Below are positions 1-64,000 of a stretch of DNA of 64,000 nucleotides, piece after piece. This stretch comes from a virus. How positions within the stretch are numbered: the first letter of the stretch is position 1; each line of letters begins with the position of its first letter. Under the pieces are notes generated by a model that was given only the letters and a program-made list of their open reading frames with translations, was not told where the DNA came from and ran no database searches. A program made the translations under genes and the position numbers. The DNA lies in the IMG/VR virus record IMGVR_UViG_3300045988_153285, positions 64,001 to 128,000 of that record; one strand, given 5' to 3'.

Positions 1-101
1 ATATAAATTAAAATAATACAATAAATATATTAAATTTACGAATATTATTGAATAAAATGGAAAGTATAATAAATGATGTTTAGTTTAAAGGAGATGTATT
101 T

Positions 102-626
102 ATGGGAACAATAGGTTTTTTTGGAATTAAGAAAGGTAATTTATATAAAAGGTGTTATACTTTCTATGATGCGTATCCATCATGCTTAGGAATTGAGATT
201 GTTAAATTTATAAATAATTCTACAATTCAAGAAATTAATAGCATATATGATAATATAGTGTTGGTAAATATGGATGACTTCCCTACAAGAAATCAATTTT
301 CTGATTGTGTATCGAATGGTTTTTATTCTAATCAAGAGTTTGGAGATGCTTGGGAATATATTATAAGGACTCCGAAAGATTTTGATCTAAGTATTTATAA
401 AAATTTTAGATATATGATAGATTTTGATAATGAAGAAAATAGAAGTAATTATAATTATTGGGACTATAACTATGTAATAAATTTAAATGAAAACACCTTA
501 GATATATACTACGATAATAAAAAAGATATTTATATTAGCTTTCCATTAGACGATGTTAATACACAAGATATGATAGAATTAGAAGATGATATAAATAGTG
601 ACGAATGTAATGAATATATTTATTAA
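102..626 (+). CDS. hypothetical protein, 174 aa
   Basis: Uninterrupted ORF with GGAG RBS (aaaggagatgtattt-ATG); no family motif recognised. Confidence 0.5.
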   Translation: MGTIGFFGIKKGNLYKRCYTFYDAYPSCLGIEIVKFINNSTIQEINSIYDNIVLVNMDDFPTRNQFSDCVSNGFYSNQEFGDAWEYIIRTPKDFDLSIYKNFRYMIDFDNEENRSNYNYWDYNYVINLNENTLDIYYDNKKDIYISFPLDDVNTQDMIELEDDINSDECNEYIY

Positions 627-741
627 TATCAAATCAGGTTGTATAAGTATTATTATATGAATCATATTTGAAAGAAGAGTAGATAAGATAAATTATTGAT
701 TATATCCTAAGTATGATGTAAAACTGCTTAAAAATAATTAA

Positions 742-790
742 ATATAAATTAATAAAATATGTTGACAAAAGAAAAGATTGGCATTATAAT
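742..790 (+). promoter_or_regulatory. sigma-A type promoter with conserved 17-bp upstream box (copy 1 of 8)
   Basis: ATATAAATTAATAAAAT-atg-TTGACA(762-767)-17 bp-TATAAT(785-790); heads the small-gene plus cas gene string. Confidence 0.75.
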
Positions 791-854
791 TAAATCATAC
801 CAAAGAGATACAAAAAAACAAAAGACTATAATATATATAAAAGGAGGTGAAAGC

Positions 855-1088
855 ATGAAAATTGAAACTTTGGAAATGGGGAAAAGATATGTTGTGACAA
901 AAGATTCTATGAGTGGATTTGCCAATATTGTAGGAATGGCTGAAGGAAATAAAATTGAATTTAAAAATGTTGATATTGACAATGTGGAGCTATATAAAGA
1001 AGATGATAAGATGTTTATCAAATTAGAAGTAAAAAGAGATAGTAAAGGCAACTTTGGATACATAACAACACCAAAGAATGAATTTTAA
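855..1088 (+). CDS. hypothetical small protein, 77 aa
   Basis: Track ORF 759-1088, but ATG 759 lies inside the promoter -35 region. Internal ATG 855 has AAGGAGGTGA 4 nt upstream. Confidence 0.6.
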   Translation: MKIETLEMGKRYVVTKDSMSGFANIVGMAEGNKIEFKNVDIDNVELYKEDDKMFIKLEVKRDSKGNFGYITTPKNEF

Positions 1089-1122
1089 TATAAAATAATA
1101 AATAAAAAGGAGACAAGAAGAT

Positions 1123-1299
1123 ATGTCATCAACAATAATAGCAAATTTTAAGGAAATTATAACGGATGAAAAAGGAATTCAAATAGAATGTGATAAAACA
1201 ATTCAAAGTGTAGGAGAAACATTAATATTGAAAGGAGAACGAGTAATTAAAGATTTTGAAATAAAAATTGAAAATGAAAATAAGGAGGTGAAAGTATGA
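1123..1299 (+). CDS. hypothetical small protein, 58 aa (paralog of 1696-1863)
   Basis: Below track threshold; RBS aaaaggaga upstream; stop overlaps next start (gtATGA); shares IITDE.G..I... and EIKI strings with 1696-1863. Confidence 0.5.
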   Translation: MSSTIIANFKEIITDEKGIQIECDKTIQSVGETLILKGERVIKDFEIKIENENKEVKV

Positions 1300-1679
1300 A
1301 TACATTACTAAAAGTTTATCAATGCAGCATATCAAAGAAGTTTGAATATAAACTGATCAATGATCTTGAAAATTATACGGTTAAATCAATACATAATAAT
1401 AGAGTCGCTATTGAAGATAATGTAGGAGATATCTTGTGGATAGAAGACAGGGGTTATGGCTTAGATATTGGAGACACCATAAGATTTAATAGATACGGTA
1501 TCAAAATATATAATGAAGATGGATATGTGGTAGATACAAAAGATTATAATTACAAGACTAGAGTTAAAGATATAAAAAATACTAAAGGTAAATATTTTGC
1601 AATTAAATCAATTTTAAGTTCATGTGACGAATTAAGAAAAACTATTGAAGAAGCTGAAATTGATTTTAATATAAATTAA
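1296..1679 (+). CDS. hypothetical protein, 127 aa
   Basis: ORF with AAGGAGGTG RBS, translationally coupled to 1123-1299. Confidence 0.6.
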   Translation: MNTLLKVYQCSISKKFEYKLINDLENYTVKSIHNNRVAIEDNVGDILWIEDRGYGLDIGDTIRFNRYGIKIYNEDGYVVDTKDYNYKTRVKDIKNTKGKYFAIKSILSSCDELRKTIEEAEIDFNIN

Positions 1680-1695
1680 TAAAGGAGATGAGAGT

Positions 1696-1863
1696 GTGAA
1701 GACAGTAACAGTAAAATTAAAAACAATAATTACAGATGAAGAAGGAAATGAAATAGATTTAGAAAACATAGATCAATACATAAGATAAACGTTGACATTA
1801 AAAATTGTACAAGTTAGCACAAGTAAAATTATTAAAGAAAAAGAAATAAAAATCAATAAATAA
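1696..1863 (+). pseudogene. paralog of 1123-1299 interrupted by an in-frame TAA (1786-1788)
   Basis: GTG start after AAAGGAG. The reading frame continues after the TAA to a stop at 1861-1863. The TAA aligns with a GAA codon in the intact paralog. Confidence 0.45.
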
Positions 1864-1878
1864 AAGGAGAGATAGAAA

Positions 1879-2391
1879 ATGAAATTAAATTTAATACCAG
1901 ATTTAATACTCATAAATGAAAGAGGAGAGAGGTTTAAAATTATAACTCAGCAAGCTGTAATTAGAATAGGTGATAGCGTTTTAATTAAAAATGACTTTGA
2001 CATTAGAGATGAATTAGAAAAGTTTTTTGAAGAATCAAAAGAATCAATTCTTGAATTAGAATACCATCCGTTAGATCAAAATCTAGAGCATACAGAAATA
2101 ACTACTAAGCGAATATATATTAATACATATGAAGTTAGAGAGTATTATAACACTGAAAAGGATAAAAATGATATGATATATATGTTTAGCGTTTCTGGTG
2201 AGAATACAAAGGAATTAATTGAAGAATATAGACACAGACAGATAGTTGAAAGTTTAAAAGAACAAAAATCAAAAGAAATAAAGTTTATTGATGAGGCAAC
2301 TCTGGAAAGATTGCTTAACGAAATGAGTGTAGGAACGCAAGAATTGATAGATTCAAATACAGAATTAATAAATAAATATTTAAGTATATAG
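1879..2391 (+). CDS. hypothetical acidic protein, 170 aa
   Basis: ORF with aaaaggagag RBS; last gene before cas5. Confidence 0.6.
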   Translation: MKLNLIPDLILINERGERFKIITQQAVIRIGDSVLIKNDFDIRDELEKFFEESKESILELEYHPLDQNLEHTEITTKRIYINTYEVREYYNTEKDKNDMIYMFSVSGENTKELIEEYRHRQIVESLKEQKSKEIKFIDEATLERLLNEMSVGTQELIDSNTELINKYLSI

Positions 2392-2465
2392 ATTTTAATA
2401 TAAATTAACAAAACATAGAGGATAAAGCCCGGAGTTGGGCTATTAAATAGATGTGAGGTGAAGAA

Positions 2466-3098
2466 ATGAGGTTTCATAAATTAATTATAACTGGCAATGA
2501 AGCACACTTTAAAATACCTATGAGAAGCAAATTTCAAAATACTTATAAAATACCTCCTATATCAACAGTTGTAGGAATGCTGCAAAATATATACGGTAAA
2601 GATATAAATGACTTTGAATTAGGATATTTCATAGAGTATGAGGGTGTTGGAAAAGAAATAATAAATATATATAAAGAAGTAAATAGTAGGCAGAAGACAT
2701 TGACTTGTTCAGATAGATTTACGAAAGATATTATATATGTTGAAAATTTATATAAAGTTAGGCTAGTTATCTACCACAATATAGAAAAAGAAATTGAATT
2801 CAAAGAACCATTGACATTAGGGAAAGCTAATTATCTTGCAAATGTAAAATTTGAGGAGATAGATCTAACTAATAAATTAGGTTTAGGATATAATCAATAT
2901 ACCCCTAAAGATATAGGATATGGTATGTTGACAAGAATTAATACAGTAACAAAATACAATGAATTAAAAGGTTATTATGAATATGAAACAGAACTTGTAA
3001 GAGAAAACTTGGAGGAGTTTGAGTTAGATAATAACTATGATGAAACAGAAGATATGAATATTTATGTGTGGAAATGGAGTGATGGAGTTGTTAGTTAA
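2466..3098 (+). CDS. cas5: CRISPR-associated Cas5 (type I)
   Basis: N-terminus MRFHKLIITGNEAHFKIPMRS..NTYKIPPISTVVGMLQNIYG matches the Cas5 hallmark (a.Fr.P...sY..PPpSt..G.l....G); GAGGTGA RBS; sits in a cas gene string. Confidence 0.75.
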   Translation: MRFHKLIITGNEAHFKIPMRSKFQNTYKIPPISTVVGMLQNIYGKDINDFELGYFIEYEGVGKEIINIYKEVNSRQKTLTCSDRFTKDIIYVENLYKVRLVIYHNIEKEIEFKEPLTLGKANYLANVKFEEIDLTNKLGLGYNQYTPKDIGYGMLTRINTVTKYNELKGYYEYETELVRENLEEFELDNNYDETEDMNIYVWKWSDGVVS

Positions 3099-3849
3099 AA
3101 AAATAATAATTATGAAAGGTGAGGGCAAGTTAGATTATAATTATCATTATGAATTAATGAAGAGATTATACGAAGCATTAACATTAACGGATGATAAGAA
3201 GGCATTGAATCTACACGATAAAGGAATAAGTGTAGATAAAAAGAGGTTTAAATTATTTAATTATACATTATGTTTCGATAAGGAAGTAAAATATTTAAAT
3301 GATGGTATAAGTTTTAATAAGGATAATAGTATTAGATTAATTCTATCAGGTGATACAGATATATTAAATCCAATAATTAAAGGACTTATAACTAAACAAG
3401 TAATAACCTTGAATGGTGTTGAATTAAAAATAACAAATATGGAAGACGATAAAAAATTTAACTTCAAAAATATAATGCTATATAAAGTAAGATCACCAAT
3501 AGTTGAAACAATATTTAATGGCGAAAGAATAGAGTATTTAAATCCTTGTCAAGAGAATTGGTATTCAGCTTTGGCAAATAACTTAAAGAGGAAATATAAA
3601 GCGGTGTACAATGAAGAATATGAAGGTGAGTTATTCTTTGACATAGAAGATATATTAAATGTTAAAAAGAAAATGATAAATAAAATCAAGAAAGGATTTT
3701 TAATAGGATATACAGATTTTGAAATATTTGTACAAGCTACTCCTAAGATGCAAAAAATAGCTTATAATTTAGGATTAGGGCAAAATAGTAGCTTAGGAAT
3801 GGGAGCTATATCTTATATAAAAGGGTGGAACAATGAACAGGACATATGA
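3082..3849 (+). CDS. cas6: CRISPR-associated endoribonuclease Cas6
   Basis: C-terminal glycine-rich loop GLGQNSSLGMGAIS (G.G.....G.G), RAMP-like N-terminal strand, RFKLFNYTLCF. Start chosen at ATG 3082 (track 3064), overlapping the cas5 end. Confidence 0.7.
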   Translation: MELLVKKIIIMKGEGKLDYNYHYELMKRLYEALTLTDDKKALNLHDKGISVDKKRFKLFNYTLCFDKEVKYLNDGISFNKDNSIRLILSGDTDILNPIIKGLITKQVITLNGVELKITNMEDDKKFNFKNIMLYKVRSPIVETIFNGERIEYLNPCQENWYSALANNLKRKYKAVYNEEYEGELFFDIEDILNVKKKMINKIKKGFLIGYTDFEIFVQATPKMQKIAYNLGLGQNSSLGMGAISYIKGWNNEQDI

Positions 3850-4960
3850 TGTATTCGTAGATAATGGGTTATTTGTGTTAGCATACTATCTAGATAAGGA
3901 AATAGAGAATATAACAGAACAAGATATATTTGATAGTATAGATATGATGTGTGAAAAGATAAATGAATTTACTGGTTGTGAAAAGTATTCAAATTTAAAA
4001 TCTATGATGTTTGCAAATTCAGCTTTGACACAACCTAATTCATCAAAGAAAGTAAATGACTTTTTAAATGACTTTTATAATTCTAAAGGCGAAGAAACTT
4101 GTTGTACTTGTGGAAATAAAACAGCAAATATAATTAATGGAGATTTAAATAGAAGTTATCTACCAAATAAAGTAGCACATACATTTTATAATTTCTCTAA
4201 CAATCTACAGGGTGTAAATGTATGTGGAATATGTTCTATACTTACAATGTTTAGTATATTAAATGCTAGAGTATATGGATTGGCTTACTTATATAATAGC
4301 GATAATGATGACTTTATGTATGACTATACATATGAACGTCAAGAAGAGAATGAAAGAGATATATTATCAGAAGCAAAGAAAAGTAAAGAAAAGATCAATA
4401 GTTTAAATACAGTTGAGCAGTTGATGAATAATACTAAGCTATATGATGGATATATACAAATATATAAATTCAACAATTCAGGACAAAACCAAGACATAGA
4501 AATACAAGATATTAATTCTGAAAGTGTTAAGCTATTATCCAATATAGTTAAATCAGGTATGTTAAATGAATTTAAACAATTTGGCTTAATGTACAATCTA
4601 ATCATAGGCAATTTAAGAAACGTATATCTTAGTAAAATAACAAAAGATGATGAAATGATATGCAGCAAAGAATTATTTGAGATGTTAAATAGAGAGGTAA
4701 ATATTTTGAGTAGTGAATTAAAGGAAGTTATAATAAAAATAGCCGATAGGTTAAAGAATGAAGATATAGTTAAGATAAGAAAAACATTAAAATTAATAAA
4801 AACATTTAAAGACTTTGAAGGGTTTATTGTTAACCTAGCTGAAGATTATAAAGATAAATATGATGACAATTTGTATACAGTTGACGAGTATATGCTATTA
4901 GATAATAAATTAAAATATAACCAAATTAAAAATTTAATGATAGTAAGCTTGATGCAATAA
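3833..4960 (+). CDS. cas8b: candidate Cas8b-like large subunit (short, 375 aa)
   Basis: Positioned between cas6 and cas7; Cys cluster CCTCGN...VCGICS; helical Lys/Glu-rich C-terminal half that could supply a Cas11-like small subunit. Assigned mainly by position. Confidence 0.5.
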   Translation: MNRTYDVFVDNGLFVLAYYLDKEIENITEQDIFDSIDMMCEKINEFTGCEKYSNLKSMMFANSALTQPNSSKKVNDFLNDFYNSKGEETCCTCGNKTANIINGDLNRSYLPNKVAHTFYNFSNNLQGVNVCGICSILTMFSILNARVYGLAYLYNSDNDDFMYDYTYERQEENERDILSEAKKSKEKINSLNTVEQLMNNTKLYDGYIQIYKFNNSGQNQDIEIQDINSESVKLLSNIVKSGMLNEFKQFGLMYNLIIGNLRNVYLSKITKDDEMICSKELFEMLNREVNILSSELKEVIIKIADRLKNEDIVKIRKTLKLIKTFKDFEGFIVNLAEDYKDKYDDNLYTVDEYMLLDNKLKYNQIKNLMIVSLMQ

Positions 4961-5000
4961 TAAATTAATAAAATTAGAGAGTAAAAGGAGAATGATTAAA

Positions 5001-6029
5001 ATGAAAAGAATGTTAAATATGAATTATGTTATTGAAGTTTTAGATGGAAGATTAAACGGAAGTGCAGTGGAAGTCGAAAGCAATAAGGATGGATTTAATA
5101 ATACAACTTTTACAAAGAAAATCGGTGGTAGAGCTAAGGTATCGGCAGTTTGTCAAAAGGCGAACATGAAGAATTATATGTGTGAAGTATTAAAAGAAAC
5201 TATTGGAGAAAAGACTAAAGAAGGTAAGCAAGTTTTAAGCACGCCTAACCCATATGCTAATTTATTTGATGATGTATTTGGATTTATGTTGGCGACAAAG
5301 ATTGAGTTGACTGAGGGAGAATATAAGGAATTACCAGAAGATGTGCAAAAAACATTTGAAAAGAAAGGTAAAAAATATACTAATAATGCAACTAAAAAGA
5401 GAACTTCTAACTTACAAATGAGTTCATTAATCAATGTGAGTAATAGAAGGGTTGAAACGGAATTTAATGTTTGTGCTACAAGTGGAGACAATATGCCTTA
5501 TAAAATTGAAACATATTCAGGAATTATGTCAGGAATAGCAAACTTAAATATAGGTAAGATAGGTGAATTTACTATATCAGATATTGCGTCAGAATATAGA
5601 GATTATACTGTTAAAGAAGCAGAAGTTCTAGGGGTTGAAAACCTATCAAGAGAAGATAAATTATCTAGAATAGAAAAGACATTAAATGCTTTAGAGTATA
5701 TGTCAATCAAAGGAAATCAGACAAACCACTTAACAGATACAAAACCTAAATTTATTATAATGGCTGATTATGGTTGGGGTAATAATGTATTCCAAGGAGT
5801 GATAAATAAAGATGGGTTAGATATAGAAATGCTAAAAGAATCAATAGATCAAAATGAAGAATATAGATTAAGTAATATTTATATAGGAGTTAATAAATTC
5901 TTTGATAAAAATAACAATTTAGATTTAGATACAATAAGAGAAGAATTAAGGGAATATGATTTCATAAAAGTTGATAATGTTCATAATACATTTAAGAATT
6001 ACATAAAAGAGTTAAGAGAGAATATTTAA
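5001..6029 (+). CDS. cas7: CRISPR-associated Cas7 (backbone subunit)
   Basis: About 340-aa RAMP-like ORF with KIGGRAKVSAVCQKANMKNYM resembling the Cas7/Cst2 r..iSg.a.K..iR motif. ATG 5001 has better RBS spacing than track start 4992. Confidence 0.6.
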   Translation: MKRMLNMNYVIEVLDGRLNGSAVEVESNKDGFNNTTFTKKIGGRAKVSAVCQKANMKNYMCEVLKETIGEKTKEGKQVLSTPNPYANLFDDVFGFMLATKIELTEGEYKELPEDVQKTFEKKGKKYTNNATKKRTSNLQMSSLINVSNRRVETEFNVCATSGDNMPYKIETYSGIMSGIANLNIGKIGEFTISDIASEYRDYTVKEAEVLGVENLSREDKLSRIEKTLNALEYMSIKGNQTNHLTDTKPKFIIMADYGWGNNVFQGVINKDGLDIEMLKESIDQNEEYRLSNIYIGVNKFFDKNNNLDLDTIREELREYDFIKVDNVHNTFKNYIKELRENI

Positions 6030-6127
6030 TTGTCGATGTAGTGGGATTTTAACACTAAGTTAATTAGACAGAAAATAAAAGACGGTCAGAGGTTGCAAAC
6101 TTAGTGTTAGAGCCAATATAGATACGG
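6030..6127 (+). promoter_or_regulatory. CRISPR leader with 11-12 bp inverted repeat and candidate promoter
   Basis: taacactaagt(6050-6060) / acttagtgtta(6099-6109) around a 38-nt loop; TTGCAA(6093-6098)-18 bp-TATAGA(6117-6122) would start transcription at repeat 1. Confidence 0.3.
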
Positions 6128-6751
6128 GTATTAATTATAATATGGTTATTTATAAACAACAACCTTTTAAAGTCATTATGAGTATTCCAATATGTATTAA
6201 TTATAATATGGTTATTTATAAATGAATGTGGACTCCTATATAAGATTATCTTCGATACGTATTAATTATAATATGGTTATTTATAAATATATATAAATTT
6301 TATGTGTTTCTTCAGTTTCTTCTGTATTAATTATAATATGGTTATTTATAAACTATAAATAGGTGTTTTTAACTCTAAATAGTGTCAAAGTATTAATTAT
6401 AATATGGTTATTTATAAATAGATCTACTGCCATTTTAATATTCATACTATTCACTTGTATTAATTATAATATGGTTATTTATAAACAGTGGTAATTCTAT
6501 TGTCAATATATCACCATAACTAGTTTTAATATTAATAATATATATTTATAAAGGTAGTAACAGTTTTAGGAACATTGACAGCTGGTGTGTTTAAATAGTA
6601 ATATAATTATTTATAAATGGTGTAGTGGTATACGACATCGAAAATAAAACTGCGTTTAAATATTAATATAGTTATTTATAAACTAAAAGGTCTTCCTAGA
6701 TACATTACATCTAAAGAAGTGTATTAATTATAATATAAATTATTTTATAAA
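6128..6751 (+). CRISPR. CRISPR array, 10 repeats / 9 spacers
   Basis: Repeat GTATTAATTATAATATGGTTATTTATAAA(C/T) is perfect at 6128, 6194, 6259, 6324, 6390 and 6457. Variant or degenerate copies lie at 6523, 6589, 6654 and 6721. Period is 65-67 bp and spacers are 35-37 nt, all unique. Confidence 0.95.
6575..6604 (+). promoter_or_regulatory. possible internal promoter inside the array trailer
   Basis: TTGACA(6575-6580, in spacer 7)-18 bp-TAATAT(6599-6604, in repeat 8); could be chance in AT-rich DNA. Confidence 0.2.
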
Positions 6752-6771
6752 ATTGAAAGGAGTAAAATAAA

Positions 6772-8718
6772 ATGTTAAAAGAGTATATAGCAAAAACAGA
6801 TAAAACATCATTAGAAGATCATAATAAAGAATTGACAAATATACTGAAACAAATAATTGATATATATGATATAGAAAATATAAAAGAATCATTGAATAGA
6901 TGTATTGAATATCATGACATAGGAAAATGTTCTGATTCAATGCAGAATAGATTAAAGGGAAAAGACGTTAATTTTATAAGACATGAATGGGTCGGTGCAA
7001 GTGTAGAAGATCTGACAGATGGTGAAAGATTGGCTATATTAACGCATCATAAAGATATTAGTAAGTCATTAGAATTAATTGATAATGATAAGTATATATC
7101 TGAATTAGAAGAAATTAAAAATAAATTGAATATAAAATTAAATAATATTGATGATTTTGTTAAGAAAGTAAACAAACCGAGGTGTAGTATTACAAAAGAT
7201 TTAGATAATATATTATTAAAGGGTTATTTAAATTATTGTGACCATTTATGCAGTGCAGGTAATATAACTATAGATAAAGGATTTAATTCTTTAGATAGGT
7301 TTAAGTTTAATAATTATAATTCTATTCAGAATAAGGCTATGAATACACGTGAAGACGTTTTAATTCAAGCTATGACAGGATTAGGTAAAACAGCGGCATC
7401 TTTATTGTGGAGTAATAATGTTCAGAATGAGGACAAGTCTAAAAGAATATATTACATATTGCCTTTTACAGCTAGTATAAATTCGTTATATAAAGATTTC
7501 TTAAATAGAAATATATCTACCACAATGCTACATAACAAAGCTGAATATTTTATGGACAAGCTGCATGATGAATATAATTATAAATTAATGAAGTATTCCA
7601 CTAAGCAACTAAACATTTGCACAATATTTCAATTAGCTAAGGCAATTTTTAGTTGTAAGAACTTTGAAATGATAATAGCTCAAATGAAGAACAGTATAAT
7701 AATGGTAGATGAAATACATTGCTTTGATTTAAAAACGTTGAGTTATATTTTAGAATTATTAAGATTTTTAAAATATAAATTAGGATGTAGAATCTGCATA
7801 ATGAGTGCCAGTATTCCAACTGTATTACAGAAATTAATAAAGGATAGACTAGATATAAACAAGGTTATATATGCTGATAAGCGTGATCTAAAAATAAGAC
7901 ATAGAATACATAGAGTAAATAAAACAATTTTGGATGACATAGAAAAAATAGAAAATGATCTAAGAGAAGGAAAGCAAGTTATAGTGTGTGTTAATAATGT
8001 GACTACTTCTCAGATTATTTATAAAATATTTAAAGATAAATATAAGTGCAAGTTGATACATGGTAGATTTAATACTAGAGATAGAGAAATTGCTGAACAA
8101 GGGCTAAAGGTAAATCAATTACTTGTAGGAACTCAAGCGATAGAAGTATCTTTAGATATTAGTTATGATACAATGTATACTGAAATAGCGCCATATGATG
8201 CTTTACTGCAGCGTTTCGGAAGAGTTAATAGACGTGGAGAAAAGGGAATTAGAGATATTTACATATATAATAACTATAATAAATGTATTTATGATGATGA
8301 ACTAATTAATAATACAGATTTAGTTATAGATGAAATAATACATAATGATAATAGAATAATACTTGAAGAAAAAGTTGAGCATTATTTGGATAAAGTTTAT
8401 ACATATATAGATATAATTAGCTACAATAAATATTCAAATTCTTTAGAAAAAGTAATAAATAATCTTAGAGTTGGAAACTATAATAAAAATAGCATAAAAG
8501 AGATGATTCAAGGTGATACAGTATCGGTAATTCCTGAGTGTCTATTGGAAGAATATCAAAAGCTGATAAATGATAGAGAATATTTAAAAGCTCAATCACT
8601 AAAGTTAAATATTAATTCTAATAGAATGAAATACAATAGTGACATGTTTTATATATGCGATGATTTGGTTGTATCGAAATATAAATATACATATGATTTA
8701 GGTATGGAGTTTGAATGA
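6772..8718 (+). CDS. cas3: Cas3 HD-nuclease/SF2 helicase
   Basis: N-terminal HD domain (CIEYHDIGK, RHEW, LTHHKD). Helicase motifs MTGLGKTAASL, VDEIHCFD, MSASIP, GTQAIEVSLDIS, QRFGRVNRRG. AAAGGAG RBS. Confidence 0.9.
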   Translation: MLKEYIAKTDKTSLEDHNKELTNILKQIIDIYDIENIKESLNRCIEYHDIGKCSDSMQNRLKGKDVNFIRHEWVGASVEDLTDGERLAILTHHKDISKSLELIDNDKYISELEEIKNKLNIKLNNIDDFVKKVNKPRCSITKDLDNILLKGYLNYCDHLCSAGNITIDKGFNSLDRFKFNNYNSIQNKAMNTREDVLIQAMTGLGKTAASLLWSNNVQNEDKSKRIYYILPFTASINSLYKDFLNRNISTTMLHNKAEYFMDKLHDEYNYKLMKYSTKQLNICTIFQLAKAIFSCKNFEMIIAQMKNSIIMVDEIHCFDLKTLSYILELLRFLKYKLGCRICIMSASIPTVLQKLIKDRLDINKVIYADKRDLKIRHRIHRVNKTILDDIEKIENDLREGKQVIVCVNNVTTSQIIYKIFKDKYKCKLIHGRFNTRDREIAEQGLKVNQLLVGTQAIEVSLDISYDTMYTEIAPYDALLQRFGRVNRRGEKGIRDIYIYNNYNKCIYDDELINNTDLVIDEIIHNDNRIILEEKVEHYLDKVYTYIDIISYNKYSNSLEKVINNLRVGNYNKNSIKEMIQGDTVSVIPECLLEEYQKLINDREYLKAQSLKLNINSNRMKYNSDMFYICDDLVVSKYKYTYDLGMEFE

Positions 8719-8738
8719 ACTTAAATTAAAAATTTAAA

Positions 8739-8787
8739 ATATAAATTAATAAAATAGATTGACAAATTTAAATAAGTAATATATAAT
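8739..8787 (+). promoter_or_regulatory. conserved-box promoter (copy 2)
   Basis: ATATAAATTAATAAAAT-aga-TTGACA(8759-8764)-17 bp-TATAAT(8782-8787), 21 bp after the cas3 stop. Confidence 0.75.
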
Positions 8788-9039
8788 AAATAATGTAAGA
8801 TTAAGGCATAAACCTTTAGCATAAGTATTGTCATAAATAATATGAAGGGCGGTGATTATCAAATTTAGGATAAATACATAAAACAAATCAAGATCAAACC
8901 AATTTAAATAAAAAATAAACCTATTCACACATTATTAACGGTTGACCTTAATTGGTCAATCTGAGGATATTGAAAAGTATCTTGAGATTAACTAATTAAG
9001 AAATGACTTATAAATTAAAATTACAAAGGAGTTGGGAAA

Positions 9040-9213
9040 ATGAATGCATATGAATTAATGAAAGAATTCTATGATCTAGATAATGAGATTTTAGAATTGG
9101 TAAACAAGAAAAATAAGAAAGATGTAGCCTGGATGGACAAGGCGATCGATTCAAAATTAAGCAGACAATTAGAAATTAAGCACACTTTAGAAAGAATAAA
9201 TGTAGTGTTATAG
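9040..9213 (+). CDS. hypothetical small protein, 57 aa
   Basis: Below track threshold; RBS aaaggagttggg; frame verified codon by codon. Confidence 0.5.
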   Translation: MNAYELMKEFYDLDNEILELVNKKNKKDVAWMDKAIDSKLSRQLEIKHTLERINVVL

Positions 9214-9223
9214 GAGGGAAATT

Positions 9224-9610
9224 ATGAATCATAAATACATAGAAGAAATTATGGATATAGAAGAATCGCCTTATGGTTGGTCAAAAAATACGGGTAGAGA
9301 TGAAATGTGGGAAGATCAAAGAAGAATATATGGGTTTGATGAAAGAGAAACTTGGAGTTTAGATGCAACATTTATCTATTGGCTATATGAACGATTGAGA
9401 ATGTTTAATGAAGTAAATTGTATAAATACTGATTTTCATACATTCGATATAAACGGTAAGAAACTTACTCAACAAGAATGCATAGATACTATGATAGCTA
9501 AATGCAAAGATTATATAGCATATCGAGGAATAGATGATAATTATACTTACAACTTAAAAAATGAAATTTTAGATATATGGAAAGAATGCATTCATGCTAT
9601 GTGGTGGTAG
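9224..9610 (+). CDS. hypothetical protein, 128 aa
   Basis: ORF with AGGAGGG RBS. Confidence 0.6.
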   Translation: MNHKYIEEIMDIEESPYGWSKNTGRDEMWEDQRRIYGFDERETWSLDATFIYWLYERLRMFNEVNCINTDFHTFDINGKKLTQQECIDTMIAKCKDYIAYRGIDDNYTYNLKNEILDIWKECIHAMWW

Positions 9611-9647
9611 CAAATAAAATGCGGATTTTAAAAGGAGTTGAATAAAA

Positions 9648-9992
9648 ATGGATAGAGAAATAATATTGAAAGCTTTAAGAATTCATGAAGATGGAATAAT
9701 GCAATTTACTCTAGGAGAGGTAACTGTTGACGAAGATGAGACAATTAAATGTAGTGATATTTATAGTTCAGAATGGGAAAATCATAGTGAAGAAATAGCA
9801 GTTTCGATAGAAAGTATATTATGTAGTAATATGCCTTTAAAACCAGATATGTTGGTAGGTATTATAGTAAATGAATGGTTTAACTATGTTGGTAGTGATG
9901 TTGAAGATTTAAACTATTATGGTTTACTAGGTGTAGCTATAGAAATTATAGATTATATAGAAAGATGCCAACACAAGGATGATAATGAATAA
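9648..9992 (+). CDS. hypothetical acidic protein, 114 aa
   Basis: ORF with AAAGGAG RBS. Confidence 0.6.
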   Translation: MDREIILKALRIHEDGIMQFTLGEVTVDEDETIKCSDIYSSEWENHSEEIAVSIESILCSNMPLKPDMLVGIIVNEWFNYVGSDVEDLNYYGLLGVAIEIIDYIERCQHKDDNE

Positions 9993-10024
9993 TTTGAAAT
10001 TATTGCGAAAGAGAGGATTTTAAA

Positions 10025-10219
10025 ATGGTAGTAAGAAATGATAAAGATAAATTAGTTTTTCAAAGTTTAGATTTTGAAATAATGTTAGGTGATATGTTTA
10101 TGAAGTGTAGGAATGTAAGAGAAGCACAGTGGTTAGCATGTCAATTACAGGGTGCAGTTGAAGTTATTTGTGAAGAGAAAATAGATGAAATTGAAAGTGA
10201 CGAAGAATTATGTGATTAA
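10025..10219 (+). CDS. hypothetical acidic protein, 64 aa
   Basis: ORF with GAGAGG RBS. Confidence 0.5.
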   Translation: MVVRNDKDKLVFQSLDFEIMLGDMFMKCRNVREAQWLACQLQGAVEVICEEKIDEIESDEELCD

Positions 10220-10261
10220 TTCGCAATTTAAAAATAGGACTTTGAAATTATTACGAGGTAA

Positions 10262-10363
10262 ATGGATATGGTTATTTTAAAAATTATAATAGGGTTATGG
10301 TTAATTTTTGTAGTAATACCAACATTATTTAAGATACTAGAAGATTACAAACATACAAAATAA
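10262..10363 (+). CDS. small membrane peptide, 33 aa
   Basis: MDMVILKIIIGLWLIFVVIPTLF...; one hydrophobic helix; weak RBS (acgaggtaa). Confidence 0.35.
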   Translation: MDMVILKIIIGLWLIFVVIPTLFKILEDYKHTK

Positions 10364-10420
10364 AGGAGTAGCAAGTAATTCATTAAAAAAATTAACGAAT
10401 AACTGAAAGGAATAATATAA

Positions 10421-10588
10421 ATGATGGTTTATCAAATAATGGAATATAGAAATTGTGACGAACATTATAGTTGGGGAATGTATTCATCTGAAGAGAATGC
10501 AATACTTTACTTAAAACAAATGGGATGGGATAAATGTGAGGATTTTGAGATTGTATCATATGAGTTGGATGAAAAACTAAAAAAGTAA
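10421..10588 (+). CDS. hypothetical small protein, 55 aa
   Basis: Same-strand ORF filling the gap; the track shows only an antisense ORF here (10392-10619). Confidence 0.45.
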   Translation: MMVYQIMEYRNCDEHYSWGMYSSEENAILYLKQMGWDKCEDFEIVSYELDEKLKK

Positions 10589-10756
10589 TTCGCAATTCAA
10601 AAAGTGAAGAAAAATACATAGATAATTATGAAGAGTATTCAAATATTGGCGATGACGGATGTCTAGAGTACGAAAGTAAATTAGGGTATTAATTAAACAA
10701 TAATTAAAAATAAAGTGAATTGATAAAATTACAAATTTATTAAAGTAGGTGATAAT

Positions 10757-10966
10757 ATGAAAAAGAAATTAACAGAAGAAATAGAAAATCTGGAAAGAAA
10801 AATGATGACTGCTGGAACAATATTAGCTGTAATATCATCAATAGGATTGTATGCTTGGGCGTTTGGTGTAAAGATGGTGCATCCAGCAATATATGTTATG
10901 AGTATGATAATGGGTATAGGTTTCTTTTGCACAGCCTGTGTAGATAAAATTAGGAGGTTGAAATAG
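10757..10966 (+). CDS. small membrane protein, 69 aa
   Basis: Two predicted TM helices; AGGTGA RBS. Confidence 0.55.
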   Translation: MKKKLTEEIENLERKMMTAGTILAVISSIGLYAWAFGVKMVHPAIYVMSMIMGIGFFCTACVDKIRRLK

Positions 10967-10967
10967 T

Positions 10968-11405
10968 ATGAAGCAAATAGTTGTAAATGGTGGAGAAACT
11001 CATGGAGGTTTATTAACTCCAAAGTGGGTAGTTGAATATTACAGAAGAAAAGGAATTGAGTTATTTGTTTATATTCCTGAATTAATAGAAGATGATTATA
11101 TATATGAATTGAAAGATCCAAACGAGTTAGATGATAACACTTGTATATATTGTCCGTTATATTTACTTGATAATTTTGGTGATATTATTGAAGAAATTAC
11201 CGATGAAATAGCTCAGAAAGTAGTTAATGAATACGATATGTTTAAAGATAGAGAAGATAAGACATTAATAGATATTGTAAAAGAAATAAATAATGAAAAC
11301 TTAGTTAAAATCATAGAGATACCTGATGACGTTGAATATGACGTTGCAGAATCAGATTGTGGATTTAGGGAATGGGTAGAAGAAAAACATAGAGTGTGGT
11401 ATTAG
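10968..11405 (+). CDS. hypothetical acidic protein, 145 aa
   Basis: ORF with AGGAGG RBS. Confidence 0.6.
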   Translation: MKQIVVNGGETHGGLLTPKWVVEYYRRKGIELFVYIPELIEDDYIYELKDPNELDDNTCIYCPLYLLDNFGDIIEEITDEIAQKVVNEYDMFKDREDKTLIDIVKEINNENLVKIIEIPDDVEYDVAESDCGFREWVEEKHRVWY

Positions 11406-11416
11406 GAGAAATAAAT

Positions 11417-11542
11417 ATGAGTAGATTAGATTTTGAATTAAAGGTTATTGATATATTAGATGATGCATGTAGTAATTTATCAAGTCAAGAATTTGACAAG
11501 CTGTTAGAAAGAATTAAAGAAACTATTGAAGATTATGAATAA
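11417..11542 (+). CDS. hypothetical small protein, 41 aa
   Basis: AGGAGA RBS, compact spacing. Confidence 0.4.
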   Translation: MSRLDFELKVIDILDDACSNLSSQEFDKLLERIKETIEDYE

Positions 11543-11560
11543 GTATATGGAGGCAAGAAT

Positions 11561-11812
11561 ATGAAAAATGATAATAAAGTTATACAAACAAATATAACAA
11601 ACAAGGATATAGTTATTAGAATACCAAAGAAATTTATACTTGAAGACTTTGAAAACAGTGTTGAAGACTATAAAATAAAAGGAAATAAGAAAACAGAATT
11701 TATAAATGAATTCACTAAGTTATTTAGAGAACATATAGAAGATAACGATATTGTAGTTGATATTTATGATGAATTATGTGATACAGATTTAGTTAAAGAA
11801 ATAGAATATTAA
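11561..11812 (+). CDS. hypothetical protein, 83 aa
   Basis: ORF with GGAGG RBS. Confidence 0.55.
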   Translation: MKNDNKVIQTNITNKDIVIRIPKKFILEDFENSVEDYKIKGNKKTEFINEFTKLFREHIEDNDIVVDIYDELCDTDLVKEIEY

Positions 11813-11851
11813 AATTAATAAAAACAATATTTTAAAGAAAGGAATAGTTAT

Positions 11852-11989
11852 ATGTTTTGCTTAGATGACAATAAATATAAAAATGAGTGCGGTAAGTGTT
11901 GTAGTAAATGTATGGATAGACAAACTCATTTATGTAAGAAAAGCTGTTTTTATTTGACTTTTAGATGTGATGAATGTATGCATCAATAA
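11852..11989 (+). CDS. Cys-rich small protein, 45 aa
   Basis: Eleven Cys in 45 aa, including CGKCCSKC and CDEC. Confidence 0.4.
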   Translation: MFCLDDNKYKNECGKCCSKCMDRQTHLCKKSCFYLTFRCDECMHQ

Positions 11990-12011
11990 AATAATAGGAG
12001 GTTAATTAGAT

Positions 12012-12209
12012 ATGAACACAGAATTTTATACAATTATGATTGGTGATAAGTTCTTAAATTCGAATTTATTTAGAAAAGAAAATGAATTGATAACAGAGGC
12101 AGTTAAATTTACATATGAAGAAGATTGTAGAGAATATTTTAATGATCTTAGAAAAGACAAGCCATTTAAAATAGTTAAGGTTAAATGCGAATTAGAGGAA
12201 GTAGAATAG
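12012..12209 (+). CDS. hypothetical protein, 65 aa
   Basis: ORF with AGGAGG RBS. Confidence 0.55.
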   Translation: MNTEFYTIMIGDKFLNSNLFRKENELITEAVKFTYEEDCREYFNDLRKDKPFKIVKVKCELEEVE

Positions 12210-12223
12210 AGGAGGAATATACA

Positions 12224-12385
12224 ATGAAAGCAAAAATAGCATTACATGGTTGTGATGATATTACACGTTTTGAGGTTGAAGTTGATGATAACAAGTTAGA
12301 ATTTATTAAAGAATTGTCTGAAAAGTCTATAGAAGAATCAGAATATGCGTGTATGCCAGTTTTAAAATATGAAATATGTGAATAA
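12224..12385 (+). CDS. hypothetical protein, 53 aa
   Basis: Track ORF 12185-12385; ATG 12224 follows GAGGAGG RBS. Confidence 0.5.
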   Translation: MKAKIALHGCDDITRFEVEVDDNKLEFIKELSEKSIEESEYACMPVLKYEICE

Positions 12386-12431
12386 AATTTACGATTTATA
12401 TAAATTAATATAATAAAAGGAGTGTTTATTT

Positions 12432-12632
12432 ATGAAAAACAAATTAACAATAGCTGTAACAATTTTACTATTAAACATTGCAGTCGGAGGATGGTCAGTA
12501 AATGAAATACTATCCTGGTTCGGCAAGAATATACCATTTGCATTTGATATAATTTTAGGATTAATAACAGGATCTATTTCAATACCAGTAGCAATTGTAG
12601 GATGGATATTAAAAGTTTGTGGAGTATTTTAA
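12432..12632 (+). CDS. small membrane protein, 66 aa
   Basis: Two hydrophobic helices; AAAGGAG RBS. Confidence 0.55.
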   Translation: MKNKLTIAVTILLLNIAVGGWSVNEILSWFGKNIPFAFDIILGLITGSISIPVAIVGWILKVCGVF

Positions 12633-12650
12633 AAAGGAGTTAATACATAT

Positions 12651-12824
12651 ATGAACGTAATAGCATGGACAGTGTTAACGTTAAGCTGGTTAAGTGCAGC
12701 AATATGTTTAACAGGTGTAATTATAGAAGGTAATACTAAAGATAAAGTTAAGAATTTAGTACGAGCTAGTATAAACATAATGACAATGTATTTAATGTTA
12801 TATATGTTAGGATTTATAATTTAA
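12651..12824 (+). CDS. small membrane protein, 57 aa
   Basis: Below track threshold; AAAGGAG RBS; hydrophobic. Confidence 0.45.
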   Translation: MNVIAWTVLTLSWLSAAICLTGVIIEGNTKDKVKNLVRASINIMTMYLMLYMLGFII

Positions 12825-12854
12825 GTAAAAATATAATTTTACAAAAAAAACATA

Positions 12855-12903
12855 ATATAAATTAACAAAATTGGTTGACAAGTTCTTTTATATGATATAT
12901 AAT
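12855..12903 (+). promoter_or_regulatory. conserved-box promoter (copy 3)
   Basis: ATATAAATTAACAAAAT-tgg-TTGACA(12875-12880)-17 bp-TATAAT(12898-12903). Confidence 0.75.
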
Positions 12904-13015
12904 AAATTATGTAAGGAGGACAAGTTAATAAATAATAAAAATTAAAATACAGAGATAAGAATAAAACCTGTGAGAAGATGGTTAAATAAATTGAAATAAA
13001 AAGGAGAAATGAATT

Positions 13016-13945
13016 ATGGAAAGAACAGCAAACAAATTATCAATCGTAGGAGTTTTAGTTAAGAAAGGTTTAGAAATCAGAAATGTAGGAGAAGACAAAG
13101 AATGCATATCTGGAAGTTTAGTTTTAAGAACTGATGATGGTAGTGAACACGAAGTTAATTATTTTGCAAATAAATATAAGAAGGATGAGAATGGAAATTT
13201 CACAAGTGAAATTAGTAAAATGTATACTGGTTATGAAACAATTATTTCAGATTACATATCTTTAGAAATGGATAAAGATAATGCAGATGTTATTAAAACA
13301 GGAAGCACTGAGTTAACAGCAAATGATTTTAAGAATAAAGAAGGAAATTTAATATCAACTAATAAGATTAGAGCAAATTTTGCAAATAGATTGTCAGATC
13401 AAGAAAGAGAAATAACGCCAAAAGCGGCAACATTTGAAGTATCAGGAGTGATAACAAAAATTCAACCTGAAATGATTAAAGATGAAGCAACTGGAAATGG
13501 AATAGTAATGTTAGATGTAATTGGTTATAATGGTACTATAATTCCTGTCAAATTAACAATTCCATCAAACTTAGTAGATGGATTCGGAAAAGCAGGTTTC
13601 TATGAAGGTGGTACAGGGAAGTTTACAGGTAACATTATAAATACAAAAACAATAGAAACAGTTGTAGAAAAACAAGCGTTTGGAGAAGATAAGGTTTATG
13701 AAACAACAAAAACTGTAAAAAGATATGAAGTTAGAGGTGGATCTCCATTAGGTGGATTCGAATCATTAAAAATAACTCAAGAAGAATATTCAGCGGCACA
13801 ATCTAAGAGAAGATTAAAATTAGATGAAATTAAAAATGGTACAAATAATTCAAATACAAACAATGTAAATAATATGAACAATCCTTTTGGACAAGCAGCT
13901 CAACCACAAGTTAATCCATTTAGCAGTAACCCTTTTGCTAGATAG
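13016..13945 (+). CDS. putative ssDNA-binding / recombination-associated protein, 309 aa
   Basis: First gene of the replication operon, next to an AAA ATPase; low-complexity Asn/Pro/Phe C-terminal tail (NPFGQ..NPFSSNPFAR). Function inferred from position only. Confidence 0.25.
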   Translation: MERTANKLSIVGVLVKKGLEIRNVGEDKECISGSLVLRTDDGSEHEVNYFANKYKKDENGNFTSEISKMYTGYETIISDYISLEMDKDNADVIKTGSTELTANDFKNKEGNLISTNKIRANFANRLSDQEREITPKAATFEVSGVITKIQPEMIKDEATGNGIVMLDVIGYNGTIIPVKLTIPSNLVDGFGKAGFYEGGTGKFTGNIINTKTIETVVEKQAFGEDKVYETTKTVKRYEVRGGSPLGGFESLKITQEEYSAAQSKRRLKLDEIKNGTNNSNTNNVNNMNNPFGQAAQPQVNPFSSNPFAR

Positions 13946-13966
13946 CAATACATATAAATTAACAAA

Positions 13967-13993
13967 ATAAGGGTGTTTAATAAACACCCTTAT
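13967..13993 (+). terminator. 12-bp stem hairpin (terminator-like, no clear T-run)
   Basis: ataagggtgttt-aat-aaacacccttat, immediately after a box-only copy ATATAAATTAACAAAAT. Confidence 0.4.
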
Positions 13994-14037
13994 GAAATAT
14001 AAATTAAATTTATTAGATTGAAGGAGAGATTATTAAT

Positions 14038-15027
14038 ATGATGGGATTAAATATTTTTGATATTCAAGAAAACAAGGTAACTACAAATTTAAATCAATAT
14101 GGAATTATATTAATGAGTGAAACTGGTGATGGTAAAACAACAACAATGAATAATATATTAACTCAATTAGCAGATGGAGATAAGAAACCATTATTCATAA
14201 TGTTAGAAGATCGATATCAACATATTCCAGGAATCAAAGCAATAAGAGTTAGAAATATGGGAGAATTAAATACAGTAAAATCACAATTAATGAACCCTAA
14301 AGCTAAAGAGTTATTTAGTTGTATAGTATTTGATACAGTTGATAAATTAGATTCAATGATTGAAAAATATGTTGCTGATTCAAAGGAAGTGCAAATAACT
14401 GGTGATTTAGGGTTTGGAAAAGGTAATAAATACATAAAGAGTACAATTCAATTCATTACAGAGTTAAGAAATAATGGATGGACACCACATTATATAGCAC
14501 AAGCTGTAAAAAATGAAGATATAACAACGAAGAGTGTAACTTATACAGTTAAGGTAAATAAAGAGATTTGGGGGCTTATTTCACATGATGCATATTTAAT
14601 AGGATTTTTAAGTGTAAATGCTAAAGGTGATAGATTAATTAATTTTAAGAAAACTAAAGAATATCCTCAATTAAAAGATTCTATAGGAATGCCAACGAAT
14701 GTTAAACCTCAAGAATTTAAAAAAGTTTTCAAAGAGGGAGTTACTAAAATGGCAGGTGGAATGCTTACAGATGAAGATACAATAAATGTAGTAGTTAATG
14801 ATACTAGAGACTTTGAAGCTATAAAACAAAAGGGAATGGATTTAGGATCAGAACTTGCAGCTAATGGTTATTTAAATGATGCCATGTTTGTATTAAGTCA
14901 AACAATAGGAACTGATGAAAATGGAAATGCTAAAATGTTCGATTCATTAATACCTGCTCAAATAGATTTAGCTGAAGTAGTGGTTCAAAAATTAGAAGAA
15001 TTAAAGAGAACAAAAGGATTAGCTTAA
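14038..15027 (+). CDS. phage AAA/RecA-fold ATPase (Sak4/AAA_24-like)
   Basis: Walker A SETGDGKTT near the N-terminus, Walker B-like IVFDTVD; typical phage replication-recombination neighbourhood. Confidence 0.5.
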   Translation: MMGLNIFDIQENKVTTNLNQYGIILMSETGDGKTTTMNNILTQLADGDKKPLFIMLEDRYQHIPGIKAIRVRNMGELNTVKSQLMNPKAKELFSCIVFDTVDKLDSMIEKYVADSKEVQITGDLGFGKGNKYIKSTIQFITELRNNGWTPHYIAQAVKNEDITTKSVTYTVKVNKEIWGLISHDAYLIGFLSVNAKGDRLINFKKTKEYPQLKDSIGMPTNVKPQEFKKVFKEGVTKMAGGMLTDEDTINVVVNDTRDFEAIKQKGMDLGSELAANGYLNDAMFVLSQTIGTDENGNAKMFDSLIPAQIDLAEVVVQKLEELKRTKGLA

Positions 15028-15030
15028 ACG

Positions 15031-15060
15031 AATAGGGGCGTATATCGTCCCTATTTTTAT
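15031..15060 (+). terminator. rho-independent terminator
   Basis: aataggggcg-tatat-cgtccctatt followed by a T-run. Confidence 0.7.
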
Positions 15061-15080
15061 AAAGAGATGGGTGGTGTAAT

Positions 15081-15566
15081 ATGGCAAGATTAGCAAAATG
15101 TAAATTGTGTGGGATCGAAATTCCCAAAGATGAGAAATTACTAATATCCAATAAAAGATATTGTAGATCTTGTTATGATATAAAGATTAAAGAAAATGAA
15201 GATTATACTAATTTAAAATTAAATATATGTACAATATTTAATATTGATGTTCCAAGTGGGTTAATGTTGAAGCAAATAAAACAATTTAAAGAAGAATTGA
15301 ATTATACATACGCAGGGATTAATTATTGTTTATGGTATTTAACTCAAATTAAAGGAGTTAAATTAGAATTTAAATATGGAATAGCTCTAGTTAAGTTTGA
15401 ATATGAAAATTCAAAAAATTATTACATGCAACAATGCAAAATAAAAGAAAGTGTTAAACCACCACAAAATATAGAAATTAAGAAAATTATAAAGATGAAA
15501 ACAAATAGAGATTATAAAAATAAATTTCTAATTGATATAGATGATATTATAAAGGATGGTGTATGA
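15081..15566 (+). CDS. zinc-ribbon protein, 161 aa
   Basis: N-terminal CKLCG...CRSC; unknown function. Confidence 0.55.
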   Translation: MARLAKCKLCGIEIPKDEKLLISNKRYCRSCYDIKIKENEDYTNLKLNICTIFNIDVPSGLMLKQIKQFKEELNYTYAGINYCLWYLTQIKGVKLEFKYGIALVKFEYENSKNYYMQQCKIKESVKPPQNIEIKKIIKMKTNRDYKNKFLIDIDDIIKDGV

Positions 15567-15567
15567 T

Positions 15568-17202
15568 ATGAAATTTCAAGGATTGACAGATAAAAGAAAT
15601 ATATATTTATTGTTAGGTTGTTATTGTAATAATCCTAAATTCATACTAGATGATAAATACAAAACTTGTCCTTCAGATTATCCAGAAAAGTTCCATAAGA
15701 TAATATTTGGAGCAATATTTAATATTGCTAAGAAATCAAATGTTAACAAAATTACAGCAGTTGAAATTGAAAATGAATTAAGTTCGTTCAAAACATCTTT
15801 TGATATATGGAATATAAATAATGGATTTGATTATATAGAAGGTGCTATACAAGAAACAAAAGACAAAGCATTCAATGTAGATTTATACAGAGATGAGGTT
15901 AGAAAATATAGCATACTGAGAAATGCAGCAGAAGAATTAGGTTTAGACATATCTTTCATTTATGAAGAGTTTGATGAGTTGGATACTACAGATTTAAGAT
16001 TAAAAGAAAAACAATCAAAAATGGAAAAATTCAATAATATGAAAAGTATAGAAGTTTCATCTTTAATAAATAATAAATATTTAAATTTTAAAAACATGTG
16101 GGATGATAAGTTCTCAGATAATTATAGTTTTCATATAGGGGACGGAATTGATGAAAGGTTGGAAGCTCATAAAAATCAAGATGATTCGTGGGGTTATCCG
16201 TTCCAAAGCGGATATATGACTACTGCCTTTAGAGGAATGAGAGGGAAGAAGTTCATGATTAGATCTAGTATATCGGGAGGTGGAAAATCTAGGTCTTCGA
16301 TGGCAGAAGCATGTAATATAGGTTGTGATAGGATTTATGATTGGGGGAGTCGTCAGTGGATTAGTACTGGTGAAAAACAACCATGTTTATTCATATCAAC
16401 AGAATTAACAAAAGAAGAAATTCAAGATTGTATACTGGCTCATATCAGTGGTATTGAGGAGGATAGAATTGGAGAATGGAGAGATATAACTGACGAAGAA
16501 TATGAAATATTAAAGGAATCATCAAGGTTAATGAAAGAATCATGTGTTTATGGTGAACATTTACCAGATTTCACAATAGATTTAATAGCTGATACTATTG
16601 AGGAATATGTATTAAATTATAATATAAGATATGCTTTTTTCGATTATATAAATGATTCACCATCATTATATTCTTATTATATGGAAAAGACTGGTGTTAG
16701 ATTACAAACACATCAAATACTATTCTTATTCTCTCAATCACTAAAAGCTATGGCAAATAAATATGATATTTATTTAGGAAGTGCAACTCAATTGTCATCT
16801 AACTGGAAAGAAGAAAAGGATGCAAATGCACTAAAAGGTTCTAAAGCTATAATAGAAAAGGCTGATTATGGGGTGATATCATTACCAGCAACTCCACAAG
16901 ATCTAAAAAAATTAAAATCTGTATTGGAAAGCGGGTTTTATGAAACTCCTAATTATTGCTATCATATATTCAAAAATAGAGGTGGAAAATGGAATTCAAT
17001 TGTAATCTGGACAAAGTTAAACATGGGTACTATGAGGGAAAAAGATTGCTTTGTTACTAATACTGAATTTGAAATAATATCAGATATTGAAAAGACAATA
17101 TTAGAATTTGAATTAGATTATATTGGAAATGCCACTGAATTTGAAGCTACAGATGCAAATGCTAAAGAATACATAGAAGAATTAAATAAAACTAAGCTGT
17201 AA
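15568..17202 (+). CDS. DnaB-like replicative helicase
   Basis: Walker A SISGGGKS, Walker B-like AFFDYIND, RecA-type C-terminal domain. Track start is 15556; ATG 15568 lies just after the upstream stop. Confidence 0.6.
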   Translation: MKFQGLTDKRNIYLLLGCYCNNPKFILDDKYKTCPSDYPEKFHKIIFGAIFNIAKKSNVNKITAVEIENELSSFKTSFDIWNINNGFDYIEGAIQETKDKAFNVDLYRDEVRKYSILRNAAEELGLDISFIYEEFDELDTTDLRLKEKQSKMEKFNNMKSIEVSSLINNKYLNFKNMWDDKFSDNYSFHIGDGIDERLEAHKNQDDSWGYPFQSGYMTTAFRGMRGKKFMIRSSISGGGKSRSSMAEACNIGCDRIYDWGSRQWISTGEKQPCLFISTELTKEEIQDCILAHISGIEEDRIGEWRDITDEEYEILKESSRLMKESCVYGEHLPDFTIDLIADTIEEYVLNYNIRYAFFDYINDSPSLYSYYMEKTGVRLQTHQILFLFSQSLKAMANKYDIYLGSATQLSSNWKEEKDANALKGSKAIIEKADYGVISLPATPQDLKKLKSVLESGFYETPNYCYHIFKNRGGKWNSIVIWTKLNMGTMREKDCFVTNTEFEIISDIEKTILEFELDYIGNATEFEATDANAKEYIEELNKTKL

Positions 17203-17215
17203 AGTAGGTGTTCAA

Positions 17216-18298
17216 ATGGACGCTAAAGAATTAAAGAATAAATTGAATAGTGAACAAATCAAGATTATACTTGAAAATTTAGGCGGCGTAATTTGGTATG
17301 AAGATGATGATAAATTGATATTAAATACAATATGTCATGGAGGGGATTCACCAAATAAGTTATATTATCTAAAAGAAGAGAAGCACTTTTTTTGTTACAC
17401 TCATTGTGGACAAACTGATATATTTGCAATAGTTTCAGAGGTGAAAGACTTCAATTTACCACAAAGTATAAATTATATTTGTACATTATTAGGAATATCT
17501 CAAATAAAAGAAGGTTTTGGACAAGATTGTGCAGATGTATTAGATGATTGGAGTTTTATAAATTCATATAAACGTAAATATGAAAAAATAAATAAAGTTG
17601 AAAAATCATATGAAGTATTAAATAATAAAATATTAAATATGTTTCAAAATATTTATACTAATGAGTGGATAAATGATGGTATTTCAAAAGAAGTTATGGA
17701 AAAATACAATATAATGTATTCTACATTAAAACAATCAATCGTAATCCCACATTATAGTATTAACGGAGATTTAATTGGTATTAGACAAAGAGCAACAATT
17801 CAAGAAGACATTGATTGTTTTGGAAAATATACTCCTTTTTCAATTTGTGGTGAAATGTACAATCATCCATTATCTACAAACTTGTATGGGTTAAATATAA
17901 ATAAAGATTGCATAAAAAGAACTAAGAAAGTAATGATTGTTGAATCTGAAAAGGGGACTTTACAAGCAGCTACAATGTTTGGAATAGATAATAATTTTAC
18001 AGTGGCTTTATGTGGTTGTTCTAAAATAAGTAAAATTCAAAGAAAATTATTACAAGATTTAGGTGTCATAGAGGTGATAATTGCATTAGATCGTCAATAT
18101 GAAAAAGTTGATAGCGAGGAATATAATAAATGGAGAAAACATATAAGCGAAAAAATAATTAATCCATTATTACCATACTTTAACGTAAGTGTAATATGGG
18201 ATACAGAAGGTTTATTAGGATTTAAAGATAGTCCAACAGATAGAGGGAAAGAAACATTATTAAGATTAATGAAATCAAAAATTAAAATAAGTGGGTGA
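17216..18298 (+). CDS. DNA primase (DnaG-like, zinc finger + TOPRIM)
   Basis: CHGGDSPNK...FFCYTHCG zinc-binding motif; TOPRIM-like VMIVESEKG and IIALDRQ. Confidence 0.65.
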   Translation: MDAKELKNKLNSEQIKIILENLGGVIWYEDDDKLILNTICHGGDSPNKLYYLKEEKHFFCYTHCGQTDIFAIVSEVKDFNLPQSINYICTLLGISQIKEGFGQDCADVLDDWSFINSYKRKYEKINKVEKSYEVLNNKILNMFQNIYTNEWINDGISKEVMEKYNIMYSTLKQSIVIPHYSINGDLIGIRQRATIQEDIDCFGKYTPFSICGEMYNHPLSTNLYGLNINKDCIKRTKKVMIVESEKGTLQAATMFGIDNNFTVALCGCSKISKIQRKLLQDLGVIEVIIALDRQYEKVDSEEYNKWRKHISEKIINPLLPYFNVSVIWDTEGLLGFKDSPTDRGKETLLRLMKSKIKISG

Positions 18299-18302
18299 TA
18301 TT

Positions 18303-20045
18303 ATGAATTTTAAAATTGAAAAAAGAAATAAATTAAACATAGGGTTCGGAAATGTATTAGAATCATTGTTAAAAGTTAGAGGTGTTGAAGATGTAAATAA
18401 ATTTCTAAATTTAACAGATGATGTTATAGAGGATATTAATAATTATGATAACATTGAAGTAGCTTCCCATATATTACTTGAACATTTAAAATGTAATAGT
18501 AAAATTGCAATAATAGTTGATAATGATGGTGATGGTTTTTCTAGTGCAGCTTTATTATATAATTACATAAAACGAATAAAACCTTCAATTAAATTAGAGT
18601 ATTTAATTCATAGCAATAAGGCTCATGGTTTAACTGAAGAGATGATGGAAAATATAAGAGCGGGAAATTATAATTTATTATTTATACCTGATGCTGGTAG
18701 TGGAAATATACAGCAACATAAGATATTGAAAGAAAAACTAGCTATGGATATTATAGTATTAGATCATCACCAATGCAATAAATATTCTCCATATGCTTGT
18801 GTTGTAAATAATCAAATGTCTAAAAATGTGAGGAATAAATCAATCACAGGAGTTGGAGTCACATATAAGTTTTGCAAGTATATTGACAATATACTGAATT
18901 TAAATGTAGCAGATGATTTTTTAGACTTATTAGCATATGGTATGGTTAGTGATAGTGCTGATTTAAGAGAATTGGAAAGTAGATATTTAGTATTGGAAGG
19001 ATTGAATAGAATTCAAGATGGTGTAAATTCAAATGAACTTTTAAAGAAACTATATAAATCTAAATCATATTCGATGAATAATAAATGTACAATAAGTGGA
19101 ATGGCTTTTTACATGTGTCCTGCTATAAATTGTATAATACGTGGAGGAGATTTAGAGATAAAGACAATATTATTCAAGGCATTTATAGGTTCAGATGAAA
19201 TATTTAAAGATAAAATTAGAGGTAAAGGTGAAGTTGAATTATCAGTTGAAGATTATATATTAAGAGTTTATACAAAATTAAAAAAGGTTCAAGATAAAGC
19301 TGCGGAAGAAGGAGTTGAGTTGATGAAAAATCAAATTAATCAATTTAACTTAAATAATAGTGAAATTATTATTGTCAATGGAACTGAAATAGAAAATAAA
19401 ACTTATAATAGATTAATAGTTAATAAATTATGCAGCGCTTATAATAAACATATACTTCTATTAAGTGAAACTGGAAGTTCACTATCTGGTAGTGGAACTG
19501 GAGCAAAAAATAAAGAGATTTCTGATTTTAGAAAATGGTGCGAATTAACTGGATTATTTAATTATTGTGAAGGACACCCTTCTGCATTTGGATGTCAAAT
19601 TCCAACATATAATATAAATAAATTATACGAATTGATATCAACAATTCCTTCAAGTGATGTATTAGTATATAACGTGGATGAAATATTTACAGAGAAATCT
19701 TTAAATAAAGCTACTGTATCATTTATAGGTAGCTATGATTATATATGGGGTAATAAATTAGATGAACCTATATTTGCAATAGAAGATATTATTGTTGACT
19801 CTAATAACATCAAGTTAATGGGAAAAAATAAAAATACTATAAAAATAATACATAATGGAATTGAGTTTATAAAGTTCAAGTCATCTGAAGATGAGTATAA
19901 TAATATAATGAAAAATAAACATAATATTTTTACAATAGTAGGAAAATTTAAAGTTAATGAATATTGTGGTAATACTACACCACAAGTATTAATTGAAGAT
20001 TATAAATATAAAGCTACAGAAGTAAAACCAAAATTTATATTTTAA
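18303..20045 (+). CDS. RecJ-like DHH-family phosphoesterase/exonuclease
   Basis: DHH motifs IIVDNDGDGFSS, IPDAGS, VLDHHQ. Track start GTG 18291; ATG 18303 preferred. Confidence 0.6.
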   Translation: MNFKIEKRNKLNIGFGNVLESLLKVRGVEDVNKFLNLTDDVIEDINNYDNIEVASHILLEHLKCNSKIAIIVDNDGDGFSSAALLYNYIKRIKPSIKLEYLIHSNKAHGLTEEMMENIRAGNYNLLFIPDAGSGNIQQHKILKEKLAMDIIVLDHHQCNKYSPYACVVNNQMSKNVRNKSITGVGVTYKFCKYIDNILNLNVADDFLDLLAYGMVSDSADLRELESRYLVLEGLNRIQDGVNSNELLKKLYKSKSYSMNNKCTISGMAFYMCPAINCIIRGGDLEIKTILFKAFIGSDEIFKDKIRGKGEVELSVEDYILRVYTKLKKVQDKAAEEGVELMKNQINQFNLNNSEIIIVNGTEIENKTYNRLIVNKLCSAYNKHILLLSETGSSLSGSGTGAKNKEISDFRKWCELTGLFNYCEGHPSAFGCQIPTYNINKLYELISTIPSSDVLVYNVDEIFTEKSLNKATVSFIGSYDYIWGNKLDEPIFAIEDIIVDSNNIKLMGKNKNTIKIIHNGIEFIKFKSSEDEYNNIMKNKHNIFTIVGKFKVNEYCGNTTPQVLIEDYKYKATEVKPKFIF

Positions 20046-20094
20046 ATATAAATTAATAAAATATATTGACAAATAAATTGAATTTTGTTAACTT
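20046..20094 (+). promoter_or_regulatory. conserved-box promoter (copy 4)
   Basis: ATATAAATTAATAAAAT-ata-TTGACA(20066-20071)-17 bp-TAACTT preceded by TGt (extended -10). Confidence 0.6.
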
Positions 20095-20114
20095 GAATAT
20101 GAGGTGATGAAAAT

Positions 20115-22640
20115 ATGAAGTATGACATAATAGCTTATGATTTTGAGGTATTCAGTAAAGCTAAATGGTGGATGGTTGTTTTTATTGATTATGAAACTAG
20201 AGAAAAAACTATAATATTAAATAATAAACAGGAGCTAGAGGAATACTATAGATTACACAAAGATGATATTTTTATAGGGTATAATTCTAGGGGATATGAC
20301 CAATGGATTTTAAAAGGAATATTATTAGGTAAAGATCCATTTAAAATTAATGATGGTATTATAGAAGAAGATAAAAAAGGCCATCAATTATTAAGAAATG
20401 CCAAAGAAGTCGTTTTAAATAATTTTGATGTTGCTAATCCTATGAATAGCTTAAAACAATTGGAGGGTTTCATGGGAAGTATGATTAAAGAATCATCAGT
20501 ACCATTTGATTTAGATAGACCTTTAACAGAAGATGAAATACAAGAAACGATAAAATATTGTACACATGATGTAGAAGAAACGATAAAAGTTTTTGAATAT
20601 AAAAAAGAAGATTTTGATAGCCAACTATTATTAATTGAAACTTTTGATTTAGGAATGGATATGTTCAATAAAACTAAAGCACAATTATCAGCTCATATTC
20701 TTGGAACTGTAAAACAAGAATCTATAGATGATGAATTTGATTTTGAATTTCCAAAAACATTAATTTTAAATAAATATAAATACATACAAGATTGGTACAG
20801 AAATCCAAGGAATTTAACTTACGATAGAAAATTAGAAGTTGAGGTTGCTGGATGTCCTACAACATTTGCTTATGGTGGGGTTCATGGTGCAAAATCTAAT
20901 TGTTTCAGAGAAGGTATAATATTATGTTTTGACGTTGCATCCCTATATCCATCAATTATGATAAATTATAATTGTCTTAGTAGGAACGTATTGGAACCTA
21001 AAAAATATGAAGAAATAAAACACCAAAGATTAGAGTTTAAGAAACAAAAAGATAAAAGGCAAGCTCCACTAAAAATCGTATTAAATTCAACTTACGGTAT
21101 ATTGAAAGATAAAAACAATCCTTTTTATGATCCTAGAATGAGTAATCAAGTTTGTGTTACTGGGCAATTACTACTTTTAGATTTAGTTGAGAAAGTTGAA
21201 CACTTAGGTGAAGTGTTACAGATGAATACTGATGGTGTTTACATGTATATGAAAGACATGGAATCTGTTGAAAAAGTAAAGCAAATTGCACATGAATGGG
21301 AAAGAAGAACAATGTTAGAGTTGGAGTTTGATATTTACGCTAAGATATACCAAAGAGATGTAAATAATTATATTATAGTTGATGAAAATGGTCACTATAA
21401 ATCTAAAGGTTGTGTGAAGAAAAAGTCTCCAATTGATTACGATTTACCTATTATAACTAAAGCAATTATAAATTATTGTGTAAATGATATACCAATAGAA
21501 GACACAATAAATAATTGTGACGACTTAATGGAGTTTCAAAAAATAGTAAAAGTATCAAAGCTATATAAATATGCTTATTATGGTACAGTAAAACAAATAA
21601 CAGAAGGTAAGAATAAATTTACTGTTAGAGATGAGGGAATTAAATTACCAGAAAAAGTATTAAGAGTATTTGCCTCATCAAGAGATGATGATAAAGGAGT
21701 ATTCAAAGTAAAAAATGAAAAGAAAGTAGAGAAAATAGCTAATACTCCAGATAAATGTTTTATATTTAATGAGGATGTTAAGTATGAAAAATGCCCAGAC
21801 TATTTAGATAGATCATATTATATTGAATTAGCCAAAGAACAATTAAATGATTTCCTTGGGCTAAATGATAAAGTTATAAAAATTAAAAAAAGTAATGAAG
21901 AACAGATATTAGAGGTATTAAATAAAAATTACACTGATTTTTACGATGTTCTAGTAGATATAAAGTTAAATACAAATATAACTAATGCGATTCTATTGAA
22001 ATATATAAATATAGAAGCATTCAATAGATTTGGTAAGTGTAAAAAGCTATCAAAGTACTTAAATTTATTTAAAATGATATACGGCAAGAAAAGTGTAACA
22101 CCTAAAATGATAAAAGATATAAATAATGATGAAATATTAGATATATTGAAATCTAATTGCGATTATGATTCTATCAAGAATACATATAAGAACTTAAATA
22201 GTGAACAAGCTCTTAGAGATATATTTAAATATTTACCAGATGAGGATATTCATATCTCAACAAAAATAAAACAAGAGTATGACTTGTATGATGATTTAAC
22301 AATAAAAGATTCTTCACTAGATGAAAATTTAATTTTCATAATGAATATAAACAATACAAAAAATCCTTCCATCATAGCTTATAACTTAAAGTATGGAGTC
22401 GTAAATATACTTAAAATTAATAAAGAAATATTCAATATATTAGAATTAAGAGTTGGAGACTTTGTTTATATAAAATCGATGGAACGAAAACCAAAAGTCA
22501 AAGTTATAGATAAGGTGGATGGTGTTAATGTATTAGGGTGTTCTGAAGAGTTTTATGATTGGTGGTTAAATGAGTATGAAATCATACTTAGAGATTATGG
22601 TAAAAACAATAAATTAATTGTAGATACTGAAATGGAGTGA
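20115..22640 (+). CDS. family B DNA polymerase
   Basis: Exo motifs YDFEVF, YNSRGYDQWIL, YCTHDVEET. Pol motifs DVASLYPSIM (A), LNSTYG (B), MNTDGVY (C). Confidence 0.85.
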   Translation: MKYDIIAYDFEVFSKAKWWMVVFIDYETREKTIILNNKQELEEYYRLHKDDIFIGYNSRGYDQWILKGILLGKDPFKINDGIIEEDKKGHQLLRNAKEVVLNNFDVANPMNSLKQLEGFMGSMIKESSVPFDLDRPLTEDEIQETIKYCTHDVEETIKVFEYKKEDFDSQLLLIETFDLGMDMFNKTKAQLSAHILGTVKQESIDDEFDFEFPKTLILNKYKYIQDWYRNPRNLTYDRKLEVEVAGCPTTFAYGGVHGAKSNCFREGIILCFDVASLYPSIMINYNCLSRNVLEPKKYEEIKHQRLEFKKQKDKRQAPLKIVLNSTYGILKDKNNPFYDPRMSNQVCVTGQLLLLDLVEKVEHLGEVLQMNTDGVYMYMKDMESVEKVKQIAHEWERRTMLELEFDIYAKIYQRDVNNYIIVDENGHYKSKGCVKKKSPIDYDLPIITKAIINYCVNDIPIEDTINNCDDLMEFQKIVKVSKLYKYAYYGTVKQITEGKNKFTVRDEGIKLPEKVLRVFASSRDDDKGVFKVKNEKKVEKIANTPDKCFIFNEDVKYEKCPDYLDRSYYIELAKEQLNDFLGLNDKVIKIKKSNEEQILEVLNKNYTDFYDVLVDIKLNTNITNAILLKYINIEAFNRFGKCKKLSKYLNLFKMIYGKKSVTPKMIKDINNDEILDILKSNCDYDSIKNTYKNLNSEQALRDIFKYLPDEDIHISTKIKQEYDLYDDLTIKDSSLDENLIFIMNINNTKNPSIIAYNLKYGVVNILKINKEIFNILELRVGDFVYIKSMERKPKVKVIDKVDGVNVLGCSEEFYDWWLNEYEIILRDYGKNNKLIVDTEME

Positions 22641-22644
22641 TAAT

Positions 22645-24876
22645 ATGAATAAAGAAAATATTGTAAAATGTATAGTTGAGTTAGGGAAGGTATTCTTCCC
22701 TAAAGGTAAATCTCATATAAAATCAGGTGAATTTGGTATATTTGTCGCTGATATAATTGAACCAATAGATAATTGTGAAAATATATATAAGAACATCAAA
22801 TTAAAAGGTACTTGCTGTGAAATACAATATGGTGAAAAATATAAAGTATCTTGTAAATTATGTGATGTAAATGAGAAGTTTGGGAATACATATGAAATAG
22901 TATATATAAATAGAATTGTTGATTTAAAAGATGAAGTCAAGCAAAAGAATTTTTTAATGTCAATATTAAATGAGAATGTTGTAGCAAGATTGTACGATGA
23001 ATGTGAAAATGTCATAGATTTATTAGATAATGAAGATGTAGAAAGTTTAAGTAAGATTAAAGGAATTGGTGTAAAATCAGCAATGAGATTAATTGAGAAA
23101 TATAAAGATTGTAAGGATTACAGTGAAGTATATTCTGAACTAGGCCATTTAGGTTTTACAAGTAACTTAATAAAGAGATTGGTAGATTATTATAAATCAC
23201 CAGATGTTGTAATTGATATAGTTAAAACTAATCCATATCAGTTAGTAAATGTAGATGGTATTGGATTTAAAAAGGCAGATGAAATAGCAGCTAAAACTGG
23301 AATAAAAGGAGCTAATCCAAACAGAATTAAAGGTTGCATATTGTATATATTAAATCAATCAGGTGAAATAGGTAAAAGTTTTTTACATTATAGTGATTTA
23401 TTGAAGCAATTAAGCGATAATATTGGGTTTATTGAACAGGATGTTATAAATAAGGTTGCTAGTGATTTAATATCAAAGAATGAAGTTTATTTAAGTGAAA
23501 ATGGGGAGTACATTGGTTTAAAAAAATATTATAATTTAGAAAATAAAATTAAAAATGAATTATTAAGAATAGCTAATAGTGAAAGTAAAATGAAAATAAA
23601 CAATATTGAAGAAACAATACAATTAACAGAAAAAGATCAAGGATTTGATTTCACAGAAGAACAAAGAAATGCAATTATTGAATTTACAAAAGCAAATGTA
23701 TTAGCATTAACTGGAGGTGCTGGTTGTGGTAAAACTAGTGTGTCTAAGGGTATGATGGATTTGATAAAGAAATATTCAATATGTGCATGCGCTTTAAGTG
23801 GAAAAGCTTCTGTTAGAATTACTGAGGCTACTGGAATAGAAGCAAGCACAATACATAGATTATTAGGATTCCAACATGGAGAGTTTGTGTACAATAAAAA
23901 GAATCAATTAATTGCTGATGCAGTATTTTTAGATGAAGCTACTATGGTCAACGGTGAATTATTTTTAAGTCTATTAGAGGCAATTCCAAATGGTTGTAAA
24001 TTAGTAATGATGGGTGACGTGCAACAATTAACACCTATTGGAAGTTGTCAAGTATTCGCAGATGTATTGAGTTCAAAATCCATAACTTCATGTAAATTAA
24101 CAAAACCTCATAGACAAGCTATGAAATCAGGAATTATTCCATTATCAATGAATATAATAAATCAAAATAATATATTTGATTCAACATTTGAAGGTAGAAC
24201 TATATTAGGTGAGTTAAAAGACATGGAATTGAATATATATAAATCGAATGAATCGCATTTAAATGAAGTAGTTGAGTGTTTCATGAGGGAGTATAACAAG
24301 ACAAATGATTTAATGGAAACCCAAATAATAGCACCAATGAGAAATAGAGGAGACTTCTCAACATATGCAATTAACATTGAAGTTCAAAAAAGAATAAATC
24401 CCATTAATTCAAATAGAAAACATATAACTGTGTCGCTAGATAAGGAAAGATTTTATACTATTCAAGTAGGGGATAAAGTTATAAATACTAAAAATAATTA
24501 TAAATCGAAAAATGCAGATGGTATTGAAGTTCCCGTTTTTAATGGAAATATGGGTATTGTTAAAGATATAGATGGTGAGTTAATTACAGTAGACTTTATA
24601 GGTATTGGTGAATTAATATTAGATGCAAAAGGCGCAAAGAGTTTAGAGTTAGGCTATGCAATTACAATACATAAAAGTCAAGGTTCTGGATTTTCAACTG
24701 TAATTGGAGCTATAGACTCATCTGCATATGTTTTATTAAATGCTGAATTATTATATACATTGGTAACTAGAGCTAAAAAGTATTGTGTGTTAATTGGTAA
24801 AAATACAGCAATCAGAACTGCGATCAAAAAAAGAGAAATAAAAAATAAACAAACATATTTAAATAATATTTTATAG
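22645..24876 (+). CDS. RecD-like SF1 DNA helicase
   Basis: HhH IKGIGVKSAMRLIE; Walker A LTGGAGCGKTS; FLDEATMV; GDVQQLTPIG; ITIHKSQGSGF. Confidence 0.8.
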   Translation: MNKENIVKCIVELGKVFFPKGKSHIKSGEFGIFVADIIEPIDNCENIYKNIKLKGTCCEIQYGEKYKVSCKLCDVNEKFGNTYEIVYINRIVDLKDEVKQKNFLMSILNENVVARLYDECENVIDLLDNEDVESLSKIKGIGVKSAMRLIEKYKDCKDYSEVYSELGHLGFTSNLIKRLVDYYKSPDVVIDIVKTNPYQLVNVDGIGFKKADEIAAKTGIKGANPNRIKGCILYILNQSGEIGKSFLHYSDLLKQLSDNIGFIEQDVINKVASDLISKNEVYLSENGEYIGLKKYYNLENKIKNELLRIANSESKMKINNIEETIQLTEKDQGFDFTEEQRNAIIEFTKANVLALTGGAGCGKTSVSKGMMDLIKKYSICACALSGKASVRITEATGIEASTIHRLLGFQHGEFVYNKKNQLIADAVFLDEATMVNGELFLSLLEAIPNGCKLVMMGDVQQLTPIGSCQVFADVLSSKSITSCKLTKPHRQAMKSGIIPLSMNIINQNNIFDSTFEGRTILGELKDMELNIYKSNESHLNEVVECFMREYNKTNDLMETQIIAPMRNRGDFSTYAINIEVQKRINPINSNRKHITVSLDKERFYTIQVGDKVINTKNNYKSKNADGIEVPVFNGNMGIVKDIDGELITVDFIGIGELILDAKGAKSLELGYAITIHKSQGSGFSTVIGAIDSSAYVLLNAELLYTLVTRAKKYCVLIGKNTAIRTAIKKREIKNKQTYLNNIL

Positions 24877-24933
24877 TTAAATTTTCAAATAAAAGTCTAG
24901 TTTTATAAAAATTAAAATAATAGGAGTGATTAA

Positions 24934-25026
24934 ATGAAATATGTAATGAGTGATATACATGGTTGTTACGATGAATTTATAAATATGTTAGAGTTAATTA
25001 ACTTTAATGAAGGTGATGAATTATAA
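24934..25026 (+). pseudogene. N-terminal stub (30 aa) of a calcineurin-like metallophosphoesterase
   Basis: [30 protein letters not shown] carries motif I (DxHG) and then stops. Own RBS TAGGAG. Confidence 0.6.
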
Positions 25027-25040
25027 AAGGAGTGAATGAT

Positions 25041-26258
25041 ATGAGGAAAGTTTTCTTAGATAATTTACCTAAAAAAATGAGGATAGATAAAGAAATTATT
25101 GATTGGAAGGGTAGTATGGGAATCAAAGTACCGTTTATCTATGATGATATTGAAGGAGAAGTTGAGATTATTAACTATGATAATGGAATTTTAACTATAA
25201 AAAATTTATTGAATAATGAATTTTTTAAAATAAAAACTGATAAATTATCAAAATGTAAACTTGGGAAGATGCTAACGAAGTATACAAAAAACTTTAAATA
25301 TAACATCAATAACAATATTATAAGCGAAAATAGAGATTTAATCATAACCGATAGAGAATATAGGGAGAGAAAACATTCTAATGCAAACAGTATTATAAAT
25401 GATAAATACTATAAATATACATGTAATAAATGTGGTTGGACTGAGGGATGGATTGTAGAGGGAAGCTTAAGTAAGGGTGTTGGATGTTCTTGTTGCTACA
25501 ACAGATCTGCTGTTTTAGGCATAAATACAATATGGGATACTGATAGATGGATGTGTGATTTAGGTGTATCTGAAGAAGATGCAAGAAAATTTACTAAGTC
25601 TAGTGGGAAAAAGATAGAAGTTATATGTCCTGATTGCAAGAAAAGAAAATTGGTTTCGATTGATAAAATATACAAAAATAAATCCATAGGTTGTAGTTGT
25701 GGAGATGGAATTAGTTATCCTGAAAAATTTATAAATGATGCGCTAAATCAATTAAATGTTGAATTTCAAAGTCAATTAACAAAGACAACATTTGAATGGT
25801 GCGGAGACAAAAGATATGACTTTTATATACCAGAATATAATATGATAATTGAAACTCATGGCATACAACACTATGAAGATTGTAATTGGGGTAAAGCATG
25901 TGATATTCAAGAGAACGATAGAATTAAAAAGGAATTAGCAAAAGAAAATGGTATTGAGCATTACGTTGTTATAGATTGTAGATATAGTGAATTAGAATGG
26001 ATTAAGAATTCTATATTAAATAGTAAATTGGTAGATATGCTTAATTTATCTAAAATTGATTGGCTAAAGTGTGAAGAATTTGCACTGAAGAATATTGTCA
26101 GGGAAGTATGTGATTATTGGAATAATAAAGAGGAGTGGGAGACTACAACAACCATTGCAGAAAATAATGAATGGGGAATTAGAAGTGTTATTACAGTAAT
26201 AAAATATCTCAAAAAAGGAACAATCTTAGGATGGTGCAACTATAATCCTAAAAGATAA
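25041..26258 (+). CDS. endonuclease-like protein (zinc ribbons + Vsr/DUF559-like PD-(D/E)XK core)
   Basis: CNKCGW..CSCC and CPDCKK..CSCG ribbons; RYDFYIPEYNMIIETHGIQHY resembles r.DF....l.iE.dG..H. Sits between the two phosphatase stubs. Confidence 0.4.
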   Translation: MRKVFLDNLPKKMRIDKEIIDWKGSMGIKVPFIYDDIEGEVEIINYDNGILTIKNLLNNEFFKIKTDKLSKCKLGKMLTKYTKNFKYNINNNIISENRDLIITDREYRERKHSNANSIINDKYYKYTCNKCGWTEGWIVEGSLSKGVGCSCCYNRSAVLGINTIWDTDRWMCDLGVSEEDARKFTKSSGKKIEVICPDCKKRKLVSIDKIYKNKSIGCSCGDGISYPEKFINDALNQLNVEFQSQLTKTTFEWCGDKRYDFYIPEYNMIIETHGIQHYEDCNWGKACDIQENDRIKKELAKENGIEHYVVIDCRYSELEWIKNSILNSKLVDMLNLSKIDWLKCEEFALKNIVREVCDYWNNKEEWETTTTIAENNEWGIRSVITVIKYLKKGTILGWCNYNPKR

Positions 26259-26263
26259 TATAG

Positions 26264-26350
26264 TTCACTATGTTTTTTTGTGTATTTAAGAAAGCAAACG
26301 GTAAATTAGCTTGTTTGTGCTTAGATACTATGGAAGAATTTTATATCTAA
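26264..26350 (+). pseudogene. C-terminal stub of the same metallophosphoesterase
   Basis: Frame reads ..FFCVFKKANGKLACLCLDTMEEFYI*, resembling phosphatase C-termini (..GGKLACL.L...EFY.); followed by a terminator. Confidence 0.45.
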
Positions 26351-26355
26351 ATTCA

Positions 26356-26393
26356 AGGCAGCTTAACGGCTGTCTTTTCTTTTTAAATTTTTT
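26356..26393 (+). terminator. rho-independent terminator
   Basis: aggcagc-ttaacg-gctgtct (one G-U pair) followed by tttctttttaaatttttt. Confidence 0.65.
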
Positions 26394-26394
26394 A

Positions 26395-26443
26395 ATATAA
26401 ATTAATAAAATAGGTTGACAAAGGTATAATATGGGTATATAAT
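26395..26443 (+). promoter_or_regulatory. conserved-box promoter (copy 5)
   Basis: ATATAAATTAATAAAAT-agg-TTGACA(26415-26420)-17 bp-TATAAT(26438-26443). Confidence 0.75.
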
Positions 26444-26484
26444 TAAATCATCAAGTAAATAAAATAATAAATGAGGTGGTTAAT

Positions 26485-27096
26485 ATGGCAGAAAGAAATT
26501 ATACTTTAAGTGAATTAAAACTAATTGAAAAGGTAAAAGAAGAAAACACAACTTGTTATTATTGTGGTGATCCATTGAAATCTAAAAATAGAACAATAGA
26601 TCATAAAGTTCCAATAAGCAGAGGTGGACAAACTACATTAGACAATCTAGTAGTAAGCTGCAAAAGATGTAATGAAGAAAAGGGAATGATGAATGATGAA
26701 GAGTATTTAAGTTTCTTAGAAAAGTTTAGAAAATACATAGATGAAGATATTAACTTTAATGAATTAAAAGATATAAAGACTAAATACCAAGGAATATTAG
26801 ATAGGCACAAAGAATTATGTGAGAAGCATCGCTTGATAGGGTGTGAAGTTAGAAAAGTTCAAGATATAATAATGGTTATGAAGATGAATGCAGCAGATGG
26901 ATACATATTAGCAAGAGATTTACAAAAGTTATTAAATGAACAAAATGAAATTAAAAAGCAAAAAGAAAGTATAGCTAAATTAAGAGATATGGCTATAAAT
27001 CAAATAAATGAAATATCTAAGAATATGACGGCTTTAGCAGATACAGTAAGGAGCAATTACAGGAATGATGTAATAAGAAATATCAGATATAAATAA
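26485..27096 (+). CDS. HNH endonuclease with coiled-coil C-terminus
   Basis: CYYCGD...IDHKVPISRGGQTTLDNLVVSCKRCNEEKG; ATG 26485 follows GAGGTGG (track start GTG 26476). Confidence 0.8.
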   Translation: MAERNYTLSELKLIEKVKEENTTCYYCGDPLKSKNRTIDHKVPISRGGQTTLDNLVVSCKRCNEEKGMMNDEEYLSFLEKFRKYIDEDINFNELKDIKTKYQGILDRHKELCEKHRLIGCEVRKVQDIIMVMKMNAADGYILARDLQKLLNEQNEIKKQKESIAKLRDMAINQINEISKNMTALADTVRSNYRNDVIRNIRYK

Positions 27097-27113
27097 AAAT
27101 TAACAAAATAGAG

Positions 27114-27365
27114 GTGATAAAGTTGAATGTAAAGGCATATTATAACCTAACAGAAAGAAGAAGTAAAGTAGAAAGATACATAGAAGATTATGATGTAGTC
27201 ATAAAAGAACTTAGAGATGAAGCTAAGAAGTTGAAGAAGGGTAGCATGGAGAGACAAGAGTTGATGAAAAGAGCGAATGACCTAAAGAATGATTCTACCT
27301 ATAGAGAACTACAAATTGAGCTTAGAACATTAAATTATTGTATTAATACAGTATTTTATAATTAG
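27114..27365 (+). CDS. hypothetical coiled-coil protein, about 80 aa
   Basis: ORF; start ambiguous (GTG 27114 lies inside the RBS-like GAGGTG; TTG 27123 is the alternative). Confidence 0.45.
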   Translation: MIKLNVKAYYNLTERRSKVERYIEDYDVVIKELRDEAKKLKKGSMERQELMKRANDLKNDSTYRELQIELRTLNYCINTVFYN

Positions 27366-27377
27366 GTGGTGATTTGA

Positions 27378-27623
27378 ATGAATGCTTTAATAATTGATAA
27401 TAAACCTTATTGCTCTAAATGTAAAGTGCAATTAGGGAATGGAACAGGTGAATATTCACTAATAACACATGAAGGTAAAAATTACGTAAAGTTTCAAAGA
27501 TATTGTAATAGTTGTAGAAATAAGATTGATTACTATGCAGATATAACTTTAGAAGGAACTACCAGATATTCATTTAGTAATGATGTCAAAGAAATAAAAG
27601 ACGAGGTGAGCAATAATGATTAA
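27378..27623 (+). CDS. zinc-ribbon protein, 81 aa
   Basis: CSKCK...CNSCRN; AGGTGGTGA RBS. Confidence 0.55.
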   Translation: MNALIIDNKPYCSKCKVQLGNGTGEYSLITHEGKNYVKFQRYCNSCRNKIDYYADITLEGTTRYSFSNDVKEIKDEVSNND

Positions 27624-27783
27624 ATTAATTGCTGAAGAGAAGTGTTGTAGAACTACTATAACATTCAGTGAACACAACCAAGAGAAAGAGAATCAGTACT
27701 TAGCAGATTTTAAGGTAAACTCTAATATATATAAGATAATTAGAATTGAAAATGATGAAGAAGTAATTTTATTAGAGAGGTAG
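27616..27783 (+). CDS. hypothetical small protein, 55 aa
   Basis: Below track threshold; ATG overlaps the upstream stop; frame verified. Confidence 0.45.
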   Translation: MIKLIAEEKCCRTTITFSEHNQEKENQYLADFKVNSNIYKIIRIENDEEVILLER

Positions 27784-27786
27784 AAA

Positions 27787-27999
27787 ATGAATAAAAGATT
27801 AAAAACAGATTTAGAAGTTATATGTGAACCGACTTGGGTAAAGATGTGTTGTCCTCATTGTGATGAAGAAATAGAAATTGATTACGATGAATTTACTAGA
27901 AGTATGATCGGTGAGTATTGGTGTGATTGGGAAGGTGAACTAATCACCTGTGAACATTGTGATGAAATTTTTGAAATAGGCTGTGTTCATATGGAATAA
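27787..27999 (+). CDS. zinc-ribbon protein, 70 aa
   Basis: CCPHCDEE...CEHCDE. Confidence 0.55.
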   Translation: MNKRLKTDLEVICEPTWVKMCCPHCDEEIEIDYDEFTRSMIGEYWCDWEGELITCEHCDEIFEIGCVHME

Positions 28000-28046
28000 A
28001 AACGACATTTTATTGAAAAATAAATTAAATAAAAAGGAGTATGATT

Positions 28047-29243
28047 ATGGAACAAACAGTTAAGGTAAAAGATTTTATTATAGATTTAAGTAAAGTTAAA
28101 GAACCAACTACTATGAGTAAAAAAGCAGTAGCGCCCAAGGTTAATTATTCATTGGTGTTAGAGAATGATATGGATTTTGTAATAAAAAGAAAAACATCTA
28201 AAACAGATAAGGATCTTGTATTTTTGGTGAGTCAAGATTTATATTATATAAAAAATAATGGCGATGATACTGTGATTCAGTTAGATATGAATAACTATAA
28301 AAGGCAAATAAGTGCATTTTTAAGAGATATGGGAATGTGGATGAATTTTGAAAAGGTAAAATGGACTGAAAATTGTTATACTGAGAACCTTTATAATATG
28401 TTTACAGATGAAACTAAGAGGATTCTAACAAGACATGGAATTAATTTAAGAGGTAGTTATTATAAAAATGAGGTAGCTAATGCATTAAAGACTAATCCCA
28501 AAATAGTAAAGTATTGGTTTTCAAAGTTTAACGATATACATAGATACACGTTAGAAGCAATACTTTATTTAAATAATGAGTATAACTTTAATAATGCTAA
28601 ATATTTAATAGATTCTATGTATGACTTAAATAGGACTAAATTAAGTGGATATTATACAACTCAAATGTTATCTTTAGCAAAGGGTTATAATTGTAATATA
28701 AATACACTTATAGATTACATAGTAAGAGGATTATATTCTCAAGGAATAGATTCTATAGAAAATGACATTTATAACGACTATAGGGATTATTTATCAATGA
28801 CAAATGCTATGAAAGGCAAGATAAAGGATAAATATCCTAAATATTTAAAAACAGAACATGATAAGGTATCAATGAGATATAGCATTTGGAGAAAATACAA
28901 AGATGATTTAGAAATATTTAAGATTACTGAAGAGAATAAGAAATTGGAATTTAGTGATAAAAAATATAGCATTATATTACCTGAAACAAGTTCAGATATA
29001 GTTGATGAAGGGATTAATCAATCGCATTGTGTTGCATCATATGTTAAGAGAGTAGCAAATGGAGATACATTAATATTATTTATGAGATATACAGATATTA
29101 TTGATGAATCATTAGTAACCATTGAAGTAAAAAATGGTGAAGTATGCCAAGCTAGGGGATATGCAAATAGAGGTTTAAGCAAAGAAGAGTCGGCTTTTAT
29201 TAAAAAGTGGGCTAAAATAAATGAATTAAAGGTTAATTATTAG
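28047..29243 (+). CDS. hypothetical protein, possibly PcfJ-like C-terminal domain
   Basis: C-terminus GINQSHCVASYVKRVANGDTLILFMR...VTIEVKNGEVCQARG recalls the PcfJ-like domain (from memory only). ATG 28047 has proper RBS spacing. Confidence 0.3.
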   Translation: MEQTVKVKDFIIDLSKVKEPTTMSKKAVAPKVNYSLVLENDMDFVIKRKTSKTDKDLVFLVSQDLYYIKNNGDDTVIQLDMNNYKRQISAFLRDMGMWMNFEKVKWTENCYTENLYNMFTDETKRILTRHGINLRGSYYKNEVANALKTNPKIVKYWFSKFNDIHRYTLEAILYLNNEYNFNNAKYLIDSMYDLNRTKLSGYYTTQMLSLAKGYNCNINTLIDYIVRGLYSQGIDSIENDIYNDYRDYLSMTNAMKGKIKDKYPKYLKTEHDKVSMRYSIWRKYKDDLEIFKITEENKKLEFSDKKYSIILPETSSDIVDEGINQSHCVASYVKRVANGDTLILFMRYTDIIDESLVTIEVKNGEVCQARGYANRGLSKEESAFIKKWAKINELKVNY

Positions 29244-29255
29244 GAGGAATGTAAA

Positions 29256-29639
29256 ATGGAATTAAAAGTAGGAATGAAATTAGAGTTAATAAAGAATTTA
29301 GATTGTGGAATTAGAGTCATAGAGAAAGGTGAAGTATTTAAAATTAAACATATATCAGCAAATAAAGTGTCTTTAATTAATAATGAAATAGGTGTGGGCG
29401 TATTTGAATTAGAAGAAGTTAAGGAATATTTTAAAGAACACATAGAAGAAATTAAAACAGATGAAGATGTTAAGAGAGTAATATATAGTGATAAAGTTAC
29501 AGTAGTAATTCTAAATAGTGGAATCAAAGGAATTGCTAAATGTTTAGAAGAAGATGAATATGATAAGAAGGTAGGATATAGAATCGCATATTTAAAAGCT
29601 AAAATCAAAGAAATGAATAAGGAGTTGAAAAGTTATTAA
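29256..29639 (+). CDS. hypothetical protein, 127 aa
   Basis: ORF with AGGAGGA RBS. Confidence 0.6.
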   Translation: MELKVGMKLELIKNLDCGIRVIEKGEVFKIKHISANKVSLINNEIGVGVFELEEVKEYFKEHIEEIKTDEDVKRVIYSDKVTVVILNSGIKGIAKCLEEDEYDKKVGYRIAYLKAKIKEMNKELKSY

Positions 29640-29908
29640 TGATAAAGAAATTAATTAGAATATACATACAAAGTTTCAAATATTCCAGGAGATTATCCAA
29701 GCTATATAAAACATTAGATATACTTATGAAAGAATTTGATTGCACACAAAAGTCTGAAGATAAGAAGATGTTATATAGATCACTAACAGAACTTCATAAA
29801 TACACAAGTGGTTTATTAAAAGAGTTTGATAATTATATAGAAAATAATAAATTTAAGAGTGGAGGAATGAATAATGCAAGTAACAATGACAATGGAAGAA
29901 TACACTAA
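29639..29908 (+). CDS. hypothetical protein, 89 aa
   Basis: ORF overlapping the upstream stop; weak RBS. Confidence 0.45.
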   Translation: MIKKLIRIYIQSFKYSRRLSKLYKTLDILMKEFDCTQKSEDKKMLYRSLTELHKYTSGLLKEFDNYIENNKFKSGGMNNASNNDNGRIH

Positions 29909-30467
29909 GTTAATAACTGCCAATGCCAAACAGGTTGAACAGTTAAATAAAATGATGGAGAAATATGATAATATCAGCAAAGAAAGATATGAACTGTTAA
30001 AATCTCAAAATAATAATGAAGATTGCAAATACTGCAACGGTAATGAAGAAACAATAATGTATACATCTGATGGTAATAGCATCTATATAGGTGAAGGTGG
30101 TACTTACAAGCGATATGGTGATAATAGTGGGAAGATATGCTTAATAAATAGTGATAGCTATAAAGGTAATGAAGTGGAAATAAATTATTGTCCTATGTGT
30201 GGCAAGAAGTTAGGCGATAATACAAATCAAATGAGTAAAAGTCAGGGAAATAAATTAAAATACATACAAACATTGTTAGAAGAGACTGGTAATAGTTGTT
30301 TTATAAACCTATATAAAAGATGGGATTATGTATTTTCTATAGAAATAATATATTTCGATGAATTAACAACAATTTCAGAATCATTTGGTATAAAAGAGTT
30401 CGATGAATTGAATCCACATATCATAGTAAATGATTTATTAGATAAATTTGATAAACAAAAACGATAA
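29874..30467 (+). CDS. hypothetical protein with zinc ribbon, 197 aa
   Basis: CKYCNG...CPMCG; GGAGGA RBS. Confidence 0.55.
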   Translation: MQVTMTMEEYTKLITANAKQVEQLNKMMEKYDNISKERYELLKSQNNNEDCKYCNGNEETIMYTSDGNSIYIGEGGTYKRYGDNSGKICLINSDSYKGNEVEINYCPMCGKKLGDNTNQMSKSQGNKLKYIQTLLEETGNSCFINLYKRWDYVFSIEIIYFDELTTISESFGIKEFDELNPHIIVNDLLDKFDKQKR

Positions 30468-30558
30468 GATCAGATTTCAAAAGTAGTTATTTAAATAGGA
30501 TTTAGATAGTTTAAATTAATATAAAAGAAGAATTCTATTAGAATTGGAGGATTAAAGA

Positions 30559-30738
30559 ATGAGTGTTTATACTGAATACGATAGATTAAGAGATGAATTA
30601 AAATGTAATTTAGAGAATTGTTTAGAGAAAGCAAAAGAATTAATGTTAGGCACAGAAATATGGGGTTACGATCACATGAAAGAAGATTATGCTGAAGAAT
30701 TATATTTTGCTATTAAAAATGCAATAAAGAAAGTTTAA
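30559..30738 (+). CDS. hypothetical small protein, 59 aa
   Basis: Below track threshold; TGGAGGA RBS; frame verified. Confidence 0.5.
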   Translation: MSVYTEYDRLRDELKCNLENCLEKAKELMLGTEIWGYDHMKEDYAEELYFAIKNAIKKV

Positions 30739-30760
30739 TTGATTAGGGGGGGGTAGAAGT

Positions 30761-30919
30761 ATGAGAGAAGGTAAAATTTTAATATTATCAGATTGTTCCG
30801 AATGTACTTTTAGAAATGGATATTATTGTGATTTTGAAAGAAAGAATATTGCAAAGGAAGATATGGTTAAATATCACTATGGTGTATTTCCTAATTGGTG
30901 CAAATTAAAAGATTATTAA
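30761..30919 (+). CDS. Cys-containing small protein, 52 aa
   Basis: GGGGGGGTAG RBS-like tract; CSEC...YYCDF...WC. Confidence 0.45.
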   Translation: MREGKILILSDCSECTFRNGYYCDFERKNIAKEDMVKYHYGVFPNWCKLKDY

Positions 30920-30945
30920 AATATAGATTAGTAGGAGGAGTAATA

Positions 30946-31053
30946 ATGAAATTAAGCTATGGGGATGGTTTTAAATATGTAATGATTGCATTAGGTGCAT
31001 TTTGGATTATATTGGCAATATTTTTAGGAACAATATGTTATATAAGAATGTAA
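30946..31053 (+). CDS. small membrane peptide, 35 aa
   Basis: AGGAGGAG RBS; single TM helix. Confidence 0.4.
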   Translation: MKLSYGDGFKYVMIALGAFWIILAIFLGTICYIRM

Positions 31054-31291
31054 ATAAATCAGTTGTTTTATATAGTTAAAAATAAATTAAATAGGTATGT
31101 ATATGAAAGAGTTTAAAGTAGTATCTTATAAAAGTACGGATAGACACATACATAGTGTTAGAAAGATATTCGAAGGGACTTATGACGAATGTTTAAAGTT
31201 TTATATATAGAATAAAAGTAAATACCGATGCAAGAATGAATTATTAGAATTAATGTATAATAACTAAAAATTAAAATAAGGAAGTGATATT

Positions 31292-31636
31292 ATGATTAAG
31301 TTAAGTGAATTAAAAGATGATGAAATGTTAATTGTAGATATGGGGAGTTATGGCCATGTAATATCAAAAGAAGATTACTTAAATGAAATAGAAGAACATC
31401 GAGGAAACAAAGTATATACTTCAAATAAATATAAGGCTAGTATAGATGCATACGATATGCTTGAAAGTGCTATAGAACGTGAATATCAAAATATGTATGA
31501 AGATTGGGATATTGAAATAAGGCAAGATACAACCAAGGAAGATATAGAAGATATTCAGATTGTCTTAGATAGAATTTTAAGTAGAAGTGATAATATATCT
31601 TATACAGAAAAAGAACAAGTAGAAATTGATATGTAG
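31292..31636 (+). CDS. hypothetical acidic protein, 114 aa
   Basis: ORF with AAGGAAGTGA RBS. Confidence 0.6.
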   Translation: MIKLSELKDDEMLIVDMGSYGHVISKEDYLNEIEEHRGNKVYTSNKYKASIDAYDMLESAIEREYQNMYEDWDIEIRQDTTKEDIEDIQIVLDRILSRSDNISYTEKEQVEIDM

Positions 31637-31644
31637 GTGATTGA

Positions 31645-31998
31645 ATGAGTAGAGAAATTAAATTTAGAGCATGGGATAAACATTATAAGAGGTTTAGAGA
31701 TATCGTATTGAATAGTCCTATAAGTGCATTAAACAACAATGAAATTGATGAGAGATTTGAATTAACTCAATACACAGGATTAAAAGATAAAAATGGGAAA
31801 GAAATATATGAAGGTGATATACTAAGGGTTTATGACGACTTCTTTAGAGATGGGTTAGACGATATGTATGGAGTCGTAAAGTTTGACAATGGTAGATTTT
31901 ATCTAAATACATTTAAGCCTTATTATAATGAAACTTGGATATACTTTGAAGTTGTGGGCAACATCTATGAAAATCCTGATTTATTGGAGGAGGAGTAA
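31645..31998 (+). CDS. YopX-family protein
   Basis: IKFRAWDK...LTQYTGLKDKNGKEIYEGDIL...GNIYENPDLL matches the YopX signature. Confidence 0.75.
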   Translation: MSREIKFRAWDKHYKRFRDIVLNSPISALNNNEIDERFELTQYTGLKDKNGKEIYEGDILRVYDDFFRDGLDDMYGVVKFDNGRFYLNTFKPYYNETWIYFEVVGNIYENPDLLEEE

Positions 31999-32000
31999 TT

Positions 32001-32534
32001 ATGTTATATTATGCAGGAATAGGATCAAGAGAAACACCAAAAGAATTTTTAGATTTATTTACTAGAGTAGCTAAATATTTATCAACTAAAGATTGTGTGC
32101 TACGTTCAGGTGGTGCAAAAGGTTCAGACCAAGCATTTGAGTTAGGTGCAATACATAAAGAGATATATTTGCCTTGGAAGGGATTTGAAGGTAGTAATTC
32201 TAATTTAATAGTTAAAGATGAAATGGCTTTTGAAATAGCAGAGAAGTATCATCCTAGATGGACTTATCTATCTCAAGGCGCGCAAAAACTTCAAGCAAGA
32301 AACTCTCATCAGATATTAGGCAATGACTTAAATTCTCCTAGTGACTTTGTAATATGTTGGACTAAAGGTGGTAAAGGTAATGGAGGAACAGGTCAAGCAA
32401 TTAGAATAGCCAAAGATTATAATATACCTGTTTTTGATTGCGGTAAATATAGTGATGTCAGAGAATGTGCAAAAGAATTAAAGAGATTTTTAGATAAAAT
32501 ATTGGAGGGATTAAATGAGTCTAGAAGATATTAG
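32001..32534 (+). CDS. DprA/Smf-like (SLOG Rossmann-fold) protein
   Basis: YAGIGSRETP...VLRSGGAKGSDQAFELGA resembles G.R.tp......SGgA.G.D.a. Confidence 0.45.
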   Translation: MLYYAGIGSRETPKEFLDLFTRVAKYLSTKDCVLRSGGAKGSDQAFELGAIHKEIYLPWKGFEGSNSNLIVKDEMAFEIAEKYHPRWTYLSQGAQKLQARNSHQILGNDLNSPSDFVICWTKGGKGNGGTGQAIRIAKDYNIPVFDCGKYSDVRECAKELKRFLDKILEGLNESRRY

Positions 32535-32679
32535 AAAATTAAATAAAAATAACAATATCATAGAGGATGAGGTTTCCTATGATGGATTTGAACCACAAGA
32601 AGAAGATTTAAAATTCTTAGAATTTATAAAGCAAAGAGGTGTTAATAGTGAGTATAAAAGAAATGGAATTAGAATGTGA
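32515..32679 (+). CDS. hypothetical small protein, 54 aa
   Basis: Below track threshold; GGAGGGA RBS; overlaps both neighbours. Confidence 0.4.
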   Translation: MSLEDIRKLNKNNNIIEDEVSYDGFEPQEEDLKFLEFIKQRGVNSEYKRNGIRM

Positions 32680-32833
32680 AATAAGAGAATTGAAAACAAG
32701 GATTAGATATTGTGCAGGTATTGTTGAAGAAATAAGCACAAATCTATTACAAGAACAAATGAAAGGTAATAAAGAAGTAAAATTAGCTAGAGATGGTTTA
32801 AGAGATTTAGTTGATTTTATGAGGAGATGCTAA
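32648..32833 (+). CDS. hypothetical coiled-coil protein, about 61 aa
   Basis: Track ORF 32639-32833; GTG 32648 is 7 nt after AGAGGTG. Confidence 0.45.
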   Translation: MSIKEMELECEIRELKTRIRYCAGIVEEISTNLLQEQMKGNKEVKLARDGLRDLVDFMRRC

Positions 32834-32867
32834 GTAAATTATTAATTTTAAAGGGAGTGATAAATTT

Positions 32868-33155
32868 ATGTATACACAAAAAGAGTATTTTGAAGATATA
32901 GAAGATATGAAGAGAATTGACACTACAAAACCATTCCATCCACCAGCTAGTGCTTTTAGGAAGGTAAATACTCAAATCCAGAATACATATTTTAATAAAG
33001 AAAATATAAATAAAAAGATGATGGTCATAGATGTCAACTGTTTTAGTTTCACAGGAGATTATGTTTGCCCTCATTATCATGATAGTTTTTCATCTGATAA
33101 AGAATTAAGAGAAGAAGTTTGGGATAAACACTGCAGGAAGTGTTGGAATAAATAA
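32868..33155 (+). CDS. hypothetical protein, 95 aa
   Basis: ORF with AGGGAGTGA RBS. Confidence 0.55.
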   Translation: MYTQKEYFEDIEDMKRIDTTKPFHPPASAFRKVNTQIQNTYFNKENINKKMMVIDVNCFSFTGDYVCPHYHDSFSSDKELREEVWDKHCRKCWNK

Positions 33156-33195
33156 AATTGAGATTTTAAATAAATTAATAAAAATGGAGGGTAAA

Positions 33196-33954
33196 ATGAG
33201 CAATAAGATTAAACCAGTAGATTATAATGAAAAGATTTGTTTTAAATGTTTAAAGGAAAAGGATAATACGCATACATATACATTAGGATATAGAGGATAT
33301 GGTAGTGGATTTGATAACTTTAATACAATTCTTCAATTATGCGACGATTGCAATCATGAAGAGTTAGGTATATGGTTTAATGAAGAACCAGAGTTAATTG
33401 ATGGCTATTGTGAGGATTATAAATATGAAGATAATATTTTTGAATTTGTAAAATCATTGCCAATACAAGGAAGAGAGTTGTTTGAAAATCAATGTGCTAG
33501 GGGAGCTTGTTCATATCCAATGGAATCACAGGATTGGATAGATGTTGAATTAGGGGTTGCACCAGATAGTATATATAAAGAATATGGAATGTATTCGCCT
33601 TCAGAAATAAAAGCTTATGAAGAAAGATTCCCTACTTGTGAAAATGTATATCTCAAAACATACAAAGATGGATCTGGAGGTTGTAGATGTAATTATGGTG
33701 CTTATGGCGAAAAAGATGGTAGTTGTGGTTCAAATATTTCAGATGAATGTTATACTTGTAGTCATTACAAAAAGAAGGGCTTCGACTATTCAATGAGAGA
33801 AGAAAAAGAACTATACATAGAGAAAGAAAAATTAAAAAGAATTGAGATGTATGAATGGACTTGTGAAGTTTGTGGAGAAATAAATCATACTTATATATAT
33901 TCAGATATGTTTGTTTGTCCTAAATGCCATCAATATTATAATGATTGTGAATAA
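33196..33954 (+). CDS. Cys-rich protein, about 252 aa
   Basis: More than 20 Cys in CxxC pairs (CFKC, CDDC, CEVCG, CPKC); ATG 33196 follows GGAGGG. Confidence 0.55.
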   Translation: MSNKIKPVDYNEKICFKCLKEKDNTHTYTLGYRGYGSGFDNFNTILQLCDDCNHEELGIWFNEEPELIDGYCEDYKYEDNIFEFVKSLPIQGRELFENQCARGACSYPMESQDWIDVELGVAPDSIYKEYGMYSPSEIKAYEERFPTCENVYLKTYKDGSGGCRCNYGAYGEKDGSCGSNISDECYTCSHYKKKGFDYSMREEKELYIEKEKLKRIEMYEWTCEVCGEINHTYIYSDMFVCPKCHQYYNDCE

Positions 33955-33979
33955 AATTAATAAATAAGTAAGTGATTAT

Positions 33980-34119
33980 ATGAAACAAACCAGGCATATA
34001 ACATTGCCAAAGAATAAAGATATAAAGTACTTTTACTATAGCTGCGAGACTTGTGGAGACAAATAGATAGTTATGAATATTATACATATGGCAAATGTGA
34101 TGTTTGCAGGTACATATAA
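33980..34119 (+). pseudogene. frameshifted zinc-ribbon small ORF
   Basis: Frame 0 gives MKQ...YYSCETCGDK* (stop 34064-34066). The -1 frame continues IDSYEYYTYGKCDVCRYI* to 34119, supplying the second CxxC and filling the gap to the next RBS. Confidence 0.45.
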
Positions 34120-34133
34120 AGGAGAGATTTAGA

Positions 34134-34343
34134 ATGAAGAGAGTAATATTAGAAATGGATTTAGAAAATAAAGATGATATGACAAATGATATACTAATAG
34201 AATTAATAGAAAGTGAATTACAATGGCATAGAGAAATAGATGGAATTAGTAATGTAAAAGTTTTGCATATGAATGACTATTTAGGTTATGTGAGCGATTT
34301 AGAAAATAGATCAAGTCATTTCAACTATGGATATGAAGAATAA
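34134..34343 (+). CDS. hypothetical acidic protein, 69 aa
   Basis: Track ORF 34104-34343; ATG 34134 follows AAAGGAGAG. Confidence 0.55.
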   Translation: MKRVILEMDLENKDDMTNDILIELIESELQWHREIDGISNVKVLHMNDYLGYVSDLENRSSHFNYGYEE

Positions 34344-34352
34344 AAAAATATA

Positions 34353-34402
34353 ATATAAATTAATAAAATAAGTTGACAAGAATAAGAAAGATATGGTACT
34401 AT
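34353..34402 (+). promoter_or_regulatory. conserved-box promoter (copy 6)
   Basis: ATATAAATTAATAAAAT-aag-TTGACA(34373-34378)-18 bp-TACTAT preceded by TGg (extended -10). Confidence 0.6.
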
Positions 34403-34421
34403 AATATCAGGAGGTGGTTAG

Positions 34422-34652
34422 ATGATTGCAAATGAGTTATTTGAAATTATAGCAGAACATTTTGATTATAACAAGAAAGAAATAATAACAAATGTAAATG
34501 AACTATTATTTAATATTCATGAAGATTCAAAGAAGTTTGCGTACACATTAGATAAGCTAAAAGAAGATTATGCATTAGAAGATGAACCGAGATGTCCTTT
34601 GTGTGGCGAAGACTTAACAGTAATAAATGAATGGGATGAAGACAGAGGATAG
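34422..34652 (+). CDS. hypothetical protein, 76 aa
   Basis: ORF with AGGAGGTGG RBS. Confidence 0.55.
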   Translation: MIANELFEIIAEHFDYNKKEIITNVNELLFNIHEDSKKFAYTLDKLKEDYALEDEPRCPLCGEDLTVINEWDEDRG

Positions 34653-34754
34653 CATCAAGGATTTCCAGCTAATGAACATATGGTGTTAATAGGATGCGAG
34701 GATTGTTCATACATATTAAATGAATAAAAATTAATAAAATAAAGAGGTGAAGAA

Positions 34755-35390
34755 ATGCTAATGAAAAAGCTAATGCTGACTCTATTTTTTAGTAGTGGGA
34801 TAATAATTCCATTTGTAGAAGCAGCAAAAACTGATTCGGTAGCGAGGCAACTAATTGATGTCGATTTGTACGAATTTAAAAATTATAGAAATGAAATGAA
34901 TGAAAAAGTACAAGCTTATGAAAAATATAAAATTGAAGAACAGAAGAGAATCGAAGCGGAACAAGAGAGATTAAGGCAAGAAGAGTTGGAAAGGCAAAGA
35001 ATTGAGGAAGAAGAAAAGAATAAATTAATTAACAAGCTAGGATATGAACCGAGCAAGATAGTTAAAGTTAATTGCAAAGTAACATTTTATTATGCTGATA
35101 GCACAACTCTTCAAGGTGGATATAATGATAAAAAGGGTATTCCTTTAAGTAGTCATAGTGAACCTATAGTTGCACTACCTAGTGATGTTACATATGGAAG
35201 TTACATAGAATTTGATAAAGAAATTAGAGGGAATACACTTTTCAAAAACGTTGACAGTGGTGGAGCCATTAAGTGGTTAGATGATAACACCATTATAGTA
35301 GATGTATTTGTTCCTGAAGCTGGTAGCTATAATGAATTAATTAATATGGTGAAGAATACAACTACTACAGCAACTATATATTATAAATAA
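34755..35390 (+). CDS. secreted 3D-domain (MltA/YocH-like) cell-wall protein
   Basis: Signal peptide MLMKKLMLTLFFSSGIIIPFVEA, charged coiled coil, then VTFYYADSTTLQGG...NVDSGGAIK...IVDVFV resembling the 3D domain. Confidence 0.5.
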   Translation: MLMKKLMLTLFFSSGIIIPFVEAAKTDSVARQLIDVDLYEFKNYRNEMNEKVQAYEKYKIEEQKRIEAEQERLRQEELERQRIEEEEKNKLINKLGYEPSKIVKVNCKVTFYYADSTTLQGGYNDKKGIPLSSHSEPIVALPSDVTYGSYIEFDKEIRGNTLFKNVDSGGAIKWLDDNTIIVDVFVPEAGSYNELINMVKNTTTTATIYYK

Positions 35391-35431
35391 AAGAACAATT
35401 TGAAATTATTGCGAGTTAAAAGGAGGATAAA

Positions 35432-35701
35432 ATGGCACAAGCAATAAATAACCTTATAGGTAAAAAGTTTGGAAGGCTTACTGTTATAGGTTATACAGAC
35501 AGAAGAGTGTCCAGAGCTGTAGTTTGGAAATGTAAATGTGAATGTGGAAATATAACTTATATGACACATAGGTGTTTAAAAAGTAGCGTAAGCTGTGGGT
35601 GTTATCGGAATGAGAATTGTAGCAAAGTAGGATTAACCTATAATTCAGTAGGAAGAGAAGCCTATAAAAATAAATTAAATATGGGGAAGGTGAAATTATG
35701 A
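35432..35701 (+). CDS. zinc-ribbon module typical of phage free-standing endonuclease-like proteins, 89 aa
   Basis: GKKFGRLTVIGY....VWKCKCECGN.....SCGC; no nuclease domain follows. Confidence 0.35.
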   Translation: MAQAINNLIGKKFGRLTVIGYTDRRVSRAVVWKCKCECGNITYMTHRCLKSSVSCGCYRNENCSKVGLTYNSVGREAYKNKLNMGKVKL

Positions 35702-35871
35702 AGTTATCTATAAATGCAAGAAAGCTATATCCAGAAGCAATATTTTATATTAATTGGGCTAAGAAAAGTAAAAATAGAAAAGTAAAAAGAAGATTAGTTA
35801 TAAAAGCATTAAAAGAAATCAAGTGTCTTTCAAGCAAGGAGCTAAGAAGAAGAATATTGACAAAATATTAG
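35698..35871 (+). CDS. basic small protein, 57 aa
   Basis: ATGA overlap with the upstream stop; Lys/Arg-rich. Confidence 0.4.
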   Translation: MKLSINARKLYPEAIFYINWAKKSKNRKVKRRLVIKALKEIKCLSSKELRRRILTKY

Positions 35872-35910
35872 TGAACAATTCAAATATATTGTGAACAGGA
35901 GGATTGAATA

Positions 35911-36129
35911 ATGGAAGATTTAATTAAAGAAGATCAGTTAAAAGAAGATAGAAGAAGAGTTAATAAATTTACCGCAGAAAGAATGGCTAGACAAAACAAG
36001 GATAAGTTACATGAGAAATTAGAAGATTTATTTATAATGTATCTTGATAGCGATGAGTGTAGATTCATGAGATTTTCACAATTAGAAGATTTAAGAAAGT
36101 TTTATGTATACATAAAGGAAAATTTATAA
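35911..36129 (+). CDS. hypothetical protein, 72 aa
   Basis: ORF with AGGAGGA RBS. Confidence 0.55.
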   Translation: MEDLIKEDQLKEDRRRVNKFTAERMARQNKDKLHEKLEDLFIMYLDSDECRFMRFSQLEDLRKFYVYIKENL

Positions 36130-36208
36130 AAATCGAATTTTATTTAAACTGAACGATGGGAATCAGCCAGTTAAACATATAAATTAAAATATTAAAGGAG
36201 TTGTTTAA

Positions 36209-37366
36209 ATGATTAAAGTAATTAAGAAAGATGGTACAAAGGTTCAATTTGACAGAAGAAAAATAGTTAATGCAGTGAACAAAAGTGCAAGTAGATGCGT
36301 AGTGAAATTAACTCAACAGGAGCTAGACAGCATATGCGATAAAGTAGAAGAATACTTAAAACAAAGTGGAACTACCGAAATAGATGTTGCAGATTTACAT
36401 TACATAGTTGAGGAGTCTTTAGAATTTATAAATAAAGAAGTAGCAAAAAGTTATAGAGAATATAGAAACTATAAGATAGATTTTGTAAGTATGCTCGATG
36501 AAGTTTACAATAAAGCTCAAAGTATAATGTACAGAGGCGATAAAGAGAATTCTAATACAGATAGCACATTAGTTAGTACAAAAAGATCGTTGGTTTATAA
36601 TGAATTAAATAAAGAGCTATATAATAAATTCTTCTTAACTACAGAAGAAAGACAAGCTTGTAGAGATGGATACATATACATACACGATAAATCAGCTAGA
36701 AGGGATACGTTTAACTGTTGTCTTTTTGATACTAAAGCAGTAATGACCGGTGGATTTGAAATGGGTAACTTATGGTACAATGAACCAAAGACTATAGATA
36801 CTGCTTGTGATGTTCTCGGAGATATAATAATGATGAGTGCTAGTATGCAATACGGGGGTTGGTCAACTAGAATAGATGATTTATTAGCCCCATATGTAGA
36901 GAAAAGCTATAAAATATATAAAGATGAATTATTGGGATATGGATTAAATTCTGAAAAAGCAGAAGAAATTGCATTAGAAAAAGCTAATAGAGACTTAGAA
37001 CAAGGATTACAAGGGTTAGAATATAAATTAAATTCTGTAGCAAGTTCTCGTGGAGACTATCCTTTCACTAGTTTCGCATTAGGTTTAGGTACTAGTAGAT
37101 TTGAAAAGATGGTATCCATAGCAGCTTTAAATGTAAGAAGGAGAGGACAAGGAAAAGAAGGAAATAAAAAACCTGTCTTATTCCCTAAATTAATTTTCTT
37201 ATATGATGAAAACTTACATGGATCAGGAAAAGAATTAGAAGATGTTTTTGAGGTTGCAATATCTTGTAGCCAAAAATCAATGTACCCTGATTATCTTTCA
37301 TTAACTGGTGATTCTTATGTAGGTGAAATGTATAAAAAATATGGAGAAGTCGTATATCCTATGGGT
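36209..37366 (+). CDS. nrdD: anaerobic ribonucleoside-triphosphate reductase, exon 1
   Basis: ATP-cone N-terminus MIKVIKKDGTKVQFDRRKIVNAV; ends ...VVYPMG. The conserved PMGCR motif is completed by exon 2. Confidence 0.85.
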
Positions 37367-37602
37367 TGAATAGCAGCTCATATAAAACCTCTTTAATTGC
37401 TGGAAACCTAAATCAGAGATGACATGGCAATCAGCAGCGAAGTCCTTAACAGGAAACGTTCAGAGACTAGAGAAAGGGTAGCTAATACGAACTTATTAGT
37501 GAGAACCGATTATCGTAGGAGTAAAATCCGAAATGGGAGGATATGTTGAAGCGTTAACATATAAGATATAGTCCGAGCCATTAGAAATAATGGATAAACT
37601 TG
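37367..37602 (+). other. group I intron 1 in nrdD (236 nt, no ORF)
   Basis: Exon ends in U (ggt). In-frame TGA is the first intron codon. IGS gctcata (37376-37382) pairs with exon tatgggt through a U-G pair at the splice site. Core-like strings GTTCAGAGACTA (37458-37469) and ATAAGATATAGTCCGAGCC (37561-37579) are present. Terminal G is at 37602. GC is higher than the surroundings. Confidence 0.75.
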
Positions 37603-38091
37603 TGTAGAGCATTTCTTAGCCCTTGGTTCGAAAGAGGGGGTATAGATCCAGCAGATGAAAATGATAAACCTATTTTTACATCAAGGTTTAATTGCGGAGC
37701 TATAACACTACATTTACCGATGATTTACCAAAAGGCTAAAGTTGAGAATAAAGATTTTTATGAAGTATTAGATTATTACTTAGAAATGATAAGGCGAATA
37801 CATATAAGAACAAATGAGTATTTAGGAAATATGAAAGCATCTACAAATCCATTAGGTTTTATGGAAGGTGGATTCTTAGGTGGCAAATTAAAAGCAAATG
37901 ACAAAATTAAACCTCTATTAAAAGCAATGACCTATAGTTATGGAGTTACTGCATTAAACGAATTGCAATTGCTTCATAATAATAAATCATTAGTAGAAGA
38001 TGGTCAATTCGCTTTAGAGGTTATGGAATATATAAATGAAAAAATAGAAGTATTTAAATATGAAGATGATATACTTTATGCAGTTTACGGT
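37603..38091 (+). CDS. nrdD: nrdD exon 2
   Basis: Begins CRAFLSPWFERGG (completing PMG|CR.FL.PW) and ends ..ILYAVYG. Confidence 0.8.
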
Positions 38092-38411
38092 TAATGTAGC
38101 CGTGTTTAAACTACTAAACCCTACCAAGGGGTGTGTTACTTTAATAGTAATGCTAACGGTCAACTAAGCCAAAAGGCTAAGGTGGTAAGAGAGCCTAAGT
38201 CCTATATGGATATGGTAATACCGTGTCTTGTCAAAAACAAGATTTAGAGGACATCGAAAGGGTAAATATAAATTAAAGCTAGTTTATATTGAGTAACCGA
38301 GTAGAGTAGACTATGAGATAGGTACATAGTCGAAACTGGTAGCATTGTTAGCAGCAATGAAGATATGTTGCAGTCGGAAACGTAAGAATATAGAAATATA
38401 TGTACCGATTG
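38092..38411 (+). other. group I intron 2 in nrdD (320 nt, no ORF)
   Basis: Exon ends in U (ggt). In-frame TAA is the first intron codon. IGS gccgtg (38099-38104) pairs with exon tacggt. Terminal G is at 38411. GC-richer, structured sequence. Confidence 0.65.
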
Positions 38412-38882
38412 ACTCCTGCTGAAAGTTTATGTGGTCTTCAAGTAAAACAATTTAATGAAAAATATGGATATGTTGAGGGAATATCTAATAAAACATATAC
38501 AAGTAATTCATTTCATTGTTGGGTAGGAGAAGATATTAATCCTATCCAAAAGCAAGACTTAGAAAAGAGATTCTGGAATTTATTTAATGGTGGTAAAATA
38601 CAATATGTTAAATATCCAATAGATTATAATAAGGAAGCAATTAAAACATTAATAAGGAGAGCTATGAAGTTGGGCTTCTATGAAGGCGTAAATCTTGCAC
38701 TAAGTTTTTGTGATGATTGTGGACATCAGGAATTAAATATGGATGTTTGCCCTAAGTGTGGAAGTAAGAATTTAACTAAGATAGACAGGATGAATGGCTA
38801 TCTTTCATATTCAAGAGTAAAGGGCGATACAAGATTAAATGAAGCTAAAATGTCAGAAATAGCCGATCGTATTTCTATGTAA
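38412..38882 (+). CDS. nrdD: nrdD exon 3
   Basis: Begins TPAESLCG (YG|TPAESL is conserved in NrdD). Zn site CDDCGH..CPKCGS. Glycyl-radical region RMNGYLSYSRV. Confidence 0.8.
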   Translation, partial: TPAESLCGLQVKQFNEKYGYVEGISNKTYTSNSFHCWVGEDINPIQKQDLEKRFWNLFNGGKIQYVKYPIDYNKEAIKTLIRRAMKLGFYEGVNLALSFCDDCGHQELNMDVCPKCGSKNLTKIDRMNGYLSYSRVKGDTRLNEAKMSEIADRISM

Positions 38883-38936
38883 TAAAAATTAAAATAATAG
38901 GAGAGTTTATCTCTCCTGTATAAGGAGGTAAAAAAT

Positions 38937-39389
38937 ATGAATTATCATAATATAACTAAAACTGACATGTTAAATGGTGACGGTCTTCGTGTGGTACTTT
39001 GGGTATCAGGTTGTGAACATGCCTGCAAAGGGTGTCAAAATCCTCAAACATGGTCAGTCCATAGCGGTATACCATTCGATGAGTACGCAAAAAAAGAATT
39101 ATTTGAAGAATTATCAAAAGACTATGTAAGTGGAATTACTTTTTCTGGCGGAGATCCACTTCATACTTCAAATAGAAATGAGGTATTAGAATTAATTAAA
39201 GAAATAAAAGTTAAATTCCCCGATAAAACAATATGGGTATATACAGGATATCTTAAATCGAATGTAGATATGTTAGATGGCTTCGAGGATATAGATGTAT
39301 TGGTTGATGGTAAATACATAGAAGAATTAAGCGTGCCTTCACCTCAATGGTGTGGGAGTTCTAATCAAGTAGTCCATCGATTAAAATAG
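38937..39389 (+). CDS. nrdG: anaerobic RNR activating radical-SAM protein
   Basis: GDGLRVVLWVSGCEHACKGCQNPQTW (CxxxCxxC) and GITFSGGDPL. Confidence 0.85.
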   Translation: MNYHNITKTDMLNGDGLRVVLWVSGCEHACKGCQNPQTWSVHSGIPFDEYAKKELFEELSKDYVSGITFSGGDPLHTSNRNEVLELIKEIKVKFPDKTIWVYTGYLKSNVDMLDGFEDIDVLVDGKYIEELSVPSPQWCGSSNQVVHRLK

Positions 39390-39397
39390 GAGGAAGT

Positions 39398-40165
39398 ATG
39401 TTAAATAGGTTAGGAGAAGAGAAAGTAAATAAATACGGCAGTAAAATGAAAATAATAGAATATAATTCTCCTTATAATATTACAGTGGAGTTTGAAGACG
39501 GGTATGTAGAAAAAGGGAGATATGATGTTTTTAAGAGAGGTGCTATTTTAAATTGGAACGACAAATTTGTGCTAGGTGTTGGATATAAAGGAAAAGGGAA
39601 ATATAAATTAAAAGAAAACGGAAAAGATACGTTTCTGTACACTGAATGGCACTCTATGTTGGCTAGATGTTATAATAAAAATCAACAACTTAAAAATAAA
39701 ACATCATCTTATAAGAATTGTATAGTCTGTGAAGAATGGTATAATTTTCAAAACTTTTGTGAGTGGTGGGAATCTAATTATTATGAAATCAAAGGAGAAA
39801 AAATGAGGTTGGATAAAGATGTATTGTATAAAAATAATAAGGTGTATTCACCAGATACATGTATCATAGTCCCTGAAAGGATAAATATGGTTTTGCAAAC
39901 AGGAAGATCAACAAATAAAAGTGGATATCCTGGAGTAGATAAGAGAAGTGAGAATAGTTATAGAGCAAGATGTAATGTAACTGATAAAATCAATGGAAGT
40001 AAAGTTATAACTATAGCTTCATTTAATAATCCAGTAGAAGCGTTTCGTGCTTATAAAGAGTTTAAAGAAAATTATATTAAGCAAGTAGCAGATGAATATA
40101 AGGACAGAATCCCTAAGAAATTATATGATGCTATGTACAGGTATGAAGTTGAAATAACAGATTAA
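39398..40165 (+). CDS. AP2-domain homing-endonuclease-like protein
   Basis: SGYPGVDKRSENSYRARCNV...ASFNNPVEAFRAYKEF is an AP2 DNA-binding fold signature. Free-standing between nrdG and dut. Confidence 0.5.
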   Translation: MLNRLGEEKVNKYGSKMKIIEYNSPYNITVEFEDGYVEKGRYDVFKRGAILNWNDKFVLGVGYKGKGKYKLKENGKDTFLYTEWHSMLARCYNKNQQLKNKTSSYKNCIVCEEWYNFQNFCEWWESNYYEIKGEKMRLDKDVLYKNNKVYSPDTCIIVPERINMVLQTGRSTNKSGYPGVDKRSENSYRARCNVTDKINGSKVITIASFNNPVEAFRAYKEFKENYIKQVADEYKDRIPKKLYDAMYRYEVEITD

Positions 40166-40212
40166 TACATATAACAATAAAAATTAATATATAAAAGGAG
40201 AGAAAGTAGATT

Positions 40213-40653
40213 ATGAAATTAAGAATCAAATATTTACAAGATGCAACAAGAATGAATAAAATAACAAAAGGAAATTGGATTGATGTATATGCATACCAAG
40301 ACACATTTGTTCCAGAAGGTGAAAGAGCGATGATTAATTTAGGATTTGCGTTAGAATTACCTAAAGGATGGGAAGGGCATTTAGCACCAAGAAGTTCAAC
40401 ATTTAAAACTTGGGGAGTGATTCAAACCAATAGTGTAGGAGTTGTCGATGATACATATATAGGTGATAATGATATTTGGCATATGCCTGTATATTGCCTA
40501 CAAGCAAAACACGATAATGGAACATGGATAAGAACTGGAGATAAAATAGGGCAGTTTAGAATAATGGAAGTAATGCCAGAAATAGAATTTGAGGAAGTCG
40601 AATCATTCGGTAATCAAGATCGTGGTGGTTTTGGGACTACAGGGGTGAAATAA
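40213..40653 (+). CDS. dut: dUTPase (trimeric)
   Basis: Motifs APRSS, GVVDDTYIGD, C-terminal DRGGFGTTG. Confidence 0.8.
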   Translation: MKLRIKYLQDATRMNKITKGNWIDVYAYQDTFVPEGERAMINLGFALELPKGWEGHLAPRSSTFKTWGVIQTNSVGVVDDTYIGDNDIWHMPVYCLQAKHDNGTWIRTGDKIGQFRIMEVMPEIEFEEVESFGNQDRGGFGTTGVK

Positions 40654-40654
40654 C

Positions 40655-40858
40655 ATGAAGACATTAATAATTTTTATAATAACATTGATATTTTCCATGT
40701 TCATGGCAGTAGATAAAGATGGAGTAAAAATAAATAATAAAACAATTAAAACTTATCCTAAAAGAGTAGCATATTGCTTCATAGCATTAATCATATTTGT
40801 ATCAATAATATCATGGGTTACCATACTACCAATCTTAGGACTACTATCATTACTATAA
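40655..40858 (+). CDS. small membrane protein, 67 aa
   Basis: Two TM helices; starts 1 nt after the dut stop. Confidence 0.55.
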   Translation: MKTLIIFIITLIFSMFMAVDKDGVKINNKTIKTYPKRVAYCFIALIIFVSIISWVTILPILGLLSLL

Positions 40859-40863
40859 TACAT

Positions 40864-40899
40864 AAACACTTAGGTTAATCCTAGGTGTTTTTTCTTTTC
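40864..40899 (+). terminator. rho-independent terminator
   Basis: aaacacttagg-ttaat-cctaggtgttt (one G-U pair) followed by tttcttttc. Confidence 0.7.
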
Positions 40900-40911
40900 T
40901 AAAAAATTAAA

Positions 40912-40960
40912 ATATAAATTAACAAAATACGTTGACAAAATAAAAATACCAATGTATAAT
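40912..40960 (+). promoter_or_regulatory. conserved-box promoter (copy 7)
   Basis: ATATAAATTAACAAAAT-acg-TTGACA(40932-40937)-17 bp-TATAAT(40955-40960). Confidence 0.75.
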
Positions 40961-41006
40961 AATATACATAAGGTACAAGTTGCCAAATAAATTAAGAGGT
41001 GATTGA

Positions 41007-42296
41007 ATGGAAAAAGTATTAGAGATTATTAATCGATTAAGATTAACTACAAAGACAAATGAGAAATTAGCAATATTAAAGCACCATAGTGATAATGAAT
41101 TGCTAAAAGAAACTCTATATTATACATATAGTGATAAGAATTATGGATTTAGCGAAAAGCTACTAAGGCAAGCTATGGAATCATATGAAACTAAATTTAT
41201 TCTAACTTGGAAAAACTACAAAGATATGTTAGATGAATTATCCTCTAGCAACATCAATGATAAACTAAGAGAACAAACATATGAATTTCTTTCTTTATAT
41301 GATGAAGAAGAACGTGATTTATATATTAATATAATATCAAATGATTTAAAGATAGGAATAAATGTAAAATCAATAAATAAAGCTATTCCTGGATTAATAC
41401 CTACATTCGGTGTTCAGCTAGCAGAATCTTTCTTTAAACAAAAAGAAGGTTTCTTGGATGGAAAAGAATTTATTCTGTCTACTAAACTTGATGGAAATAG
41501 ACTTGTAGCTATTAAAAACAAAGATAAGGTTGAATTTAAAACTAGACAAGGTAAAGTAATGGAGGGATTAATTGAATTAGAAGAAGAATTTAAAGATATC
41601 CCAAATGGAATTGTTTTAGATGGTGAATTAATTCTTAAAAACGATAAAAACTTACCTTCAGATGAATTGTTTAGAGAAACTATGAAAGTTGCTAGGAAGA
41701 AAGGCGAGAAGAGAAATTTAGAGTTCCATGTGTTCGATTGTATTGAATTAGATGGATTTAATAAAGGTTATGATCCTACTCCTTGCATAGAAAGAAAACA
41801 AAAAGTTTCTAATTTAATTAAAAATAAAAAGTGGTTAATTGAAGTTCCTGCTTTATATATAGGAAAAGATGCTAATATGATAACTAAATTATTAGACGAA
41901 GCTATTTCGAATAATCAGGAAGGTATAATGATTAATATAGCAAACTCAGGATATAGCTGCAAGAGAACTAAAGATATTTTGAAAGTTAAAGCATTTTTGG
42001 ATGGAGATATGAGATGTGTTGATGTCATAGAAGGAACAGGAAAGAACACAAATAAATTAGGGGCTATAACAGTTGAGTTCGAATACGAAGGTAAATTATA
42101 TAGATGCGATTGTGGAAGCGGATTTTCTGATTTTGAACGTAAATTGTATTGGGACAATCCTGAGTTAATATTAAATAAGATAGTTACCATAGGTTATTTT
42201 GAGATAAGCAAGAATAAAAATGGTTCCATTGGCTTACGTTTTCCTACATGGAAGTCAATAATTAGAGATGATAAAGACGACATAAGTATGAACTAG
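41007..42296 (+). CDS. lig: ATP-dependent DNA ligase
   Basis: Adenylation motif LSTKLDGNR (KxDG), EGIMI and LKVK motifs. Confidence 0.75.
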   Translation: MEKVLEIINRLRLTTKTNEKLAILKHHSDNELLKETLYYTYSDKNYGFSEKLLRQAMESYETKFILTWKNYKDMLDELSSSNINDKLREQTYEFLSLYDEEERDLYINIISNDLKIGINVKSINKAIPGLIPTFGVQLAESFFKQKEGFLDGKEFILSTKLDGNRLVAIKNKDKVEFKTRQGKVMEGLIELEEEFKDIPNGIVLDGELILKNDKNLPSDELFRETMKVARKKGEKRNLEFHVFDCIELDGFNKGYDPTPCIERKQKVSNLIKNKKWLIEVPALYIGKDANMITKLLDEAISNNQEGIMINIANSGYSCKRTKDILKVKAFLDGDMRCVDVIEGTGKNTNKLGAITVEFEYEGKLYRCDCGSGFSDFERKLYWDNPELILNKIVTIGYFEISKNKNGSIGLRFPTWKSIIRDDKDDISMN

Positions 42297-42410
42297 AAAG
42301 GGAATGTAGGAAAGGAGAACGAATCCAAAATATAATAAATCAGTTTAGAATTGAAAAATCCATAGCAATACTGAATGGGATGGTAAAAATTACTGATTAA
42401 ATAACTAAAA

Positions 42411-42459
42411 ATATAAATTAATAAAATTGATTGACAAAATTAAAAGCAAGCTATATAAT
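42411..42459 (+). promoter_or_regulatory. conserved-box promoter (copy 8)
   Basis: ATATAAATTAATAAAAT-tga-TTGACA(42431-42436)-17 bp-TATAAT(42454-42459). Confidence 0.75.
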
Positions 42460-42511
42460 AGCTATACAAACACAATATGTAAAATTAATAGATTAAAAGG
42501 AGAGTTTAAAA

Positions 42512-42814
42512 ATGGTTAAGATGGTGGGGAGTTATACAAGGCCAGAAGAATTATTAACAAAGTTGGCGAATGAAAATTCATATTTAAAGAAACAAATAAA
42601 AGAATTGAAAGAGGAAAATTCAAGACTGACGCAAATAACAGAAGATCAAGAAATAGAATTACAATATGCTAGATATTACGCAGACGAAGAAAACTATAAA
42701 GAAAGTATAGAATTGGCTAATCTACAATCAGATGATATAGTAACATATGAAGAATGGTTTAATAGCGAATTATCGGACAAGCTCATAGAAGCTTATGCAA
42801 AATATTATAATTAA
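42512..42814 (+). CDS. hypothetical coiled-coil protein, 100 aa
   Basis: ORF with AAAGGAGAG RBS. Confidence 0.55.
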   Translation: MVKMVGSYTRPEELLTKLANENSYLKKQIKELKEENSRLTQITEDQEIELQYARYYADEENYKESIELANLQSDDIVTYEEWFNSELSDKLIEAYAKYYN

Positions 42815-42836
42815 TACATAAATGAGGTAAATAAAT

Positions 42837-42983
42837 ATGATTAAATTAATAGCTTTTATATTATTGATAGCGATATTTTTAATAATGCTTATTGCGGCTG
42901 TATGTTGCTTGATTACTGCTGGGAAATCAGACGATTTATATTTAGGTGAGAATCAATACGAAGATAATAAAATTAACATATAA
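42837..42983 (+). CDS. small membrane protein, 48 aa
   Basis: Below track threshold; one TM helix; GAGGTAA RBS. Confidence 0.4.
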   Translation: MIKLIAFILLIAIFLIMLIAAVCCLITAGKSDDLYLGENQYEDNKINI

Positions 42984-42996
42984 AAGAGGTGAAAAT

Positions 42997-44598
42997 ATGG
43001 ATCAGTTTTATAATCAAGATTATTTTCCGACCCCCGACCATCTATTAGATAGAATGATTGAAAAGTTAGGGCATAATTGGAAGCATGAAGTTAAACATGT
43101 TCTTGAGCCTTCGGCAGGAGCTGGACATCTAATAGAAGGTATGAAGAATAGATATATGAAAGGACAAAAAATAAACGGGTTTTGGTGTCGTGGCTCAAAG
43201 ACTTGTGATATTAAGTTTGATGCGGTTGAAATAGAAGATGGCCTAGTAGCTATTCTAAGAAATAAAGGTATAAATGTAGCTTATCATGGTGATTTTATGG
43301 ATTATGAACCACAAAAGTATTACGATTTAATATTCTGTAATCTACCATTTAGTTGTTGTAGCAAGCACTTAATTAAATGTATTAAGATACAAGAGAGAAT
43401 AGGTGGTAAAATAGTTGCAATAACTTCAGCTACAATGTTAGAAAATGCATATAGTAATGATAGAGAATATTTAGAAAGATTATTAGAAGAATATAATGCT
43501 GATATAGAATACATAGAAGAAGCATTTACGACTGATGATACAGAAAGAAAAACAAATGTAAAAATAGCATTGATTTATATTGATATTCCTATGAAGAATA
43601 AGGAATCTATGTTTGAAAGAGAATTTAAAAGAGATTGTCCTAATATAGAAATAGAGGATGTTAATGCAGTAGCATTAAAGAAAAATAAGCTAGAACAGTT
43701 AGTGTTTGAATATGATTTATGTGTTAAATCTAGTGTAAAACTATTTGAAGAAAAGATGCGGGTTGATAAATTACTAAGTGGATTTGGTTTAAATAATGAA
43801 TTATCAATATGCAAAGATTATTGTAATCCAAAAGCATTAAACATTAACACTTTTATTGAAGAAATGAATCAGAAATTTTGGCGTAAATTTATAGATGAAA
43901 CAGATTTTGAGTCAATGTTGCCTAGTCAACTAAAAGATAATTTCAGATCAAATATGCAAGCAAATAGAAATATAGCTTTTAATTTAGATAACTTGTATTA
44001 TTTCTATAATGAATTAATGAATGCTATACCAGATAGTTACGAAAAGACTGTAGCTAAAGTATTTGATGATTGCACTAGGAAATATAACTATACTGATTCA
44101 GAATGGTGTAAAACTACATGGGGATATGATGGATTTAAATCCAATAATGCTTTTGCTATTAATAGCAGAGTAATAATCCCTTGTTATATAGCTAATCCCA
44201 ACTCTTATGGTACTCAAATCCCTGCAATATTTGTTGATTTAAATATTATATTTAACAACATAGCAGGAATTAAAAATAAAGATGATCTGAAATATCAGGG
44301 TGAGATTTATAAGGCTATAACAAATCATTGTAAAAAGTTTGAAACTGAACACTTTCTTATATCTACATTTAAGAAGGGTACAATGCACATTTATTTTAAA
44401 AACAAAAAGCATTTAGCTATGTTTAACTATATGGCAGGTAGGGGAAAGTCATGGTTAGGTGAAGGTTTTGCTGATAAGCCTTATGATGATATGAATGATA
44501 GTGAAAAGGAAATTGTTAGAGTATTAGGATTTGAACCTGAAGATTTTAAACAAATGCAGTTGCAAAATAAAAGGGAATATATAAAATTATTAGCTTAA
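42997..44598 (+). CDS. DNA methyltransferase (amino-MTase, N6-A or N4-C)
   Basis: DYFPTP, motif I VLEPSAGAGHL, motif IV FCNLPFS; long C-terminal extension. ATG 42997 follows AGAGGTGA (track GTG 42946 overlaps the upstream ORF). Confidence 0.6.
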   Translation: MDQFYNQDYFPTPDHLLDRMIEKLGHNWKHEVKHVLEPSAGAGHLIEGMKNRYMKGQKINGFWCRGSKTCDIKFDAVEIEDGLVAILRNKGINVAYHGDFMDYEPQKYYDLIFCNLPFSCCSKHLIKCIKIQERIGGKIVAITSATMLENAYSNDREYLERLLEEYNADIEYIEEAFTTDDTERKTNVKIALIYIDIPMKNKESMFEREFKRDCPNIEIEDVNAVALKKNKLEQLVFEYDLCVKSSVKLFEEKMRVDKLLSGFGLNNELSICKDYCNPKALNINTFIEEMNQKFWRKFIDETDFESMLPSQLKDNFRSNMQANRNIAFNLDNLYYFYNELMNAIPDSYEKTVAKVFDDCTRKYNYTDSEWCKTTWGYDGFKSNNAFAINSRVIIPCYIANPNSYGTQIPAIFVDLNIIFNNIAGIKNKDDLKYQGEIYKAITNHCKKFETEHFLISTFKKGTMHIYFKNKKHLAMFNYMAGRGKSWLGEGFADKPYDDMNDSEKEIVRVLGFEPEDFKQMQLQNKREYIKLLA

Positions 44599-44612
44599 AG
44601 GAGGATATAGCA

Positions 44613-44789
44613 ATGACAAAACAAACTAAAATAAGAACATTTTCGGCTGAATCTATTACAAAACTAGAGGATAAATTAAATGAATTCTGCAAAGACAAAG
44701 AAGTTAAAACAATACAATATCAAGTAGATAATACTTTTTGTTTATATAAACATTTGGCTATGGTGGTGTATGAGATTACGACACATTAA
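44613..44789 (+). CDS. Cse60-like small protein, 58 aa
   Basis: IRTFSAES...LEDKLNEFC....V..IQYQV......LAMVVY resembles the Cse60 pattern (from memory). Confidence 0.35.
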   Translation: MTKQTKIRTFSAESITKLEDKLNEFCKDKEVKTIQYQVDNTFCLYKHLAMVVYEITTH

Positions 44790-44813
44790 AAATTAAAATA
44801 TGGAGGATATAAA

Positions 44814-44930
44814 ATGTTAGAAAAAATATATGAACAATTAACTGGTCGTTGTTGGCACGTATACTCTAAAATTCCGAAAGAGGTGGTACATTATAAGTGT
44901 ATGAAATGCGGGAAAATTATAGTAAAATAA
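44814..44930 (+). CDS. zinc-ribbon peptide, 38 aa
   Basis: TGGAGGA RBS; CW...CMKCG. Confidence 0.4.
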   Translation: MLEKIYEQLTGRCWHVYSKIPKEVVHYKCMKCGKIIVK

Positions 44931-44998
44931 TAAACAATTCAAAAATATTGTAAATAAAATTGAAGTTTTATAAAAATTAATAAAAAGGAGATAATGAA

Positions 44999-45904
44999 AT
45001 GAGTAATATAATAAACTGTAAAGCAATAAGAGATAAATACATAGAAGAAATTAAACAAAAGGATTTAACAGGATGTACAGTGGCATTTGTACAAGTAGGT
45101 GAAAATCAAGCATCAAATGTATATGTGCGTAATAAAAAGAAGCTATGTGAAGAAGTTGGAATAGAAGTAGAACATTATCACTTATCTGAAAACATTACAG
45201 AAGAACAACTATTAGCAACAATAGATATGTTAAATAAATGTAGTGCAATTACAGGAGTAATGGTACAACTCCCATTGCCAAAACATATAGACGAGAATAA
45301 GGTTATTAATGCAATAGATCCTAATAAAGATATTGATGGTTTCCATGTTGTAAACAAAGGCAAGGTTGTTATAGGTGATGAGAGTGGAATTATTGCGGCT
45401 ACTCCAAAGGGAATTATGACAATATTAAAAGAAGAAGGAATTGATTTAAAAGGTAAAAATGTAGTTGTAGTTGGAAGAAGCAATATTGTTGGTAAGCCTT
45501 TAGTTAGTTTATTAATTAATGAGGGTTGTACAGTTATTTGTTGCAATTCTAAAACACCTATGGGTTATTTAAAAAAGTATATATCAGATTGCGATATATT
45601 TATATCGGCTATAGGCCAAGCAAACTATTGGAATTTAGATAAATTCAATGGAACTTTAGAACATAGAGAGCTGTTAAAAAAATACGCTCCTGAAGAATAT
45701 AAAGATACGTTCTTCACAGGTATATGTCCAGTAGCTATAGATATTGGCATCAATAGAGATGAAAATAATAAACTTTGTGGTGATATAGATAAAGAATTAT
45801 ATCCATATTTTAAAAAGGTTACAAGTGTTCCTGGTGGAGTAGGGGTAACTACACAGATGTCGGTTGTAAGTAATATAGTAGAATTATTTGAGAGGTGGTT
45901 TTAA
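44999..45904 (+). CDS. folD: bifunctional methylene-THF dehydrogenase/cyclohydrolase
   Basis: VAFVQVGENQASNVYVRNKKK, GVMVQLPLPKHI, DIDGFH, VVVGRSNIVGKP, PGGVG. Confidence 0.85.
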   Translation: MSNIINCKAIRDKYIEEIKQKDLTGCTVAFVQVGENQASNVYVRNKKKLCEEVGIEVEHYHLSENITEEQLLATIDMLNKCSAITGVMVQLPLPKHIDENKVINAIDPNKDIDGFHVVNKGKVVIGDESGIIAATPKGIMTILKEEGIDLKGKNVVVVGRSNIVGKPLVSLLINEGCTVICCNSKTPMGYLKKYISDCDIFISAIGQANYWNLDKFNGTLEHRELLKKYAPEEYKDTFFTGICPVAIDIGINRDENNKLCGDIDKELYPYFKKVTSVPGGVGVTTQMSVVSNIVELFERWF

Positions 45905-45906
45905 AT

Positions 45907-46377
45907 ATGATAAAAAAGATTAAAAATAAAATCAACTACTTGTTGAATAAAAACAAAATAGACAACTCATACATAGAAATTTTTGAAAGCAAATATGGTT
46001 TAGGAGGTGGCGACTTGTCCGTTTGGGTAAATAAAACTAATATAGAGTCCTTACCATATGAATATCATTTATCTACCGAAGGCTTTCTATTTTATAAAAC
46101 TTTAGAGGATGGAGTTAAATATTATAACGAATTACTAAAGGAATTTGAAGAATTTATTGTAGCTAATGTTGAACTCATAGATGAAGATATAGAAGATGGC
46201 AAATATTCAGAATGGGGAAAATACAAAAGATTATATGGGGTAGATATAAAACATACTGAAAATGGATGGACTATAGATATAGAAGCTCCTACATTTTATA
46301 GTTTAAATAATGCATATTTATGGTTTAAAGGGCTTGTAAATCAGTTAAATGAAATATTACAAGAGTATAATAAATAA
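45907..46377 (+). CDS. hypothetical protein, 156 aa
   Basis: ATG 45907 follows GAGGTGG (track GTG 45895). Confidence 0.55.
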   Translation: MIKKIKNKINYLLNKNKIDNSYIEIFESKYGLGGGDLSVWVNKTNIESLPYEYHLSTEGFLFYKTLEDGVKYYNELLKEFEEFIVANVELIDEDIEDGKYSEWGKYKRLYGVDIKHTENGWTIDIEAPTFYSLNNAYLWFKGLVNQLNEILQEYNK

Positions 46378-46424
46378 ATCTATTTAATAAAAATTAAAAT
46401 AATACATAGAGGAGAGATTGAATT

Positions 46425-47159
46425 ATGAAAAATAAATTAAATATAACTGAAACACAGGTATTTGGATTTGAAGCATCATTTAGAGGAATGAGAAATCCTA
46501 AAAACAGTTGGCATTTAAGTGATACAACAACATTAAATTGTTTAAAACATGATTATAATATAGAAGATATAAAACCTTTAATGCCTTATGACACTATAGA
46601 AGGTGTATTATTAGGTGAGAAAGATCTCAAACTGGCGCAAACATTAATTAAAGCTGGATCAGAGCATATGAAGTTTATGAGAATGATTCAAGTGTGGGCG
46701 GATATGGATATGACGAGATTCTTTTGGAGTGAATTTGATACATATAAATTTAATTCTAAGAATAGCTGCAGCACAATGCACAAACTATTAAATCCTAAAA
46801 ATGAAATTACATTAGATATGTTTGATTATTATGAAGAAGATTTAGATGTGGTAACTGATAATATAAAAAGACTAAATGAAATAAGAGAGGTGTTCTTAGC
46901 AACAAAAGATTTTAAAATTCAATGTCAATTAAAGAGAAGGGCGAAAACATTATTGTTTGATGGATTCTTGCAGTTAAGAACAGTTAACACTAACTATGCA
47001 GAATTAAGAAATATGGTTCTGCAAAGAAATAAACATCAATTAGCACCTGATTGGCAAAATTGCTTCTGCACATGGGTTACAACACTACCTTATGCTAAAG
47101 AATTAATTTTCTGTGGATTAGAAGATGAATACGAAAGATTAAAACAAAAAGAAAATTAA
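46425..47159 (+). CDS. divergent ThyX (Thy1)-like protein
   Basis: GSEHMKFMR...DMDMTRFFWSEFDTYKFNSKNSCS aligns by eye with ThyX GHeS..EH....isR....el.RHR..S...qS, but RHR is replaced by TYK. folD is adjacent. Confidence 0.35.
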   Translation: MKNKLNITETQVFGFEASFRGMRNPKNSWHLSDTTTLNCLKHDYNIEDIKPLMPYDTIEGVLLGEKDLKLAQTLIKAGSEHMKFMRMIQVWADMDMTRFFWSEFDTYKFNSKNSCSTMHKLLNPKNEITLDMFDYYEEDLDVVTDNIKRLNEIREVFLATKDFKIQCQLKRRAKTLLFDGFLQLRTVNTNYAELRNMVLQRNKHQLAPDWQNCFCTWVTTLPYAKELIFCGLEDEYERLKQKEN

Positions 47160-47190
47160 TATAAAAGCAGTATTTTATTAGGAGGTTTGA

Positions 47191-47412
47191 ATGAATAGAA
47201 AATATCAAAAATTAAAAGAATCAATTAAATACATATTAATAGCATTAATTGCATGGTGGACTTATAATCACACAACAGTAACTTTATATAATACTGATAG
47301 CGTTATATTGACTGAAATAGTTAAGTTATCTGCTGTTACAATGATAACCTATTTAGTAATGTGCGCATTAATACCAATAGGAAGATTATTATTAAAATTT
47401 ATTAATAAATAG
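47191..47412 (+). CDS. membrane protein, 73 aa
   Basis: Two TM helices; AGGAGG RBS. Confidence 0.55.
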   Translation: MNRKYQKLKESIKYILIALIAWWTYNHTTVTLYNTDSVILTEIVKLSAVTMITYLVMCALIPIGRLLLKFINK

Positions 47413-47423
47413 GAGTGAATTAA

Positions 47424-47612
47424 ATGATAAGAATAATATGTGATAAATGTAATAAAGATGCTGATTTCTTTGGTGCTAAAGAGCTAACTAAGGAAGAAAT
47501 AGATAAATTATCAGTAGAGTATAACACAGAATTTCAAGGCAAATTAATGATAGAAACTTTTGTGTGTCCTAGCTGTGGAGATGTGAGAGATTTTATACAT
47601 GTTTTATACTAA
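47424..47612 (+). CDS. zinc-ribbon protein, 62 aa
   Basis: CDKCNK...CPSCGD. Confidence 0.55.
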   Translation: MIRIICDKCNKDADFFGAKELTKEEIDKLSVEYNTEFQGKLMIETFVCPSCGDVRDFIHVLY

Positions 47613-47647
47613 AAAGAAAATTAACAAAATAAGGTAATAAATTATAG

Positions 47648-47699
47648 ACTCCTGCATATCATAGTAATATAAGAGATGATGTGAAGGAGTTTTTATTTT
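47648..47699 (+). terminator. terminator/attenuator hairpin that sequesters the next RBS
   Basis: actcct-g-catatcat / atgatgtg-a-aggagt (14 bp with a 1x1 internal loop, 13-nt loop) followed by ttttatttt. The 3' arm is the AAGGAG RBS of ORF 47700. Confidence 0.55.
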
Positions 47700-47894
47700 A
47701 TGCTAAAAGAAAATCAAATCTGTACATTTACTAACAAAGGAAGTTGGACTAATTCTAGATTAGATGGTGAGAAGGTAATAATTAAAAGAATATATGATTA
47801 TGAAGTAGTAGTTGATTTTTTAGAGGCAACTAGCATGGGGCATAGATTGGCAAATATGATGGTTGACATTGAGGAATTGAACATTTGTAATTAA
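47700..47894 (+). CDS. hypothetical protein, 64 aa
   Basis: Last + strand ORF of the early region. Confidence 0.5.
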   Translation: MLKENQICTFTNKGSWTNSRLDGEKVIIKRIYDYEVVVDFLEATSMGHRLANMMVDIEELNICN

Positions 47895-47903
47895 AAAAGT
47901 AAA

Positions 47904-47953
47904 AAATAAGGGATAATAGGCTACAAATTAATGTAACTTACTATCCCTTATTT
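47904..47953. terminator. 12-bp stem hairpin (AAATAAGGGATA / TATCCCTTATTT)
   Basis: Perfect 12-bp stem with a 26-nt loop, at the convergence of + and - transcription. Confidence 0.5.
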
Positions 47954-48049
47954 GTATAAAAACTAAATTTTATAATGAATATTTATGCCTATAGAAGGCT
48001 ATAATAATTAATGGTTATAGAATGCAGTGATGCATCTAACGGATAAAAA

Positions 48050-48129
48050 AATAAGGGTACTATAAAGCAATAATAAAATAACTTAACTGAATTTAGTTAT
48101 CTTAAAATCATTTTTATAGTACCCTTATT
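48050..48129. terminator. 17-bp perfect stem hairpin with nested inner hairpin
   Basis: aataagggtactataaa(48050-48066) / tttatagtacccttatt(48113-48129). The 46-nt loop contains an ataact..agttat inner stem. Confidence 0.5.
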
Positions 48130-48374
48130 AAAAGATTGTAACGCCATATGTCTTATGATATAATAAAACCCTCATCATCGGAGTTGAGCCTACAGGTTCT
48201 CTCCTTTAATTTAATCTCTCTCATACTCGTTTATCCTCACTTATACTCGGTTTTTCAAATGTATAAACTTGTTAAAATCATCATTTTATAAACCAAATTA
48301 AAAAGAGTAGGAAAGTGTCCACTCTTAAATTAATTTATCATCTCATTTTTTATTTAATTTATTTTTGTTCATTG

Positions 48375-48704
48375 TTATCTAATCTTCTCCTTTATGATAG
48401 TTATATCGGTCTTCATTTCACTTAAATTACTATTTATGCTTTGGAATTCTTTTGTGGTTCTATCAAACGTCTCTAATGCTAATCTCAATGTCTTTTTATC
48501 TTCTTTATTTTCTTCTTTCATTGCCCTTATTTCATCTTTAGACTCTTTAACATCTGATTTTAAATCATTAATTCTTTCATTGGTAAGATTCATATTTCTC
48601 TTATCCACTGTTTTTATATATGCTATAAGTCCAATTACTGCTAAAAGCAATAATCCTGCTATCGCACTAACCTTGTATGTTTCTGTTAATACTTGTTCAA
48701 TCAT
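48375..48704 (-). CDS. membrane-anchored coiled-coil protein (BhlA/UviB-like architecture)
   Basis: N-terminal TM helix AIAGLLLLAVIGLIAYI, then a Lys/Glu-rich coiled coil; family call by architecture only. Confidence 0.4.
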   Translation of the reverse strand: MIEQVLTETYKVSAIAGLLLLAVIGLIAYIKTVDKRNMNLTNERINDLKSDVKESKDEIRAMKEENKEDKKTLRLALETFDRTTKEFQSINSNLSEMKTDITIIKEKIR

Positions 48705-48849
48705 TTTTAATTACCTGCCTTTCTGTTGATTCCATTTATTGTATCTATAACGCAAAATTATTGTGGCTACTAATGAGATTAATAGGGTTATCCCATTGAC
48801 TATCACCTCCTTTAGTTGCTCCTTAGATTTGTTGGATTGTTATTTGTAA

Positions 48850-49857
48850 TTAATCAAATAGGTTATCCATTCCCTCATCAGGTCTAAGATCATAGAATTT
48901 TTGTGTCGTAGAAATATCGTTATGTTGACAAACATATTTACTTACTAATTTAATATCCTTACCTTTAGATAAGAGATGAGTTGCTGCACTAGCTTTAAAT
49001 AAGTGTGGATTAATTCTTCTGCCTAATATATCTGACAGTATATCTGAACAAACACCATTAACCCATTCTTTTGAAGCCATTTTAATTTTCCCATCATATT
49101 TAGTAGTAAATATATATTCATGTTCATACCCTCTATGTTCTAACCATAAGTTTATGTAATCAATACATTCTTGATTTAACATGTATTGACAAATCTTACC
49201 ATCTTTACTGCGCCCTTTTTCACGAACTTTATTGCTTAGAACATAAGATTTACCTTCTGGAATGCCATCTTTTATGCAGTCAACTTTAAATTGAACTATC
49301 CCTCCACGTCTAGCACCACAATTAAACGCACATACTACCCAAGCTAGAGCCATGTAGTTCTCATCTGCAAGTAATACTTCTTTTAATTTTTCATATTCCT
49401 TCTCCGAAATAGGGATTTTTTCATAAACATAATTTAATGGGATATCTTTAAAAGCAGTAGTAAAATTTCTAAATAATTCATATTCATCACTATCATCTGC
49501 AACATTATCTAAAATATAATTACATAATGAGCTACACGCACTTTTCTTAAATTTTAATCCGCTGCTACTCATACCCCTATTAGTAAGATAACTCATATAT
49601 CTCGTAAAATCTCTTTTCTTAATTTTGTATAGTGGTTTATCATTACATGACGTATACACCCAATAGACAAATTGTTTTAATGCAGACCAATATTGCTTCC
49701 TAGTATCAGGACTGAGTTGTGGCTTAGAATCGAAGAATTCTTGAATCATTTCTCTAGTTTCTTGATTGCATCGCTTGTACATTTCATCTGTTACTGTAGG
49801 AAGTTTTAAAGATCTCTCCCTAACCATATTCATTTCTATATTTTTGTTATTTTCCAT
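48850..49857 (-). CDS. tyrosine recombinase / integrase
   Basis: SAM-like N-domain; box I GARRGGIVQF; box II NPHLFKASAATHLL...CQHNDISTTQKFY (H..K, H, Y); AAGGAGGA RBS. Confidence 0.7.
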   Translation of the reverse strand: MENNKNIEMNMVRERSLKLPTVTDEMYKRCNQETREMIQEFFDSKPQLSPDTRKQYWSALKQFVYWVYTSCNDKPLYKIKKRDFTRYMSYLTNRGMSSSGLKFKKSACSSLCNYILDNVADDSDEYELFRNFTTAFKDIPLNYVYEKIPISEKEYEKLKEVLLADENYMALAWVVCAFNCGARRGGIVQFKVDCIKDGIPEGKSYVLSNKVREKGRSKDGKICQYMLNQECIDYINLWLEHRGYEHEYIFTTKYDGKIKMASKEWVNGVCSDILSDILGRRINPHLFKASAATHLLSKGKDIKLVSKYVCQHNDISTTQKFYDLRPDEGMDNLFD

Positions 49858-50049
49858 AAGTTTATTCCTCCTTAAATTTATTAATTTATGGTTGTGGGCG
49901 TAGAATCATCTACGACCAAGAGGAGAGATTTTCAACCTCCCTCTGAATTGTGTTTGTTAATTTTTGCTCGTTCATGGTAGGCGTTTGTATTGTGATAGAG
50001 TAATACTAATAACCTAAATCTCACTAAAATCCACTTATACTGCAAATCC

Positions 50050-50101
50050 TTTTGTCAAAGATGTGTAAATTTTATATGTATTTTTGTCAATAATGTGTAA
50101 A
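50050..50101. repeat. two 20-bp direct repeats, 32-bp period
   Basis: TTTTGTCAAAGATGTGTAAA (50050-50069) and TTTTGTCAATAATGTGTAAA (50082-50101), 18/20 identical; on the minus strand each contains TTGACA. Confidence 0.6.
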
Positions 50102-50107
50102 ATGCAC

Positions 50108-50980
50108 CTAATTAAGTTTAAATAAATTTACGATACCCTGCATTTCATTTAATTTATTACCTTTATAATATATTCTTGGGTTCACAACTATAAATTCTTT
50201 ACCACCTATTTTAGATTGCATTATTACTTTTTCGTTATTAACAGTTAATCCCATTAAAGCTCTTTTCATAGAGTCAACCCTGCTATACCCTAAGTATTCG
50301 GATAATTCTTGCATAGTGTATTTTTCAATTAATTCAACTATATCTTCTTTAGGATTTTTACATATAACGTTTGTTTTATAATTTACTAATGGCAACAATT
50401 TAATAAGCAATCCTAATTTCTTATGCTCTTTTGGTAATGAATTTTCATACAGTTCTTTTATTGCTTTATCAAACATTCTAACCACTTCTTTCTTATTCTT
50501 TACTTCACCTTTTACACATACATCTGTATTGACTTTAACATAACCTTGTTTATCATAATGGATAAGATTATTTTCTTCTAAGTATTCTATAGTCCTGTAA
50601 CAATCTTTCGAACTTAAATTTAATATTTCAAACAAATCTTTTTTAACACACAATCTACCTTCTGCTTTAGCATTACCTAATTCCAAATATCCTTTAAAAT
50701 TCTCAAATGTACATAAATATAAAAATCTAAATGTAAATTGATTTGATTCTAGCTTGTTATAATAATTAAAATAAAAACCACCCAATTCTTCTTTAATAAA
50801 CTGCTTGAATAAATCATTATTGGGAATAAATTCTTCTCCTCTATCATTGAGTTTGCTGTTACCTTTTGGCGCAGAAGTGTAGTTTGATTTTAAATATTCT
50901 ATTTCTTCCATAGTTAAGTATTGTATTATTTCACCTGTATTTTCATTAAAAATTGAATAGTTTGTTAATTCATTCATCAT
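50108..50980 (-). CDS. hypothetical protein with two winged-helix-like segments (replication initiator or regulator candidate)
   Basis: 290 aa; helix-turn-helix-like stretches (..CYRTIEYLEENNLIHYDKQG.., ..MQELSEYLGYSRVDSMKRAL..); overlaps the upstream gene by ATGA. Confidence 0.3.
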   Translation of the reverse strand: MMNELTNYSIFNENTGEIIQYLTMEEIEYLKSNYTSAPKGNSKLNDRGEEFIPNNDLFKQFIKEELGGFYFNYYNKLESNQFTFRFLYLCTFENFKGYLELGNAKAEGRLCVKKDLFEILNLSSKDCYRTIEYLEENNLIHYDKQGYVKVNTDVCVKGEVKNKKEVVRMFDKAIKELYENSLPKEHKKLGLLIKLLPLVNYKTNVICKNPKEDIVELIEKYTMQELSEYLGYSRVDSMKRALMGLTVNNEKVIMQSKIGGKEFIVVNPRIYYKGNKLNEMQGIVNLFKLN

Positions 50981-51435
50981 TTCTTCCCTCTTTTCTTTTT
51001 GTTAATTTTATTTTGTTTCTGAATCTGCATATATTCTTTCTTTTGTAGTTTATCTTCGAGGTTATACCATTTACCACCTAAAGTTACCACTAGCTCAAAT
51101 CTAGCATCTTGATTTAGGTATTTGCACATCTTGATCTTATTTTTACTTTCAATTGTTATATTATATAAACTACCTTTTACGTCCACAATTACAAGTTGTC
51201 CATCTTTTTCATAAGTCATATCACTTACATACACCATCTGCCTTACAGCATTTCCGTAGCTGTCTTTAAACTTAGGAACTAACACAAACTCTCTTTGTCT
51301 ATCTAGGTTAGTTATTAAGCCTTGTTCTTGCATATCACATAAATGCAACCAATATTTGTATTCTGTAGTGCTGTCAAATTCTCCATATTTATCATCTTTA
51401 ACTTTTTTACTTGCAAACTTTCTACTTCTAGCCAT
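50977..51435 (-). CDS. DUF1064-like (PD-(D/E)XK fold) protein
   Basis: KYGEFDSTTEYKYWLHL...YVSDMTY..DGQLVIVDVKG resembles the DUF1064 pattern. Confidence 0.45.
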   Translation of the reverse strand: MARSRKFASKKVKDDKYGEFDSTTEYKYWLHLCDMQEQGLITNLDRQREFVLVPKFKDSYGNAVRQMVYVSDMTYEKDGQLVIVDVKGSLYNITIESKNKIKMCKYLNQDARFELVVTLGGKWYNLEDKLQKKEYMQIQKQNKINKKKRGKK

Positions 51436-51546
51436 TCAATTTCCTCCTTTATATTGTTAAATTTTTATCATAGTTATTGTTTGTATTGCTTGTACCCTCA
51501 AAATCATCTAAATAATTACGCTAAATAGAGATTATGTTAATACACA

Positions 51547-51575
51547 TTGATACGTATTCGCAAAAATGTTATAAT
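51547..51575 (+). promoter_or_regulatory. sigma-A promoter without the 17-bp box
   Basis: TTGATA(51547-51552)-17 bp-TATAAT(51570-51575) with TGt extended -10; divergent from the 51435 minus-strand gene. Confidence 0.6.
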
Positions 51576-51594
51576 ATTTATGAGGTGATACAAA

Positions 51595-51828
51595 TTGGCA
51601 TTCATAATTAATGGACAAGTTATAACAGAAAAAGGTGATTATCTTTCTAAAGGTGAAAGATCACGATTAAATTCAACAATGAGGACAGATTTACATAAAG
51701 ACTTTTCAGCATTAATGAAATATCACATCAGAGAGCATATGAGTGTTGGCTTTGATGTATTAATAGAAATGCTTCAAGATAATCCTGAAATGTTGAATGA
51801 ATTTATAACTCGTTGTAAGAAATACTAA
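51595..51828 (+). CDS. hypothetical protein, 77 aa (TTG start)
   Basis: GAGGTGA RBS 6 nt before TTG; lone + strand gene between minus-strand modules. Confidence 0.5.
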   Translation: MAFIINGQVITEKGDYLSKGERSRLNSTMRTDLHKDFSALMKYHIREHMSVGFDVLIEMLQDNPEMLNEFITRCKKY

Positions 51829-51960
51829 CTTCAATTCTGACAGATTTTAAATTTCAACTTCATGTTCAAACGTAACGAAAGTAGTTGAATAAAATTCTAT
51901 CATCAATCAAAATATTTTAGCCATATAGACAAATAATAAAAAGTCCTGTATAATATAATA

Positions 51961-51998
51961 TTAAATTTAAAAAGAGGGGATATTTCACCCCTCAATTT
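51961..51998. terminator. bidirectional rho-independent terminator
   Basis: gagggg-atatttca-cccctc flanked by an A-run (5') and a T-rich tract (3'). Confidence 0.7.
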
Positions 51999-52011
51999 AT
52001 TATTTTATTAA

Positions 52012-53379
52012 TTAAGCTAATGTAAAGCTGTCTATTTCAACAGTTCTAAATCTGATACAACCTTCTAATTGTCCACCTAATTCTTCTAAAGCAGTTTGGT
52101 CAGCCTTTAATGCTATTTTACCATCAACTTCACCTTTATAAGTGTTGAATGTTTCTGTTTCAACTTTTGTAGCAACAGCAGAAGCATTAGCGTCAGCCAT
52201 TCCTTTAACTTCGTTGATTGCATTTACAACTGTATCTTTTGCAGAAGTAGCTAAACCAGAAACAGCACCCATTTCAGCTTTTAATGCATATTCTTCATGG
52301 TCATGAGTAGCATCAGCTTTGTTTGCTAAAGCACCTGTAACTTCTTCTTTATAGCTGTCAAATGCAGATTGTTCTACTTTAGTTGCGATAGCAGAAGTGT
52401 TAGCATTAACTAATCCTCTAACTTCTTCAACTTCATTTCCTAAAGCGTATTCTTCGTGAGTATGACCTTCGTTAGATTTTCCTGTTAATAATCCTTCAAC
52501 TTCAATTTTGTATTCAGCTAAGTCAGAAGCGTTCTTATTAGCTTTAGCGTCTGCACCTTCAGCAGTAGCCTTAACACCATTTATAGCTTCAGTTACTTCT
52601 GTAGCATTTGCTTTGTCATTTAACTTTCCTTCTACTTCTAATTTGTAAGCTTCTAAAACTGAGTTTTCAACTTTAGCATCTAACTTACCTTGTACTTCTG
52701 TTTTGTATGCTTCAAATACTACGTTGTCAACCTTAGTTGCTAATTTAGATTCAACTTCACCTTTAGTGATAGCGTCAGTTACAGATGTAAGTGGTCTAAA
52801 TCTCTTTTCAAATGTAGATTCTAAAGCATTAACACAGATATAAGTTGTGTCAACTATAAATACCATATCACCATTTTGAACAGTTAATAACATTGCTGCT
52901 TCTTGGCTTTCAGCATCGAAATGTTCATTGATTGCTATAGCAGGTATCATAGATTCATCTAATTTACCGTTAGCTCCTAATACTGGAATGTTACCTTCTG
53001 CATTACCAATATTTTTGTAAGCAGCAGTTCCTAGATCAGCAACGTTTGCCTTCTTTTCTATTTCAGTTGTTAATTCTTGTTTTGCAGTAGCTATATCTTG
53101 TGCAACTTGAGTCTTATCAGCTTTATCGCTTTCTAATGTAGTAACTCTTCCTTCGACAGCACCTATTTTACCATCTAAAGCTAAGTCAGCTTCTTTGTAT
53201 TCTTTTTCAACTCTAGCTATTTCACCTGCATTAGTAGATATTTGTCCTTCTAAAGAAGTCAATTGGTCATTTAATTTAACGCTACCATCACCAACGAATA
53301 CCGCTTTACCATCTGTTACAGGTAATACTTCCTTCCCTTGTTTGTCCACTAATAATACGTAATTTCTTAAATCTGCCAT
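52012..53379 (-). CDS. tail fibre protein with repeated coiled-coil modules
   Basis: N-terminus MADLRNYVLLVDKQGKEVLPVTDGKAVFV is shared with 55631-57556. About 6 repeats of ..YK.EV.GKL..KA(D/N)..; HTHEEYAL / HDHEEYAL. Confidence 0.6.
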   Translation of the reverse strand: MADLRNYVLLVDKQGKEVLPVTDGKAVFVGDGSVKLNDQLTSLEGQISTNAGEIARVEKEYKEADLALDGKIGAVEGRVTTLESDKADKTQVAQDIATAKQELTTEIEKKANVADLGTAAYKNIGNAEGNIPVLGANGKLDESMIPAIAINEHFDAESQEAAMLLTVQNGDMVFIVDTTYICVNALESTFEKRFRPLTSVTDAITKGEVESKLATKVDNVVFEAYKTEVQGKLDAKVENSVLEAYKLEVEGKLNDKANATEVTEAINGVKATAEGADAKANKNASDLAEYKIEVEGLLTGKSNEGHTHEEYALGNEVEEVRGLVNANTSAIATKVEQSAFDSYKEEVTGALANKADATHDHEEYALKAEMGAVSGLATSAKDTVVNAINEVKGMADANASAVATKVETETFNTYKGEVDGKIALKADQTALEELGGQLEGCIRFRTVEIDSFTLA

Positions 53380-53426
53380 AAATAAATTCCTCCTTAAAAT
53401 TAAAAAATATTTTTGTTTGTTATTTT

Positions 53427-53801
53427 TTATGCTAAACTGCCGTTTTCAATGTCGAAAGGTTTAGTGCCTATACCAGCAATACCATTCGGGCCATTTTCAT
53501 CGACAATTATAACCAATCTACAATTTTTCTTTTCAGATAAATAAACTGAAACATTGTTTTCATCTATTGCAACTGTATCAGCTACATCAAACAGTTCCCC
53601 ATCATCATAAGCTTGTACAATTACATTCATTGAGTCGAGGTTATGATTAATGTCATATTTGAATAAGCCATTATGAGTTTCGTCATCAACAACTTCTATC
53701 AGATTAGCAGCTAAAATATTAAATCTAACTTCTTCTGTATTAGTAACATCATTATTGTCGCTATACTTTTTAATTAATGCAATAACCATAGCTAAATTCA
53801 T
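53427..53801 (-). CDS. hypothetical structural-module protein, 124 aa
   Basis: ORF with AGGAGGTGG RBS. Confidence 0.55.
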   Translation of the reverse strand: MNLAMVIALIKKYSDNNDVTNTEEVRFNILAANLIEVVDDETHNGLFKYDINHNLDSMNVIVQAYDDGELFDVADTVAIDENNVSVYLSEKKNCRLVIIVDENGPNGIAGIGTKPFDIENGSLA

Positions 53802-53815
53802 TGCCTTTCCACCTC

Positions 53816-53998
53816 CTATAATTCAATCCATTTGGTCTTATCACCATTTAATATGAAAACTCTTAAATTTTCACCATCAATAAATGTAATTGTACTGTTA
53901 GGAGCTTGCCCTCGTTTATCAATCTTTTCGATTTCAACTTCTTCAGAAACAGACCATTCACAAACTCCCAAAGGGCTATTACTTAAAAGTGTTATCAT
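53816..53998 (-). CDS. hypothetical protein, 60 aa
   Basis: ORF with AAAGGAGGG RBS. Confidence 0.5.
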   Translation of the reverse strand: MITLLSNSPLGVCEWSVSEEVEIEKIDKRGQAPNSTITFIDGENLRVFILNGDKTKWIEL

Positions 53999-54122
53999 TT
54001 AATTCCCTCCTTTGAATAAGAATTTTAAAATTTGCTAATACTATTAACAACCAAGATTATTTTAAATAGGAGAGTAGGGCAAAATATTAAAACATACTGC
54101 AGCTCTATTCTCCTTAATTAAA

Positions 54123-54380
54123 TTATTTCTTTTCTATAAAGTTTCTAAATAATTCATACATTCCTGTAGAAGCAAGTCCACTAATTAATCCAGCAACTAT
54201 AACATTTGGATCTATTGCTCCTGAAACAAAGCAATTAAATAGCACACCTATAGCTCCCATGATTAAAGGTATATATTTGTTTGGGATAAAGTCTAGTGAT
54301 GTTTTTATAACATAACCAACCCCTAAACAGAAAGCTAAAGTAATAACAACGATAAATTCACTTAAAAATGTTAAATCCAT
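54123..54380 (-). CDS. holin
   Basis: 85 aa, 2-3 TM helices, ..NKYIPLIMGAIGV.. motif, directly downstream of the endolysin. Confidence 0.55.
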   Translation of the reverse strand: MDLTFLSEFIVVITLAFCLGVGYVIKTSLDFIPNKYIPLIMGAIGVLFNCFVSGAIDPNVIVAGLISGLASTGMYELFRNFIEKK

Positions 54381-54406
54381 AATAATTCCTCCTTAATATT
54401 TTAATT

Positions 54407-55453
54407 TTATAATCCTAATAATTTTCTCCAAGTTGCTTGCCCACAAACACCATCTTGAGATAAACCCTTAGAACTTTGATATGACTTAACTGCATTGGCA
54501 GTTCCACTACCATAAATTCCATCTATTCCATTAGTTGAATATCCTAAGCTAACCAATTTCTCTTGAAGTAATTTAGTAATATTGCCACTTGCACCTTGTC
54601 TAAGAGTAGGACATCCATTAAGAGTGTTGACTCCTGCAATACCATCTACTTTTTGATTAGAAAATCCTTGATTATTACATTCTTGTTGTAATCTTCTTAC
54701 CCAATCATCACCTGAATTAGAACTTTTCTTAGCAATTAATTCATCTAATTTAGCAAAAGTTCTTATTCCTGCTAATCCATCTGGATCTAAACCATTATCC
54801 TTTTGAAATTGAACTAAACTATTGTAAGTCCCTTGCCCAAATTGTGAGTCTGCGCCATATCCACCACAGTTATAACCTAATAAAATCAGTTTCTCTTGCA
54901 ATTCCTTACATCTACTTCCTACATATTCTTTTGCTTTTTGTACATTAGATTTAGTTTCAGTAATAGGATGAGTAGTAACAACTACATTTTCTACCTTTGT
55001 TTCGGTTTGAACAATCCCTTTTCTTGCCTTTAATTCGGCTAAAGGATAATTCGTTCCAGGACAATTAGAACTTCCAACCTCTCTATGCCCATAAATAGGT
55101 AGTTGCCCATATTTATTATCTAAATATTGAATTAACCATTTAATAGCATTTAGCTGTGCTGTTGGCATAATTTCTGTCATATAACTTCCTTCTGCACATA
55201 TTCCTAGTGTATTAGTATTTGCACCACTTACATGCGCACCGATTGCATTTTCTGGTCTTCCTCTATAAATCGTTCCATCTTTTCTTACAAAGAAATGATA
55301 TCCTATTCCAGTCCATCCATTGCCTAAGTGCCAAGAATGAATTTGTTGTACAGTACAAATTGAATCTTCTGCATGGTGTAATACTATTTTCTTTGGTTTG
55401 TTAGTGTAGCTTAAACTTCCATTCCATTTAAAATTTGTTTCAATAATTTGCAT
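54407..55453 (-). CDS. endolysin: N-acetylmuramoyl-L-alanine amidase + 3 PG_binding_1 repeats
   Basis: Amidase_2/PGRP motifs IVLHHAE, GWTGIGYHFFV, GAHVSGANTNTLGICAEG. Three repeats of LGY....DG.FG..T...V..FQ...GL..DG. ATG 55453 preferred over track TTG 55462. Confidence 0.85.
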   Translation of the reverse strand: MQIIETNFKWNGSLSYTNKPKKIVLHHAEDSICTVQQIHSWHLGNGWTGIGYHFFVRKDGTIYRGRPENAIGAHVSGANTNTLGICAEGSYMTEIMPTAQLNAIKWLIQYLDNKYGQLPIYGHREVGSSNCPGTNYPLAELKARKGIVQTETKVENVVVTTHPITETKSNVQKAKEYVGSRCKELQEKLILLGYNCGGYGADSQFGQGTYNSLVQFQKDNGLDPDGLAGIRTFAKLDELIAKKSSNSGDDWVRRLQQECNNQGFSNQKVDGIAGVNTLNGCPTLRQGASGNITKLLQEKLVSLGYSTNGIDGIYGSGTANAVKSYQSSKGLSQDGVCGQATWRKLLGL

Positions 55454-55484
55454 TAAAGCCAACTCCTTTATTAATTTAATTTAT

Positions 55485-55513
55485 AAAAAGAGACTAGAAT
55501 TAATCTAATCTCT
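55485..55513 (-). terminator. rho-independent terminator (minus strand)
   Basis: Minus-strand RNA agagattaga-uuaau-ucuagucucu followed by uuuuu; the G-U pair exists only on the minus strand. Confidence 0.65.
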
Positions 55514-55630
55514 AATTTGTACATATTTAATTTTTATTTGTATATAACTAATTGAATAATCTTATAAAAATCAAGTTTTATTTAGATTCAATTTATTTTA
55601 TTTTTACGAACAATATTTATCAATTGTAAA

Positions 55631-57556
55631 TTAACTTCTAACATTATTATCAAGCCATTGTGCATTATGTTCCGCCATAAATCTTAAAGTATTACCGCTT
55701 TTATCAGTGTGTGGATGTACTTTGTCTGGCAACCATAAGTATAAATACGGTATGGCACTCTGCTTTTCAGTCGTTGTCACCCAATTATATAAACTTGAAT
55801 TTTCACTATCCGCAACCCATTTCCCATAAGGTTCTATAGTTTCTTGTGACCAACCATAAACTTCCCATGCTTTAAATAAAGGTAATGAATATCTTTTTGC
55901 AATTTTTTCTTGATATTCCGCTACCTCTGGTCTATTTTGATTTTCATAATTACCGATAATCACTATTCTAGCAAAAGGATTCATGTCTTTAATTTTACTT
56001 ATTATAAAATCAAAAGCCCCTTGGAAAGTGTATAAATTATTTTTCCCATATTCATTATATTTACTTTCATCTAAGTAATCTGCGTAACCGAAATCATTAA
56101 ATCCATGATCTATTACCCATAAATCTATATTTTCATTTTTATACTTATTTATTTTGTTTTCCCACGAATAACCTCTTATTGTCGCCCCATTTGGTGCAGA
56201 AGTTGGTTTTCCACTTGTAAAAATAGAGGAGTTATAATTATTTACTATCCAGTTCATTTCTTCAATACTATTTGTTAAACATCTACTAACTTTTTCAAAA
56301 TTACTTATAAAACCGTATGGGTTGGAAGATGAAATAAGGTTTGGGTTTTTACAATGAACACATGAGCTTCCTATTGCTTCATTATAGACAGTTGCCCCCA
56401 AAATTTTACCTACTCTCTGAGGGTAAGCATTGTCGTTGAAAAACCCAGTAAGTCCACCTGCGGGTATTGACGTACCTAACCATACAATTTTTTTATTTTT
56501 CCAGTAACTAATTTTTTCCGCATTAAATAATTTTGAAATTACACTTACTCCTTCAAATGTTACTTCTAATAAATTTATATCTTCATTTCCCACTGTTACC
56601 CCAATTGTAGTAGCTTTTCCAACATCAACAATATTTTCAAAACTTACAATTTCATCAAATCCAACTCTATCAATAACATTATTATTTTTGTCAAACAATA
56701 CATATAAATTAGTATATAGAGAATATTTGGCTTTTAACTTTAATTCATTAATTAAACTTACGTCATATGTTATAAATTTATATTCAGTATGACTTACAAA
56801 TTCATTTGTTACTTTATTCCAGTATCCATTTTTTATCGAAATAGGTGGTAATACTTGTTTACTATTTTTTAAATTGAATTTTTTTAATTTATCTTTTAAA
56901 TTATTTTTTACTTCTTTTACAATTATACTATCTATATAAGTTTGGTTTGTTGATACTATTAAAGTAGTTGCATTAGAAACATCAACAGATTTTGTAATTT
57001 CACTCGTTCCGTCTTTTAATGAATGTTCAAATATAGAACCATTTTCATCTATTAATACATATTCATCGTAATAGTGTTGTATAGTACCATTTATTACAAT
57101 TAAGTCAATACCCTTTACATCATAAGATTTTGCCCCAAATTCTGTATTGGGTAATGGAATTTTATTTCCATTTGAGTAAAAATAATTTTCTTTTGTTCCT
57201 AATATATCTCTTGTCAACATTGATGCTTTTTCGATAGTATTAATTCTATCATTAGAAATCGGGAAACTATTACCAAAACTATTTGTTCTTAATGCTACTA
57301 ACTCCGTATCTTTATTAGGATTTAAATCTTGTTCTGTTTGAAAATCATTAACTTGATTTTTTAACTGATTTACTTCATCTTTACTTGCTTTTTGTTCCAA
57401 TTGTTCGTTTAATTCCGTAGTTTTACTATCTATTTCTGTTAATTTATTTTCTAGTTTCTTTGTTCCTCCTTCTACAAAAACACCGTTCCCATCCGTAACA
57501 GGAAGAACTTCTTTTCCGTCTTTATCTTCTAGTATTATATAATTTCTATTTGCCAT
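55631..57556 (-). CDS. tail fibre / receptor-binding protein with C-terminal SGNH (GDSL-like) hydrolase domain
   Basis: N-terminus is paralogous to 52012-53379. C-terminal blocks VWLGTSIPAGG (block I), VIDHGFNDFG (block III), DKVHPH (block V). Confidence 0.6.
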   Translation of the reverse strand: MANRNYIILEDKDGKEVLPVTDGNGVFVEGGTKKLENKLTEIDSKTTELNEQLEQKASKDEVNQLKNQVNDFQTEQDLNPNKDTELVALRTNSFGNSFPISNDRINTIEKASMLTRDILGTKENYFYSNGNKIPLPNTEFGAKSYDVKGIDLIVINGTIQHYYDEYVLIDENGSIFEHSLKDGTSEITKSVDVSNATTLIVSTNQTYIDSIIVKEVKNNLKDKLKKFNLKNSKQVLPPISIKNGYWNKVTNEFVSHTEYKFITYDVSLINELKLKAKYSLYTNLYVLFDKNNNVIDRVGFDEIVSFENIVDVGKATTIGVTVGNEDINLLEVTFEGVSVISKLFNAEKISYWKNKKIVWLGTSIPAGGLTGFFNDNAYPQRVGKILGATVYNEAIGSSCVHCKNPNLISSSNPYGFISNFEKVSRCLTNSIEEMNWIVNNYNSSIFTSGKPTSAPNGATIRGYSWENKINKYKNENIDLWVIDHGFNDFGYADYLDESKYNEYGKNNLYTFQGAFDFIISKIKDMNPFARIVIIGNYENQNRPEVAEYQEKIAKRYSLPLFKAWEVYGWSQETIEPYGKWVADSENSSLYNWVTTTEKQSAIPYLYLWLPDKVHPHTDKSGNTLRFMAEHNAQWLDNNVRS

Positions 57557-57569
57557 TATTCATTCCTCC

Positions 57570-58574
57570 TTATGTCAAGCTTTCAGCAGTAAATAGTTTA
57601 TAATTTATTTTTCTAATCATATTATCCCTTAAATTTGCTTCGCCTTCTCTAGCTAATAATATCTCTCCCTCATCCACATTCGTAGTCATTAATGGCTTGT
57701 AATACGATGCAGAAAGTGTAACAGAAAGGTTTATAGCTTCATCCGATTTTAATAAAATTCTTGTTTTATCTATTATCTTGTAGCCCATTGTAACAGCTTC
57801 TTTTGTATCTGCATTTTTAAAAGATATGTGAGGATTCTCACTATTTAAATCATGTGTTATTTCTTTTTCATATACATCAACATTTAAAGTCCAATCAGAA
57901 GATTTAATTATGACCTCTTTATTTCCTGCAACATTTATAACCTCATCTTTGGCTTGTTGTATATTATCTTGAATTTCTTGAATAGCTGTATCTTTTCTCT
58001 TTTCCGCTTCGGTTATTGCACTATCCACAGCTTGTATACATTCATTCTTTTTGTTTTCTAAATTAGTAATTGTTAATTTTCCTTCTGCAATAAGAGACTC
58101 TAATAATTCAATTACCTTTTTGGCATCACCTATGTCTAAAAGAAATCTCAATGCTTCTCTACCAGCATCTATAATTTCTTGTAATGTTAGCACTACATGC
58201 TTACCACTTATATCATGCTCATCATAGATTCTACTGCATCCTATAAGTTGGATACCTTTCTTATAATAATTATATATTTTTGTTTTCCCAAATTGAGATT
58301 TATCTAAATATGCTACCCCATTATTGTAATCTATATAGTATGTATTTGGCGTTATTTCATCTCTATTAAATACTTCTGTCATCTGAGTATTATTTTCGTT
58401 TAATATAATAACTCTATTATATTCATCTGGCACATATTCTAATTGAATAGTCCCATGAACCGAAACTTGCTTTTCTTCTTTATCTACTTTAATGGATATC
58501 GGGTTGCCATATTCGTCTAAATTATATTTGAATATTAAGGCATCTCCATTAAATTGATCGTAATTCAAATTCAT
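57570..58574 (-). CDS. tail/baseplate-associated protein, 334 aa
   Basis: ORF in the tail module with AAGGAGGAG RBS; central coiled coil. Confidence 0.45.
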   Translation of the reverse strand: MNLNYDQFNGDALIFKYNLDEYGNPISIKVDKEEKQVSVHGTIQLEYVPDEYNRVIILNENNTQMTEVFNRDEITPNTYYIDYNNGVAYLDKSQFGKTKIYNYYKKGIQLIGCSRIYDEHDISGKHVVLTLQEIIDAGREALRFLLDIGDAKKVIELLESLIAEGKLTITNLENKKNECIQAVDSAITEAEKRKDTAIQEIQDNIQQAKDEVINVAGNKEVIIKSSDWTLNVDVYEKEITHDLNSENPHISFKNADTKEAVTMGYKIIDKTRILLKSDEAINLSVTLSASYYKPLMTTNVDEGEILLAREGEANLRDNMIRKINYKLFTAESLT

Positions 58575-58656
58575 TATAATAACTCCTCCTTATTAAATTT
58601 ATTTTTTTGCATAATAAAAAGGCTTAGAAATTAATCTTAGCCTTTTGTTAAAATAC

Positions 58657-59118
58657 CTATTTTAAACCAATTTCTATTTTATCAAACTCGTTAATTTTTA
58701 TATCTACTTGAATCAATTCAAAACTGTTTCTACCTTTAATGATAGGTTTTATCATCTTTTGCTCTACTGTTAAAACAATATTATTGTCTTTGATAAAATT
58801 ATAAACTATTGTACCGTTTTCTATAATTTCATCTACACTAGAAAAAACTCCGGATACAACTTTAACATCAACTCCCCCATTATCCATAGCATAATAATTA
58901 TATAAATAATCAGTATTATCTTTTAATGCCTCATATTCTTCATCCGTATGCGCCGTTGCTTCATGAATTCTTTCATCTTCAGCTTTATTATCTTCTTTTG
59001 TATTAACAACATCAATAGATGTTTTTTGTTCTTTATTGTTATAATTTTCTGTGTTATTAGAACATCCTATAAAAAATATACATAATATTGATATTAACAT
59101 AATTCTTAATTTTACCAT
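58657..59118 (-). CDS. lipoprotein, 153 aa
   Basis: Signal peptide plus lipobox MVKLRIMLISILCIFFIG|C. Confidence 0.6.
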   Translation of the reverse strand: MVKLRIMLISILCIFFIGCSNNTENYNNKEQKTSIDVVNTKEDNKAEDERIHEATAHTDEEYEALKDNTDYLYNYYAMDNGGVDVKVVSGVFSSVDEIIENGTIVYNFIKDNNIVLTVEQKMIKPIIKGRNSFELIQVDIKINEFDKIEIGLK

Positions 59119-59180
59119 ATTTTATACCCCACACTTTAAAATTAAGAATATTTTAACATATATAACTCAATATTACAATA

Positions 59181-59420
59181 TTAAAACCCACAAACTTCAG
59201 CTTCTTTTTCAACCAACTCTTTAAATGCTAAATATTCTGATTTTACAAGTTCTTTATTTTTTGAATAGTATTCGTTATTAATAATTTGAATGTTTGTAGA
59301 AAAAGTATTATATTCCGTCCCTATTTGACAACTTAAAAATGCCACATCAATTTTACTTCCATCATCCAAAGTAATTACAACCTTCTTTGTATAGTTTATT
59401 GTTTTATTAATTTCACTCAT
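59181..59420 (-). CDS. hypothetical protein, 79 aa
   Basis: ORF with TAGGAGGAA RBS. Confidence 0.5.
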   Translation of the reverse strand: MSEINKTINYTKKVVITLDDGSKIDVAFLSCQIGTEYNTFSTNIQIINNEYYSKNKELVKSEYLAFKELVEKEAEVCGF

Positions 59421-59441
59421 TGTTTTTCCTCCTAAACTTTA

Positions 59442-62400
59442 TTACCATGTTACAAATGATTTTGAGTATAAATTTATATATATATGTCCCCTTGTAGAAG
59501 ATTCTAATATTATTTCATTCACTATACCTATAGTTAAATATGCAGTTATATCAACCTCAGTGTCGCTATTTATATTATCTCTTACTACTCTTCCGTTTAC
59601 TTTTAGAACTACATTACTAGGTATATTTTCCGTGCCATTTAAATCATAACAACCATACTTCTCAGCATGAGTGTGATTTGGTATGTTTAAATTAGTAGTA
59701 TGACTGTGATTTGGACAATTATGACTATGCGCACCTATAGATATACTTACTGAATGATCGTGGTCAAATTGAAATTTAGAAATTGGATGTACATGCTCAT
59801 TTCCCGAATATTCAACTTGAGGGTTTGTTGTGAATTCTGATTGGAAAGTGGCATAATTTTGATTACTACTTGTTATAGTGCTTGAATATCCACCACCAGA
59901 ACTACTTGTTGAGCCTCCTCCGCTTAATGTAGAAACTCCTTGCACATAAGCGCCCCCACCTTCCATTCCTTTGCTATAAACTCTGAAAGGTCTTAACTTT
60001 ATCATGATTATACATTCTTTCAATATATTTACGTTATTTTTTATTCTGAAATATGAATACATAGGAGAATTTAAATCTACCGCTGAACGGTCGGTATATT
60101 GAAATTCACTAACTATCCCATCTTCACTTAAAACCAAACCCTTCCCATCTTTTCCATACAATCTAAGTCTTGCCTTTCTGACCCCATTTTCTAATTCTGT
60201 ACCCAAAAATACTCTCTGAACATCGTTAGCATCTTTTATAGATAATCCGAATCCTTTGTTTAAATCATCCATATCGCCGATATAAAATTCTCCATTTTCA
60301 CTGGTTATATAAAGCTTATGACCAAGAATTATCTCGCCGATTAGCTGTTTGGCTATAATTCCATTTTCATCTATGGCACATTTTGCATTTAACCATCTAT
60401 CATTAGTTATAGCCATCATACTAGAACTTAAATATAACTGATTGTTTTCGTTAGTTGCATCTATTAAGAAGATCCCACTTTCACTCATATCAATCTTTAT
60501 AGTTTCTGTTCTAGATTTGATTCCTTGTGCCTTCATTTCCAATCCGTCTGTAAGCATTTTATTAATATAATCATTTACACTTGTTGAGTTTTTCCATATA
60601 TCTTTATAGTTATTTGTATAAGTATTACTTCTATTTATCTTCTCACCTATTGTACTTAATTTAGATAATTCATCTAAATTTTTATCTCTATTACTAAAAC
60701 TTATACTGCTAATTTTATGTTCTTTAGGAATGTAAGTAAATCCAACTATTCTTATATGTCCTTCGCCTGTTTCCATTAAGTTTTCTTCTTCTAAATTAAC
60801 AAAGTCACCTAACACAATCCATTCATTCCAAGCATTATCTCTAGGTAAATTTTGAATTAATCCAACAAGAGTGGTTTCAAATTGTATGTTTAATTTATTT
60901 CTTTCTTTTAATATCTCTACTGAATTCTGATATAATCTATAATTAGTTAAACTATGTTCATCCGTCAATTCCATTATATTAGTGATATCTTTTAATTCTA
61001 TAAGCAAATCTTTAGTAAATATCTCTCCTTTATCATCTCTGGCAGTTTCAACCTGAATGGACTTTACCTTTTCAGATATCCAATCATCCAGCTTTGCAAT
61101 ATTATCCTTGCATTCTGTTATATCTCTTAGTATCTCTGTTAATTTATCTTGCTTTTGATTAATTTCCTCGCTCAACCTTCTTACATCTGATTCACTTTCA
61201 GATTTAATATAGGCCGATCTTATCACTTCTAATCCTCTTATGTTTTCTTCTAGTGCAGTTTTCTCGCTTTCTAATTTAATTTTATATTTATTATATCCGT
61301 TTAACTCTAATCTCTTTTCTAATATATCCGCCTGCGTATCACCTTCTAATAATTTAGTATATCTATTCCATGCAATTAATAACTCTTCACTCATAAGTCC
61401 GTTGTTAATATAATATGTATAGTCTAATATATAATCATTTCCAGTTGGATTTTCTTCAGATATATTAGCATTATCACTCTTTACATATAACTTATTGCAT
61501 ATATCACTATACTGTAAATTCTGGTTTATAGATTTAACAAAATTCTCATAACTAAGTATTAATCCATTATTTTCACCAACTTCTTCTAAAGCATAACAAT
61601 TGAGAATTCTATTATAATTATCGAATATAAAAACCACATCGTATGCCTCTGATACATTTTTTCTCAAAAAGTCTATCCATTGATACGACCCCTCATCAAA
61701 ATTTCTCATCTTTATATTTTCTATATCAACTTCATTACCATTTGTATAATATAAATTGATTGCATCGAATTCACATTTTAATCCATCTAAATTCGTAAAT
61801 TCTTCCCAAAATTCTTTTGTTAATCCATCAGTAAATGTTATTTCATATTTTACGGCATATCTATAAGTATCATTTCCATCATAAGTTGCTTTTATTTTTG
61901 ATATTCCTGTATGTAAATTCCCAAAAGAATTATGTGTTTCCTTCTCTTCCTTTAGAAATTTATTATCATTAAAAGTATCATAACTCTTAATATTTGAATA
62001 ATGAATTTGCAATGTAACTACATTTTTATCATCAATAGGATTTATTTCAGTAAAATCTTTCTCCCATAGTGTCATACCTCTCTTCACTTTTGCTATTGAT
62101 AGACTATCTAGAATAGGCATAGTAAACTCTTCACTACATCTACCAAATTCTTTCCTAGCTTTTTCTGTGACAACACCTATAGACCAACTAGGATTATCTA
62201 ATAAAAATTCATCTAGTATTCCATCTGCTATATATAATTCATCGTTTCCTTTATATAATTGCCTTGATATTGAACCTATGTCATATGAAAATTCTAATGT
62301 TTTTTCAAAGGAATATGCTGTTATACTCTTAACTTTTTTACCATTAGACTCGCTATTTATCTCGCATTCATCTATTATATATCTTTCTTTCCCAAATAAT

Positions 62401-62630
62401 ATCTGCTGCCTTTTGCCTAAAAATTTATCGTATATAATATTATCCACAGTAATTCCATTATGTGTAATCTTATTTGGAACTGTTAATTTCATAATGTCAT
62501 AATCCTGGAATTTATACTCTATGCTATCTATGAATTCTTTAGGTATTTCACAAAATTCTTCCCTTGTGTTCTTCATCAATATAAATTTATCTATATTTGA
62601 ATTATCTTTTATATTAACTTTTCTAAACAT
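59442..62630 (-). CDS. large tail protein (phage minor structural / tail-tip protein), 1062 aa
   Basis: Size and position typical of siphovirus tail-tip/endopeptidase-tail proteins; central coiled coil; Gly/Ser-rich linker; C-terminal HxH repeats. Confidence 0.55.
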   Translation of the reverse strand: MFRKVNIKDNSNIDKFILMKNTREEFCEIPKEFIDSIEYKFQDYDIMKLTVPNKITHNGITVDNIIYDKFLGKRQQILFGKERYIIDECEINSESNGKKVKSITAYSFEKTLEFSYDIGSISRQLYKGNDELYIADGILDEFLLDNPSWSIGVVTEKARKEFGRCSEEFTMPILDSLSIAKVKRGMTLWEKDFTEINPIDDKNVVTLQIHYSNIKSYDTFNDNKFLKEEKETHNSFGNLHTGISKIKATYDGNDTYRYAVKYEITFTDGLTKEFWEEFTNLDGLKCEFDAINLYYTNGNEVDIENIKMRNFDEGSYQWIDFLRKNVSEAYDVVFIFDNYNRILNCYALEEVGENNGLILSYENFVKSINQNLQYSDICNKLYVKSDNANISEENPTGNDYILDYTYYINNGLMSEELLIAWNRYTKLLEGDTQADILEKRLELNGYNKYKIKLESEKTALEENIRGLEVIRSAYIKSESESDVRRLSEEINQKQDKLTEILRDITECKDNIAKLDDWISEKVKSIQVETARDDKGEIFTKDLLIELKDITNIMELTDEHSLTNYRLYQNSVEILKERNKLNIQFETTLVGLIQNLPRDNAWNEWIVLGDFVNLEEENLMETGEGHIRIVGFTYIPKEHKISSISFSNRDKNLDELSKLSTIGEKINRSNTYTNNYKDIWKNSTSVNDYINKMLTDGLEMKAQGIKSRTETIKIDMSESGIFLIDATNENNQLYLSSSMMAITNDRWLNAKCAIDENGIIAKQLIGEIILGHKLYITSENGEFYIGDMDDLNKGFGLSIKDANDVQRVFLGTELENGVRKARLRLYGKDGKGLVLSEDGIVSEFQYTDRSAVDLNSPMYSYFRIKNNVNILKECIIMIKLRPFRVYSKGMEGGGAYVQGVSTLSGGGSTSSSGGGYSSTITSSNQNYATFQSEFTTNPQVEYSGNEHVHPISKFQFDHDHSVSISIGAHSHNCPNHSHTTNLNIPNHTHAEKYGCYDLNGTENIPSNVVLKVNGRVVRDNINSDTEVDITAYLTIGIVNEIILESSTRGHIYINLYSKSFVTW

Positions 62631-62649
62631 AACTCTCTCTCCTTCCTAC

Positions 62650-62790
62650 CATGCTTGAACCTCCCACGACTAAAGTCATAGGATTCTTGGGTAATCTCAA
62701 CCATTGTCAAGAAATTTACCAAGCTATCCTCCTAGTTCCTAAGATTTTCTTATTTATTATTTATAATTCTAATTTTCTTAACCCTTCATT
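62650..62790 (-). ncRNA. putative TnpB omega-RNA (right-end element RNA)
   Basis: GC-richer structured tract overlapping and following the tnpB 3' end. Hairpin 62662-62683 forms 8 bp only on the minus strand (two G-U pairs). Confidence 0.4.
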
Positions 62791-63915
62791 TAATATATTT
62801 ATACTTGCATTATAATCTCTATCTATTTTTAACCCACATTTTTCACATATATAAGTTCTACATCCTAAATCCTTTGTTTGATTGCTTTGTGATCCACAAT
62901 TGCTACATAATTGACTTGATGGGTAGAATCTATCTATTCTTGATATTAACTTATAATTCCATCTAGCCTTATATTCTAATTCTCTATTAAATTCAAAGAA
63001 ACTTGCATCTGATATTGATTTTGCTAACTTATGATTTTTAATCATACCACTAGAATTTAAATCTTCTAAACAGATAATATCATAATCTTTGATTAATTTA
63101 GTTGATAATTTTTGTAGAAAATCTATTCTACAATTAGTTATCTTTTTATGCCATTTATTAACTTTTAACCTTTGTTTATTTCTATTATTAGAACCTTTCT
63201 TTCTTTTACTCAGTTTTCTTTGAGATTTAACCAATTGTTGCTCGTACTTTATATAAAATTTAGGATTATTTATAATTTCATTATCTGACGTAGTAGCAAA
63301 CTCTTTTATCCCTAAATCTATTCCTATTACTGCCCCAGTTTGTTCTAATGGTTTAGACACTACACCTACACAACACAAACTTATATAATACTTATTATCT
63401 GTATCTCTTGATAATGTAGCAGACACAATTCTCCCTTCATATTGTCTTGAATACGCAATTTTAATTTGTTTTACTTTGGGTAATTTAATTTTGCAATTTT
63501 GTTTTTTAAATTTGCCAGTAGAAGTATATTTAATTTCTTTTTCTAATACCGCAATATTACCATTAGTATAATTTATTTTAATACTTTGATAATTATTTTT
63601 ATAAGATTTAAACTTAGGAAAACCACATTCTTTTTTAAAGAATTTTAAGAATGTCTGATACTGATATTTAATGGTATTTTGTAGAACAGATTTTTCACAC
63701 TCTTTAAGCCAAGGATTTTTATTTTTAAGAAGTGTTAATAATTTCGACATTTTATTATAATTTAAAACACTTTTATGATGGTTTAATCTATGTTTATTTA
63801 TATTTAAGAAATAGTTCCAAACGTATCTTTTGGCTTTAAACATATTTTCTATCTGTTCTATTTGATTATTTTTAGGATATATTCTATATTTAAATCCTTT
63901 TTCTATTGTTTCCAT
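62761..63915 (-). CDS. tnpB: TnpB (IS200/IS605-family OrfB) RNA-guided nuclease
   Basis: RuvC motifs IGIDLGIKEFATTS, CLEDLN, DRDYNASINI; zinc finger CSNCG...CEKCG. ATG 63915 follows GAGGTG. Confidence 0.85.
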   Translation of the reverse strand: METIEKGFKYRIYPKNNQIEQIENMFKAKRYVWNYFLNINKHRLNHHKSVLNYNKMSKLLTLLKNKNPWLKECEKSVLQNTIKYQYQTFLKFFKKECGFPKFKSYKNNYQSIKINYTNGNIAVLEKEIKYTSTGKFKKQNCKIKLPKVKQIKIAYSRQYEGRIVSATLSRDTDNKYYISLCCVGVVSKPLEQTGAVIGIDLGIKEFATTSDNEIINNPKFYIKYEQQLVKSQRKLSKRKKGSNNRNKQRLKVNKWHKKITNCRIDFLQKLSTKLIKDYDIICLEDLNSSGMIKNHKLAKSISDASFFEFNRELEYKARWNYKLISRIDRFYPSSQLCSNCGSQSNQTKDLGCRTYICEKCGLKIDRDYNASINILNEGLRKLEL

Positions 63916-64000
63916 TATTAACACCTCGCTTTCTATTTTTCTTTTTGGGTTTTAATATAGTTTATTATTTGTTCCTCGGTATTTTCTGATACTGTAGCTA

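Follow-up and report, generated by a model that had tools for sequence, protein, structure and literature searches.

A type I-B CRISPR-Cas effector module with an internal array on a probable clostridial phage genome

Related CRISPR-Cas loci on mobile elements

The type I-B CRISPR-Cas module and gene order considered here were first noted by Skarin et al. 2011 (PMC3098183) and have been described on BoNT phages and plasmids of C. botulinum group III by Le Gratiet et al. 2021 (PMC8473940). Partial loci of this kind occur on mobile elements of Clostridium novyi sensu lato, namely the BoNT phage c-st (also p1_Stockholm) and the plasmids p2_BKT015925 and pCN2/pCLG2. According to Le Gratiet et al., the mobile-element loci have no relationship to type I-B loci of the chromosome, and BoNT phages with a homologous locus hold spacers against other BoNT phages (PMC8473940). 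The locus described here occupies positions 2466–8718 of a 64,000-nucleotide stretch of viral DNA (the window; positions 64,001–128,000 of IMG/VR record IMGVR_UViG_3300045988_153285). It shares with the BoNT phage and plasmid loci the order cas5-cas6-cas8-cas7-array(-cas3), the absence of cas4/1/2, phage or plasmid carriers, and a similar repeat family (GTATTAAT...GTTATAAA), with identities of 46–49% for Cas5, 42–43% for Cas6, 34–42% for Cas8, and 44–60% for Cas7 (46% between Cas7b and c-st CST023), and 50% between the window Cas3 and that of p2_BKT015925. The window copy is intact including cas3, whereas c-st and pCN2 have no cas3, and c-st and p2 are broken up by insertion sequences. Furthermore, the published BoNT loci adjoin a plasmid replication initiator, whereas the window module is located among small ORFs of no assigned function upstream of replication genes, which are unrelated to those of c-st (among the best matches listed, which do not include c-st, the nearest cultured PolB proteins, 49% identical, belong to siphophages of Staphylococcus, Paenibacillus, and Bacillus). 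The novelty implied in the original prediction was not borne out, both for the module and its order, which were already known (PMC8473940; PMC3098183), and for the missing adaptation genes, since most CRISPR-encoding phages lack them as the norm (PMC12607003); the window locus adds one member to a locus type already known from these BoNT elements (PMC8473940).

Every relative examined (~17 distinct loci; Cas8 identity, 30–99%) preserves the order cas5-cas6-cas8-cas7-[array or mini-array]-cas3. Among these relatives are metagenomic contigs of 145–160 kb, Clostridium phage c-st, plasmids of C. botulinum/C. novyi, and elements integrated in C. difficile. The non-canonical gene order pointed out in the original prediction is thus found throughout these loci and is not a one-off. 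Taken together, the homologous loci of c-st, p2BKT015925, and L011 exhibit decay, with cas8 cut by IS200/IS605, cas7 split, IS256 inserted in the array, and cas3 fragmented or absent.

As the canonical comparison, we used C. difficile CD2982–CD2975 and the ‘partial’ cas operons (Boudry et al. 2015, PMC4556805). The window module resembles C. difficile type I-B in its five effector families, the 29–30 nt AT-rich unstructured repeats with a GT.. start and a ..TAAA(N) end, the spacers of ~36–38 nt, and a 5′ PAM resembling CCW. Canonical type I-B systems are ordered cas6-cas8b-cas7-cas5-cas3-cas4-cas1-cas2, with the arrays outside the operon; unlike these, the window module has cas5 and cas6 first, the array inside the operon, and a shorter Cas8b.

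Among more distant systems, Vibrio phage ICP1 reportedly encodes a type I-F system with cas1 and cas2-3 that targets the host satellite PLE (Seed et al. are said to have described it in 2013). Like the window module, it is a type I system that a phage encodes together with an array and directs at another mobile element in the host, but it belongs to subtype I-F, has a satellite as target, shows no sequence relationship to the window system, and adapts by itself because it carries cas1 and cas2-3. Huge phages, above 200 kb, are reported (by Al-Shayeb et al., in 2020) to carry CRISPR-Cas systems without adaptation modules, said to be mostly I-C/I-F variants, III, IV, and V/CasPhi. These resemble the window system in being carried by large phages, in having no cas1/cas2, in holding spacers that target competing phages, and in that they are proposed to depend on the adaptation machinery of the host, whereas the window encodes a Cas3-containing type I-B system in a ~150-kb phage lineage. 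Type I-B CRISPR-associated Tn7-like transposons, which have no cas3 and are linked to tnsABCD/tniQ, are similarly mobile elements that carry a I-B-derived Cascade and no adaptation genes; the window module differs in having cas3, and no Tns genes were detected in the window.

The five cas genes

Profile searches with the five ORFs at 2466–8718, all on the plus strand, gave significant type I-B matches in every case and confirmed that a five-gene effector set, Cas5b/Cas6b/Cas8b/Cas7b/Cas3b, is encoded. The ORF coordinates and the type I-B assignment of the original prediction were upheld, as was its small Cas8b. The cas5b product (2466–3098; 210 aa) matched TIGR01895 Cas5b (9.6e-18), TIGR02593 over its cutoff, and PADLOC Cas5b (2.5e-18). 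The endoribonuclease gene cas6b (3064–3849) encodes 261 aa counted from the first ATG, 18 nt upstream of the start called in relatives, and its product matched TIGR01877 (1.2e-18, over the cutoff) and PADLOC Cas6b (4.9e-39). The product of cas7b (4992–6029; 345 aa) is of the Cst2/DevR type, with TIGR02585 (type I-B Cas7/Cst2/DevR) matched at 2.1e-20 and 73.0 bits versus a cutoff of 72.75. The last gene, cas3b (6772–8718; 648 aa), encodes an HD nuclease fused to an SF2 helicase (TIGR01587, 9.4e-63; TIGR01596 HD domain, 2e-11; PADLOC Cas3b, 8.6e-137).

The 375-aa ORF at 3833–4960 is assigned as a putative compact Cas8b large subunit from its gene position and one profile match, to PADLOC model PDLC02050 (2.7e-11), in which residues 21–373 align with profile positions 99–485 of 496; the protein is ~120 profile positions shorter than the model. 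Nothing above threshold was found for it in Pfam or NCBIfam, and the family to which it belongs (74 proteins of 207–417 aa; full-length members, 372–417 aa) likewise contains no Pfam match. Four cysteines (C90, C93, C131, and C134) are invariant in alignment A1. An AF2 model of the protein (pLDDT 87.8) gave nothing significant in a PDB fold search, the best hit being a type I-C Cascade chain (E=0.4).

All five ORFs are full length and intact. In comparison with locus L005, dN/dS was 0.18 for cas5b, 0.22 for cas6b, 0.15 for cas8b, 0.14 for cas7b, and 0.09 for cas3b, the lowest of the five, and the values against L012 were 0.20–0.36, indicating that all five genes evolve under purifying selection.

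Array, leader, and the junction with cas3

The CRISPR array lies on the plus strand at 6128–6751, in the orientation of the cas genes and, as originally predicted, between cas7 and cas3. It consists of ten repeats and nine spacers, with a regularity well past chance expectation. The 29-nt repeat GTATTAATTATAATATGGTTATTTATAAA occurs in six identical copies (starting at 6128, 6194, 6259, 6324, 6390, and 6457), followed on the cas3 side by four degenerate copies (6523, 6589, 6654, and 6721). The repeats have no predicted structure, and the spacers are 36–38 nt long, or 35–37 nt if the variable 30th base is assigned to the repeat. The array is preceded by a conserved leader (6030–6127, plus strand; alignments A2 and A3), in which a long-range stem pairs 6047–6061 with 6098–6112 and encloses a 36-nt variable loop, with the thin support of one compensatory pair among four sequences. 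The leader–repeat junction CCAATAT..TACGG is also conserved.

At the other end (6721–6771, plus strand), the terminal degenerate repeat passes with no gap into the ribosome-binding site of cas3, the junction being ..TTTTATAAAATTGAAAGGAGTAAAATAAA-ATG. The same junction is present in L005, L010, L011, L012, L015, L017, and L018, and the final repeat of L022 also stands immediately before cas3. Both the position of the array between cas7 and cas3 and the fusion of its last repeat to the ribosome-binding site of cas3 are ancestral to the clade.

Spacers, target, and PAM

All nine spacers were searched by blastn against phage and plasmid collections, exact 26-mers of six were sought in IMG/VR, and one was also scanned in JGI metagenomes; within this scope, one spacer of the nine has a target and eight have none. 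The exception, S2 (6223–6258, plus strand), matches a non-array site of IMG/VR contig IMGVR_UViG_3300045988_159656 (L021, 8335–8370) at 32 of 36 bases, of which the first 27 are contiguous and the four mismatches all fall in the PAM-distal 9 nt; these mismatches make current interference against that exact contig uncertain. The 5′ flank of the protospacer, ...TGTCC, reads as TCC, or as CCT when the variable 30th base is assigned to the PAM, consistent with CCW, the PAM of the C. difficile type I-B system (PMC4556805). The target is a different viral contig (IMG/VR class viral), identified as SPbeta-like by the YonO-like RdRP-fold polymerase that it encodes. The targeted region has almost no PHROG matches.

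The cas genes of L023 are 96–97% identical to those of the window at the DNA level (Cas8 dS, 0.05), yet the two share no spacers. Such complete turnover between near-identical phages shows that spacers are renewed by some route. The window repeat was not found among 185,579 species-representative genomes, so that these offer no candidate donor of adaptation proteins.

Function of the module

We consider, with a probability of about 0.72, that the locus is a functional interference-only type I-B Cascade–Cas3 module on a large clostridial phage, which would target competing mobile elements and gain new spacers either in trans or through the exchange of arrays. By analogy with the established pathway of type I systems, Cas6 would cut the pre-crRNA inside the repeats, and Cas5, Cas7, and the compact Cas8b would assemble with the crRNAs into Cascade. 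The complex may then recognize incoming DNA through protospacers that adjoin a CC(W)-like PAM, and the HD-helicase Cas3 would degrade this DNA. The presumed targets are other mobile elements competing for the same host, at least one of them probably an SPbeta-like phage or phage-plasmid. The functional role against competitors that had been predicted gains some support from the S2 protospacer, with its CC(T) flank in another, SPbeta-like contig, and from the selection on the five genes.

As predicted, no ORF of ≥55 aa in the 64-kb window, part of a genome of probably ~150 kb, matched the Cas1, Cas2, or Cas4 Pfam families (E ≤ 0.001), which covers 55 kb downstream and 2.4 kb upstream of the module. 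They were also absent from the ORFs checked beside the module in L014–L018, L020, and L022, and from the Pfam gene tables of L002–L005 and L010–L013; overall, none was found within up to 10 kb, or the available contig flank, of the ~17 loci of the clade. Since canonical type I-B adaptation genes directly follow cas3, these results make it unlikely that the system is complete, with adaptation genes elsewhere in the genome and spacer acquisition of its own, even though the spacer turnover would fit ongoing renewal, the leader–repeat junction is conserved as an integration site would be, and Le Gratiet et al. (PMC8473940) report cas4-cas1-cas2 in one homologous phage locus, that of p1_16868. For the interference-only module, the lack of its own integrase together with fast spacer change implies that new spacers would have to be supplied either through Cas1-Cas2-Cas4 that the host or a co-resident element provides in trans, or by recombinational array exchange. 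The originally predicted borrowing of a host I-B adaptation module may be one such route.

It seems equally improbable that the module is directed at the host (defence islands or satellites, as in ICP1) or regulates genes, rather than acting on rival phages. The eight spacers without a known target in phage, plasmid, viral, and metagenome data would allow for this, the scarcity of PHROG matches around the S2 site may point to a non-phage element, and relatives without cas3 (c-st and pCN2) could only bind DNA, as discussed previously (PMC8473940). However, the intact Cas3, under the strongest purifying selection, argues for DNA destruction over regulation, the sole identified target is in a viral contig, and no spacer matches the window itself with up to eight mismatches allowed. 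Still less probable is that the phage captured a type I-B system from a host and that the locus is what is left of it, decaying and without function: the visible decay of the c-st, p2BKT015925, and L011 loci and the four degenerate repeats of the window would be in keeping with it, but five full-length ORFs with dN/dS of 0.09–0.22, six identical repeats, a conserved leader, and spacer turnover would not.

Genomic setting and transcription

Outside the module, the window encodes AAA_24, DnaB, primase, RecJ-like, PolB, RecD2, NrdD/NrdG, dUTPase, and ligase proteins, as well as holin and amidase, a minor tail protein (PHROG, 3e-66), and a tail fibre. These matches bear out the phage surroundings recognized earlier, and the carrier is probably a large uncultured phage of AT-rich Clostridia with SPbeta-like genes and a genome of ~150 kb.

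Perfect sigma-70-type sites (TTGACA-N17-TATAAT) occur six times on the plus strand (762, 8759, 12875, 26415, 40932, and 42431), and with up to one mismatch allowed, 10 sites were observed versus 2.5 expected. Transcription of the cas genes probably starts at the nearest one upstream (762–790; 12/12 matches), from which they and the array would be read in the same direction, probably as a single unit. The shared early promoter of the original prediction is only partly borne out: 1.7 kb and four small ORFs separate this site from cas5, with no terminator predicted in 1–13000. The segment 1103–2391 is missing in the close relatives L008, L009, and L024, so that in these only one ORF, of 109 aa, stands between the promoter and cas5. 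Given the internal array and the fusion of repeat and ribosome-binding site, cas3 expression would depend on read-through of the array, combined with its processing by Cas6. The sole transposase-like gene in the window, an IS605-type TnpB, is located 54 kb from the module.

Cas genes and subtype assignment

The window is AT-rich (GC content, 27.7%) and carries five co-directional ORFs on the + strand (2466–8718), which profile searches placed without exception in subtype I-B; the original prediction, made from the sequence alone, had called five Cas ORFs with exactly these boundaries. The cas5b gene (2466–3098) matched TIGR01895 (9.6e-18), TIGR02593 (above its cutoff), and PADLOC Cas5b (2.5e-18), and cas6b (3064–3849) matched TIGR01877 (1.2e-18, above its cutoff) and PADLOC Cas6b (4.9e-39). 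The product of cas7b (4992–6029) was recognized by TIGR02585, "type I-B Cas7/Cst2/DevR" (2.1e-20; 73.0 bits against a cutoff of 72.75), and by PADLOC Cas7b (4.5e-21), and that of cas3b (6772–8718) by TIGR01587 (9.4e-63), the HD-domain model TIGR01596 (2e-11, above its cutoff), and PADLOC Cas3b (8.6e-137, residues 3–646). The profile searches hence recover the backbone and crRNA-processing components of type I-B (Cas7 of the Cst2/DevR type, Cas5b, and Cas6) and a Cas3 with both an HD nuclease and an SF2 helicase.

The remaining ORF (3833–4960; 375 aa) aligned over residues 21–373 with positions 99–485 of the 496-position PADLOC Cas8b profile PDLC02050 (2.7e-11), and since the alignment begins at position 99, this Cas8b would be devoid of roughly the first hundred profile positions. 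A Cas8b CxxC-region model (PDLC01645) also matched (E = 0.004), and nothing in Pfam or NCBIfam scored above threshold, the sole Pfam signal being Cas_CXXC_CXXC (E = 0.19). Based on the one profile and the gene position, the ORF is assigned as the putative Cas8b, the signature protein of type I-B. Its AF2 model was confident (pLDDT, 87.8); a Foldseek search of the model against the PDB gave no match at E ≤ 0.001, and a profile search against PDB sequences gave none. No convincing in-frame internal start with a Shine–Dalgarno sequence, as sought for Cas11, was found inside cas8.

A cas4-cas1-cas2 set beside the effector genes is usual in type I-B and is not needed for subtype assignment. When all ORFs of at least 55 aa in the window were translated, joined as concatenated polyproteins, and scanned against Pfam, no Cas1, Cas2, or Cas4 match was found next to the effector genes or anywhere else in the 64 kb, as had been predicted.

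Related loci and comparison with known systems

No near-identical DNA for the locus was found by megablast in collections of 50,697 phage records and 72,556 plasmids. In protein searches with Cas7, Clostridium phage c-st alone was found among the 50,697 phage records (46% identity), together with five plasmid records of C. botulinum group III and C. novyi. The Cas proteins of c-st and of the plasmids pCN2 and p2BKT015925 are 34–60% identical to those of the window and are encoded in the same gene order. The decayed c-st locus consists of cas5, cas6, a cas8 halved by an IS200/IS605 element, cas7, and a 3-repeat array, with no cas3; that of p2BKT015925 reads cas5-cas6-cas8 (broken)-cas7 (split)-array with an IS256 element inside, followed by cas3; and pCN2 retains cas5-cas6-cas8-cas7 and a remnant array, again with no cas3. 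In comparison with these three, the window copy is intact.

A search of a 5.8-billion-protein collection yielded 74 Cas8 relatives of 207–417 aa (372–417 aa for the full-length ones), none of which has a Pfam domain and one of which is named "Cst1" by JGI. Because cas7 and cas8 of the lineage are annotated as "hypothetical", automated typing misses or fragments such systems. From the contigs of these relatives and from profile scans of genomes, IMG/VR, and metagenomes, ~17 distinct loci were collected, and a local blastp survey showed the order cas5-cas6-cas8-cas7-...-cas3 in every one of them, with Cas8 identity falling from 99% to 30%. The predicted gene order and the position of the array between cas7 and cas3 had been read correctly. 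Among the carriers are one 148.7-kb IMG/VR contig and several contigs of 145–160 kb in which SPbeta-like genes occur (YorF, YorH, and a sigma factor). Relatives of 145–160 kb include ena:ERZ28629643 scaffold_42, ERZ27273557 contig_1524, ERZ27273568 contig_957, and IMGVR_UViG_3300024999_000040. Loci also occur in Terrisporobacter, Hathewaya limosa, Alkaliphilus, and Clostridium MAGs, and the flanks of the Terrisporobacter, Hathewaya, and Alkaliphilus loci are chromosomal-looking. The same five-gene module is found in a C. difficile integrated element (loci L002, L003, L014, and L025, ~1–20000, one of the set being a metagenome contig), in the order tyrosine integrase, Fic, cI-like repressor, DnaB, HNH, cas genes, array, Dcm methylase, AspBHI-like restriction enzyme, and MutH; this small element resembles a satellite or a defence island more than it does a complete prophage. 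One of these loci, L002, has a second array (~20290–20620) with a repeat identical to that of its first.

The place of the array differs among the relatives. The big-phage lineage has it between cas7 and cas3, as do the loci L016 (48 repeats), L020 (28), and L022 (13); L015, L017, and L018 have a two-repeat mini-array at that position and a main array 3′ of cas3 (largest in L018, up to 69 repeats), and the C. difficile elements have an array solely 3′ of cas3. Cas1, Cas2, and Cas4 were absent among the ORFs checked beside the relatives' modules and in their precomputed gene tables.

Among systems already described, the nearest are type I-B loci carried by mobile elements of C. novyi sensu lato, where Skarin et al. 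(2011) reported cas3, cas5, cas6, and arrays on the BoNT prophage and p2 (PMC3098183), and Le Gratiet et al. (2021) drew loci with Cas5, Cas6, Cas8b, Cas7, and Cas3 genes and arrays (PMC8473940). According to the latter, cas4/cas1/cas2 are missing through loss from most of these mobile loci and cas3 from some, phage p1_16868 has a complete set, and the mobile-element loci are not related to the chromosomal type I-B loci; inter-phage competition and complementation in trans were proposed (PMC8473940). On account of homology and architecture (homologous cas5-cas6-cas8b-cas7 order, array, then cas3 where present), the window module is a member of this lineage, and the novelty implied for it is not supported, the same lineage being already on record from BoNT phages and plasmids (PMC8473940). 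The carrier differs from c-st in its replication genes: the nearest PolB proteins from cultured phages belong to siphophages of Staphylococcus, Paenibacillus, and Bacillus (49% identity), and c-st does not figure in the list of best PolB matches. The type I-F system of phage ICP1 is alike in purpose and unrelated. Phage-encoded CRISPR-Cas systems, according to what is reportedly a finding of Al-Shayeb et al. in 2020, are generally without adaptation genes. Adaptation-less systems have likewise been described as the rule, not the exception, among phage-encoded CRISPR-Cas (PMC12607003).

What may be new is the breadth and strict conservation of the lineage with a compact Cas8b and the array inside the operon, its presence in integrated elements of C. 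difficile and in uncultured ~150 kb phages, the way its terminal repeat is fused to cas3, and full spacer replacement between near-identical phages. The window adds an intact, apparently selected example of Cascade–Cas3 on a phage of AT-rich Clostridia, and the "partial type I-B" loci of the botulinum-toxin phages become part of a wider lineage of fixed architecture that extends over uncultured ~150 kb phages, plasmids, and C. difficile integrated elements. Five genes and an array in ~6.3 kb make the module a compact, self-contained effector that could be tested for clostridial genome editing.

Array, leader, and spacer turnover

The predicted array (6128–6751) is genuine and contains 10 repeats and nine spacers of 36–38 nt. 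Six identical 29-nt repeats (GTATTAATTATAATATGGTTATTTATAAA; starts at 6128, 6194, 6259, 6324, 6390, and 6457) are followed downstream by four degenerate ones (starts at 6523, 6589, 6654, and 6721). The base 3′ of each of repeats 1–9 is always other than A (C, T, or G), and this variable base may be owned by the repeat or derived from the PAM. The repeats were unfolded as RNA in folding calculations, and Rfam gave no CRISPR-DR or other family in the array or leader.

A leader of ~100 nt (6030–6127) is kept across the window and the related loci L005, L010, L011, and L023, in all of which the leader–repeat junction is conserved. It contains a 15-bp long-range stem (6047–6061 paired with 6098–6112) enclosing a 36-nt loop; the stem shows one compensatory A-U/U-A change, and the loop differs in sequence among the relatives and is as long as a spacer. 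The stem-loop may be a fossil repeat–spacer unit or a regulatory hairpin. The 5′ arm of the stem is similar to the repeat of C. difficile-type arrays (..TTTTAACACTAAGTTA..).

All five cas genes of the window are intact, and dN/dS values against L005 were 0.18 (cas5), 0.22 (cas6), 0.15 (cas8), 0.14 (cas7), and 0.09 (cas3), those against the more distant L012 being 0.20–0.36. In L023, the cas genes are 96–97% identical to those of the window at the DNA level (dS for Cas8, 0.05), and its array of ~13 repeats has no spacer in common with the window. The L005 array derives from that of L011 by deletion, spacers 1, 2, and 8–10 being common to both. These two comparisons together indicate that arrays lose spacers and undergo full renewal on a short timescale, although adaptation genes in cis are not seen, and the spacer replacement between L023 and the window provides a tractable case for phage array renewal.

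Terminal repeat at the cas3 junction

The terminal degenerate repeat abuts the ribosome-binding site of cas3 (6721–6771; ...TTTTATAAAATTGAAAGGAGTAAAATAAA-ATG). The repeat and cas3 are joined likewise in seven relatives (L005, L010, L011, L012, L015, L017, and L018), and in L022 the final repeat is directly 5′ of cas3. If the established type I pathway applies, the array transcript would be cut by Cas6, Cas5, Cas7, and Cas8b would form Cascade, and Cas3 would destroy PAM-flanked targets carried by competing elements; spacers could be supplied by a trans-acting Cas1–Cas2–Cas4 or by array recombination. We speculate that, provided the unit is co-transcribed, Cas6 cleavage in the terminal repeat could make the 5′ end of the cas3 mRNA, and that such cleavage could couple or limit Cas3 output relative to Cascade.

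The compact-Cas8b clade might constitute a distinct variant of type I-B, carried mostly by mobile elements, in which the array is integral to the effector operon, the terminal repeat sets the Cas3 dosage, and adaptation occurs in trans; we put the probability of this joint reading at about one in four. The last degenerate repeat would then be the 5′ UTR of cas3, with some members keeping only a two-repeat mini-array there, and Cas6 cleavage or Cascade loading on the terminal repeat would set the dosage. If so, the nuclease would be produced solely while crRNA processing runs, and the clade would rely on trans adaptation, yet swap complete arrays at ~5% synonymous divergence. For the window, a regulatory mini-array of the CreR/CreA kind at this place was considered and rejected, as related phages do not have the last spacer in common. 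Among the relatives, the single spacer of the L017 mini-array (7838–7939) has a 14-nt match of its 5′ end at ~11875 (− strand; flank, TATAA), in a small ORF immediately 3′ of the main array. This match recalls partial targets of the CreA/CreR type and is probably due to chance; seed searches with window spacers S7–S9 and with the counterparts of the L017 spacer in L015 and L018 found no such match.

Spacer targets

Most of the window spacers are without a match. In blastn searches with all nine, phages gave only a chance-level match (28/31) to a crAss-like phage (E = 0.4) and plasmids gave none, and 32 spacers of the relatives had no match to phages. Exact 26-mers of S1, S4, S5, S6, and S7 were not found in IMG/VR, nor was that of S1 in JGI metagenomes. 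No spacer targets the window itself, and no cross-targeting was detected among 22 loci.

Spacer S2 (6223–6258) matches IMGVR_UViG_3300045988_159656 at positions 8335–8370 of the fetched stretch (L021), with 32 of 36 bases identical; the match is contiguous over bases 1–27, and all four mismatches fall within the last nine bases. This protospacer lies within a 58-aa zinc-ribbon ORF, outside any array, and its 5′ flank (...TGTCC) reads TCC, or CCT when the PAM is taken to include the first T of the spacer. For C. difficile type I-B, a CCW PAM has been defined by experiment (PMC4556805). The target contig is 37.5 kb long (GC content of the fetched 9.2-kb stretch, 28.6%) and has no detectable similarity to the window or its relatives. 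It encodes a 1038-aa protein matching the RdRP fold family PF05183 (1.2e-8), to which the YonO RNA polymerase of SPbeta belongs, and gives a weak actin-like ALP_N match. This contig, the sole target known, is best viewed as another large SPbeta-like phage or phage-plasmid of similar base composition. The proposed role of the module in interference against competitors is plausible, with modest direct support from one protospacer with a plausible PAM (TCC/CCT). The BoNT phages are similar in carrying spacers against other BoNT phages (PMC8473940).

Between the relatives, an L018 spacer of Hathewaya limosa (15082–15118) and an L020 spacer of an Alkaliphilus MAG (8712–8747) are identical at 24 of 27 positions, which suggests that they were acquired independently from one conserved target gene. 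The repeat pattern, sought in 185,579 species genomes as a host search, was absent.

Phage surroundings and transcription

The window is phage or phage-plasmid DNA. Pfam matches comprise AAA_24, DnaB, a RecJ-like DHH protein, PolB, RecD2, HNH, PcfJ, YopX, NrdD/NrdG, dUTPase, ATP-dependent ligase, FolD, a tyrosine recombinase, holin and amidase, and an IS605-type TnpB, to which PHROGs added a primase, a tail fibre, and a 1062-aa minor tail protein (3e-66). A chromosomal island, the alternative to the predicted phage location, was rejected on account of the phage replication module, the tail genes, and the lysis cassette. A type I-B CAST, with Tn7-like tnsA/B/C and tniQ beside a cas3-less Cascade, was likewise rejected: cas3 is intact here, and no Tns or TniQ Pfam match occurs in the window.

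Six perfect TTGACA-N17-TATAAT promoters are present on the + strand (762, 8759, 12875, 26415, 40932, and 42431), and the cas block falls between the first two; terminator prediction over 1–13000 gave none. Three near-identical metagenomic contigs (L008, L009, and L024) are without 1103–2391 of the window and have the 762 promoter and one 109-aa ORF immediately 5′ of cas5. The cas genes probably belong to the transcription unit of the 762 promoter, and to this extent the predicted shared early promoter stands; in the window itself, the promoter is not adjacent to cas5. A GC-rich hairpin (AGCCCGGAGTTGGGCT; 2416–2436) lies in AT-rich DNA 30 nt 5′ of cas5 and is conserved in L008 and L024; as it has no T-run, it was not called a terminator, and it may serve in processing or attenuation.

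Elsewhere in the window, nrdD (36209–38882) is broken into three ORFs (36209–37369, 37600–38094, and 38400–38882). A group I intron (37344–37594; Rfam RF00028, 81.6 bits against a gathering threshold of 50, E = 7e-21) occupies the first gap, found by a targeted scan only and missed by the whole-window Rfam scan at the gathering threshold; the second gap (38095–38399) has no Rfam match. Between the early and late gene blocks (48850–50980, − strand), a tyrosine recombinase (48850–49857) adjoins a weak match to a RepL-type plasmid replication protein (50108–50980; Pfam E = 5e-4), a pair in keeping with a c-st-like lifestyle, temperate or as a plasmid-prophage. Beside the tail genes, the IS605-type TnpB (62761–63924, − strand) contains OrfB_IS605 and a Cas12f1-like TNB domain and has thousands of metagenome relatives at about 85–91% identity, which points to an element highly active in the uncultured host community. 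TnpB genes also adjoin or interrupt the homologous CRISPR loci in c-st and L012, and the association of TnpB with CRISPR loci has been remarked on by Le Gratiet et al. (PMC8473940).

Follow-up and report, generated by a model that had tools for sequence, protein, structure and literature searches.

In the DNA considered here the last repeat of a CRISPR array runs almost directly into the ribosome-binding site of cas3, and this raises the question of how the nuclease gene of such a locus is expressed: from a promoter of its own, or from the transcript which also carries the guides. The array contains repeats of more than one kind, and a related question is whether these reflect the ageing of the array or some other history. 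The stretch analysed, referred to as the window, comprises 64,000 nucleotides of viral DNA (IMG/VR record IMGVR_UViG_3300045988_153285, positions 64,001 to 128,000) with a low GC content of ~26%. An earlier note, made from the sequence alone, had described the repeat sub-families and proposed the 3' end of the pre-crRNA as the message from which cas3 is translated.

A type I-B module with an array inside the operon

Between positions 2466 and 8718 the order is cas5b-cas6b-cas8b-cas7b-leader-10-repeat array-cas3. The features of the locus are as follows.

2397..2412, + strand: copy of motif AATATAAATTAAYAAA just upstream of cas5
2466..3098, + strand: cas5b (TIGR01895 cas_Cas5t, 9.6e-18; PADLOC Cas5b, 2.5e-18)
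3064..3849, + strand: cas6b, pre-crRNA endoribonuclease, overlapping cas5 and cas8 (TIGR01877, 1.2e-18; Pfam Cas_Cas6_C, 4.2e-15; PADLOC Cas6b, 4.9e-39)
3833..4960, + strand: cas8b, large subunit, 375 aa (PADLOC Cas8b PDLC02050, 2.7e-11, residues 21-373)
4992..6029, + strand: cas7b (TIGR02585 cas_Cst2_DevR, 2.1e-20; PADLOC Cas7, 2e-23)
6030..6127, + strand: CRISPR leader, 98 nt, with a conserved 17-bp stem around a variable loop
6128..6751, + strand: CRISPR array, 10 repeats, spacers of 36-38 nt
6128..6485, + strand: repeats R1-R6, type A, all identical (GTATTAATTATAATATGGTTATTTATAAA; starts 6128, 6194, 6259, 6324, 6390, 6457), with spacers 1-5
6419..6456, + strand: spacer 5, matching IMG/VR elements L109/L110 at 37/38 with a 5'-CC PAM
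6486..6720, + strand: trailer block of spacer 6, R7, spacer 7, R8, spacer 8, R9 and spacer 9
6523..6552, + strand: R7, 30 nt
6589..6617, + strand: R8
6654..6682, + strand: R9, GTTTAAATATTAATATAGTTATTTATAAA
6721..6751, + strand: R10, terminal hybrid repeat, its first 16 nt of type A and its 3' part the family terminal repeat AAATTATTT[T/C]ATAAA
6752..6771, + strand: cas3 5' UTR, consisting of ATTG, the Shine-Dalgarno sequence (SD) AAAGGAG (6756-6762) and a 9-nt spacer
6772..8718, + strand: cas3, HD nuclease-helicase fusion, 648 aa, ATG at 6772 (TIGR01587 cas3_core, 9.4e-63; TIGR01596 cas3_HD, 2e-11; PADLOC Cas3b, 8.6e-137)
8738..8787, + strand: next copy of motif AATATAAATTAAYAAA (8738-8753), then TTGACA-17-TATAAT (8759-8787), just after cas3

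The locus belongs to type I-B because Cas5b, Cas6b, Cas8b, Cas7b and the HD-helicase Cas3 match the corresponding protein families in PADLOC, NCBIfam and Pfam. PADLOC recognises the full set of Cas8b, Cas7, Cas5 and Cas6, and NCBIfam type I-B models match Cas5 and Cas7; for cas8b the Pfam and NCBIfam profile searches gave no match. Cas3 joins an HD nuclease to an SF2 helicase, and its HD residues H48 and D49 are invariant in alignment A1. The genes from cas5 to cas7 overlap or are tightly packed. An adaptation module is typical of type I-B systems, if not obligatory; a tblastn search of the 64-kb window with the presumed Cas4, Cas1 and Cas2 ORFs of 12 canonical I-B loci, selected by size and position and not by HMM, gave no match, and cas1, cas2 and cas4 were not found in the +/-6 kb flanks of the relatives. 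From its sequence the locus is read as a phage-borne type I-B interference module lacking adaptation genes, with an apparently working array inside the cas operon.

The remainder of the window carries phage genes for a DNA polymerase, DnaB, a primase, RecJ, an exonuclease V/Dda-like helicase, NrdD, a ligase, an endolysin, tail proteins, an integrase and a transposase. Metagenomic contigs of ~130-157 kb from human-gut studies encode identical or near-identical Cas3 proteins. Among deposited phages the best Cas3 match is 27% identical (phage D-1873, 24%), megablast of window positions 1-12000 against deposited phages gave no match, and a Cas3-based locus search of IMG/VR found nothing. Transposon-related genes were observed in two settings: IS605 OrfB/TnpB genes with a Cas12f1-like TNB domain lie directly 3' of cas3 in the lineage of 62% Cas3 identity (L104 2641-3774, L105 4207-5130, L106 3782-4915), and the transposase of the window (phrog_506) lies at its far end, at 62761-63924.

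Motif AATATAAATTAAYAAA occurs 14 times in the window against 0.48 expected, always on the + strand (741, 1087, 1668, 2397, 8738, 12854, 13951, 20045, 26394, 27092, 34352, 34723, 40911 and 42410) and mostly at or just past the ends of + strand genes. It brackets cas5-cas3, with no copy between 2412 and 8738, and may be a phage-specific transcription-unit or regulatory signal. The element at 8759-8787 is the only perfect TTGACA-17-TATAAT in 1800-9300. A palindrome, TTGACCTTAATTGGTCAA, lies ~150 nt past it at 8941-8958, upstream of a small ORF at ~9040, and the two probably serve the next transcription unit as promoter and operator.

Within the leader, 6044-6061 pairs with 6098-6114 (MFE -21.5 kcal/mol, z = -3.1; none of 200 shuffles as good). 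The stem is kept in 7 relatives, with one compensatory change of an A-U to a U-A pair, while its 36-nt loop diverges; no T-run follows it. It may serve as a site of RNA processing, of protein binding or of integration. No family was returned by an Rfam scan of 1-12000, so neither the leader stem nor the repeats represent a known RNA family. More distant relatives carry other long-range inverted repeats at the leader position, CTGTCGACCATA/TATGGTCGACAG in L009 and TTGCAGTA.AC../..GT.TACTGCAA in L019, L023, L026 and L105.

Repeat sub-families and their origin

A repeat scan bears out much of the earlier description of the array. R1-R6 are identical, R7 carries a 1-nt indel (one extra base), the GG at repeat positions 17-18 is altered throughout R7-R10, and R10 keeps consensus positions 1-16 before diverging and ending 4 nt (ATTG) ahead of the cas3 SD. 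R8 and R9 do share differences from the consensus as claimed, but the counts required correction: they differ from each other at two positions (10 and 18), not about three, and have four identical substitutions (positions 3, 5, 9 and 17), with position 10 changed in both. R10 has the appearance of a hybrid, with the modern type A repeat as one parent and the family's old conserved terminal repeat as the other. Relatives routinely carry AG at positions 17-18, even in their leader-proximal, newest repeats (L001), and GG is therefore not essential there. A repeat hairpin involving this GG was also considered and rejected, given the AG of the relatives and the prediction that the repeats are unstructured.

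Degeneration of the trailer end is generally known to be common in arrays (e.g. PMC4869251), and metagenomic contigs of this phage family often break inside the array, both of which would suit an account of the variant repeats as random mutational decay or assembly errors. This account is virtually untenable, being refuted by independent assemblies, shared substitutions and the recurrence of alleles. The earlier note had proposed alignment of the array with related genomes as a check, and R7-R10 prove to be base-for-base identical in several independent assemblies from different samples, and so are not artefacts. Simulation of independent decay gives P~1e-4 for sharing as high as that of R8 and R9. 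Moreover, L003 has R9 itself as its main repeat, and L007 and L021 employ a version with one base changed; all three belong to a sister lineage with 80-82% Cas3 identity. In L005 and L014, whose leader-repeat junction also differs, the repeats nearest the leader are R8-like (GTTTAAATAGTAATATG...). L103 has two to three R7-like repeats, bearing the insertion of R7, in mid-array with type A repeats on either side.

The closest comparisons are with an independent assembly from another sample (L011; the window's own contig is L012) and with three samples of 97% Cas3 identity (L016, L017 and L018). The L011 array equals that of the window minus spacer 8 and R9 (L011 5883-5949 against window 6589-6720). 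In the three 97% samples everything from spacer 6 to R10 is present, with R7-R10 identical to the window and two SNPs in each of spacers 7 and 9, seed positions 6 and 8 among them, and all six leader-side spacers differ from the window's five. Such polarised turnover is expected of a functional array, and the pattern is read as spacer turnover at the leader end over an old inherited trailer block (spacer 6 to R10). The types of the repeats, written from leader to cas3 with Z for the terminal repeat, are as follows.

Window: AAAAAADBCZ
L016: AaAAAAADBCZ
L103: AaAAaDBBDDaaZ
L005: BBAAAAAaAZ
L003: CCCBCZ

Several spacers are common to otherwise different arrays. The deletion and duplication variants seen between samples (3 repeats in L107 against 8 in L105, a duplicated first unit in L106, and the loss of spacer 8 and R9 in L011) are direct evidence of repeat-repeat recombination. 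Since the types found at the trailer end of the window are standard in sister phages, where their place may also be next to the leader (L005, L014) or in mid-array (L103), the arrays are recombinant mosaics. Thus the suggestion that R7-R9 are an older repeat variant rather than random decay holds in so far as they form an inherited block, but is too simple: on these comparisons the sub-families are population alleles, coexisting in the mosaic arrays of co-circulating phages, and not simply old versus new.

Conservation of the array-cas3 junction

The junction ...ATTT[T/C]ATAAA-ATTGAAAGGAG[T/A]AAAATAAAATG is near-invariant in all loci with 80-100% Cas3 identity (L001, L003, L005-8, L014-18, L021 and L103 for the part ATTGAAAGGAG[T/A]AAAATAAAATG, with a single-base change or indel in two loci). 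The 3' part of the terminal repeat is likewise common to every locus in this range. The last spacer exists in at least six unrelated versions across the same lineages. The succession of leader, array and degenerate last repeat running into the SD is found also at 75% (L004) and 62% (L104-108) Cas3 identity, and in L009/L010 (58%) a gap of ~45-60 nt separates the last repeat-like element from the SD. Seven loci of GTDB representatives reach at least 42% Cas3 identity, and in six of them (two of one Clostridium MAG, Hathewaya limosa, Clostridium sp., Terrisporobacter and Alkaliphilus) an array, or else a one-spacer mini-array, ends at the cas3 SD; the exception is C. difficile CD160 (L024), in which cas3 directly follows cas7. 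L019/L025, L023 and L026 have their main array, which has a leader of its own, downstream of cas3 but retain a mini-array ahead of the gene.

Loci in which the genes run cas5-cas6-cas8-cas7-leader-array-cas3 and the last repeat adjoins the cas3 RBS are therefore found, with the exceptions named, from 100% down to ~42% Cas3 identity. Among 73 more distant I-B loci an array is nearby in at most one; their arrays lie ~2 kb or more downstream of cas3, or closer (0.3-1.9 kb downstream) in a handful.

The 8 nt directly following R10 (6752-6759, ATTGAAAG) match 7 of the 8 positions of AUUGAAAC, a widespread type I-B crRNA 5' tag (PMC3479195). The window's own repeats end in TTATAAA, unlike this tag, and ATTGAAAG is conserved only in lineages with at least 80% Cas3 identity. 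The likeness may be coincidence, or what remains of an ancestral repeat whose end became part of the cas3 SD.

Spacer targets

A single-spacer scan of IMG/VR revealed that one spacer common to L016, L001 and L103 exactly matches two elements, L110 and L109 (UViG_2791355323_000001 and UViG_3300029134_000285). By local BLAST, spacer 5 of the window (37/38) and three further spacers match these elements too, and the targeting spacers come from five arrays of the phage family. The five distinct protospacers (L110 790-827, 6891-6927, 8439-8476 and 8488-8525; L109 7496-7532) all have 5'-CC adjoining spacer position 1. It follows that the PAM is CCN and that the crRNAs are read on the + strand, in the same direction as cas3. 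The PAM of C. difficile is CCW, with which the 5'-CCN of the window agrees.

The targeted elements are 28-30 kb long and carry an integrase, an HTH repressor and a weak actin-like (ParM-type) gene; two of the five protospacers, including the spacer 5 site, fall within the gene with the weak ParM-type domain. L110 has no match among deposited phages, and the 54 spacers, concatenated, gave none in INPHARED. Comparison of the family's spacers with its own genomes produced only chance matches of 12-15 nt. Exact and degenerate repeat searches found nothing in IMG/VR or the GTDB representative genomes, and a repeat search of metagenomes yielded one related contig, L103.

The spacers of the array are unique, are directed at foreign DNA and have a consistent PAM on the expected side, marks by which the window array is judged to be functional. 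From its orientation and the presence of cas6b we infer that it would be transcribed into crRNA precursors and processed by Cas6.

Expression of cas3

The best model for cas3 expression, and one considered probable though well short of certain, is read-through of the array combined with Cas6 cleavage. On this model cas3 would have no transcription unit of its own and would depend on read-through from a leader or cas5 promoter, either within a single cas5...cas7-array-cas3 transcript or as the continuation of a leader-initiated pre-crRNA. Cas6b is predicted to cut in each repeat, including the terminal one, ~8 nt from the repeat 3' end, and cleavage 8 nt from that end is established for type I-B Cas6b (PMC3479195). 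The cut in the terminal repeat would free a cas3 mRNA whose 5' end is short, defined and placed directly before the SD, and Cas3 output would be tied to both array transcription and Cas6 activity. These two forms are suggested because cas5-cas7 are packed, because inspection of the leader revealed no recognisable conserved sigma-A promoter and because motif AATATAAATTAAYAAA has no internal copy.

The comparative data fit the earlier proposal that the 3' end of the pre-crRNA serves as the message for cas3: the abutment holds from 100% to ~42% Cas3 identity, and neither a terminator nor a conserved -35 is apparent. The transcription itself we infer. A scan of 1800-9300 found no terminator-like site, consensus scans for terminators and sigma-70 promoters carrying no information at 26% GC. 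Against read-through it must be set that promoter-like hexamers are everywhere at this GC content, with a perfect TATAAT in R10 (6729-6734) and in every type A repeat; that R10 is degenerate and the repeats are predicted to be unstructured, making R10 only a putative Cas6b site; and that the layout is not obligatory, as CD160 (L024) and the gap in L009/L010 demonstrate. The conserved abutment could also have been inherited by descent without being used.

It is possible, though rather unlikely, that cas3 is instead driven mainly by an internal promoter made up of the last spacer or spacers and a repeat, read-through of the array being incidental. One candidate is the TATAAT of R10, a hexamer which every close relative other than L003 and L021 also has in its terminal repeat; the other, named in the earlier note, is TTGACA(6575)-18-TAATAT(6599-6604), which is indeed present with 10 of 12 matches. 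Internal promoters arising from AT-rich spacers are documented in the I-B arrays of C. thermocellum (PMC3479195). However, promoter-like sites are not enriched over shuffles (58 observed against 63.7 +/- 8.4 expected), and across the relatives no conserved promoter was found between array and cas3. The TATAAT is common to all type A repeats and so is not specific to cas3, and the -35 position belonging to that of R10 falls in the last spacer, whose variation between lineages makes a conserved -35 impossible. The earlier candidate is lineage-specific because spacer 7, which bears the TTGACA, is absent from most relatives, being confined to the lineages of the window and of L016; a transcript begun at 6575 would, moreover, still carry R9 and R10 upstream of cas3.

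A different role for units 7-10 would be that of a degenerate regulatory mini-CRISPR of the CreR/CreA type, whose cr-like RNA would guide Cascade to a partially matching promoter and so autoregulate the cas genes or repress a toxin. Regulatory mini-arrays are known in cas loci (10.1101/2023.03.03.530964; 10.1101/2023.03.10.532045), and the chromosomal relatives L019/L025, L023 and L026 have a one-spacer mini-array at this position with the main array downstream of cas3. For the window this role is very improbable. Spacers 6-9 have neither a seed-type match nor a seed-proximal match of at least 12 nt in the cas locus or the rest of the window, and their length is normal; spacers 7-9 occur in no lineages but those of the window and L016, between which spacers 7 and 9 differ at seed positions. 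Neither a PAM-flanked seed match in or near the locus nor a conserved regulatory spacer, the hallmarks of CreR/CreTA, was thus found. The mini-array spacers of L019 and L026 have no local target either, and a CreR/CreTA role was rejected for window spacers 6-9 and the L019 mini-array for want of a seed target. L023, the relative which speaks for such regulation, is a Clostridium MAG with 53% Cas3 identity to the window and a mini-array before cas3 at 5840-5958. The first 14 nt of its spacer match 9874-9887 on the minus strand, codons 4-9 of a small, 73-aa ORF (9916-9695) just past the main array (chance expectation ~1e-3 to 1e-4), which looks like a seed-only target of the CreR/CreTA type, judging by the match.

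An extension of the read-through model would make the repeat abutting the cas3 SD a conserved cis-regulatory device of the Clostridial and phage I-B clade, in which Cas6b cleavage creates a translatable or stabilised cas3 mRNA and binding of Cas6 or Cascade to the leftover handle might also throttle Cas3 translation. This is put forward tentatively and must be called unlikely as matters stand. If true, it would mean that the level of the nuclease is set post-transcriptionally by the crRNA-processing machinery, and it would explain why a one-spacer mini-array is kept before cas3 in chromosomal relatives whose main array lies elsewhere.

Comparison with known systems

Canonical Clostridial type I-B systems, that of Clostridioides difficile among others (PMC4556805, PMC8406132), share with the window Cas5b, Cas6b, Cas8b, Cas7b and a fused HD-helicase Cas3. 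They also share AT-rich, unstructured repeats of 29-30 nt and spacers of 36-38 nt, and the Cas3 of the window is 52% identical to a C. difficile homologue. The canonical order is cas6-cas8-cas7-cas5-cas3-cas4-cas1-cas2 with flanking arrays, whereas that of the window is cas5-cas6-cas8-cas7-[leader+array]-cas3 without cas1, cas2 or cas4. Canonical arrays lie outside the cas operon; here the array lies inside it, between cas7 and cas3 and abutting the cas3 RBS, and does so clade-wide.

Partial type I-B loci without an adaptation module are carried by Clostridium botulinum group III BoNT phages and plasmids (PMC8473940), and C. difficile carries partial cas operons (PMC4556805). Such loci resemble that of the window in being interference-only, in residing on Clostridial phages and mobile elements or as chromosomal duplicates, and in having spacers aimed at competing mobile elements. 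They differ in being only distantly related to it (Cas3 27% identical in the best deposited phage, 24% in D-1873). The embedded-array layout is not mentioned in the available text of either report, and a limited literature search found no I-B clade described with an array between cas7 and cas3 and its last repeat fused to the cas3 RBS. The CreR/CreTA/scaRNA-like mini-arrays and standalone repeats (10.1101/2023.03.03.530964; 10.1101/2023.03.10.532045) are similar to the window in that degenerate repeats within a cas operon adjoin a cas gene. The known regulatory mini-arrays act through a spacer which partly matches a promoter, whereas the searches of the window revealed no target of this kind; where type I-B is concerned, repeat-like elements are reported to be enriched close to cas6 rather than cas3. 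Adaptation-less phage and plasmid I-B loci, partial I-B operons, degenerate terminal repeats and regulatory mini-arrays in cas loci are all already known. What is new, on the literature searched, is the architecture, in which the array is embedded and its last repeat adjoins the cas3 RBS; the system itself is of a known type.

Engineered Cas6/Csy4 sites placed upstream of an RBS were reportedly used by Qi and colleagues in 2012 to standardise mRNA 5' ends. The proposed mechanism would work in the same way: an RNase of the Cas6 family would cut a repeat directly 5' of the SD and leave the mRNA with a defined 5'-OH end. The synthetic device is built around a structured I-F repeat, whereas the arrangement in the window is natural, its repeat is unstructured and degenerate, and its cleavage is putative.

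The type I-F CRISPR-Cas system of Vibrio phage ICP1, directed at the PLE island, is cited in PMC4556805. It carries cas1, and its arrays flank the cas genes. ICP1 is like the window phage in being a lytic-capable phage with a complete interference system and spacers against an integrative mobile element of the same host. The targets of the window family are the 28-30 kb elements L109/L110, and ICP1 differs in having a I-F system with cas1 and flanking arrays. By analogy the relation of the window family to L109/L110 resembles that of ICP1 to PLE, and the target may be a satellite, a prophage or a phage-plasmid.

Implications

The locus documents a previously undeposited family of gut phages whose interference-only type I-B system is directed against a mobile element of 28-30 kb. 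A further lesson of the locus is that different repeat sub-families in a single array need not reflect simple ageing and can be a record of recombination between arrays. If cas3 is expressed from the processed 3' end of the pre-crRNA, a natural Cas6-family RNase would shape the mRNA of its own system's nuclease, giving a built-in link between guide production and Cas3 dosage, which would matter because excess Cas3 is toxic. The conserved layout offers a testable model which spans a ~138-kb gut phage and chromosomal Clostridia with mini-arrays at the same spot.
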